The notes under the pieces were generated by a model that was given only the letters and a program-made list of their open reading frames with translations, was not told the origin of the DNA and did not search any database. Below are positions 1-64,000 of a stretch of 64,000 nt of DNA, one piece after another. Location of the stretch: positions 9,410,744 to 9,474,743 of the forward strand of contig NC_052170.1 of NCBI RefSeq assembly GCF_902713615.1, in the 5' to 3' direction. A program made the position numbers and the translations under genes. How positions within the stretch are numbered: the first letter of the stretch is position 1; every line of letters starts with the position of its first letter. The stretch comes from Scyliorhinus canicula (taxonomy: Eukaryota).

Positions 1-195
1 CCCAACCTCCTGATACCTGCCCTGTGCCAACTCAGGAATCCGCCATCAATTCTCCCCGGAACAAACTGGTGGTTCCCCCGTATCGGGGACCCCATCGAGG
101 CCCCCACCTCCCCCCTGAGCCGCCTCCACTGCCCCCAAATTTTGAGGGCAGCCGCCACCACCGGGCTCGTGGTATACCTCGTTGGAGGGAGCGGC
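1..195 (-). mobile_element. L1/Tx1-type LINE ORF2 fragment
   Basis: Minus strand translates PLPPTRYTTSPVVAAALKIWGQWRRLRGEVGASMGSPIRGNHQFVPGRIDGGFLSWHRAGIRRL, resembling the post-RT region of fish L1 ORF2; truncated by the window edge. Confidence 0.65.
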
Positions 196-659
196 ATTCC
201 TGTCATATTCCATGTATACACATCGGATATAAACAAATGTTTTGCACCTATATCAGTAACACATAAATGGCGCAGCAGTAATGTCACTGGGCTGGCAATC
301 CATAGAACTAGAATAATGCTCTGGGGGTGTGGTGCAAATCCCATCATAGCAGTTGGTGGAATTTAAATTTACTTGATAAAATCTGGAATTAAAAGCCAGT
401 AACAACCACAAAATCACTGTCTTCCCCACATCTTTTAGGGAAGGAAATCTGGTGACTACCTACATGTGACTCCAGACCCACAACAATGTGGTTGATTTCA
501 ATATGCCCTCTGAAAAGGCCTAGCAAGCTTTTCAGTTCAAGAACAATCAAGAGGGGGCAACAAATCCTAGATTTGCCAGTGCGCCAACATCCCATAAAAG
601 AATAAATGGAAAAAAAAGTAACAAATATATTTCACTAATACAGGTTTTACTGATATATT

Positions 660-925
660 GGTATACCCTCTTCCATCGGGCAAGAGATACAAAATTCTGA
701 GAACATGCACAAACAATTCAAAATCAGCTTATTCCCCGCTGTTACCAGACTCCTGAATGACCCTCTTATGGACTGATTTGATCTCGTCACACATTTTCTG
801 TACGGAGTAGCACTACATTCCGTACGTATCACCCGATATCTGTGTCTATGTATTACATTGTGTGTCTATTGTATTTTTTTCCCCCATAACGATCTGTCTG
901 GTCTGTACACGTGACGATAAACTCA
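660..925 (+). mobile_element. Rex1/Babar-like LINE 3' fragment
   Basis: LPSGKRYKILRT...TTCCCCGCTGTTACCAGACTCCTGAAT matches the Rex1-type ORF end (LPSGRRYR...NSFFP..VRLLN) followed by a GTACACGTGACGATAAA tail; related tails at 31540-31812 and 39215-39290. Confidence 0.55.
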
Positions 926-1684
926 ATTCCAAATATATTGGCGCAGGGGTTAGCACTGGTGCCTGGCACACGGGTTCCATGTCGACCTCGGGCGACAATC
1001 TGCGTGGTGTTCGCACGTTCTCCCCTTGCCTGCGTGGGTTTCCTCCGGCGGCCCGATGTGCAGGTGAGGTGGGGCTGCGGGGGGGGGGGGGGGGGTGGCC
1101 TGGGTTGGGGTTCCCTTTCGGACGGACGGTGCAGACTCGACGGGCCGAATGGCCTCCTCATGCACTGTCGGGATCCTACGATGTGCAAATTTGTATTAGA
1201 TAGAGGGTGGCTTGGTCAGCACGGCTGCCTCACGGCACCAACCCTGGGTCACTGCCCGTGTGGAGTTTGCACATTCGCCCCACTTTTGCATGGGTCTCAC
1301 CCCCACAACCCAAAAAGATGTGCAGGGTAGGTGGAATAGCCATGCTAAATTACCCCTTATGGGGGGGGGGGGGGGGGGGGGGGAGAATTGGGTACTCTAA
1401 ATTTATTTTAAAAATAGATGGTCACCGCACTTTGCTTATTTAGCTCCACTATTCAGGTTCTTTTCCCCCTGATATCGAGATCTGCAGTGCTTTCCAGGTG
1501 AGATATTTTGAGTGGTCCCATTGAATTGGGTGGGGGTGGGGGGGGGGTTGCCACCTGAGGCCTACTCCAACAGGCTTCGTGCCGCCTTCCAAGTTGTAAA
1601 GTAGAGCCCGCTTCCCCGGACAGGCGCCCTCGCCGACAGGAGAGGAAAAAAATAAAGAACCGATGAGCTCGGTTGGGCACTCAC

Positions 1685-1781
1685 GCCGTTGCAGCTCCTC
1701 CTTCTGCCGGTACCTGTCGTAGCTGGCGGCGAAGCGCCGGTTGATGGTGAGCGGCGGGCCTTCCGCCATGCCCGTTGCCAT
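1685..1781 (-). CDS. KRI1: KRI1 homolog (40S ribosome biogenesis factor), coding exon 1; rest of gene lies left of the window
   Basis: (MATG)MAEGPPLTINRRFAASYDRYRQKEELQR matches the KRI1 N-terminus (human [23 protein letters not shown]); ATG at 1781 or 1769; donor CGGC|GTGAGT at 1685/1684, phase 1; CpG-rich; next to CDKN2D as in human. Confidence 0.9.
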
Positions 1782-1824
1782 GCACACCGCACGACCCCAG
1801 CGCCGGAAGGTCAAAGGCCACGGC

Positions 1825-1875
1825 TCGCCCGCCAATCACAGGCCGCGGAAGGGGGCCCACGTGACCGCCCGGCCT
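1825..1875. promoter_or_regulatory. KRI1 CpG-island promoter elements
   Basis: CCAAT near 1832, CACGTG E-box 1858-1863 and CCGCCC GC box immediately upstream of the KRI1 start. Confidence 0.55.
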
Positions 1876-2141
1876 TCCTTGACCACAGGCAGCAGCAGCA
1901 GGAGTTGTCCAGAAAGTGGACTCCTCCTTCACTGTGGACCCCCTCAAAGGTAAGCTACCTCAAAACACCAATCCTCAGCAAAGGTGGTTCAGATGTTTCT
2001 ATTTAGTTTATACATTTTTAAAATAGTCACTTTTTTTCTTATTGACCACCCCGCCCTCTCCTTAAGGTGCTCAGTCTTATTGTGTCCCCCCCCCCCTACT
2101 TCCCTCCCCTGATCAGCAGCTCATCCACATAGATCACATGT

Positions 2142-2460
2142 GGGCAGCATGGTAGCATTGTGGATAGCACAATTGCTTCACAGCTCCAGCGTCGATTCCC
2201 GGATGGGTCACTGTCTGTGTGGAGTCTGCACATCCTCCCCGTGTCTGCGAGGGTTTCCTCCCACAGTCCAAAGATGTGCAGATTAGGTGGATTGGCTATG
2301 CTAAATTGCCCTTTGTGTCCAAAATTACCCTTAGTGTTGGGTGGGGTTACTGGGTTATGGGAATAGGGTGGAGGTGTTAACCTTGGGTAGGGTGCTCTTT
2401 CCAAGAGCCGGTGCAGACTTGGGCCGAATGGCCTCCTTCTGCACTGTAAATTCTATGATA
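2142..2460 (+). mobile_element. tRNA-derived V-domain SINE (HE1-like) with CR1-derived tail
   Basis: GGGCAGCATGGTAGC head, TGTGGAGTCTGCACATCCTCCCCGTGTCTGC central domain, GGGCCGAATGGCCTCCTTCTGCACTGTAAATTCTATG tail; one of dozens of related copies in the window. Confidence 0.85.
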
Positions 2461-3282
2461 ACCATAGAATCCCCTGCAGTACAGAAGAAGCCATCAAGTC
2501 TGCACCCATCGACCCACCCCACCACCACCCATGTTTGCCCCCACCAACCCTGCATCCCTGGACATTAAGGGGCAATTTAGCGTGGCCAATCCACCCACCC
2601 CGTTCATCTTTGCAATGTGGGAGGAAACCCCCGCAGGCACGGGGAGAACGTATAAACTCTGCACAGTCACCCGAGGCCGGAATTGAACCTGGGTCCCTGG
2701 AGCTGTGAGGCAGCAGCAGTGCTCACTGCCGTGCCGCCCAATGGCCATCATCTCTTTATTCATTCTTGGGATTTGAATGTTGCTGGCAAACAAGGCTCAT
2801 CTACGCACGCAATATTGCACTGAGTGACACTTGCATTTGTGTAGCACCTTTCACTTTTAAAAATATATATTCTTTGTAATTTTTCCAATTAAGGACGGCA
2901 ATTTAGCATGGCCAATCTGCCCACCCTCCGCCTCTTTCTGGGTTGTGGGGCCAAGACCCGCGCAGAGACAGGCAGAGCGTGCAAACTCCGCACGGACAGT
3001 GACCCAGGGCCGGGATTGAATCCGGGTCCTCCGTACTGTGAGGCAGCAGTGCTAACCACTGGCCACCGTGACACCCTGTATAGTGCCTTACACAACCATA
3101 AGATGCCCCAATTTACAATTAACCTATTTTTGGAGCATTGTTGCAACAGCTGGTATTAATCTTATGCAATATTTGTTATATGTGGTTATGTTATTGACAA
3201 TTCAGAAGGCAGTTAGGAGTTAACGGTGAGGTGCTGCGGTCCCTCTTCAGCGGAAGAGTGGAATTTACCTGTGTGACAAATT

Positions 3283-3803
3283 TTTTTTTTTATAAATGTT
3301 TTTTATTGGGTTTTTGAACAAGGTATAATTACTGTTATGTACACAGGATGAGAAACATATATATATACATATATATAGAAGAGAAGGGCACACCCAAACA
3401 TACCAAAGAGAAGATAATAGTACATAGTAAAAATACAATAAAAAATACAATAAAATAACTGGTAGGGTATTGTGCACCAGCTCAACAGCAGCAGCTCTGT
3501 ACAGCTGGCAAAATTATTTACAACACATAAGTAGGCGACTGTTTGCCGGGGGGGGGGGGGGGGGGGGGGGGGGGATTGGGGAGGCAAATATACATTCGGG
3601 TGCCGGGGAGATAATTACAGTGGCCGATACTTGGCTGTGTTTCGTGTTGTTGTCGCTTGCTTCTCCCGGACAGGTCTCACTGCCGTCTCGCGCTCGCCTC
3701 CGCTTCTGCCGCTCCTCCCGTCTTCCGTCTTTATTTTCCTCGTTCCCTGCTCCTGGAGATGTCATGCTCGTTTTGGTATCCCGTGCCTTCCTTCTGGCCC
3801 TCC
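3283..3803 (-). mobile_element. 5'-truncated L1-type retroposed insert (3' UTR-like)
   Basis: 16-bp TSD ACCTGTGTGACAAATT at 3267-3282 and 3804-3819; poly(A) tail and AATAAA on the minus strand. Confidence 0.75.
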
Positions 3804-3839
3804 ACCTGTGTGACAAATTGATGTAGGAAAAGAAAGCAA

Positions 3840-4140
3840 GATGGGCATTTAGAAAGCACTTTTTTCCACCATCAGATATCTGAAAGCACTTTCTAGCCAA
3901 CAAAGCACTTTTGACAGCAGTTAATTTTATTGCGGAGAAAACACGACGGCCGATCTGCAGACAGTAAGCTCCCACAAACAGCAACATGATAATGATCTAT
4001 TTGGTGATGTTGATTGAGGGATAAATATTGGCCATGATGCCAGGGGTCTCGGCTCTTCTTTGAAATAATAGAGTACGGTCTTTTGTGTCCTCCTGAAAGG
4101 AAGACATGGTCTTGGTTTAACATCTTATCTGAAAGACTGA
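3840..4140 (-). mobile_element. Deu-domain SINE (SacSINE1/SINE3-like), degraded
   Basis: Reverse complement of Deu-domain motifs GGCCAATATTTATCCCTCAA, TTGCTGTTTGTGGGAGCTT and GTTAAACCAAGACC. Confidence 0.7.
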
Positions 4141-4600
4141 CTGATTTGATTATAAATATCATGGGGAAAATTTATAATGAAACAAGGGGGCACAGAAGCA
4201 ACTGGAAGTAGGGTAAACCTCTTTACTCAAAGTGGTGAGAATGTGAAACTCACGACCAGAAAAGGGAATTGAGGCAAATAGCGTTGATACGTTTAAGTGG
4301 AAGCCAGATAAAGGCATGAGGGAGATATGAGAAGGTTACACTGATTTGATGAAGAGGTGTGGGAGGAGGTTCATGTGAAGCATAAACACCAGCGTAGATC
4401 CGTGAGCTCCAATGTGCTGTTGCTGTGCTGTACATTCTATGTAATTTAGTGCACTGCATTCTCCGTGTGAAGAGCTGTGCTTGAAGGGAGCTGAGGTCAG
4501 AGACAGAGCTGGGACACTCTAGAGATTGGTAAATTTAACCATGCGATTTTGCCTATTAATCTTACTGGTCACCTTTCACCAGTATTGAAGCTTTATTATT

Positions 4601-4950
4601 GGGGGCAGCATGGTAGCACAGTGGTTAGCACAGTTGCTTCACAGCTCCAGGGTCCAAGGTTTGATTCCCGGCTTGGGTCACTGTCTGTGCTGAGTCTGCT
4701 CATTGTCCCCATGTTTGCATAGGTTTCCTTCTGGTGCTCCGGTTTCCTGCCACAGTCCAAAGATGTCCAGGTTAGGTGGGTTGGCTATGCTAAATTGCCC
4801 TTCGTGTCCAAAAATGATGTGGGGTAACGGGGATAGGGTGGAGGTGTGGGGATAGGTTGGAGGTATGGGCTTTAGTAGGGTGCTGTTTCCAAGAGCCGAT
4901 GCAGACTCGATGGGCTGAATGGCCTCCATCTGCACTGTAAATTCTATGAT
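4601..4950 (+). mobile_element. HE1-like V-SINE, full length
   Basis: tRNA head with A/B boxes, V-domain and CR1-type tail ending TTCTATGATCTATG. Confidence 0.85.
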
Positions 4951-5754
4951 CTATGATTGTAGAGCATTTCTTTTTTTTTAAATGCAAGCACCAATAAAAC
5001 TTTTGCTCGTTGAACTACCTTAAAAGTGGATTGTACTCAGTGAATTGCCTTTTTTGGCACAGCAGTAACTAGTTCAAAGTAACTAAGTAGTGTCCTGTCT
5101 AATACTGTGTCGATAAATGTGCAGGGACTGTTGTTTTGTCGTAATGCTGGATGGTGACAGTGGTTAGCACTGCTGCCTCACAGCGCCTGGGACCCGGGTT
5201 CAGTTCTGGGAGCCTTGGGTGACTCTCTCTGTGGAGTTTGTACGTTCTCCTGGCGCCTGGCTTCCTCCGGGTGCTCGAGTTTCCTCCCACAGTCCAAAGA
5301 CGTGCAGGTTAGGCAGATTGGCCCTGTTAAAATTGATCTGAGTATTCAGGGATGTGGTAGTTAGGTGGGGTTGCACGGGGGTGAAAGATTGGGCATAGGT
5401 AGGATTCTCTTTCAGAGGGTCATTGCAGACTCGATGGGCCGAATGGTCCCTTGCACTGTAGGGATTCTATGGATAAATGAAGGAAAATTAAATTTTTGCA
5501 GCAGGCAGGATTGTTGATATTCAGAATAAGCACTTCCCATTCCCTCTTCCTCCAAATAATAGTCCCCGAGCGATATATTCATTATCATTGTCATCTGCTG
5601 CTATATCACAGGAAAATGCTGAGAAAGAATAATTGTGAAGATGTTGGAACACCCTAGTTCTATGTTTACTCTTGTTATAGCTGTTACCTGTTGTGATCCT
5701 GATTTGGCAGTTCTGTATTAACATGCTGGGAGGCACAGAAAGGTTGTCCAAGGA

Positions 5755-6486
5755 CTATAGAACATAGAACATTACAGCGCAGTACAGGCCCTTCGGCCCT
5801 CGATGTTGCGCCGTCCTGTGAAACCCCTCTAAAGTCCCTCTACACTATTCCCTTATCGTCCATATGTCTATCCAATGACCGTTTAGTGTTGGCGAGTCCA
5901 CTACTGTTGCAGGCAGGGCATTCCACACCGTTACTACTCTGAGTAAAGAACCTACCTCTGACATCTGTCCTATATCTGTCTCCCCTCAATTTAAAGCTAT
6001 GTCCCCTCGTGCTGGACATCACCATCCGAGGAAAAAGGCTCTCAATGTCCACCCTATCTAATCCTCTGATCATCTTGTATGCCTCAATTAAGTCACCTCT
6101 TAACCTTCTGCTCTCTAATGAAAACAGCCTCAAGTCCTTCAGCCATTCCTCATAGGATCTTCCCTCCATGCCAGGCAACATCCTTGTAAATCTCCTCTGT
6201 ACCCTTTCCAATGCTTCCACATCCTTCCTATAATGCGGCGACCAGAATTGCACGCAATATTCCAAATGCGGCCGCACCAGAGTTTTGTACAACTGCAACA
6301 TGACCTCATGGCTCTGAAACTCAATTCCTCTACCAATAAAGGCTAACACACCGTACGCCTTCTTAACAACCCTCTCAACCTGGGTGGCAACTTTCAGGGA
6401 TCTATGGACATAGACACCGAGATCTCTCTGCTCGTCCACACTACCTTACCATTAGCCCAGTACTCTGTCTTCCTGTTATTCCTTCT
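5755..6486 (-). mobile_element. CR1-clade LINE (HER1-like), 5'-truncated 3' end
   Basis: ORF 5840-6439 contains RDLGV, LYKTLVRPHLEYCVQFWSP, LERVQRRFTRM and RRLRGDLIE (CR1 RT C-terminus); (TTCTATG)n tail. Confidence 0.95.
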
Positions 6487-9400
6487 GACTGGCTTGAATA
6501 ATGCCTTCGTGGAGCCAGTGTCCTGTTTCTGCTGTTCCCCTTGAGCCCCAGTTGGGGTCAAGAGCTTATGCATTTGTGCAAGTGATTTTTTTTTTTTCTT
6601 CTCCCCCGTCCCCCAACATTAATTTAGAAGAATGTGATTAATCATTGTGCTGTGGTATTGTGGTTAGCTTTTTATTGGGAGGAATACAAGCTTCTTTTAA
6701 CCACAAATTGATGGAAATTCTTCCCTTCGATTCCATAGATTCCTCGACACTTACAGCACCGAAAGGGGTTGTTTGGTCCTTGGTGTCTATGCCCGCTCTT
6801 TGAATGAGCTGTTGTACTCAGTCCCACACTCAAACTTTAGAGAAATTTGGGACTCTCCTCTGCAACCAATTGGTGCTGGATCAACTTGTTTGATTTAAAA
6901 GTGATATTGATAGCTTTTTGCTAACCAAAAGTATTAATAGAAAGGGGGCAAGGGCAGATAGATGGAGTTAGGTCACAATTCAACCATAACTTCACTGAAT
7001 GAGAGAACAGGCTTGAGGGGCTAAATGGTCTCTTGCTCCTATACTTTTGGATGATAACCCTGCAATTTCCTCATCCTTAAGTACCTGTTCAGCTGCCCTT
7101 TTTATAGTAAAAAATAAGCATCTAGCACCTTTTCAGGTTGATCGCTCCAAATTACAACAATGTTTTGAAACAATAAAGATTTGTGAGAATTCTTTTAATT
7201 TTCCTGTCCGATATTCCCTCTCCCCCTTCTAGAGGTGGCTAACATATGCTAGGTATGGTTTCATTAATCCCATCCCTCGCAACAACCCTCACCATCCAAG
7301 GATAGGGCCCAAGTGGCCACTCTTCACACATAAGCCTAAACAGTGGGGCGTTGGCAGTCTGTTCAACCATATTATGTATACACTCAGCATAATCCTGTTT
7401 GCAGCTGGTTTATCGACACAGGTGAGAGTTGTACATGCAGTAAGAGTAAGCAAGTCAGAAGCAAGTACGCCGGCTGATTGTGTCTGTCTGTCTCCCGCCA
7501 CCCCTCACTTTAGTGTAGTGAAATCAATTGTCGCATTCGTACCGCCAATGTGTCATCGCCTCAAGCAGTAAACATTGGACCTTCACATCTGTGTAGTCCG
7601 TGTGGAGCAAAGAAAATCCAACTCGCTCAATGTCCATGTTAAAATTTTCCAAAAACATGTTTTATAATTTATTTGCGGATGTTTAAAAAGTACAATATCC
7701 ACCAAACAAAAAAATCAAATCATAAATAGAATAATTATGTGCAACATCAACCAAATTGCAATCCAGCAACCTATAAAGTCTTCAAACATTCCCCCCCATC
7801 CCTCCCCCAATCCCAAACTGAGTTTAATCCCCATTTTCCCTGAAGCCCGGAGTCCGAACTGAGATGGGTTTCCAAAATTGCTGGCCAGCACCAGGCCCTA
7901 TGTGACCATTCTTAACATAATGGCCTCTTGTTTTAAGAAAAATATCTTTGTATTCTAGGCAACCCCAAACAGGTTAAAACGACAAACTCTTTCTCAAACA
8001 ACAACGTGCATCGACGCGGCAACAAAACCCACGCGCTTCACCAAAAGAATCTAAAATTACCGTCGAGGTGGAAAGGAGATTAGGACGGGTAAAGAAAGGC
8101 TTGCTTGGGGTAGTACGTTGGCACAGTGGTTAGCACTGCTGCCTCACGGCACCGAGGACCCGGGTTGGATCCCGCCGGGGCCCCGGGTCACTGCCCATGT
8201 GGAGTTTCCACATCTTCCCCGTTGTCTCCGTGGGTCTCGCCCCAACAACCCAAAAAGTTGTGCAGTGTAGGGTGGATTGGCCCTTAATTGGGAAAAAAAA
8301 ACTGGGTACTCTATTTTTTTTTTTAAAGAGAAAGGCTCACTCAAAGACATGGGCTTTGAGGAAAAAAAAGCTTGTTAAAATGGATAGAGAAGTGCAGAGG
8401 CAGACTGGGAGCTCTGAAGGACAGGATCGGAACCGACCAAAGGCCTGAAAGAAGGAGGCGCAACACAAAGAAGTTTGGAATAGGAGCTCAGCGGATGGGG
8501 AGGAAACTGAGGGCAAAGGATATGGATAAGGTAAGCTTGGAAAGAGTAGAGGGAAATCAGAAGTTGGGGTCAGGCGAAGAGAGAATGGACAAAGAACCTG
8601 CAAAGAGTACCATTATTCTGCTTCTATCGATATATCACTGCTAGGAAAGGAAAAAAGCCAAAGTTTCAATTAAATCTTTGGAACCGAAAGCAAGAATAAA
8701 TATACATGTATTTTTTTTTATGTTCCCTTTCTTAAATTATTGGTTTGATATTTCTCTCTCGTTTCTGAGGGGCCATTACAGAAAATGCTTGATTTCAACC
8801 CCACACCTCCCACCCCCCGCAACAAATGGACTGTCAAGCCATTTGTGGCCTGCTTCCTGTTGAACTTTGTGCACTCCGTCCGCCCTCTGTAAACGCGAGG
8901 TTATCCAAACTACTGCTGCCCTTACTCGCACCGGGTCTGTATACCTCTGGGTCTTCAGTATCCTCGGAACCAAAATCCAGCGGAAGACAACACACTCGCT
9001 CTGCAAGGAGGAGCTAGTTACCCAGTCCCCTTGTCTATAGGAGCTGAATGGGTAAAATAACTTTTTTTTTAAACTCATCAGCTTTTGTCTCTCCCATACT
9101 CATTGGAGTACCATCAATGTGAGACAGAAACACTTCAACATTGGAACAAAGCTTCAGCGCCACTTTTCTACAACAAAGCCATCAAACCAAAACATTAACT
9201 CTTGTTCCTTTCCCCATGAATGACGCACGACCGACTCAATAATTCCAGCATTTTTTCTTTCCGCCTACTGTCTCACTAGTACATCCTGAGGGAGATGTAA
9301 TCTTCACTTCTATGCAAAATAGCACCTTTGGCAAAATGGAGTGTTCCAGGATGCTTAACAGGATCGTTATGAATTTGACACTGAACCACGCGGGGGATAT

Positions 9401-9719
9401 TAGGGGAGATGGCCAGAAGCTTTCTCAAAGAGGAATATTTTGAGAAGCGGTCTTAAAGGGAGAGAAGTAGAGAGACCAAGAGGGTTAGGGAGGGAATGCC
9501 AGAGCTTTGGGTCCCAGGCAGCTGCATTCGTGGTCGCCAGTGGCGACGCAATCACAATCCGAGCAGTGCAAATACTAGAGAGGAGTTTTAGGCTGGTGGA
9601 GATGGGCGGTCGGGGAGGGACAAGGTCATGGAGGATTTGAAAATTAGGATAAGAATGTTTAAAACAAGGCGCCACTTGACCAGGAGCTAGTGTAGGTCAG
9701 CGAGCACGGCGGGGGTACG

Positions 9720-9753
<34 letters not shown>

Positions 9754-10314
9754 GGATAGGGGAATAGGACTCGGTGCGAGAGAGGGCAGAAGTAGTTTGG
9801 ATAACCTCCCATTTACAGAGGGCGGAGTGCACAAAGTGCATCAGGTGCAGGGGTAAGAAGGTATAGATGAGGGCTTCAGTAGCTGAAGGGCTGGCGGGAA
9901 TAAGAGGCTGGGCAATGCTGACGAGGTGGAAACTGACAGCCTCAAACATACTTATACTGCTAGTTCAGTGTTGTTTGCCTAGGACAAGTAAATTGAAATG
10001 CCAAAATTTCACAAGAGGTGTCCATTGGCTGAGCTACCTTATCCAATTATTTGCATTCGGCTACCACACCCAGGTGACACTGACACTGCGTACTAACCCA
10101 GTGCTAAAGAAAATCTTATTCAATACCCCAAAGCAAAGGATAAGTCTACAACCAATTTGCAGCTGCCGAGGAACAAAAGACCCCTCACATTCGCAGGACT
10201 GCTGATCGCTCAATAGACCATTGACAGTGTCATTATGGCAATGTACAGTTGGGTAGGGCATAACAATCAGTACCTGTATAGTTCAGCACCAGCAGGTTTT
10301 CTACTTTATGCTGA

Positions 10315-10320
10315 TTTAAT
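10315..10320 (-). terminator. Candidate ATTAAA polyadenylation signal for CDKN2D
   Basis: ATTAAA on the minus strand at the end of an about 1.15-kb AT-rich, repeat-free stretch downstream of the CDKN2D stop; inferred only. Confidence 0.3.
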
Positions 10321-11476
10321 ATGTTAAAATCTATTTTTTAGTACCAGGCCTTCCGGAATGTTTAGCTGTGCTCTGTGGATTATATTCCACAGGTGTTGCC
10401 TACATAACCCACAAAAACTGAAAGCCAGTGGTCTTACAATTGAACCACATTCAAATTGAGAACTTAGAATTATTTCACATTTTTTTTTAAAAAAGGTATA
10501 AAAGTGTTTGCATTTTGGAAAAAGACATTTAAAGCCAGACCTTCAGCACGTAGAGTAATTAATTTTCAGGTATAAATTAGCTTGATAATATACTCCCTTA
10601 AATATATACAGAATTAATAAAGCAGCAATGACTCAAATTCACTGCTACATTAGCTGCTCTCTTTCCTTGTATGGGCAAAGGGAGAAAATAACACAAAGCC
10701 ACTTAATGTGTACAGTAGAACTCATTTTGCCTTGCCTTTTTTTTTACAGTACTTTAAATCATTGTAAACATATATTACTTAAAACAACAAAATGACCAGG
10801 TCTTCAATTCCCCATTCCAGGAGATTTCTCTCTCTTTTTTTTTAAAGAGACATTCATTGTTTTCCATGAGGTACTCCTGGGCTGAACATCAGGCTCCTTT
10901 CTACCTCGGAGACCCCCTCAATCAGTGCAGACCCCCACGTCCAATTTACGTCTCCTGGGTGTTCCGTGGACTACTCTTCTTCTGCGTCAAAAGAGCAGTC
11001 CTCCTCGTGTTACACCAAAGTAAGTCTGTGGAACTGCACTGGTGTAATGCGCGTTGGAGCTTTCGTGCAAAGGACACAAAGGCCGTGCTCAGGGCTCTTA
11101 AAGCGATATATGCAAAACACCCTCGATTCAAATGACACTGGCGAGTTGTGCAGCACCTCTTTTACACCACACCTTTTCAAAAGGTTGAACAATTGGGTGA
11201 TATAAATGGTCAGTAAGTGGCATATTTATATTTTTGGCTAGCCTTTTGGTAAGATAGCCAGCAAATGCTTTTGGAGGAGATGCCACAATGGTTCAAGACC
11301 TATGGGGTGATTTCGGGGTGGGGAGGGGGGAAGGAACATTATACAATGAGTCCACAATTAACAGTACAAAATAGGAGTCCAATACGGTGGAAAGGAAGGA
11401 TTCATAGCATAGCAAAGACCATGGATTGAGAGAGGTAAAGTATAAGCAATGTCAGCATCTTTGAACAGGCCGTGAA

Positions 11477-11851
11477 TCAGTGTGGAGTTTCGGTCTCCAT
11501 CGCTTGCAATTGCTGCTCTAACCAAGCCACTACTCCAGTTCTGTTGGAGGCTCTCGCCAGGTCCAATGGGGTTTGCCCACTGGAATTCTTGTGCAGGATG
11601 CTTGACATTGGAGCCAGGTACTGGACAAGGTCCAAGTAGCCCTCTTGCGCAGCCAGGTGTATGGGGAGAGAGCCTGTGGCATCCTTGATGTTCACGTCTG
11701 CCTTGTATTTCGTCAGGACCATCATGGTATCCAAGAAACCGCACCGGGCCACGTCATGTGCCGGAGTGAAGCCCCATTTATCCTGAGCATTGGGCTTTGC
11801 CCCGTTCTTCAGCAGTTCCTCTGCGACCAATGTGCTGCCCAGCATCATCAC
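11477..11851 (-). CDS. CDKN2D: CDKN2D (p19INK4d) coding exon 2, ankyrin repeats 2-5 and stop
   Basis: Acceptor TTTCCAG|GTG; VMMLGSTLVAEELLKNGAKPNAQD...HDVARCGFLDT...GSLPIHLAAQEG aligns with human p19 [24 protein letters not shown]...HDAARTGFLDT...GALPIHLAVQEG; phase 0. Confidence 0.95.
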   Translation of the reverse strand: MMMLGSTLVAEELLKNGAKPNAQDKWGFTPAHDVARCGFLDTMMVLTKYKADVNIKDATGSLPIHLAAQEGYLDLVQYLAPMSSILHKNSSGQTPLDLARASNRTGVVAWLEQQLQAMETETPH

Positions 11852-13529
11852 CTGGAAAGAGGAGCACAGAAAGCAGGGGTTAGCACACGGAGTTGAACCA
11901 AGGACTCACCAGCCTTATGAGATTCTCCAGCGAAATCACTCCCTCCGGCCATCGATCGAGTGTGCTGTCTACAGGAGGCACTGCAAAATCTCACCAAGGC
12001 ATCTTCTACAATGTCGCGCAAGCCGACAACCTCCACCACAGTGAAGGGCAAGAATAGCTGGTGCACGTCAATTCCATCACCTCCAATTCAGAGCCATTCC
12101 AACTTAGTCTCATCGTCACTGGGTTAAAATCCTGATGCTTCCTGTCTCCCAACTCCTTCACCACGCACACTATAGTATCACGGGCAATTAGGGATGGGTA
12201 ATAAATGCCAGCCTTGCCAGCAACACCCACGTTGCCAAAAATGAATGATGAAATGGACATAGCAGGTCAAGATGGAATGAATTTATTTTTATTTTAAACA
12301 AATAGATCTCGTGTCACAATTTTCACAGTGAGTCAGAGGATGTGTTGATTTATCTTTGAGCTGTTTTTCCAAAGTGGGTATAATGTTTGGGTCCCTAATG
12401 TACAGAGACTAAATAAATCAAATACTACTTTTGGAATCTGTAACTGTGTGTTTTGGAGGGTTGAGTTCCACAACTTTCTTCATTTTTCTGGGAAAATTAT
12501 AAATGAGCGACCCTTTTATCGATCTATTCCGTGATCTCTGTACAAGCATTGTTATCCCCCACCATTTGAGTAAGTGAAGAATACACATAGGAACAGAAGT
12601 AGGCCGTTCTGCCCCTCGAGCATATTCTGCCACTCAGTTGGACAGCAGCTTTTCAGTATCACAGTAAGATGGTCAACGATATGATTCACCAATTGTAGGT
12701 AGAGGTTTGGGGAAGTGAGGAGGGGAGATTGGCATGGGAGGGGCTGGCGAGCCGGGTGGGTAGTTGTGGGCTTTGGTGGCTTGGGGATGGGGCTACAGGG
12801 GCTTCACAGCACAGGATTCTGTTTTGATATTGCAACACTGTGGAGCGGAAGCTAATTGGATGCAGCCAAAGGATTAGCTCAATGGTGGATTCCTGTAGGA
12901 ATTGAGCAGGGAACTGGGAAAATGGCTATAACTGGCAGATTACTTCCCATTTAAATGAGCAGAGGGGAAAATAAAATGGGTGGGAGGGGGAGGTGTCGGT
13001 GGTAAGCTATCACACGTTAGCAACCATGGTTTGTTACTTTTGAAGGAATCTTTGTATACATTCAATTTGATTTATTTTTGTGATCAGATTCTGGACATGT
13101 TTCTGTGTGCCCGGCGATCTCTGTCTGTCTCACAGCTGTAGAATAATGTAAACATTCTAATCATGTATCTCTCTGTCTCTCCCACAGCTGCAAGGAGACG
13201 CAGACATCGCAATTACTACCTACCCCCATGATTGTTATTCATTTGGCTCCATAACAGGCCCTGGGGCACTGGGCCGGAATGAAGTCTCGCACGGGAATTC
13301 AGACACTTGGGAATCAAAAACAAAATCCTCTGCAGAAGCTAAAAGCGGCCCCTATTATACAGCAGTGATAGGCTTTCAGTGACTAGTTCTGGAGGCTAGA
13401 CTTTGGTGCCTTACAACTGTCAATGATACGGCATCCTCTCGATGACAGTGTACTAACAATCTCGGCCCGGTGGGGGGGGGGAGGCACAGTGTGAGGCCTG
13501 ATATATGGTTAAAGGTTAAAGGGGGACTG

Positions 13530-13850
13530 GACGACTTGCACAGTATCACAGTGGTTAACACTGTTGCTTCACAACACCAGAGTCCCAGGTTCGATTCCCA
13601 GCTTGGGTCACTGTCTGTGCAGAGTCTGCACGTTCTCCCTTTGTCTGTGTGGGCTTCCTCCGGGTACTCCGGTTTCCTCCCACAAGTCCCGAAAGACGTG
13701 CAGGTTAGGTGGATTGGACATTCTGAATTCTCCCTCTGAGTACCCGAACAGGCGCCGGAATGTGGCCACTTGGGGCTTTTCACAGTAGCTTCATTGCAGT
13801 GTCAATGTAAGCCTACTTCTGACACAAATAAAGATTATTATTATAATAAG
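13530..13850 (+). mobile_element. V-SINE variant with GGGCTTTTCACAGTAACTTCATTG...(ATT)n tail
   Basis: Same head and V-domain as HE1-like copies but a different 3' module; siblings at 22570-22830, 29853-30140, 37610-37877 and 51570-51880 (minus). Confidence 0.8.
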
Positions 13851-14226
13851 AGGCTTGGGCACAGAACGGAGGACTTGGGAGCAGGACCCGGCCACTCATT
13901 TCTTTGAGCCTGCTCAGCCATTCAATAAGATTGTGGCTGACCTGGTTGTGGTCTCGACTCTGCTTTTCCATCGGCCTCCACCCCCCTTAATCCTCAACTT
14001 CCTTGTCAAACAAAATCTCTCCAAATCTCCCTAGAATAAATAGAATGATCCCCCCCCCCCCCCCCCCCCCCCCCCAGTGCTTGCTGGGGAGCAGAATGCC
14101 ACAGACTAACACCGTCTTCGAGAGAAAGAAAATCTCATCTCCGTCTTAAACGGTCGATCTTCTTAAACTGCATCCCCTAGTCTCTCCTATAAGTGGAAGC
14201 ACTCGCCCATCATCTACCCCCTCAGG

Positions 14227-14560
14227 GGGGCAGCATGGTAGCACGGTGGTTAGCATAAATGCTTCACAGCTCCAGGGTCCCAGGTTCGATTCCCGGCTGG
14301 GTAACTGTCTGTGTGGAGTCCGCACGTCCTCCCTGTGTGTGCGTGGGTTTCCTCCGGGTGCTCCGGTTTCCTCCCACAGTCCAAAGATGTGCGGGTTAGG
14401 TGGATTGGCCATGCTAAATTGCCCGTAGTGTAAGGTTAATGGGGGGGATTGTTGGGTTACGGGTATAGGGTGGATACGTGGGTTTGAGTGGGGTGATCAT
14501 TGCTCGGCACAACATCGAGGGCCGAAGGGCCTGTTCTGTGCTGTACTGTTCTATGTTCTA
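14227..14560 (+). mobile_element. Young HE1-like V-SINE, full length
   Basis: Near-identical to copies at 26805-27142 (minus), 27468-27804 (minus), 32347-32690 and 44751-45089; tail GGGCCGAAGGGCCTGTTCTGTGCTGTACTGTTCTATGTTCTA resembles the CR1 3' end at 5755. Confidence 0.9.
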
Positions 14561-16546
14561 CCCTACAAACTCCCCTCCGGATATTACATGGTTCATTAAG
14601 ATACCCTCAATATTAAGGCTGTTCTGGAGTGAAATTAGGAACACAGGAGTAGGTCATTCGGCTCTTCGGTAGGGGTTGTGGTCTCAGTTCGACTTTCCTG
14701 TCTGCGCCTGGGAAATGATGCATCAGGAACGAACTCTACCAGCAAAGGGTGATAGAGGTTAGGAGCTCGCAAATGGCATTCGCTCCGTCAATTGTTAATT
14801 TGGAAGGGCAGAACGGTGGCGCGGTGGTTAGCACTGCTGCTGCCTCACGGCGTCGAGGCCCCAGGTTCGATCCCGGCCCTGGGTCATTGTCCGCGCCGAG
14901 TTTGCAAATTCTCCGTGTCTGTGTGGGTCTCACCCCCCCCCCCCCCCCCCCCCCACAACCCAAAAAAGATGAGCAGGGTAGGTGGATTGGCCGTGCTAAA
15001 TTGCCCCTTTAATGGGGGGGGGGGGGGGAGAGAATTGGGTGCTGTAAATTAGTTTTTTTAATTGTTATTTTTAAAACGGACACGGATAGATTTTGTTAAC
15101 CAAAGGGATAGCGACAAAAGCTGAGCAATGGAGATAGCAGAAGATCAGCCATGATTCTATTGAATGGTAGGACAGGTTCCAGGGGTTAAATAATAGTCTA
15201 ATAGTCTCCACCAACTCCCCACTCCTCCAAGACTATGGAAACATCGAAAAGGAGAGCTGATGCACTTAATAAAATGGTAGCCATCCAAAATATGGAAACA
15301 CATCAATGAACCAAAGTGTCTCTGTTTGGGGGGGGGGGGGGGGGAGAGAGAGAGAGAGAGAGAGATACAAATAGTTTAACACCCACAGGCAGGTTCCGAA
15401 GTAGCCGATCTCACCGGGATTGGGGGAATTGGCAGCACAGATCGCCCCAGCTTCCCGCCCAAGTGCCCCTCGCCCACCATCTCCCGGTGAGGTGAAGAGT
15501 TGGGAGCTGGGCTGTGATCTCATCTGGGCTCACCCGGCCCTGGGTGCGGGCAGCCGCTCTGAAATACCACTCAGCACGGATGCCGCAGAAGAAAATCTTT
15601 CTGTGAATGGATGGCAATAAAAAAACCCACAATGGTCCTTCCGACCCCGTGCCCCGCTTCTAGTTTCAACCCCATCGTTTACTGCTTTCTTTTTTAAATG
15701 AGCGGGTTTGTGGAAACCACAGGTTTAAAATGAGCTGAATAAATAGTCATTCTGCAAAGCTGCCTGTGTCCGCCCTAGACATTCCCAACTTCAGGCTCCG
15801 CCCTTGTAGTAAACTAAACGCAGTGAGTGGCATACTTTCCAATGGTTGTTGTCCCTTTCGCTTTGGTGCATTTCGTCCCTAAACCCCGAAAACGGTCAGA
15901 TCCTTTTCTGTCTCTGTCGCTACCACCTCCCTCTCCGATCTGCCAAGGTTGCCACTTCAGGCACACACACACATGTACACAACGTTTGGGTGTATGTGCA
16001 AAGGTTTTGGAAGGCAGACAAGATGTCAAGCGGCTTTTCAAAAGCGGATCTTCCAACATCGGTTCAGCCCAGGACTTCTCCCTTCATTCACGAACCCCCC
16101 ACCACCGTCTCCACCCACTCGCCTCAGTTAGGGGAGGGGGGGTCACAGACCAAACAATTGCACCCAATATACCCTTTGACAACCTTGTCCCAGAACAGGT
16201 TAAAAGCTATCAGCGGCAGGTTTAACAGGCTGACACTTCTCTTCCCCACCCCCAAACACACACACCCAAAAACAAGAAGCCCAGAGAGAAATTTAAGCAG
16301 GTTCCCAATGTCCACGCACATCAGGAATTAGTAATTCGGCGCGTTCCGTCATGCAGAGCTTTCACATTTTGAGAAATGGTCAACAGCAGACACAGAGGGG
16401 TGGGGTAGGTCGATTTAACGCCGAAAGGGTTTATCATTATTATTATTAGCCCCCTTTTATGGGGGGGGGGGGGGGCACAACGCAAGGCTTGATATACAGT
16501 GAGCAAGCGGCGTTTGAATTGATAGAGGGGTGTGTGGAGCACCAAC

Positions 16547-16684
16547 CTGCAGTGCGGTTTGGTCGTATTTATTCACCGCATTGGCGTTCACCTTCTCCTC
16601 GACCAGCAGACGCTTCACCTCCTGCCAGTCCCCCCGCACTGCAGCCTTGGTCAGCTTGTCCCCGTCCAGTACGTTTTTGCCCAT
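16547..16684 (-). CDS. CDKN2D: CDKN2D (p19INK4d) coding exon 1
   Basis: MGKNVLDGDKLTKAAVRGDWQEVKRLLVEEKVNANAVNKYDQTALQ (46 aa; human [28 protein letters not shown]...KTALQ); donor CAG|GTTGGT, phase 0, at the conserved INK4 junction ALQ/VMM; full protein 170 aa. Confidence 0.95.
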
Positions 16685-16794
16685 GCTTGTGTTTTCTTTG
16701 ACCCACCGACCTGCCTGCCTTGCCCGGGTGCTGAGCTGGATTCTGCCGCTGCGGAGACCACAGAGACACTCTCTGTCTCTCTCTATCCAGCCGG

Positions 16795-17011
16795 GCGGTC
16801 CCGCCCACCGCTGGTTGATTGACAGGCGCCGCCGCCAATCAGGCCGGGGGCGGGGCTGCGAATTGAAACACAACGTTCGGAGGCCGGGCGCACCGGCCAA
16901 TCAGGCCGCGAGTGAGTAGCGAAAGCCCCTGACGTCAGCTCTTTGTGACGTCGTCTGTTTTTGTTACTTTGGGCCGGTTGCCCCTTCAACGGCAAACTGG
17001 GCAACGGTAAC
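16795..17011. promoter_or_regulatory. CDKN2D CpG-island promoter
   Basis: Two CCAATCAGGCCG boxes (16835, 16897), GGGGCGGGG GC box near 16847, palindromic CRE TGACGTCA 16930-16937 plus a second TGACGT, and RFX-like half sites GTTGCC/GGCAAC/GGTAAC 16977-17011. Confidence 0.7.
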
Positions 17012-17576
17012 ATCGTTCGCTGACTCGCATTCGGCCACTTTATCACAAAGGGGAATTCTTTCCCACCCCACCACCACCTCAGCTGAGGGATCCATAACCA
17101 GAGGGCATAGAATTTATTTTTCTCTTTTTTAAATTTAGAGTGCCCAATTTTTTTTCCCCAATTACATAGAACAGCAGAGAACAGGCCCTTCGGCTCTCGA
17201 TGTTGTGCCGAGCAATGATCACCCTACTCAAACCCACGTATCCACCCTATACCCGTAACCCAACAACCCCCCCCCCCCCTAACGTTACATTTTTTTAGGA
17301 CACTACGGGCAGTTTAGCATAGGCAATCCACCTACCCTGCGCACCTTTGTGTTGTGGGGATGAGACCCACGCAGACACGGGGAGAATGTGCAAACTCCAC
17401 ACGGACAGTGACCCAGGGCCGGGATTCGAACCTCAGCACCGTGGGCAGTGATGCGAACCATTGTGCCACCTTGCTGTCCAGAGGGCATAGATTTAAAGTC
17501 AGGGGAAAGTGTTAGCTGGGTTACGCGGATAGGGTGGAGGTGTGTGCTTAAGTAGGGTGATCTTTCCAAGGATAAA

Positions 17577-18838
17577 AGCAGTACAGGCCCTTCGGCCCAC
17601 GATGTTGCGCCGTCCTGTGAACCCCCTCTAAAGTCCCTCTACACTATTCCCTTAACGTCCATATGCCTATCCAATGACCAGTTGAATGCGTTTAGTGTTG
17701 GCGAGTCCACTACTGTTGCAGGCAGGGCATTCCACGCCCTTACTACTCTCTTACTCTCTGAGTAAAGAACCTACCTCTGATATCTGTCCTATATCTATCT
17801 CCCCTCAATTTAAAGCTATGTCCCCTCGTGCTGGACATCACCATCCGAGGAAAAAGGCTCTCACTGTCCACCCTATCTAATCCTCTGATCATCTTGTATG
17901 CCTCTATTAAGTCACCTCTTAACCTTCTTCTCTCTAACAAAAACAGCCTCAAGTCCTTCAGCCTTTCCTCATATGATCTTCCCTCCATACCAGGCAACAT
18001 TCTTGTAAATCTCCTCTGTACCCTTTCCAATGCTTCCACATCCTTCCTATAATGTTGTGACCAGAACTGCACACAATACTCCAAATGCGGCCGCACCAGA
18101 GTTTTGTACAACTGCAACATGACCTCATGGCTCCGAAACTCAATTCCTCTACCAATAAAAGCTAACACACCGTATGCCTTCTTAACAACCCTCTCAACCT
18201 GGTGGCAACTTTCAGGGATCTATGGACATGGACACCAAGATCTCTCTGCTCGTCCACACTACCAAGAATCTTACCATTAACCCAGTACTCTGCCTTTCTG
18301 TTATTCCTTCCAAAATGAATCACCTCACACTTTTCTGCATTAAACTCCATTTGCCACCTGTCAGCCCAGCTCTGCAGCTTATCTATGTCCCTCTGTAACT
18401 TGTAACATCCTTCTGCACTGTCCACAACTCCACCGACTTTAGTGTCATCTGCAAATTTACTCACCCATCCTTCTACGCCCTCCTCCAGGTCATTTATAAA
18501 AATGACAAACAGCAACGGCCCCAAAACAGATCCTTGTGGCACACCACTAGTAACTGGACACCAGTCAGAGCATTTCCCATCAACCACCACTCTTTGTCTT
18601 CTATCAGCTAGCCAATGTCTGATCCAAACTGCTAAATCACCCTGAATCCCATGCATCTGTATTTTCTGCAATAGCCTACCGTGGGGAACCTTATCAAATG
18701 CTTTACTGAAATCCATATACACCACATCAACTGCTTTACCTTCATCCACCTGTTTGGTCACCTTCTCGAAGAACTCAATGAGGTTTGTGAGGCACGACCT
18801 ACCCTTCACAAAACCATGTTGACTATCTCTGATCAAAT
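17577..18838 (-). mobile_element. CR1-clade LINE, 5'-truncated, with RT domain
   Basis: ORFs 18162-18836 and 17743-18168 give QHGFVKGRSCLTNL, DFSKAFDKVPH, SGVPQGSVLGP and FADD; 1-nt frameshift near 18200; nearly identical to the 5755-6486 copy over the shared length. Confidence 0.95.
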
Positions 18839-19549
18839 TATTATTTGATCACGTTTCGAGTCCAGATTACCTTGGCTTTGACAAAGGGTCATCTGGAATC
18901 GATACATTCGCTATTTTCTCTCCCTACAGATGCTGCCAGACGTGCTCTTTCCAAGGGCCAGTGCAGACTCGATGGGCCGAATGGCCTCCTTCTGCACTGT
19001 AAATTCTATGAAAACCTTTTCCACCCAGGGGATAGTGGGAATCTGGAACTTGCGGCCTCAAAGTGTGGTACGTAGGAATTAGGAGCAGCCCCATGCGAGT
19101 CGTCTCTGCCATTCAATCACATCATGGCCGATCTCTTCCCGGTCTCAAATCCACCTCCCCACCCGTCGCCCATATCATTGGTAGAGGTGGGACGCTTCGC
19201 AATGTTTAAGACGAGGGCTCAGAATGCCACAGCACGCCAGCCTACGTACGGGCCAAGAGCTGGAAAATGGGTTGAAAGTAAAGACGTGCTTGGTGACCGG
19301 CACAGACACGATGGGCCAAAGGGCCTCTTTCCGTGCTGTAAAAGCTCTATAGGTCTCTTAGGGTTTGGTTGTGAATCCAGCCCTCATCCCCATCCCACAA
19401 GATCACCCGTCCCCATTTTGATCTTGTGTCTGCACTCATACAGGCACTTCTGAAATTCACAAGGAAATTAAATCACCGACACTTGCTGGGCATCCTTCCC
19501 CTCATATTGTGCTGAATATCTTGTTTTCGTTTTTTTAACTTAAGGTTGA

Positions 19550-19772
19550 ATTGAAAACAAAGTGCTGGATAAACTTGGCAAGTCTGGCAGCACCCATGGC
19601 GAGGGAAACAAAGAGTTAACATTTCCAGTCCAATATGACTCTTAAATTTCCAATGTGACTCTTCTGTGTTTCTCTTTCCCTCTCTCTCCACAGATGCTGC
19701 CAGGCCTGCTGAGTTTTTCCAGGGCTTTCTGTTTTTATTTAGGAGTTCCAGCATCTGCAGTATTTTGCTTTT
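19550..19772. mobile_element. Penelope-like element terminal remnants in inverted arrangement
   Basis: TGCTGGATAAACTTGGCAAGTCTGGCAGCA ... ACAGATGCTGCCAGGCCTGCTGAGTTTTTCCAG imperfect inverted arms; related pieces at 18850-18945, 20205-20285, 40295-40365 and 42771-42875. Confidence 0.5.
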
Positions 19773-22700
19773 AACACTCCACTGTTTGGGGACCAGCTGA
19801 GGTTATTCTTCTCAACCTTGCCCCTCACCTGAGATGCGGTGACCCTCAAGTTAAATCACCACCAGTCAGCTCCCTCCCTCAAAGGGGAAAGAAGCCTATG
19901 GTCACCTGGGAGTGTGGCGACTTTAATTTGGGGACTGCCACTTTTAGCATCTGTAAGAGTTGAAATGTGTGGTGTTAGGAAGTCAACATTTTTTTTTCAT
20001 TATTTTTACATCTATTTACAGTCTGCGATTGTTAAAATGGCAGGGACGCTTCAGATGCGCACACCATTGGGTTAATTGATAACAACCCCTAATAATTACA
20101 ACCAGGTTAAAGGGACAGTTCTCAGTTCTGTGCTGAACGACTCCCAGCATATCCCTGCAGTTTGGGATGAGCCGGGGAACAAGTGTCAATTGGAAGGAGA
20201 ACACATAATACTGGACGATATCAACAGGTCTGCCAGCATCCGTGGAGAGAGAAGGGAGCTAACGTTTCGCGTCTGGATGATTCGAATAAGTTTCGGTTCA
20301 CATAATAAATCTATGTGGTGTAAATCAGGCGTTAAGACCCTCAAATAACTCCAAAATGAAGGAAATCGAGACCCAGTTGGCTGGACGTTTGATTAGCAAA
20401 GGAACCGAAGCTTAGGCAAGAGAGTAGAGGCATATCAGTCTAATGGTGAAACCATTGTCAATTGTGGTGTTTTAAAAAACCCATCAGGTTCGCTAACGTC
20501 CTTTCGGGAAATAAATCTGCTGTCTTTACCTGGTCTGGCCTACACATGTGACTCCGGGCCCACAGCAATGTGGTTGACTCTCCAATGCCCTCTGAGATAG
20601 AGGGCAGTTAGGGGAGGGCAGTAAATGCCAAGACTGTGGCAGTAGCATTGCTTCCTGCAATTTGTGGTATAAATATGCCATTTTCCAATGGCTCCATCGC
20701 ACACTGACACCACTCCGGTACAATATAAGGAGACACTTGATACTCTGCATGTTGTTGTTGAGCTACTTGTATCTAATTTTAAGTGTGTTGGAAACTAGTA
20801 GTTTCTGCTATTGGCGTTCGCTCGTGAAAATATAGACTTGAGCCCCGCCTCCAGGATTTGAGCCAAAATAATGCAGACTGGCTGGGGGGGGGGGGGGGGG
20901 GGGGGCATTAGGGAGGAATGAAGCCCCAGAACCGAGGACGTGAGAGAGAGTTTTACATTGGAGATGTCAGCCCTTCCAAATTGACGTTTCTCTCGGTTCT
21001 TCGAAGCTATTGTTCAGTGGAACTGGGGGTTTGACCACATCCCCCTCCGTAAACCCACAGTACTGGAACGACATCAACTGCTGATTCATTTCGTGCCTGT
21101 TTACGAGTTTGTTATTCAGCGCAAACTGCACTTGCCCACATAAAACCACGCATGTTTACAGTGCGGGATGAGGTCGTTCCGTCCATCATGTCCAAGACCT
21201 TACCAAAGCGAAGAATGCCCCAATCTCCCCCCATCCAAAGAATATATTTAAATGCACCCATAACGAATCTTGTGTTTCAAACATGGAATTCCAATCTGTG
21301 ACCCTTCTTGGTTGAATAGCCCACTGTGCAAAGATGCTTTACCTAACATCCCTCTCGGAGAGCCCCTTGATCACTCCCTTCCCCCAGCCGGAGAACTCCC
21401 GCCCCCTCCCCTCCAACATTATAACCAAATGTTTCAATTGTTTTAAAACTCTGTTCAATCTCTCTCTGGCCAAGTGGAAACAGTCCCGGTTCCCTCCTCA
21501 TGACTATTGCCTCCCAACCCTTGGCCATCCTGGTGACTGGAGAGGCTCCTCTGCCTCTTGAGAGCCACCTCAGATCCCACCTTTTTGCCCAGCCTCTCGC
21601 CTCTTCCCCCCCCCCCCCCCCCCCCCCCGCCCATATTCTTCGACGTGCCCATGCTGTGTCCCAGTGAAGCTTCTCGGGGGCATTTGCTCTCCTCTGTGTC
21701 CTGGTATTCAAACCCACAGCCCTTTAGGGACCCGTGCACGCTTTTTCAATGTCATTCGGTGTGTGCCTGTGAAGTTAGGAGTTACAAAGGCAATTCCTTG
21801 TGAAGCTTCACAGGGGCAGTGAAACTCCCAGTGTCTGCCTGACCAAAGTAACCTTGCTTGAAGCCACTTTGCCTTCACGTGCACAGACCTTGTTTGGCTG
21901 CGAGTGCAATCTACGGGACATTGAAAACAAAGCAATGCCTTCTTGTACCAGGATGTGGTAGCTGTACTTTTATGAATGGCATTGCCAGGGCAGCCATTCA
22001 GTATTTAAGCATCCGCACTCCCTTCCTGTTATTGACACTCCTGTTGCTGTTGCTAGGGACGCATTGTGGAGGACGCTCATTAACTAATGGGGGGTAAATA
22101 ATCTGTGCGGTCAGTTCTCCTTGTAGTTTATCGCTCAGCCTTCGGAGTAAGTACGTTATACAATGCATAAATTTGCTTGTAATGACATTCTATTCCATTG
22201 GTACATAATCCATGTTATTGCATGTTAATTTCCGGGGACCGCCATGCTCAACAGTAGCTTTGGACGACCATGTATTTGTTTGTTGAAAAAACAGGGTCTC
22301 CGCCCACTCCCATCAAAGTTATTTTTGTCTTTTAAGTCCAGCTCTCGTTCGGAAGGTTGTGGATTCAAGCCCCCGCCCCCAAGACCTGAATCGATCTTTT
22401 TAATGCAGCCCAGGGAGCGGGGCAGTGCCAGCGGTGCTAATTCTGCTTCCTCTTCACCGAGTGGTCGCTGACCATCCTCGACCACTCCTTAGTTGCCCTT
22501 GAGGAAGAGGTGAGGGTGGCTGAGTGGAGTCAGCCACTCCCCCGCCACCCCCTCAGCAGAAGGGAAAGCCAGGGTCCCAGGTTCGATTCCCGGCTCGGGT
22601 CACTGTCTGTGCGGAGGCTGCACGTTCATCCCCGCGTCTGCGTGGGTTTCCTCCGGGTGCTCCGGTTTCCTCCCACAAGTCCCGAAAGACGTGCTGTTGG

Positions 22701-24689
22701 GTGAATTGGACATTCTAAATTCTCCCTCCGTGTACCCGCACAGGGGCCGGAATGTGGCGACTCGGGGATTTTCACAGTATCATTGTAGTGTTAATGTAAG
22801 CCTATTTGTGCCAATAAAGATGATTAAAAATCCAACTTTACAGCGCAGGAAGAGGCCCTTCGGCCCGTCATGTTTGTGCCAGGGTGTTCTGGTTTCCTCC
22901 TGAAAGACGTGCTGTCAGGTGAATTGGACATTCTGAATTCTCCCTCAATGTAGCCGAACAGGCACCAGTAAAACGTTCCGAGGTAGTCTTGATACCTTAA
23001 AGTTGAACTCCAGTAATACTGGCACCAGTAATACTGAAGGTATTTTAAGGTGAACCAGCCTAGCTTGGACAAGTTTTACTGGTACCCTTGATTTCCATTT
23101 GACTGGTTTTTCTTTCCCTTTTGGGGCTGCTGTGGATCTTGAGTCACATGTAGGTCAGACCCGATAAAGATGGTATATTTCCTTCCTGAAAGGACATAAA
23201 AGAAATAGGTGTGTTTTTATGACAATTGGCTAGCTTCATGTTTGCAAGGAAGCGTCTGGCTTCCACTTGACACCCAGTGACCCCCTCTAGGTGTGTCAAG
23301 ATGAGGATGGAAGGGGATCAGACTATAGCATTGGCTACGCTGCATTTATACCTCAACCAGAGCGGCTGCGTGCATCTGTAACACTGACAGCAAAGTTGCA
23401 AAACAGCAATGGACTAGCTAGCGTCAGCCTAATAATTTTGGTATTAACCAACAAACTCCTCCGCAACCCACTGAAACTCAGCTTTTTGCACATTGAAACT
23501 GCGAAAACAACTCTCACTACTGTTGGTGGGGACCCATGTCTGCAAACTTCAATAAGATAGACAACTGGTTTGTCTGTTTCTCATGATTTTCTTTCCTCTC
23601 AAAGCGGAAAGTGCATGTTGATTGCCCTGGGACGTCAGGTGTGAGCCAGGTAATAGATTAGCAACCGGCGTCGCTGTTTGTGGGAGCTTACTGTGCACTC
23701 TGCGTTTCTTCCAATGTACAGTGATTGCACTTGGGAAAAACTTCTTCAGCTTCAGTGCGCTTTGAGACAAACTGGGGTTGTGAAAGATGCTTTCCAGGTA
23801 CATAAAATTATTGATTACAGTTCGTAGAAGCCGTTCAAACAGGGTGGCACAGTGGTTAGCACTGCTGCCTCACAGCGCCAGGGACCTGGGCTCAATTCCT
23901 GCCTTGGGTGACTGTCTGCGTGGGGCTTGCACGTTCTCCCCATGTCTGCGCCGGTTTCATAGACATAGAATTTATAGTGCAGAAGGAGGCCGTTCGGCCC
24001 ATCGAGTCTGCACCGGCTCTTGGAAAGAGCAGCCCACTGAAACCCACACCTCCACCCTATGCCCGTAACCCCACCTAACCTAAGGGCAATTTAGCATGGC
24101 CAGTCCATCTAACCCTGCACATCTTTGGACTGTGGCAGGAAACCGGAGCACCCGGAGGAAACCCATGCAGACACGTGCAGACTCCGGACAGGCAGTGACC
24201 CAAGCTGGGAATTGAACCTGGGACCCTGGAGTTGTGAAGCAACTGTGTTAACCTCTATGCTACCATACTAACCAATTTTCTCCGGGTGCTCTTGTTTCCT
24301 CCCGCAGTCCAAAAGATGTGCAGTTTGGGAGGGATTGCGGGGGTAGAGTGGGGGAGAGGGCTAATTGCGGACTTGATGGGCTGAATGCACTGTCGGGATT
24401 CTATCCTATTAAAATTGGAAGAACTTACGGCGCAGTTGTGAATAAAGCCTCTATTGGAGGAACACTGACTACCGTAACTATGTGTGACACCAAGTAAGAT
24501 ACTGCAGCACAGACTTGGAAAGATATTTTCAGCTCATGTGCGCTGACAAGCAGAGAATCCTAGATTTGCCCCTCTTTTTGGCAATCGTGCCAGCCAGCAG
24601 TGTGAAAATGAGAATCAAATCAGCACACAAAATTGGAAAGCATGCTGACTCTCTTCACCCACACCCCACACACATACACAGACACACGC

Positions 24690-25050
24690 TGGACACATCA
24701 CAATGGCCTGTTGGACACAGTGCCATATTCCCCGTCCAGTGAATCTGTCACTGGGTCACGACCTCCTCGGCGTCCCACACCTCCACCACAAGGACACCCT
24801 GCGAGTTGGGAAAGGGAGATGGCGGATATTGACACCGTCAACTGGGGAGACAGTCGGTGACCCCTGGGGGCCGGCTGTTTGGAAGGGGAGATCAGAAATG
24901 AAAAGCTTGGGCGGTCCAGAGGAAGAAAAACACGAAGGGCCAGCGAATCGCGCACCTTCTCTGCCCACTGTCTACTCCTGCAGAAAATGCAGCAGTAACA
25001 GCCTTCCCAAAGCCAAGGCAGCTGACGCTGCGGACCACCACCATTGACTG
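24690..25050 (+). mobile_element. RTE-clade LINE 3' fragment, degraded
   Basis: Across frameshifts reads SESVTGSRPPRRP..HHKDTL..ADIDTVNW..AVWKG..EEK..TVYSCRKC, the RTE ORF C-terminal signature. Confidence 0.6.
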
Positions 25051-26368
25051 AGAGGGAAGGCGGGGATGTATACAGCCTTCATGGGGATGGTGGAAAATTG
25101 TGTGTTCTTTTAATCCATTCGCCAGAGAATCCCAACAGCGCAGAAAGAGGCCATTCTGCCCATCGGGTCTGCACTGACCCTCCCTCCGCAAAAGCATTCT
25201 ACCTAGGCCCACTCCTCCGCCCTATCCCCACACATCTTCCCTAGGACACTTAAGGGGACCTGATCTGCACATCTTTGTATTGTGGAAACCGGAGCACCCG
25301 GAGGAAACCCTCGCAGACACGGGGAGAACGTGCAAACTCCACACAGACAGTCATCCGAGGCCGGAATCAAACCCGGGTCCCTGGCGCTGTGCTGACGACC
25401 ATGCCGTCTATCATAGCCACTTAATTATCTTTAAGCCAGAACCTGAAGGGCACAGCCTTCCTCTGGAGTCAGGTCAGGTTCTAATGCTAGTTTGACACTA
25501 ACATCTCTTAACATCAACACACTGAAGACATTTCATTGTCCAGCACTGTGCGTGCGGCCTGACTGATAACACTGGAAACTGTGAAACAGCACCACCTAGA
25601 GTCTGTGTTCATAACTTACACTCACAACCTTTACTATTTTGCATCTAAAATCCAGGCACGTTTAGTTTGTATGAGGATTCAGGAAGTGCTGGAAATACTC
25701 AGCGCCCACCCTTTTTTTTTGCACCTTTGGAGAATAGTGATGGAAGAATTCCTGAGCTGATTTTCAGCCCCATTGATCCGCTCCTTCCATGGCCAACAAG
25801 TCCTGGCATTTGACCTGAACCTAGAGCTTCTGGTCCAGAGGTGTGACTGCTACCACTGCGCTGTAGGATCAACACGACAGCGCCAGGGACCCGGGTTCGA
25901 TTCCGGCCTTGGGTGACTGGTTGTGTGGAGTTTCCACGTTCTCTCTCCATGTCTGCGTCGGTTTCCTCCGGGTTCCTCCCACAGTCCAAAGATGTGCAGG
26001 TTAGGTGGGCTCGTGGGGAGGACTGGGTGCTCCTTCAGACGGTCAACGCTGAGGTCGATGGGCCGAATGGCCCCCTTCTGCACTGTAGAGATTTCAAGAC
26101 CCCCACTTTATTACTGAGTCTAGCTTTATAATTCCTGGGTTATTAATTGAATTTAAATTCTACATGGTGGGATTTGAGTTTACTACCCAGAGGATTAATC
26201 TGAGTCTCTGGATAGCCAGCTAGTGACATTACCACTATGCCCCCAAACAATGTGTGATGTTTACCACTACTGACAATCCCATGCGATGAATAGGCATAAA
26301 TCTGTCCCCTAGGTGGACTCTTCATTCTCATGGAAGCAGTCAGGTACTATTATTTCTCATTTAGCTCA

Positions 26369-26549
26369 TTTAGCACAGGGCTAAATCGCTGGCTTTGAAA
26401 GCAGACCAAGGCAGGCCAGCAGCACGGTTCAATTCCCGTACCAGCCTCCCCGAACAGGCGCCGGAATGTGGCGACTAGGGGCTTTTCACAGTAACTTCAT
26501 TTGAAGCTTACTTGTGACAATAAGCAAATTTCATTCATTTCATTTCATT
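26369..26549 (+). mobile_element. Short tRNA-headed SINE with (TTTCA)n tail
   Basis: TTTAGCACAGGGCTAAATCGCTGGCTTTGAAAGCAG...GGTTCAATTCCCGTACCAGCC head; siblings at 30308-30502, 32209-32750 (interrupted) and 33920-34115 (minus). Confidence 0.8.
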
Positions 26550-26804
26550 ATTGCGTTGGTAAAGGCAGCAAAACTGCCTGTCTTTGCCATCATTATTCCA
26601 TCAAAACTGACAGCAACTTTGGCTGCATGTAGAGGCTGCCACAGACTGCCATCTCCCCAGCAATCAATGACTTGACGAAAGCTTCTACACAGTTAGGCCC
26701 TCTGTAAAAAAATGTTCAAAAGTTGATTCTCCTTCTCGCTCGCACATACTGCCTGACCGGCTGAGCATTTCTGACACCCTCTGCTTCTAACAGTGAAAGT
26801 TTTT

Positions 26805-27142
26805 AGAATTTAGAATTTAGAACAGTACAGCACAGAACAGGCCCTTCGGCCCTCGATGTTGTGCCGAGCAATGATCACCCTACTCAAACCCACGTAACCC
26901 GTATACCCGTAACCCAACAATCCCCCCCATTAACCTTACACTACGGGCAATTTAGCATGGCCAATCCACCTAACCCGCACATCTTTGGACTGTGGGAGGA
27001 AACCGGGGCACCCGGAGGAAACCCACGCACACACGGGGAGGACGTGCAGACTCCGCACAGACAGTGACCCAGCCGGGAATCGAACCTGGGACCCTGGAGC
27101 TGTGAAGCATTGATGCTAAACACCATGCTACCGTGAGGCCCC
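26805..27142 (-). mobile_element. Young HE1-like V-SINE
   Basis: Near-exact reverse complement of 14227-14560. Confidence 0.9.
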
Positions 27143-27467
27143 TTTGCTTTGTTGAACGAGGCGTAACTGTGTTTTTAAACATTAAACAGTGCTCCAAGTT
27201 TAGAATCACTTACTGGTCCTGAACGTGAATGAAGTCATTAAGGTTTATTAATGTCAAGTACATTGTCACGATTAAGATAAGCAAGTATTAATTGTCTTTG
27301 AGTATATAAGGGACCCATTCCGCGACTGATGGGGGCCACAGGGGTTTGGGTTACATCATCACCCCTGTGAATGACAATTTAATTAGTTAAATTTCCTTTT
27401 GATGTTTTATATTCGTTACAATACCCCACCAGGGGACGTTACCCCTGTCATTTTTTTTTTTTTTTTT

Positions 27468-27804
27468 AGAACAGTACAGCACAGAACAGGCCCTTCGGCC
27501 CTCAATGTTGTGCCGAGCCATGATCACCCTACTCAAACCCACGTATCCACCCTATACCCGTAACCCAACAATCCCCCCCTTAACCCTACTTTTATTAGGA
27601 CACTACGGGCAATTTAGCATGGCCAATCCACCTAACCCGCACATCTTTGGACTGTGGGAGGAAACCGGAGCACCCGGAGGAAACCCACGCACACAGGGGG
27701 AGGACGTGCAGACTCCACACAGACAGTGACCCAGCCGGGAATCGAACCTGGGACCCTGGAGCTGTGAAGCATTTATGCTAACCACCATGCTACCCTGCTG
27801 CCCC
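27468..27804 (-). mobile_element. Young HE1-like V-SINE
   Basis: Near-exact reverse complement of 14227-14560. Confidence 0.9.
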
Positions 27805-29024
27805 TGAATTTTTGTTTCGTTTGTTGATTTTTATTTCATTATTAAAACAGTATCGATAAGGGATGGCCGGTTTGATAATAATGAGTTAACATTGATATTT
27901 GTTGACAAAATCAGGTGTAAATAAGCAATATCTGGGACACTGGGCTGTATGTGAGGAGAGCTGTGTCTCATCAACCGGCTTGGATACTATTAACACTGAC
28001 AGCCCGGCGGCGCAGTGGTTAGCACGGCCGCCTCACGTCGCCGAGGACCCGGGTTCAATCCCGGCCCCAGGTCACTGTCCGTGTGGAGTTTGCACATTCT
28101 CCCCGTGTCTGCGTGGGTCTCACCCCCACAACCCAAAGATGTGCAGGGTAGCTGGATTGGCCACGCTAAAATTGCCCCTTAATTGGGGGAAAAAAAGGAA
28201 TTGGGCACCTTAAATTTATTTTTTTTTAAACACTGAAAAGCTGATTTCATATTTACTGATTGTCAAATTACTGATTGTTAAAAAACCTGAAAAATATAGA
28301 GTTAAAAAATTAAAATATACACATCGGTCTTTCAAAAGTTTATCTTTGTTTTAGCTTTCATCCTGATCCGCTTGTGATTATATGTTCCATTACCTGAAAA
28401 TTTTAAGTTAAAAGCAATGGAAAATTTTAATTTGATATGAAGGGTATTTTGAGCGCTGTTAACTTCCTAGTGTGTGACGTCTTCAATGCGATTGGCTCCT
28501 CAGCTGCTTGTTGACGTCACTGCTGCCACTCACCATGACGCCCCGTTGACTTGGCGCCAGATTCAAACTGCCGTCGGGAGAGGGGAAACAGACATTACTG
28601 GATACTTGTGGGCAGCTTTCTCCAGGGCCTTGACTGGCGCCTGACCACAGAGTCCGGGCCATTACACTGATATATTGGCAGCTGGTGTAAGCTATTGGGC
28701 CCTGAGGTTGCGCTGGGCGCGAAGGAGCTTATCATATAGTTTGAAAGGCTGGGAATAGTCAGGCCCCATTCCAAGTAAAATGCACAGCTGGAGGGGAATG
28801 TTTTCGCAGACAGAGAAAGTTTATTTTGACGCGCTGCCAAATTCTAGGGAGCCGTGCACACTCCTTTTGACTCAGATAAACGCCTTTAAGCCCCAGTTTT
28901 CTCCCCTCCTCTCCTGAAAATGGTGAAAGAAATTGATCTGGTGGGCAGAGGGGAATGTTTCGTGTTGGTGGTGGTTGGGGTGGGGGTGGGGGGGGGGGGG
29001 GGGGGGGAGGCAGGTGGGTGAGAG

Positions 29025-29218
29025 GAGTCTAGGACAAAGGAGTATTACCTAAAGGCCATTCAGGATCAAGGACTGAGGGGTATAACCTAAAGGCCTTCCA
29101 GGGCATAGAACTAAGAGGTATAACCTAAAGGCCTTTCAGGTTCTAGGAAGGACAAGAGAATGTAACCTGAAGGCCATCAGGGGCTAGGGTCAAGGAGTAT
29201 AACCTAAAGGCCATTCAG
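29025..29218 (+). repeat. Degenerate minisatellite, 5 units of about 37-42 bp, inside a CR1 3' remnant
   Basis: Core ACCT(A/G)AAGGCC at 29047, 29085, 29123, 29165 and 29202. Confidence 0.75.
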
Positions 29219-31865
29219 AAGCGAAGTTAGGAAACACTTGTTCACACATGGGGCGGAGTCTCTGCCATTGGAAAGCGAGCTCAATTCATCATTTTAAATG
29301 TGAGATTTTTTTTCCAGCAGTAGTGGGGCCAAGGCAAGTCGCTGGAGTTAAGATTTAGATCAGCCATGATCTCCTTGAATGACAGAACAGGCTGGGAAGG
29401 CTGAATGGCCTCCTCTTGTTTCTATGACTCCTGCTGGGTGTATAGTTTCGTGGGCACCAGGTGCCTGGTCTCAAGTGAGCATTCTTCCTGTGTTGTGGCT
29501 GGACAATAGATATTGGCAATCGAGGTGACCCGGAGGCCTACTCTCACTAGAGGACAAGAACATTCTGCCTATTGTCCTATTACGCACCTCACCCCAACTT
29601 TCCTGGCCCATAGGCATTAAGGCCCATTGTAACACCCCTTCTTTCCAGCATGGCAGAGATTAATGATCTCGATCGAGGGGGGTCTTCCTGGTCTGTCTAG
29701 CTCAGTGCCTTATTGGGTAAACCAATTTTCCTGAAGAATATTGAAACAGGAGGAGGCCATTCAGCCCCTCGGGCCTGATCCTCACCATTGAATGAGCTCA
29801 TGGCTGATCTGTGACTGAACTCCATATACCCACCTTTGTCCCATTTCCTTTTGGGCGGCACGGTAGCACGGTGGTTGGCACTGTTGATTCACAGCGCTAG
29901 GGACCCGGGTTCGATTCCCGGCTTGGGTCACTGTCTGTGCGGAGTCTGCACATTCTCCCTGCGTGGGTTTCCTCCCACAAGTCCTGAAAGACGTGCTTGT
30001 TAGGTGGATTGGACATTCTGAATTCTCCCTCCGTGTAGCCGAACAGGCGCCGGAATGTGGCAACTAGGGGCTTTTCACAGTAACTTCATTGCAGTATTAA
30101 TGTAAGCCTACTTGTGACACTAATAAAGATTATTATTATTAATACCTTTTGTAGAAGTGCTGAGGGCAATGAGGGGGTTCCAATGACTGGCAAATTGATA
30201 AGGACAGTAGTTTATTGAGTCATCCGAGCAGCTCTTAAACACTTCTATTCAGCCCAGGCTCCGGAGAGAACTACCGCATTTCCGTCACCTGACCCTTTAG
30301 GGCCTGAGGGTCTGGTTTAGCACACTGGCCTAAATCGCTGGCTTTGAAAGCAGACCAAGGCAGGCCAGCAGCACGGTTCAATTCCCGTACCAGCCTCCCC
30401 GGACAGGCGGCGGAATGTGGAGACTAGGGGCTTTTCACAGTAACTTCATTGAAGCCTACTCGTGGCCATAAGCGATTTTCATTTCTCATTTTCGTTTCAT
30501 TTAAGTAGCCGCGTCATCACGTGACCACTTTAGTTCCAAAAAATTCTGTCAATCTCAGATTTACAATGAACAATTGGCACCAATATCCATTTGTGGAAGG
30601 GGTTGCAACGTACCACCCTCTCTGTGTAGGAATGTTTTTGAATTTCAATCCTGAAGGGTCTGACTCTAATTTTTAGGTCGTGTCCCCGAGCCCTCGACTC
30701 CTGAACATGGCAAGTGGCCCTTCGGCCCATGTTAGCCATTGACTAGAATCCTTACAGTGCAGAAGAAAGCTAGTTGGCCCATCGGGTCTACACCGACCCA
30801 CTGAAAGGGCACCCAATCAAGGCCCTCTCCCCTGCCCCATCTCCGTAACCCAGCCTAACCTGCATAGCCCTGGACACTAAGGGGCAATTTTAGGATGGCC
30901 AATCCACCTAACCTGCACATCTATCTAACCTCCACCTAACTGAACAGTGACTCGCTAGTCTGCTTCAGAGGGAAATTGAGAGTCAACCGCATTGCCCCTG
31001 GAACCACATGTAGGCCAGACCAGGCAAGGGTGGCAGATTTCTTCTTAAAAGGGAAAAAGTGAACACATTTATTTACCCAATTCATTTTTTACAATTAAGG
31101 GGCAATTAGCGTGGCCAATCCACCTACCCTGTACATCTTTGAGTTGTGGTGGTGAGACTCACGCAAACATTTTTTTTTTAGAAATTTAGAGTCGCCAATT
31201 ATTTTTCTCCAATTAAGGGGCAATTTAGCCTGGCCAATCCTCCTACCCTGCACATCTTTGGGTTGTGGGGGTGAAACCCACGCAGGCACGGGGAGAATGT
31301 GCAAACTCCACACGGACAGTGACCCAGGGCCGGGATTCGAACCCGGGTCCTCAGCGCCGTAGGCAGCGGTGCTAACCACTGTGCCACCGTGTTGCCCATA
31401 GACTCACGCAAACACGGGGAGAATGTGCAAACTCCACACGGACAGTGACCCGGGGCCGGGATCGAACCCGGGACCTCGACGCCGTGAGGCAGCAATGCTA
31501 ACCACTGCGTCACCGTGTTGCCCATAGACTCGCGCAATCACTTCCCCACCGTCACCAGACTCCTAAATTACCCTCTTATTTATTGACTGACCTCATTAAC
31601 ACTACAGCCTTATCACATGGCTTCCACTGATGCTAGTGCTTATGTCATTACATTGTATATCTTGTGTTGCCCTATTATGTATTTTCTTGTGTTTTCTTGA
31701 ATTGTGTTTAATTCCCTTTTCTTCCATATACTGAATGATCTGTTGAGCTGCTTGCAGAAAAATACTTTTCACTGTACCTCGGTACACGTGACAATAGACA
31801 AATCCAATCCAATTTTTAAAAAGCTGCTCAAAGTATTTTCCGGTCTGAACGTTTCAACAGAGGAA

Positions 31866-32074
31866 ATGTCAGGACGCCTGCTGGCGAGGCCCAAAGCCCC
31901 TCAGTCCAGCGACCCGAATTTAGCTCGGAGACTGAACGCGTTGTGGAAGTACCTGGACGCCACGGGGCTTCAGAGAAGCATGGAGGAGCTGTGCGTCGAG
32001 CTGCTGAACAGAGCAGAGCTGCCAAGCAACCCATACATGGGCTTTGTCCGTCGCCTCCAACAGCGGTCAGAACG
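31866..32074 (+). CDS. Uncharacterised protein, first coding exon seen (RIIa/Dpy-30-like docking motif)
   Basis: Acceptor TTTCAACAG|AG at 31860/31861, ATG 31866; MSGRLLARPKAPQSSDPNLARRLNALWKYLDATGLQRSMEELCVELLNRAELPSNPYMGFVRRLQQRSE; donor CG|GTAAGC, phase 2. Confidence 0.85.
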
Positions 32075-34565
32075 GTAAGCAGCAACAACAGCCTGCATTT
32101 GTGTAGCGCTCTTAATGCAGTAAAATGTCCCAAGATGCTTCACGGGAGCAATTATGAACCAAAATTTGATACCGAGCCGTGTAAAGATTGAGATATGAGA
32201 TTAATGTAGGGGCTGGTTTAGCTCACAAGGCTAAATCGCTGGCTTATAAAGCAGACCAAGCAGGCCAGCAGCACGGTTCAATTCCCGTACCAGCCTCCCC
32301 GGACAGGCGCCGGAATGTGGCGACTAGGGGCTTTTCACAGTAACAAGGGCAGCATGGTAGTATGGTGGTTAGCATAAATGCTTCACAGCTCCAGGGTCCC
32401 AGGTTCGATTCCCGGTTGGGTCACTGTCTGTGCGGAGTCTGCACGTCCTCCCCGTGTGTGCGTGGGTTTCCTCCGGGTGCTCCGGTTTCCTCCCACAGTC
32501 CAAAGATGTGCGGGTTATGTGGATTGGCCATGCTAAAATTGCCCGTAGTGTCCTAAAAAGTAAGGTTAAGGGGGGGGGGTTGTTGGGTTATGGGTATAGG
32601 GTGGATATGTGGGTTTGAGTAGGTTGATCATTGCTCGGCACAACATCGAGGGCCGAAGGGCCTGTTCTGTACTGTACTGTTCTATGTTCATTGAAGCCTA
32701 CTCGTGACAATAAGCGATTTTCATTTCATTTCATTTTTTTCATTTTTCATGTCATGGGAGTGTCTCTTTTAAGAAAGTTTTTTGCCTTATCACATGGCTT
32801 CAGTGATGTCATTTGGTGGGTGGAGCTGAGCTGTGGCTGTGAGATTTTCTTACTTTCACCTTCAGAGTTGACTGCTGTGGACTCGGGGAGAAAGAAGTGT
32901 TATGTTCCTTTCTTTCTATTTTCATTTTGAAGAGTTGTTCCAGGAAAAAAACTTGATTATAGCTACCTGCTTTAGTAACTTAAAAAATATAGTTTGCTTT
33001 GCAGAAGGGGTGAAACCTGCTGGTTAGACGGGGGCAGAATCTCTGGAAAAGCCAGTCTTATTCAAGTGAGAATGCGGAGTGCTGGGCCATGCCGTTGAAA
33101 AGGGGTTTTGGTTTATGGGATTTTGTTTTTGAATTGGAACAGTAAAAGGGGGAATTCATTAAGTGTTATACATAGATTACTGTAGCTGGGGGTGTATCTT
33201 TACATTTGTAATTGATAAAAAGTCTTGCTGTGTGTTTATAGAAATGTTAACTAAATTCTTAGAATATAGCTTGTTTTGATTAAAGTGTCCAGGAAGACAA
33301 TTGAATCACTCCTGAAGTGAAGGCTCTTGCGCTCATCCTAGTCAAATTCAACAATAATGTATAGGTCAGTGAACTCCATAATACATTTTTTAAACCCTGG
33401 GCCATAACAATTAGACATCCAAGAATTTGGTAAAAGAGATACTTTTCAATGGAGGACTTAATGGAGGAGAGAGAGAGAGAGAGAGTGGCGATGAGGTTTA
33501 AACTCAGGGACATAAAGAGCTTTGAGTCTAGGCAGCTGAAGACTCAGCCGCCAATGGTGGAGCAATGAAAATTGAGAACGTGCCGAAGGCCTGAACGGAA
33601 GGAGCACAGAGACCTCGGAGGGTTCTAGGGCTGGGGGAGACTACAGAGATAGAGAGGGGTGAGGCCTTGGAGGGTATTAAAGACAATGATGGGGATTTCA
33701 AAATTGAGGCATGGCTGGACTTTTGCTGCAGTGAACAAGGCCTATTAATATTAACCGGATCCACGCCAATTGGTGACATTAAAACTAAGATCTGGCTGTT
33801 TTCTTCGCCGGGGAGAGTTTATTGACTTAGTTCACAGTCAATACTGCTCCTACCCCAGTGTCCCAGCTATCCCCAATTATAGGTATACAAATAACCATCG
33901 CCTGTTAAACAATGCAATTGAAAATGAAAAATGAAAATGAAATGAAAATCGCTTATTGTCACAAGTAGGCTTCAAATGAAGTTACTGTGAAAAGCCCCTA
34001 GTCACCACATTCTGGCGCCTGTTCGGGGAGGCTGTTACGGGAATCGAACCGTGCTGCTGGCTTGCCTTGGTCTGCTTTCAAAGCCAACGATTTAGCCCAG
34101 TGAGCTAAACAACCCCTTAACAGTGTAATTAATAAGACATTGAAAACTGACTAAAAATGGGGTGCCTGGGTAAGTAAGAGCAAGACTACCTACAACTGCA
34201 ATTTGTTGAAATGTCTATTAAAAAAGATACTGTTGTATGTTATTGTTGATTAACAAGGGTTAGGGAAAGGATACTGGGGGACGGGGGGTGGGGTGGGGGG
34301 TGGGGGGGGTGGGGGGGTCAGTCGGATTGTGAGATTGAGGTTACAATCAGATCAGCCATGATCTCGTTGAATGGTGGAGTAGACTCGAGGGGCCGAGTGG
34401 CCTACTCCTGCTCCTGGTTCATATCGTATCTATACAGCATTCTGGAATCTTGTCAAAAGGCCAAATGGTTAACTCATGTCAATGGCTTTTGGGTTGTTGG
34501 TTTGTTCTAATAACTGCTGTACTACCACACACGGGTGTTACTATCTAAATACTTGTGCTCTCCAG

Positions 34566-34654
34566 GTTCCGTTTAATCAACTCCGTGCCAACTGAAAGAA
34601 TCCTTTCCGATCTCAACTTCCCGACATTTTCTACTGCTATCGGGTACATTTCAG
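34566..34654 (+). CDS. Uncharacterised protein, exon 2
   Basis: CTCTCCAG|G; (R)FRLINSVPTERILSDLNFPTFSTAIGYIS; CAG|GTACAG; phase 2 to 1. Confidence 0.8.
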
Positions 34655-36943
34655 GTACAGTAACTGAAAACAGATAGTCCTGACAAGATTGTTCTCACTG
34701 TGACACCATTCATACAACTTGCTGACACTTGGCCGCACTGCCATATACTGAATTGCACACTCAGCCAAGGTGGGGAGGTTTTCTGTTGACTGTGACATTG
34801 CGGGTAATGCCACTGGTCTGGTACTCCAGAGACCCAGGCTACCCCTCTGGGGCACACGGGTTCAATTCCCACCATGGCAGCTGGTGGAACCTAAATTCAG
34901 TGAATAAAATCTGCAATTGTAAAGCGAGTCTCGGTAATGGCGACCACGACAACTATCAGCGATTGTCGTAAAAACCCACCTGGTTCACTAATGTCCTTTA
35001 GGGGAGGAAATCTACTGCCCTCACCCGGTCTGGCCGACATGTGACTGTAGACCCACAGCAACGTGGTTGACCCTCAGCTGAAATAGCCCAGCAAGTCACC
35101 TTTGAAATTTGGCAATCTTGCGTCTGACCTGATTGGTGCAAGACAAAAAGCTTTGACAGGGTGTCCCAATTAGGGCAGTTAGGGATGGGCCACCAATGCT
35201 GGCCCAGCTGGCGACGCCCACATCCCACGGAATAGGTTTTTTAAAAAACGCACTTGAATTCCTCATCTCCTGAGTTCTGTCAAATGGAATACTAGAGGAT
35301 GATGTACAGTGGTCTATCATTTTTAGTTAACTCATTATTGCTCATTTCGCATCAACGGGCCTTAGTTAAAATGACTCCTGGTGATTGTGTTGGAAAATAT
35401 ACATCTGATTCCATCCTCTCTCTGCTAACATTCTAACGTCTAAGATCTTCCCGCACATAGAGAGGGCATTTGGGTAAGGCACCGATGGAATCTGTGAACG
35501 AGTCAGTGCCTTCAGGAGGGGGTGGAGTGGACGATGGGGTGGTGGGAGGGGGATGGCAAATGGGTCTTTTTCTTTTTCAATCGGTTCGCCATTGGAATCG
35601 AACTGAACTACACTCAAGAGCGCACTGTTCAACTGGCGAAGCAGGAAACAATGATGAGTAGAGCCCCTCGATTTCTCATATCGTTTTTTGAGTTTGCAGG
35701 CTAATTGATAAAGATTGCTTGCTGTGATTCGTTAACAAATCTATGTTCGTACAACCAAAGGACTTTGCATCACAGAAGGAGGCCATTCGGCCCATTATAA
35801 CTCTTTGCAGGGACCCGTGTCCCTGCTCTTTCTCCATAACTCTGCAATTTTCTCCCCTTCAAATATTTACTCATTTCCCTTTCGAACATCGCTGTTGAAT
35901 CTGCTTCTTCTGTTCTTTCAGGCAGTGCTGTCCCAGTCACAAAGGCTCACGGCAAAAAAACTTCTCATCTCCCGCTTTCCTCTTTTGCCAAATTACCGTA
36001 AATCTGTTGTCCTCATTATATCACACCTTCATACCAGCTCGGCTGACAGAAAGCAACTTATATTGACCTCCAAAATTATTTCTCACGGTATGGGCGTCAC
36101 TGGCTAGGCCAGCATTTATTGTCCATCCCTAATTGCCCCTTGAGAAGGTGGTGGTGAACCACTTTCTTACACCACTGCAGTCCATATGGTGTAGGTACGC
36201 ACATTGTGCAATTAGGGAGGGAGTTCCAAATGTTTTTTTAAATATAAATTTAGAGTACCCAATTCATTATTTCCAATTAAGGGGCAATTTAGTGTGGCCA
36301 ATTCACCATCCTGCACATTTTTGGGTTGTGGGGGTGAAATCCACGCAATCATGGGGAGAATGTGCAAACTCCACACAGACAGTGACCCAGGGCCGGGATC
36401 GAACCTGGGACCTCGGCGCCGTGAGGCTTCAGGGCTAACCTACTGCACCACCCTGCTGACCCTGGGAGTTCCAAATGTTGACCCAGCAACAGCGAAGCAG
36501 TGGCCAATATATTTCCAAGTCAGCATGGCGTGTGGCCTGGAGGGCAATTTGCAGGTGGTGGGGTTCCCATGCGTCTGCTGCCCTTGTCCTTCTAGAAGAT
36601 GGAAGGTTTTACATCTGACAATTCCTCGGTTGCTATTGTCTCAAACTCCAGCACAGGGCATGTGATCTCAGGGAATGTGGTTGCAACGGACAGGCTGGCG
36701 TCAACCAGCCAGGTTTGAATTTAAGCAAAAGCTTGGCAATTAACTGCTCCCTGCTGCATTCTCCATGGCAACATCTCTACCAATCACTTGCAAAACCAAT
36801 CGGCACTCTCTTCCCTTGCAATATAAATTGTTGCTCCCTTTACTGTTGGTAACCTTGCGATCTGCCTTGACGAGTGCTTACACAGCACGCCTCTTTTTCT
36901 CAGCCACTTCAAGTTTATTTTCTCTTCTCATTTGAATTTGCAG

Positions 36944-37083
36944 GTTCCACCGCCTCTTCCCACGTGTGGGGCCTGCCCAGCGTCCTGCGCTGTGTCTCTC
37001 CAGTTCATGTCAAACAGTACAGCTGGCTTCTGGATAGTGTTACACCTCCCCTTGCTACTCTACATCACACAAGCGCTTGCACA
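36944..37083 (+). CDS. Uncharacterised protein, exon 3
   Basis: TTTGCAG|GT; (G)STASSHVWGLPSVLRCVSPVHVKQYSWLLDSVTPPLATLHHTSACT; ACA|GTGAGT; phase 1 to 0. Confidence 0.85.
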
Positions 37084-37149
37084 GTGAGTCTTATTTTTTC
37101 CCTCTCAGAAGACCCCGCAGTCCTGTTCCATCACGATTCAGAGTCGGCT

Positions 37150-37560
37150 GTGGATCAGCGGCTCGCACTCTTGTCTCTAAGCCCACTCCAGAAACTCGAG
37201 CATAAACATCAACACCAACAAATGCAGTTAAGGAGGGACTACTGCACTCTCTGAGGTGCTTTCTTTCAGATAATACATTAAACCAAGGCCTTCTCCGCTT
37301 AATTAGCGGGTGAATGTAAAAGTACTCGAGGGTTATTTAAAATTCTGAGCAGGGGAGATCTTCCTGGTCAATAGCATCTCACCGTCCAGCATCAATTCCC
37401 TCTAACAGCATCACAAAGACAGATCGTCCGCTCGTTATCATATTGTTGTTCGTGGAATCTTGCTATATACCTGCTGGAATTCCTACATTGCAAGAGTGTG
37501 TGTTCCAAAATACTTAATTGGTGTGAAACTTTGGGATGTCCTGGGGGTTGAGAAATGTAG
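37150..37560 (+). mobile_element. Deu-domain SINE, degraded
   Basis: AGCCCACTCCAGAAACTCGAGCA...GAGGGACTACTGCACT...ATTAAACCAAGGCC...CCTACATTGCAA...AATTGGTGTGAAACTTTGGGATGTCCTG follows Deu-SINE motif order. Confidence 0.7.
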
Positions 37561-49678: not shown

Positions 49679-49860
49679 GATGAAGTGATGAATCAAGGCA
49701 AAGCCTTCTTCACCAGCGTCCTGGCTGCCGTCTCGGAAAAGCAGCTCATTCGACTCGAGTGTCTATGGCGACTGAATGTCGCTGGTGGCGACTTCCACAG
49801 GGGGGCGAAGCTGTACAGCCTGAGTGTGGTCCAGGCATCTGAGGCTATTGGAAGTGAGAG
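49679..49860 (+). CDS. Uncharacterised protein, exon 6
   Basis: TTTTTCAG|GAT; DEVMNQGKAFFTSVLAAVSEKQLIRLECLWRLNVAGGDFHRGAKLYSLSVVQASEAIGSE; AG|GTAAAG; phase 0 to 2. Confidence 0.85.
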
Positions 49861-50302
49861 GTAAAGGACACGGGTGTGCGGCCTGCCATCTAAGGCATTG
49901 GCGGGTTCTACAGAGCTGTCAGCAAGCCAACATTCCTTTCACTGTGGTTAGCACTGCTGCCTCACAGCACCAGGGTCCCGGGTTCGTTTCCCGGCTTGGG
50001 TCACTGTCTGTGCGGAGTCTGCACATTCTCCCTGTGTCCACGTGGGTTTCCTCCGGGTGCTCCGGTTTCCTCCCGCAGTCCAAAGATGTGCAGGCCAGGT
50101 GGATTGGCCATGATAAATTCCCCTTCAGGTAAGCCGCGGGGAGGACACAAAGAGGTGCGGACAGGTTAACTGAGTGGGCAACAAGATGTTAGGTGGAATA
50201 TAACGTGGACAAGCGTGAAGTTATTCACGTTACTCTTAAGCAGAACATTTTTTAAAGGTGTGAAACTCCTATGTATTAATGTTCAAAGGGACTTGAGATA
50301 AG

Positions 50303-50573
50303 TGTGGTAGTATCACTAGGGGTATTACGGTACCTGGGAATGTGAGCTGTCATTGGTGCAGAGGGCTCGCTGCCCATTGGCCCAAGTATCGTGTTCTCCG
50401 TATTCCTATTGGCTAAGAGGAAGGTAGCTCCACCTACGAGGCGGGGTATAAGAACCCATGTTCCCCAGCAGCCAGGGCATTTCCTGTACGTCTGCAGCCG
50501 GGCTCACTTCTTGCTGATTAAAGCCTTTCGTTTCGGACTTCATCTACGTTTCGTGTCCATTGATTGTGCATCA
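50303..50573 (+). mobile_element. Solo LTR
   Basis: TGTGGT...CATCA termini, 5-bp TSD ATAAG, internal TATAA and ATTAAA. Confidence 0.85.
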
Positions 50574-52264
50574 ATAAGGAATGCAGTAAGTTAGCATGCA
50601 AGTGCAGAAGGCCATTAGGAAGGCAAATGGAATCATAGAATCCCTACTGTGCAGAAGGAGGCCATTCGGCCCATTGAGCTTGCACCAACCCTCTGAACGA
50701 GTGCCCTGCCTAGGCCCACGCCCCTACCCTATGCCCGTAACCCCACCTAACCTGCACATCTTGGAACACTAAGGGGCAATTTAGTATCGTCAATCCACCT
50801 AACCCTCAAGATGGCACAGTGGTTAACACTGCTGCCTCACAGCGGCAGGGACCCGGGTTCGATTTTGGCCTTGTGTGACTGTGCGGAGTATGCACGTTCT
50901 CCCCATGACTGCGTGGATTTCCTCCGGGCGCTCCAGTTTCCTCCCACAGTCCAAAGATGCACAGGTTAGGTGGATTGGCAGTACTAAATTGCCCTTTAGT
51001 TTCCAAAAGGTTAGGTGTGGCTATGGGTTACAGGGATGGGGGGGGAGGGGGGGGGGGGGGAGGGGGGGGGAGGGGGGGGGAATGGACTTAGGTGGGGTGC
51101 TCTTTCAGAGGGTCTGTTTCGACTCAATGGGCCAAATGTCCTTCTTCTGCGCTGTTGGAACTCTATGACCTGTGATCCTTGGACTGGTGGAGGAAACCGG
51201 AGCACCCGGAGGAAACCCACGCAGACGCGGGGGAGAACGTGCAAACTCCACACAATCACCCAAGGCTGGAATTGAACCCGGTTCCCTGGCGCTGTGAGGC
51301 AGCAGTGCTAACCACAGTGAAAGGAATGTTGGCTTTATTCCAAGGGGATTGGAGCACAAGAAAGAAGGCTTGCTGCATGGTATTGTGTTTTGGTGAGACC
51401 ATGTCTGGAATACCGTGTTCAGTTTTGGTCTCCATGTTTAAGAAAAGATATACTCGCATCGAAGGAGGTGGCAAGGAAGATTTGCTAAAAGGTCCCTGGG
51501 ATGAGGGGGTCAACCTATAATCAGAGGCTGACTAAATTGGGCTTACATTCTCTGGAATTTATTATTAATAATACTGATAATAATCTTTGTTATTGTCACA
51601 AGTAGGCTTACATTAACACTGCAATGAAGTTATTGTGAAAAGCCCCTAGTCGCCACACTCCGGCGCCTGTTCGGGTACACAGAGGGAGAATTCAGAATGT
51701 CCAATTCACCTACCAAGCACGTCTTTCGGCACTTGTGGGAGGAAACCGGAGCACCCGGAGGAAACCCACGCAGACACGGGGAGAACGTGCAGACTCCGCA
51801 CAGTCAGTGACCCAAGCCGGGAATCGGACCAGTGACCCTGGCGCTGTGAAGCAGCAGTGCTAACCGCTGTGCTACCATGTTTAGAATAAAGATCTCATTA
51901 AAACCTTCAGAATTCTGCAGGGGTTTGAGATGGTAGGCACTGAGAGGTTGTTTGCGCTGGCCAGAGAATCCAAAACACAGGGTGGGGTTGTAGGTGCTCT
52001 GTAGCCGAATACATTTAAGGCTTTGTATTGAATGGCGGAGCAGGCTCGATGGGCCGAATGGTCTACTCCTGCTCCTAGCTCTCGTGTCCTTGTGCAAGTT
52101 CTTCAATATATTTGAGATAGGATTATGCAGAGATGCTGAATTAAAATGTGGTTTTGACTAAAGTCAAAGGTGAACCTATGCAAGTAAAAACGGAAAATGG
52201 TGACATAGGTTCCTCCACTCCCCAACAAAACACCGATCTCTCATTCCTTTTCCTCCCTCTGCAG

Positions 52265-52419
52265 GATTTTTGATTTCTCCGAACATCCACTAATCCATCT
52301 GTATTCCAGCGTCTTCCTCCAACGGACCCATGCGGAAGCCTATTACCGGATATTTATCCTGAGAGAGCAGGCGACTGATAAAGACTTGCAACAGCCACGG
52401 ACCCGAGCCACTTATCAAT
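52265..52419 (+). CDS. Uncharacterised protein, exon 7
   Basis: CTCTGCAG|G; (R)IFDFSEHPLIHLYSSVFLQRTHAEAYYRIFILREQATDKDLQQPRTRATYQ; donor T|GTAGGT, phase 2 to 1. Confidence 0.85.
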
Positions 52420-52584
52420 GTAGGTATTGCACAGGGTCAAAATATAATTGTCACTGGCGGCACGGCGGCGCAGCCGTTAGCCCTGCTGCCTCACGGCACC
52501 GAGGTCCCGGGTTCGCACCCGGTCCCGGGTCACTGTCCGTGTGGAGTTTGCACATTCTCCCCGTGTCTGCGTGGGTCTCACCCC

Positions 52585-53056
52585 TGTGGTGATATGCATC
52601 ACTGTAGATACACAAGGGGTTAATGTAAGTACATGTAGACTAGCTAGACACTAGAGGGAGCACCAGAGACATGACACACAGACACTCAACCAATAGGTCA
52701 GTAAGATAGGACACGACCAATGGGCATTCACGATACACACAGAGGTGACACTACCACAGGGGGGGCATTACACCAACCCATATATAAAGGACACAGCGCA
52801 GATGATCTTCCTCTTTCCGGTGGAGACACTTAGTGAGTACAGACACAGGGTTGATTCAACATCACACCCACCACGTGGATTGTAGCAGACTGGTTCGTCA
52901 GTCTGAGTAGCTATAGAAGGATTAACAGTAGTGGCAAACCCGAGTAGGAGAATTGTAAATAGTTTAATAAACGTGTTGAAGTTATCTCCCCGTCTGAACC
53001 TTCCTTTGTCAGAGTGAACATCAAGGAAGCAGCTTTGCCAAGAGCAGAACAAGACA
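52585..53056 (+). mobile_element. Solo LTR inserted into a SINE
   Basis: TG...CA, 5-bp TSD ACCCC, TATATAAA and AATAAA; splits the SINE at 52457-53150. Confidence 0.85.
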
Positions 53057-55706
53057 ACCCCCACGACCCAAAGATGTGCAGGCTAGGTGGATTGGCCAAG
53101 CTAAATTGCCCCTTAATAAGAAAAATAAATTGGGTACTTTAAATTTAAAAAAATATATAATTGTATCATGTGAACCTCCCTACAAAAGGTTGCTCAGTGT
53201 CCTGTCTGGGTCTGTGCTGACCCTAACTCTCTCCCAACGTTATTTAGTCTAATCCTGCACCCCACACCTATTGAATATTTTCAATTTGCACCACCACAGA
53301 ATTAAAACCTGGAACGAAAAGTTTAATGGTGTCCATGAAACCATTGTCGATTGTCGTAAAAACCCATCTGGTTCACTAATGTCCTTCAGGGAAGGAAATC
53401 TGCTGTCCTTACCCTGTCTGGCCTGTAGGGGGCTCCAGAGCCATTGCAATGTGGTTGACCCTTAAATGTCCTCTGAAATGTCCCAGCGAGCCATTCAATT
53501 TAAGGACAATTATGGACTGGTTTGGTCAGTGACGCCCACATTCCACCCATAGAATCCATAGAGTCGGGCGGCACATGGCGCAGTGGTTAGCTCTGGGACT
53601 GCGGTACGGAGGATCCAGGTTCGAATCCAGGCCCTGGGTCACTGTCCGTGTCTGCGTGGGTCTCATCCCCACAACCCAAAGATGTGCAGGTCAGGTGCGT
53701 TGGCCACACTAAATTGCCCCTTAATTGGAAAAAGAAAAGAATTGGGCATTCTAAATTTATTTATTTTTTAAATCTAGAATCCATAGAGTGCAGAAGGAGG
53801 CCATTTGGCCCATCGAGTCTGCAACGGCCCTCCGAAAGAGCACCCTACCTAGGCCCACTCCACTGCCCTACCCCACCTTAACCTGCACAACTTTGGACAC
53901 TAAGGGGCAATTTAGTGTGGTCGATCCACCTAACCTGCGCAGCTTTTGGACTGTGGGAGGAAACCCACTCAGACACGGGGAGAACGTGTAAACTCCACAC
54001 AGACAGTGACCCGAGGCCGGAATCGAACCCGAGACCCTGGCGCTGTGAGACAGCCGTGCTAACCACTTGTGGCACCCCAATGAATGAGTTTTTAAAAATC
54101 CAGGAGCTAGCGTTGGCAGTATTAGGCACCAGAACTTTAATGTGTTCATTTAACAGAGGGAACATAAGTAGTAGGAGAAGGAGTTAATTAGGATCATTAA
54201 GGTAATGGTTGATCTTCCGCCTCAACTCCACTTTCCCACACTGATCCCATATCCACTGATTTCTCTCCTCTCCTAAATCTATCCATTTCAGAGTTGAATA
54301 CACTCAACGACTTGGTACCCACAGCCCTCCGGACTAGAGAGTTCCAAGGTTCTGAGTGCAAGAAATGTATCCTCATCGCAAGAGGCTTGTGAATCTTCCA
54401 AATTCTTTAACCCAGAGGGCTGGTGTTCCTCAGTCACAAATGCTGGTGAAGGATCTGGGTGTCCTTGTACAGGAAGTGCGGACAGCTGACATCATAGTAC
54501 GGCAAGCCATTAGGAAGGCAAATTGCTACGGCGCTGAGGACCTGGGTTCGAATCCCGGCTCTGGGTCACTGTCCGTGTGGAGTTTGCCCATTCTCCCCGT
54601 GTCTGCGTGGGTTTCGCCCCCACAATCCAAAAGATGTGCAGGATAGGCGGATTGGCCACGCTAAATTGCCCCTTAATTGGAAAAAATAATTAGGTACTCT
54701 AAATTTATTTTTTAAAAAGAAAAAAAAAGGAAGGCAAATAGAATGTTAGCCTGTATTGCAAGGGGATGAGAATACGAGAGTAAAGGAAATCTTGTACAGG
54801 GTTTTAGTGAGACGTCACCTGGAACATTGTGTACAGTTTGGTTTTCATACCTCAGGTAGGACACATCTTGTTTGTTCTTTCTCAGGATTTGGGCCTCGCT
54901 GGCTAGGCCCAGCATTTATTGCCCTTCCCTAATTGCCCATGAGAGGGCGGCAGTGAGCTGCCTTCTTGAACCGCTGCCATCCATGTGGAGTACATGTGAG
55001 CAAGAAGCAAGAGCAGAAATCCGGACCCTCGAGCAAGCTCTGCCATTTCATAAGATCTCGGCTGATCACGGAGTCACCTCATATCTGCATCCCACCTTCC
55101 CCCCCCCCCAGTAACCTTCCACCCCCTCGCTTGCCAAGAATCTATCCATCTCTGCCTTCAAAATATTCAAATAATAATAATATTCGCATCCACCCTGTCA
55201 ATCTCCTCAGGATCTTGTACGTTTCAATCAAGTCTCTTACTCTCCTAAACTCTAGTGGGTGCGATCCTAACCTTTTGCTTTATAAATTTAGAGTACCCAA
55301 TTCATTTTTTCAATTGAGGGGCAATTTAGCCTGGCCAATCCACCTACCCTGCACATCTTTGGGTTGTGGGGTAGAAACCCACGCAAACACTGGGAGAATG
55401 TGCAAACTCCACACGGACAGTGACCCAGAGCTGGGATCGAACCCGGGACCTCGGCGCTGTGAGGCAGCAGTGCTACCCACTGCGCCGCCGTGCTGCCCAA
55501 GGGTACAATGTTAACCTGTTCAGCGGAGACCATGATGGGGGAGGAGACCGGGAAAGTGGGGGGAGAGATGCAGAGGGGGCGGGGGTCGACCGGGTTGGAG
55601 GAGACTGGAAGGTTGGGGTTGGGAGCGGTGCGGGAGGGTCAGGGTGGGAGGTGGTTGGGTCGGGGGTCGGGAATGGGTGTGGTGTGGGGGATCTGCTGGG
55701 GGAGGG

Positions 55707-55708
<2 letters not shown>

Positions 55709-55743
<35 letters not shown>
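55709..55743. repeat. (GT)n microsatellite
   Basis: About 17 perfect GT units. Confidence 0.95.
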
Positions 55744-55745
<2 letters not shown>

Positions 55746-57598
55746 CGCGTGCGCGTGCATGTCCCGTGTCAGACTGGCCCTGGGTGTTTAAACTGTTACT
55801 CTCGAGTCAGAAGTGATTTTTTCAGGGCAGCATGTGGCGCAGTGGTTAGCACTGGGACTGCGGCGCTGAGGACCCGGGTTCGAATCCCGGCCCTGGGTCA
55901 CTGTCTGTGTGGAGTTTGCACATTCTCCCCATGTCTGCGTGGGTTTCACCCCCACAACCCAAAGATGTGCAGGTTAGGTGGATTGGCCACGCTAAATTGC
56001 CACTTAATTGGAAAAAAATAATTGGCTACTCTAAATTTATAAAAAAAAAAGAAGTGATTTTTTCTTTCCCCTCTAACTCTTTCAGAGTAACAATCAGGGT
56101 AAAATGGCAGCACCATCTGAAGTTTGCAATTTAAACCCCGTCTGTCGGATGGTTCACAGCCCAGTGCAATTGTTCAGAGGAAATTAGCACTTCTGAGCAA
56201 TTGCCAGGTAAACCGTTACGTGGTAACTTCCTGGAGAGATTCCCCTGCGCGTTATTGGGGTATCTCCTAAATGCGACGCTGTGGAACGGAAGTTATGAGC
56301 CAATAGGCTTCACTTCTATTCTTTCTGCCAAAATGGATAATATCAAATTTTCCCACATTATACCCCACTTACCAGATCTTTGCCCACTCACTTAACCCTA
56401 TCTATGTTGCTTTTGTAGCCTCCTTATGTCCTCTTCACAACTTACGTTCCTACCTATCTTTGTGTCATCGGCAAATTTAACAAGCCTACCTTTAATCCCT
56501 TCATCCAGGTCATTTATATAAATTGCAAACAATTGAGATTCCAGCGCTGATCCCTTTGGCACATTACTTGTTACATTTTGTGAACCTGGAAAATCCCCAT
56601 TTATGTCTGCTCTCCGCTTCCTGTTAGCTCGCCAATCTTCTATTCATATTACCCCCGATAATATGATCTTTTATTTTCTGCAATAACCTCTTGCGTGGCA
56701 TTTCATCAAAGTGTTGATACACCCCAAGTGCTGTTTTGTATGAAAGATGGGGAAACAAGTGTATGTTTGGGCTGCTTCTTAGGACGAGAGGGTGTACTAG
56801 GAGGAGAGATTGTGTAGAATGAGTCTATATCGCCTGGAGTTGAGAAGAATGAGGATAATCTAATTGAAGCATATAAAATTCGGACAGGGCTTGACCGGAT
56901 AAATGCTGAGAGAAGGGACCCGGTCTCTATTCCGGCGTCTGTGCAGAGTCTGCACGTTCTCCCCGTGTCTGCCTGGGTTTCCTCCGGGTGCTCCGGTTTC
57001 TTCCCACAGTCCAAAGATGTGAAGGTTAGGTGGATTGGCCGTGTTAAATTGCCCCTTAATGTACAACAGGTTTGGTGGGTTTCCGGGGTTACAGGGATAA
57101 GGTGGAGGCGTGGGTTTAAGTAAGGTGCTCTTTCCAAGGGACGGTGCAGACTCGATGGGCCGAATGGCCTCCTTCTTCACTGTCAATTGTATCTATGCTG
57201 GGGAGTCTAAAATTGGGTTATAATCTCCGGGTAAGACTGAGATAAGGATACATTTTGTGAGTCTTTGGAATTCTCTGTGCTCAGAATAACACTGAGATTG
57301 ATAGAAGTTTGGATGCGAAGGAAATCAAGGGCTTTGAGGAATAGGTAGAAAATCAACTATGATCTTATTGAATGGTGGAGCAGACTCCTGCCCCGATTTC
57401 TTATGCATGGTATCATTATCATTCCTCGCTGTTATACTTTGTCAATCGTTCTATTTCCTAGCTGCTTAGAGTCACCATACAGCCAGAATGATGATGACTG
57501 TCCACTTTCCCATCAATCGCACTTGGAGATTGCACTTTGACCTACAGGGCAGAGTCAATGTTCACTTGGTTTGTCAGTTGTGTTTTCTGTGCCAATAG

Positions 57599-57891
57599 TT
57601 CGGGGTGACGGACGGACGAGCAGGGTCGCCGTGAAAAGCATTTCGCCCCCTCCCAAGGCGCCGCTCCAGGGGTTTCAGTACGCAGTGCGAGGCGATGACA
57701 CTCCAGACGCCAGCTCCATCCTGGAGCCTGTCAGGGGGAGCATGATGCAGAGAATTGCCCGCACCCCCTTGATGACGGGAGCATTCAACATCACTTACCT
57801 CTCCGTACTGATCATCCTCACGGAGCTGGGAAATGCTGGGAATCAGGAAGGCGAGCCTCAGATGACAGACACAGATCGAGGCCAACAGGAG
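57599..57891 (+). CDS. Uncharacterised protein, exon 8
   Basis: CCAATAG|TT; (F)RGDGRTSRVAVKSISPPPKAPLQGFQYAVRGDDTPDASSILEPVRGSMMQRIARTPLMTGAFNITYLSVLIILTELGNAGNQEGEPQMTDTDRGQQE; GAG|GTAAGA; phase 1 to 0. Confidence 0.8.
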
Positions 57892-58124
57892 GTAAGAGGC
57901 AGTCGATGGGATGACCCGCTCCCCGGTATTTGTCGAAACGAAAAGGGGACATGTGCATTTATTTCACAGCCTCAAGAAATTCCAAAGTGTCTCACAGCCA
58001 ACAAAATAGGTTTTGAAGTGTAATCGCTGTTGTAACATAAGAAATGTGGCAGCCATCTGACCAGATCGTCTGCTGTTCAGTAATGTTGGTCAGGTGAGAG
58101 ATTGGCTGGGCCAATCGCAGTCGG

Positions 58125-58740
58125 TGATCGGGCGGAGAATCCTAAGGCCGGAATCGGGGGCGGTGCCTGTTTGATGCCCCCTCTGACACGGCGTCACCGC
58201 GGCGCACTCTGCAGGCCACTTGGACGACCTTCACGCGTCACCTGAAGGCCCGCCCCTGATGCTCCGCCCCCGATGCTCCGCCCCCGATGCTCCGCCCCGA
58301 TGCCCCGCCCCCGATGCTCCGCCCCCGATGGGCCCAGTTCCCGACCGCGCGGTTGACGTGTGGTCTCAACGTTCGGGGACCTGGCACGGCGGCTGCGGAC
58401 TGTGTCCAGCACCATCACAGTCGGGGGGGGGGGGGGGTGCTGCCGCCTGGGGGGGGGGCTTCCATGAGGGCTGGGGGGACTGGTCGGGGGTGGCCAGGGT
58501 CAGGGGGGCACAATCTGGCAGGCTGGATCCCTGCACGGCCGGTGCCATGTTGTAAGGCGTGACCGCTGCAGGTCGTCGCTGTGGGTATGCGCGGCCACGG
58601 ACTCGGCAATTCTCCGGCTGTTTATATCGTGGAAGCCGGGGGTTTTATGCAGGATCGGTGCGGAGGCAGTGCCAAATGTTTTTCACGTAAAACAACACAA
58701 TTCCTCCGCACTTAGCCTCAGAAACGGAGAATCCAGCCCC
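58125..58740. repeat. GC/CpG-rich interspersed repeat (probable MITE family)
   Basis: Ends GGAGAATCCAGCCC like the GC-rich element ending GGAGAATCCCGCC at 42462; internal (CCCCGATGCTCCG)n repeats. Confidence 0.5.
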
Positions 58741-58817
58741 ACGTATTGTTACCAGAATGAATCAAACTCATTTAGATTCAGCGGCTATCGCCCATGTGTC
58801 GTTCCTATATTCCCCAG

Positions 58818-58925
58818 GCTTTGGTGCAACTTCACAGGTTCTTGCATGGCTCCGGCTGTCAAATGTGGAACATCTTAAACCTCATCGAAACCATCTGCAA
58901 GCTCCTGGAATCTGACGACATAGAG
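58818..58925 (+). CDS. Uncharacterised protein, exon 9
   Basis: TTCCCCAG|GCT; ALVQLHRFLHGSGCQMWNILNLIETICKLLESDDIE; GAG|GTAAAG; phase 0 to 0. Confidence 0.85.
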
Positions 58926-59479
58926 GTAAAGGCACTTACAATGTTAATTTAATAGAACATCAGATCACAGCAGCCAAGTCGCTGAGTGTCTTTAAAACAG
59001 AGATAGATAGGTTCTTAATCAGTAATGGGATCAGGGGTTATGGGGAGAAGTCGGGAGGATGGGGATGAGAAACATATCAGCCATGATTTAATGGCGGAGC
59101 AGATTCAATGGGCCGAATAGCCTCATTCTGCTTCTATATCTTATGGTCTTATGTTCTTTCCAGATGCACTGATGGAATTGATGCAATGCCTTTTCTGTGC
59201 CTTTTTGATTTCCCCCCCTCCTGAAGTCACTGATTGTTACTGGGTGCAGTTGCAAGGTTGGATACAGTTCCCACTTCCACAACTTCACTCAATGAGTTAT
59301 ATTTTCATTTGGGACCCTTGACATTGGGTATTGAGCAGCAACCTCATCACAGGGGACAACCAAAATCAGCCATGACTGATCCTCAGTAGACATCCCGCCG
59401 CATTTCGTATAGATCTGTAGCCATATCAAAGCCTCGGGAGTGAGTAGGGTAGTTACCATTTCTGGATTCTCCAGCATCA

Positions 59480-60270
59480 ACATGCTGGTGGTCACCATGG
59501 ATCAGAAACTGAACTGGACTAGCCTTATGGATACTGTGGCTACACAAGCAGCCACAGGTCAGAGTCTAGGAATCCTGTGGTGAGTAACTCACCTCCTGAC
59601 ACCCCGACGCCTGTCCACTATCTGCAAGGCACAAGTCAGGAGTGCGATGGAATACTCCCCACGCACCTGGATGAGTGCAGCTCCAACAACACTCGAGAGG
59701 CTTCGCACTTCGCACAATCCACAGCAAAGCCGCCAACTTGATTGGCATTGTTCCACAAACATCCACTTCCTCCCTCCTCCACCACTGACGCACAGTGGCG
59801 GCCGTGTGTACCATCTACAAGATGCAGGCAGAAGCTCAGCAAGGCACCTTCCAAACCCACAATCACGACCATCTCGATGGACAAGGGCAGCAGATACCTT
59901 GGACCACACTTGATCAGCTCTGCTGGTCGGGCCACATCGACCCAATGCCTGGCATGAGGCTCCCGAAACAGGTGCTCTACTCAGACCTCCAAGATGGCAG
60001 GCGAGCCGCAGGTGGGCTGCGGACACACTTCAAGGGCACCCTCAAAGCTCCCTTGCAAAAGTGCAACATCTCCACCGAAGACCGGGGAATCCCTGGTTCA
60101 AGGCCATCCAGCCAGGGGGTTGTGGGGGGGGAGGTCGTCGGCAGTGAAGGGACCGCATGGCAACCCTGGTTCCCCCACCCACCCGTTCCTCCAACCACCG
60201 TCTGCCCGCCTGTGACAGGGACTGGAGGTTGTGCACTGGACTCTGCAATCTTCTTTGATTATGCTGACTT
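59480..60270 (+). mobile_element. Adjacent degraded LINE fragments (CR1/L2-like followed by RTE-like)
   Basis: AAGGCACAAGTCAGGAGTGCGATGGAATACTC (KAQVRS.MEY motif), then WSGHI..MPGMRLPKQVLYSDLQDGRR..GG....FKGTLKA (RTE signature). Confidence 0.65.
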
Positions 60271-61155
60271 TGAATCTTGATGTGGTAATGTTAACAAAGA
60301 ACATCAGACTTTGTTTTACAACAAAACTATTTATTACTAACACTACTCTAAAGGATTACTATAATGTCTAAGATTAATACAGTTGGAAATAATGGTCTAA
60401 CACTAACTTGCACTAAGATACTGCAAAGCTATTCTTGTATGCGACTGCTAGGAACTCCTCACTAACACCTTGTCCTGGAACACATGGTGCGTCCGGGTCA
60501 CGTGCCTGCATATTGCACCACCTGCTGGTCGGATGCTAGAACAATAAAACATATAACTTATGATGCACATACAGATGATGATGATCTGCTCTTATTAAAT
60601 ACAGATGATAGTCTACCTATCACCACAGACTCCTCAGTCTCGGCCAAGGTGGACAGCCTAAGGAGATAACCCTGTGAGTCCTTTGTCAATCAAGAATCTA
60701 TCAGACACAGGGCGGCAGGGTGGCGCAGTGGGTTAGCATAGCTGTCTCACGGCACTGAAGACCCAGGTTCCATCCCGGGCCAGGTCACTGTCCGTGTGGA
60801 GTTTGCACATTCTCCCCGTGTTTGCATGGGCTTTGCCCCCACAACCCAAAGATGTACAGGGTAGGTGGATTGGCCAGGCTAAATTGCCCCTTAATTGGAA
60901 AAAATGAATTGGGTACTCTAAATTTATTTTTAATAATCTATCAACTACAGCCTCTTAAACTCCTGGTTTGATTGTGTGAAAGGCGCGATATCAGTGAAAG
61001 TGGTTCGTGCTGAGAAACAGAACAGAATAATTAACTTAATCCCAGATTCTCCACCGTTGGGAGCAGCTCTCACTGAGACGGTGTGTAAATTGGGCCTTTG
61101 ACTTTGGTAAATCACTCGCCTTGCGTACAATTGATGGTACATCACACTGTTCCAG

Positions 61156-61350
61156 GTCCAACGTGGCGAGATCTATCCAATCCTGGCTGGAAAAATCCAC
61201 AAACTGATTTCGGATTTTCTGAGATTCGATTATCGGACCGTCTCGTCTGATTTCGTGATTCTCAGCAAAGCTTTGAGGAAGGGGTTGGAGTTGGCATTGG
61301 ACGGTTTATCTGAAAAACCCCACAGCAAACTACTGGACCAGTTCAGAAAG
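61156..61350 (+). CDS. Uncharacterised protein, exon 10 (gene continues beyond the window)
   Basis: TGTTCCAG|GTC; VQRGEIYPILAGKIHKLISDFLRFDYRTVSSDFVILSKALRKGLELALDGLSEKPHSKLLDQFRK; AAG|GTAGGC; phase 0 to 0. Confidence 0.85.
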
Positions 61351-61550
61351 GTAGGCAGAGTTAAAGTGATACGGTTGCCAAGCGATTACACCGCCCTTGC
61401 TTCTCACGGGCGTCCGGCTGTACTTGCAAAGGACGCTAACTATTTACCATCACCTTAGGCACCGCTTAAACCACGTTAAGCGTGGAGGCTGCCACATGCC
61501 CTTCTATTGCTCTCGAGTTTTAAATCACTGATTTCAGTCACAGTCATGTC

Positions 61551-61935
61551 TGAAGTGTTGGCTAGTGTAGACTTGAGAGATGAACAGACACTTCCAACAC
61601 TGACGAAGGCTCAACTCAATTTTATTAACTACTTCTAACTAACTAACACACGATGACTGTGGGTCTAAATGATGCTAACTTAAACTAGAGACCTAAGCCT
61701 TGTCCGAACCAGTTGATTCTCTCAGCACGTGGTGTGAGTCTGTGCTGGGCTGGATGAGTTCTTGTTACACTCAGAGGCAGCACCCAGAATGAGCGGGAAC
61801 CATGGTGCCCTCTGCCTTTATAGTGGGTGTATTCTAACTGGTGATTGGCTGCGGTGTTTGTACATGTTGATTGGTCCCTGTGTGTGTCCATCAGTGTGTG
61901 TCTGCACCATGTATATTATGGTGTATATTATGACA
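61551..61935 (-). mobile_element. Solo LTR, same family as 44408-45616
   Basis: TG...CA termini, 5-bp TSD ATGTC (61546-61550 and 61936-61940). Confidence 0.9.
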
Positions 61936-62794
61936 ATGTCTTCAAGCATCATCAACCAGGTGTTCGACTTGTGAACAATTACGGGAGTTATTTCCGTGCT
62001 ACTGGAGTATTTCTGCTCCTACAGTGTATTTGCAGAAACATGCCCGTTTGAGGAAAATGGCAGCGCAGTGGTAATGCCCCCTGATTAGTCATGCAGAAGC
62101 CCAAGCTAATGTTCTGGCGACACAGGTTCAAATCTTACCAAGGCAGCTGGTGGAATAACAATCAGGAATTGAAAGCTGGCCAGTCATGCCGATTGTTGCC
62201 GATTGTCATCCGACCCCATCTGGTTCACTCACGTCCCCGTCGGGAAGGAAATCTGCCGTCCTTACCTGGTCTGACCTCCACGCCACTCCAGGCCCACAGC
62301 AATCTGCTTGACTCTTAACTCCGCCTTTGAAATGGCCGAGCGAACCACTCAGATCAAGGGCATGGACAATAAATGCTTGAATTGCCAGCAACGCCCACAT
62401 CCCGTGAAATGATTTTCAATTCGATACACTTTTGGGCGAGTCTGGGGATTTCCTGAGCGGTGCAGTGAGGTAGGTCAACACTGGGCGAATTTTGCCTGTT
62501 TGGCTATTTGGTTCATTCCAACTCAGGTTGATAGGAAGTGGATTTTTTTTTCTCCCATGGTCCTCCTGGAACGGAATAGCACTGAAGGAGGCCATTCGGC
62601 CCACCATGCCTCTGCCATAGAATCTCTACAGTGCAGAAGGAGGCCATTTGTCCCATCGAGTCTGCACCCACTCTCCAAACGTTTTACTTCCAGGGGCTTT
62701 TCACAGTAACTTCATTGAAGCCTACGTGTGACAATACGCAATTATTATTATTATTATTCACCCGCCCACCCAGCCCTATCCCCGTAGTCTAAAC

Positions 62795-63758
62795 CAGGCA
62801 TTGTCAAACTCGGGGGTGCGACCCAAGGTCGGTCGGGGGCGGGTGTCGGAAGGGTAGCGGAACAGTCCGTTGCGGCGTTCCCGATCGCGCAAATCTGCGC
62901 GCAACACCCGGCTCTTAATAACGCCGACTGCAAGCGAACATGTTAAAAAAAATGCGGCCGCACTGCGCATGCGTGCCAGATCATCGGCGCGTACCCCCGA
63001 GTTTGACAATGCCTGGTTTAGACTACGGAGATAGGGCAGGGTGGGCGGGTGAATAATAATAATTTTTGTTTTACAAGATCGAGGAGGTTTTATTCATTTT
63101 ATTCATTTATTTTATTCATTTAATTTTTATTGTTTTCATTTATTTTATTCATTTTTTTTAACAAGTTCGGGGGGGGCGGTTTTATTTGATAAAATTTTAC
63201 CGGGAAAGAAAAATGGACAGATGGAGACTCCATACTTTCCGACACGGGAAGGCTTCACCTTCATCCAACAGGTTCCATTGGAGGAGCGTGTACGAGGGCC
63301 AAAGGGACCCAAAGCCATTTCCTCCATTTTTGTCAGCAGCAAACAAGGTAAGAGAAAATGGTGGGTCGCGCAGGTCGGCCGGCGTGGGTTGCGAAAGTCG
63401 GCCAGCGTGGGTCGCGAAGGTCGGCCGGCGTGGGTCGCGAAAGTCGGTCGGCGTGGGTCGCGAAGGTCGGCCGGCGTGGGTCGCAAAGGTTGGCTGTTTG
63501 GTAAAGATGGGTCTCCGGAAAAAAAGTTTGAAGAACTGTGGTAATACCACTATATATATATGTGTGTGCCTCTATTAGGGGATGTACAATAGTACCTGCT
63601 ATTACAGCTTTGTCGGTAAGCCCCTGCATAGTTTGTCGGTAAGCCCCTGCCGGCTAGCTCCGCCCACAGGGAGGAGGGAATAGCATCTCACGGTAATAAA
63701 GCCTCTTTTGTGCTGTTTGGTGTTTCTGTGTGCAATTGTTAGCGCATCAAGAACACCG
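62795..63758. mobile_element. Non-autonomous hAT-type element with subterminal repeats
   Basis: 8-bp TSD GTCTAAAC (62787-62794 and 63759-63766); imperfect TIRs sharing TCAAACT; about five 23-bp repeats GGGTCGCGAAGGTCGGCCGGCGT at 63363-63490. Confidence 0.75.
63537..63749 (+). mobile_element. Short solo LTR inserted into the right TIR of the hAT element
   Basis: TGTGGT...CATCA termini, 5-bp TSD AGAAC. Confidence 0.8.
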
Positions 63759-64000
63759 GTCTAAACTGTACATCTTTGGACACTAAGGGGCAATTTAGCG
63801 CGGCCAATCCACCTAACCCGCACATCTTTGGACTTGTGGGAGGGAACCGGAGCATCCGGAGGAAACACACGCTGACAATGGGAGACCGTGCAGACTTCGC
63901 AAAGACAGTCACCCGCGGCTGGAATCGGATCCGGGTTCCCTGGCGCTATGAGGCGGCAGTGCTAACCACTGTGCCACCATGCCGCCCGTCAGGCATTTTC

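What the first reader, a model, noticed from the sequence alone, without database searches (positions are those of the whole stretch)
31866..61350. Unrecognised multi-exon gene (at least 536 aa) with an N-terminal RIIa/Dpy-30-like docking motif, divergent from CDKN2D
Seen: ten exons with canonical AG/GT ends and mutually compatible phases (2,1,0,2,0,2,1,0,0,0) join into a stop-free frame of 1608-1614 nt across 29.5 kb of repeat-filled introns, which is very unlikely by chance; the ORF track shows only pieces. Residues about 27-64 (WKYLDATGLQRSMEELCVELLNRAELPSNPYMGFVRRL) fit the YL...l...l..l...ll...P.nP..f...l pattern of dimerisation/docking domains (PKA RII, DPY30, ROPN1/SPA17, EFCAB10), which bind AKAP-type helices and are common in axonemal proteins. 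The rest (alpha/beta region, low-complexity linker, helical region) matches nothing I recognise, and I know of no such gene beside human CDKN2D. Inference: an ancient, possibly cilia- or sperm-related scaffold lost from some vertebrates. This is the best candidate for new biology in the window.
Basis: partly seen in the sequence, partly recalled or inferred. Interest (0 to 1): 0.8.

Follow-up and report, generated by a model that had tools for sequence, protein, structure and literature searches.

The report
Shark gene for double nucleotidyltransferase-fold protein
The ten exons are the real, intact first half of a conserved but unstudied animal gene, and its protein is predicted to be two tandem copies of an enzyme-like (nucleotidyltransferase) fold best known from giant viruses, not a cilia-type docking protein.

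Summary
Observation confirmed. They join into 1614 nt / 538 codons without a stop. The product is 82.9% identical, gaplessly, to residues 1-538 of Mustelus asterias 'uncharacterized protein LOC144507598'. The gene runs on past the window end; complete-looking orthologues in other species have about 1080-1280 aa.

The family is annotated but uncharacterised, with no Pfam, NCBIfam, PADLOC, PHROG or PDB sequence match. It was found in sharks, rays, sturgeon, paddlefish, bichir, gar, eels, a salamander, amphioxus, a hemichordate, molluscs and a brachiopod. No orthologue appeared among reviewed UniProt structures.

The RIIa/Dpy-30 reading is not supported: 0 of 27 motif sequences hit either Pfam model, and motif profiles find no DPY30 or PKA-RII chain. 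The motif opens a roughly 300-aa unit that occurs twice in the protein (hhalign 99.5%, E 2.9e-22).

The parts
31866..32074 (+). Exon 1 (aa 1-69, phase 2): start codon and most of the N-terminal helical motif
   Evidence: ATG and GT donor seen directly. 87% identical to Mustelus P0001 residues 1-69.
31914..32074 (+). It is the first element of module 1.
   Evidence: Y29, P53, N55, P56 and Y57 are invariant. Homologous to a second copy at about aa 615-680 of orthologues (97.9%, E 5.8e-13). No RIIa or Dpy-30 hit.
34566..34654 (+). Exon 2 (aa 70-99)
   Evidence: tblastn and junction search. 97% identical to Mustelus.
36944..37083 (+). Exon 3 (aa 100-146), carrying the invariant VWGLPS stretch
38900..39093 (+). 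Exon 4 (aa 147-210), carrying the invariant residues G155, F159, D197 and H207
45998..46046 (+). Exon 5, a 49-nt small exon (aa 211-227)
   Evidence: Acceptor tttcag|A and donor AAG|gtgagt read directly. Restores the ...HAVF-R-LLVP... match to orthologues.
49679..49860 (+). Exon 6 (aa 228-287), carrying the invariant G269 and K271
52265..52419 (+). Exon 7 (aa 288-339): end of the alpha/beta core (invariant F305, E312, Y314) and start of the disordered linker
57599..57891 (+). Exon 8 (aa 340-437): low-confidence linker, then the first helices of the helical lobe
   Evidence: pLDDT is below 50 for residues 322-377 of the model. Least conserved exon, 69% identical to Mustelus.
58818..58925 (+). 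Exon 9 (aa 438-473), helical lobe
61156..61350 (+). Exon 10 (aa 474-538), helical lobe. It ends in phase 0 at a GT donor, and the gene continues beyond the window.
   Evidence: No later exon in 61351-64000.
34594..52361 (+). Genomic span of the nucleotidyltransferase-like alpha/beta core of module 1 (aa about 80-320, exons 2-7)

Best explanation
Shown: the window holds the 5' half (ten exons, 538 codons) of an intact protein-coding gene under clear constraint. It belongs to an uncharacterised bilaterian family in which complete-looking models have about 1080-1280 residues.

Shown by profile comparison and structure prediction: the protein is an internal tandem duplication. Each module has four parts. 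First comes a short helical arm bearing the invariant LPxNPY(P) turn. Second is an alpha/beta core of the polymerase-beta-like nucleotidyltransferase type. Third is a flexible linker. Fourth is a helical bundle lobe. The window encodes module 1. The closest solved structure for both modules is the Megavirus chilensis Mg662 nucleotidyltransferase, which was crystallised with GTP.

Inferred: In the models, the region from about residue 67-70 (the end of the helix after the NPY turn, and the short helix that follows) aligns, together with three C-lobe helices, to whole four-helix bundles.

Inferred: neither module keeps the canonical acidic triad of active nucleotidyltransferases. The protein therefore most likely works as a soluble two-lobed pseudo-enzyme. 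It would bind a nucleotide or nucleic-acid ligand, or a partner protein, in the cleft of each module, as other catalytically dead members of this fold do. It would not work as a polymerase or as an AKAP-type docking scaffold.
For: Gene: (colinear exons, canonical sites, 82.9% identity over 538 aa, all in-window invariant residues kept). Exonic 31-mers of exons 1 and 8 occur in several runs guessed to be RNA, both of the same species and of two related species.

Family. There is no hit in any family library.

Duplication: the motif copies are homologous at hhalign 97.9%, E 5.8e-13. The halves 23-318 and 617-905 align at 99.5%, E 2.9e-22 over 284 columns.

No acidic triad: the only conserved acids in module 1 lie in helices or loops (E69, D197, E287, E312). 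Module 2 has one conserved acid in a core strand, E767.
Against: The fold rests on AlphaFold models built from shallow alignments of 17-20 sequences, and identity to Mg662 is only 6-9%. No sequence method links the family to any nucleotidyltransferase. I could not read model coordinates, so I could not check whether the conserved polar residues (T133, T146, G155, T160, T162, D197, H207, K271, E312) line the nucleotide cleft. I also could not compare them with the catalytic residues of Mg662, so a non-canonical active site is not excluded. In a chiton and in amphioxus the module-2 strand reads E-L-D-E-H and E-L-H-E-H, which could be a remnant or a variant metal site.
Confidence: 0.62

Rival explanations
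1. The N-terminal 40-50 residues form an RIIa/Dpy-30-type dimerisation and docking domain that binds AKAP-like amphipathic helices, making the protein a cilia- or sperm-related scaffold.
For: The pattern Y-L-D-x-T, helix, P-x-N-P, helix is really present and invariant at Y29, P53, N55, P56 and Y57. To my knowledge it resembles the YLD...PPNP...F layout of DPY30; this is recalled, not tested. The model shows a helix-turn-helix around the NPY turn.
Against: There was no PF02197 or PF05186 hit for exon 1 or for any of 27 motif sequences at E <= 10. Motif profiles hit no DPY30 or RII chain in the PDB. The motif recurs at about residue 620 as part of a roughly 300-aa duplicated unit. Fold matches to two unnamed AlphaFold DB proteins begin at residues 18-24, so the arm belongs to the conserved module. 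From about residue 67-70 the chain aligns with C-lobe helices to whole four-helix bundles. There are no expression data.
Confidence: 0.08
2. An active, non-canonical nucleotidyltransferase, for example a ligand-activated synthase of a nucleotide signal in the manner of OAS2/OAS3 or cGAS-like receptors. Module 1 would be a regulatory pseudo-domain and module 2 the catalytic one.
For: The tandem architecture resembles OAS2/OAS3 and Utp22/NOL6, which are the weak top hits in reviewed AlphaFold models. OAS1 and cGAS match module 2 at Foldseek probability 0.93-0.97. Mg662 binds GTP, according to the PDB title. There is a conserved glycine loop after the first core strand and a nearly invariant E767 in the next strand of module 2. 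The patchy, loss-prone distribution is typical of immune genes (established knowledge).
Against: No [DE]-h-[DE] pair and no third carboxylate is conserved in either module. TM-scores to OAS and cGAS are low at 0.1-0.27. There is no Mab-21, OAS or CD-NTase profile hit in Pfam or PADLOC.
Confidence: 0.2
3. The gene is silent or decaying in this species: an unexpressed relic whose frame is still open.
For: No protein from this genome appeared in the protein searches. RNA-run holdings are partial, with shares of 0.10-0.30. A repeat lies within about 55 nt upstream of the ATG.
Against: There are 538 codons without a stop or frameshift across ten exons. All splice sites are canonical. All 23 in-window invariant residues are kept. 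Exonic words are present in runs guessed to be RNA.
Confidence: 0.05

Closest known systems
Megavirus chilensis Mg662 nucleotidyltransferase (PDB 4AMQ, 4AMS, 4XUL) and the 'L544-like nucleotidyltransferase' proteins of giant viruses and virophages
   Different: Identity is only 6-9% and no sequence-profile link was found. The animal protein has two modules in one chain, an extra N-terminal LPxNPY helical arm on each module, and a disordered insert of about 55 residues between the lobes. The catalytic acids are not conserved. The function of Mg662 itself is barely described, and I found no paper on it.
OAS2/OAS3, and other tandem or inactive nucleotidyltransferase-fold proteins (Utp22/NOL6, OASL, Mab21-like)
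   Same: These also show tandem repetition of a core-plus-helical-lobe unit, with at least one degenerate copy. They are weak but recurrent fold hits: OAS2 E 1.4e-3, OAS1 probability 0.96-0.97.
   Different: TM-scores are low. There is no Pfam OAS or Mab-21 match. No double-stranded RNA-binding or catalytic motif could be identified. Mg662 is a much closer match than any OAS or cGAS chain.
RIIa / Dpy-30 dimerisation-docking domains (PF02197, PF05186)
   Same: A short helix-turn-helix with a hydrophobic heptad pattern and a P-x-N-P turn. The resemblance is by pattern only.
   Different: No profile match was found. The motif is embedded in, and duplicated with, a roughly 300-aa module. In the models the region just after it aligns with the C-lobe helices.
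Annotated orthologues: 'uncharacterized protein LOC144507598' (Mustelus asterias), LOC122552236 (Chiloscyllium plagiosum), LOC127584859 (Pristis pectinata), LOC120540497 (Polypterus senegalus) and others
   Same: The same gene: 74-83% identical in sharks and colinear with the window's exons.
   Different: None has a name, a domain or a described function. The Mustelus model appears to end in a transposon-derived tail.

Membership tests
RIIa (PF02197) / Dpy-30 (PF05186) docking domains | Significant match to the family's profile HMM | tested here: not met
   Exon 1 gave 0 families at E <= 10. The 14 N-terminal and 13 internal motif sequences gave no RIIa or Dpy-30 hit. HMMER filters may hide very weak matches.
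RIIa (PF02197) / Dpy-30 (PF05186) docking domains | Sequence relationship to solved D/D domains (DPY30, PKA RI/RII) | tested here: not met
   Profiles A2 and A3 against all PDB sequences at E <= 10 gave no DPY30 or PKA regulatory-subunit chain.
RIIa (PF02197) / Dpy-30 (PF05186) docking domains | Free-standing helix-turn-helix that homodimerises into an X-type four-helix bundle and binds an amphipathic helix | not testable with these tools
   Only monomer models could be made. In them the region after the NPY turn aligns with C-lobe helices (model ranges 67-557 and 70-554 match whole four-helix bundles), which argues against a free domain.
Polymerase-beta-like nucleotidyltransferase fold (L544/Mg662-like) | Alpha/beta core plus helical lobe superposable on a solved member | tested here: met
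Polymerase-beta-like nucleotidyltransferase fold (L544/Mg662-like) | hG[GS] loop after the first core strand | tested here: inconclusive
   In module 1, the invariant G155 is followed by S, P or Q directly after strand 146-154. Invertebrate module 2 has a comparable (I/V)(S/T)G-x-(S/T) stretch. The position was judged from secondary structure only.
Polymerase-beta-like nucleotidyltransferase fold (L544/Mg662-like) | Three conserved carboxylates: [DE]h[DE]h on one strand and h[DE]h on a neighbouring strand | tested here: not met
   No conserved acid lies in any core strand of module 1. Module 2 has only E767 in a core strand.
Polymerase-beta-like nucleotidyltransferase fold (L544/Mg662-like) | Sequence-family membership (Pfam, NCBIfam) | tested here: not met
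   No family was found for any full-length member. Module profiles against PDB sequences found nothing.
OAS / cGAS / Mab21 (cGLR) nucleotidyltransferases | Mab-21, OAS1_C or CD-NTase profile match, and close structural match | tested here: not met
   No Pfam or PADLOC hit. The fold hits have TM 0.1-0.27 only, and no OAS or cGAS chain appears among the 50 listed VIA rows.
TPR repeats (TPR_10 / TPR_12) | Pfam TPR match in family members | tested here: not met
   Exon 1 gave weak multi-stretch phmmer hits to TPR-rich proteins (their TPRs are shown), and Atlas features pointed the same way. No family member matches any TPR model.

The most novel reading that the evidence does not exclude
Animals as far apart as molluscs and sharks keep a two-module relative of the giant-virus and virophage L544/Mg662 nucleotidyltransferases. 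It works as a ligand-activated enzyme or sensor in nucleotide signalling or antiviral defence, a parallel to OAS2/3 and the cGAS-like receptors, and it was lost in amniotes and most teleosts.
Probability: 0.15. Interest if true: 0.8.

Novelty: new variant of a known kind. Interest (0 to 1): 0.55.

Why it matters
This family is among the remaining large, well-conserved animal protein families that have no domain assignment, no name and, as far as I could find, no literature. Recognising it as a tandem nucleotidyltransferase-fold protein gives it a testable biochemical identity: nucleotide or nucleic-acid binding, and possible catalysis.

The closest structural relatives are in giant viruses, virophages and bacteria. 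That raises two questions: about the origin of the module, and about a possible lost branch of nucleotide-based signalling or defence in vertebrates. The family appears to be absent from mammals, so sharks, sturgeons, bichirs, eels and salamanders are the vertebrate systems in which to study it.

The case also shows that a short pattern match, here to Dpy-30/RIIa, can mislead when the motif is part of a larger repeated module.

Tried and rejected
- **RNA-seq junction check.** There is therefore no read-level evidence for splicing.
- **dN/dS.** The look-up of encoding contigs returned no DNA for the Mustelus, S. torazame or Chiloscyllium genes because the files were too large. Constraint was judged from protein conservation only.
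- **Word-index protein searches.** These saturated at 8000 candidates and returned few members, so the taxonomic range is a lower bound.
- **Atlas feature search.** With exon 1 it gave only TPR-like leads below 0.9. With the full protein it gave generic large helical scaffolds such as NCKAP1, CYFIP and Gemin4, also below 0.9. Both were rejected as uninformative.
- **TPR reading of the motif.** Rejected because no family member hits a TPR model.
- **Sequence libraries.** PADLOC, PHROGs and NCBIfam gave nothing.
- **Literature.** Searches for Mg662, L544 and this gene found nothing usable. One paper lists Mimivirus L544 among 'transcription regulators' without giving evidence.
- **Later exons.** A search for further exons in 61351-64000 found none.
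Full report
**1. The observation**

Exon 1 starts at the ATG at 31866 and ends before a GTAAG donor at 32075. Its 69-residue translation has no Pfam match. A phmmer search of 1.84 billion representative proteins found 23 proteins. The best is a 995-aa protein, 87% identical over residues 1-69. This is XP_078090879.1, 'uncharacterized protein LOC144507598' of Mustelus asterias.

tblastn of that protein on the window gave ten colinear + strand matches covering residues 1-539. Refining each junction by frame continuity and similarity, and reading the small fifth exon directly, gives these exons:

| Exon | Coordinates |
|---|---|
| 1 | 31866-32074 |
| 2 | 34566-34654 |
| 3 | 36944-37083 |
| 4 | 38900-39093 |
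| 5 | 45998-46046 |
| 6 | 49679-49860 |
| 7 | 52265-52419 |
| 8 | 57599-57891 |
| 9 | 58818-58925 |
| 10 | 61156-61350 |

- Every acceptor is AG and every donor GT.
- The joined frame is 1614 nt = 538 codons with no stop.
- The product aligns without gaps to the Mustelus protein at 82.9% identity.
- Identity is 77.7% to Heterodontus, 73.9% to Chiloscyllium, 36-40% to paddlefish and salamander, and 25-33% to amphioxus, hemichordate, mollusc and brachiopod proteins.
- Of the alignment columns invariant across 17 family members, all 23 that fall inside the window are kept, as are 32 of 33 near-invariant ones.

No later exon lies in 61351-64000. The window therefore holds roughly the first half of a gene whose complete-looking orthologues in other species have about 1080-1280 residues.

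**2. Surroundings**

On the minus strand, 11480-11851 matches p19INK4d in one stretch at E 4e-33. An upstream ORF at 16457-16900 carries the likely first coding exon. The neighbour is therefore a CDKN2D-type gene, head-to-head with this gene, with about 15 kb between the start codons.

The introns are full of dispersed repeats. Intron 5 holds a 33-bp minisatellite of about 80 copies. In Chiloscyllium the gene spans 57 kb and is followed by an acyl-CoA dehydrogenase gene. Earlier notes of this scan call the genome the small-spotted catshark; I did not test that.

**3. Expression**

Sampled 31-mers of exon 1 and exon 8 occur in Logan contig sets of runs guessed to be RNA. In the same species the shares are 0.29, 0.10 and 0.30. 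Two related species show 0.14-0.30. Some runs of unknown kind reach 0.87-1.00. This is compatible with low-level transcription but does not show splicing. Junction support is therefore missing.

**4. The family**

Members carry only names such as 'uncharacterized protein' or 'hypothetical protein'. They were found in these groups:

- Sharks and rays: Mustelus, Chiloscyllium, Heterodontus, Scyliorhinus torazame, Pristis, Hypanus, Leucoraja
- Non-teleost ray-finned fishes: Acipenser, Polyodon, Polypterus, Erpetoichthys, Lepisosteus
- Eels: Conger, Synaphobranchus
- A salamander: Pleurodeles
- Invertebrates: Branchiostoma, Ptychodera, Lottia, Liolophura, Lingula

None of the full-length members has a Pfam domain, nor a PADLOC, PHROG or NCBIfam match. 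A Foldseek search of reviewed UniProt models with the full-length model found no orthologue, only weak matches at E >= 1e-3. This supports loss in mammals. The true taxonomic range is a lower bound, because the word-index searches saturated.

**5. The 'docking motif'**

Five results argue against a free RIIa/Dpy-30 domain:

- No RIIa or Dpy-30 Pfam match was obtained for exon 1 or for any of 27 motif sequences, even at E <= 10.
- Profiles of the motif find no DPY30 or PKA-RII chain among all PDB sequences.
- The same motif recurs near residue 620-680 of the full protein, and the two copies are homologous (hhalign 97.9%, E 5.8e-13).
- The homology extends far beyond the motif. Residues 23-318 align with 617-905 at 99.5% probability, E 2.9e-22, over 284 columns. 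The motif is thus the opening element of a roughly 300-residue unit that was duplicated in tandem.
- In the AlphaFold models, helices 17-33 and 35-47 are followed by the NPY turn and a helix at 58-75. Several complete four-helix-bundle structures align to model ranges such as 67-557 and 70-554. This implies that the region from about residue 67-70 packs with three helices of the C-terminal lobe.

Fold matches to two unnamed AlphaFold DB proteins also begin at residues 18-24, so the arm belongs to the conserved module. The weak phmmer hits of exon 1 to TPR-rich proteins are best read as generic helical-hairpin similarity.

**6. The fold**

The full-length Chiloscyllium model has pLDDT 73 and pTM 0.53. 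The model of Mustelus residues 1-577, the closest orthologue of the window's product, has pLDDT 79 and pTM 0.78.

- AlphaFold DB clusters give a family member (Lingula, E 9.5e-29) and two unnamed proteins (E about 1e-14).
- Further AlphaFold DB cluster hits are a protein named 'Pyrrolo-quinoline quinone repeat domain-containing protein' (E 9.5e-9) and models named 'L544-like nucleotidyltransferase domain-containing protein' and 'Nucleotidyltransferase'.
- BFVD gives giant-virus and virophage proteins at probability 1.00.
- The ESM Atlas gives bacterial hypothetical proteins of about 440 aa at TM 0.50-0.66.
- OAS1/2/3, cGAS-like receptors, ITPRIPL2 and Utp22/NOL6 appear only as weak matches.

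I conclude that each module is a two-lobed nucleotidyltransferase-fold unit of the L544/Mg662 type. The protein is a tandem of two such units, an arrangement reminiscent of OAS2.

**7. Is it an enzyme?**

Active members of this fold carry two carboxylates on one core strand and a third on a neighbouring strand (established knowledge of the polymerase-beta-like superfamily). I mapped conservation onto the predicted secondary structure.

- Module 1, the part encoded here, has no conserved acid in any core strand. Its conserved polar residues are T133, T146, G155, T160, T162, D197, H207, K271, E287, H310 and E312.
- Module 2 has one conserved acid in a core strand, E767.
- A glycine loop follows the first core strand in both modules. 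This fits the hG[GS] position, but that is not proof.

I therefore favour a catalytically inactive, ligand- or partner-binding protein. This step is inference. I could not inspect coordinates or compare with the active site of Mg662. Some invertebrate module-2 strands (E-L-D-E-H, E-L-H-E-H) could represent a variant metal site.

**8. Comparison and novelty**

The gene is not new as an annotation, since LOC entries exist in other sharks. It is uncharacterised, has no domain model, and I found no literature on it or on its closest structural relative. The fold is a known kind. The tandem, probably degenerate, animal form with the LPxNPY arm is a new variant.

The docking-domain mechanism is not supported, and the cilia/sperm idea is untested.

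**9. Verdict**

| Claim | Confidence |
|---|---|
| Real, intact, conserved gene | about 0.97 |
| Tandem L544/Mg662-like nucleotidyltransferase fold | about 0.8 |
| Pseudo-enzyme or scaffold mechanism | about 0.5 |
| Docking domain | about 0.08 |

Interest is moderate at 0.55. It would rise sharply if nucleotide signalling or a defence role were shown.

Noticed in passing
window 46335-48982: A 33-bp minisatellite of about 80.5 copies, 92% matching, fills much of intron 5. It produces long spurious ORFs on both strands (739 aa, 545 aa).
   Followed up: partly
window 11477-11851 (-) and 16457-16900 (-): A two-exon CDKN2D-type INK4 gene. Exon 2 matches p19INK4d at E 4e-33, and the start codon lies near 16684.
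   Followed up: partly
window 5840-6439 (-) and 17743-18836 (-): Reverse-transcriptase ORFs of a LINE. Residues about 923-970 of the Mustelus protein model P0001 match these repeats, and orthologues cover only 91% of it. The annotated C-terminus of the Mustelus protein therefore looks like a transposon-derived model artefact.
   Followed up: partly
window, many sites (e.g. 32362-32556, 37536-37820, 44685-44953, 49996-50169): A short dispersed repeat whose translation reads ...GSIPG.GHC.CGVCTFSPC... recurs in both orientations throughout the introns. It is probably a SINE.
   Followed up: no
window 31729-31811: A repeat copy, also present at about 39200-39290 on the other strand, lies about 55 nt upstream of the gene's start codon. 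The promoter and 5' UTR are therefore unclear.
   Followed up: no
protein P0008 (MetaClust, 1689 aa): This Lingula-like family member contains duplicated blocks of its own sequence relative to P0015. This is probably an assembly or gene-model artefact.
   Followed up: no
Chiloscyllium locus of P0037 (no DNA served): The orthologue spans 57 kb and is followed 4.6 kb downstream by an acyl-CoA dehydrogenase gene. This is a possible synteny anchor for dating the gene's loss in other vertebrates.
   Followed up: no
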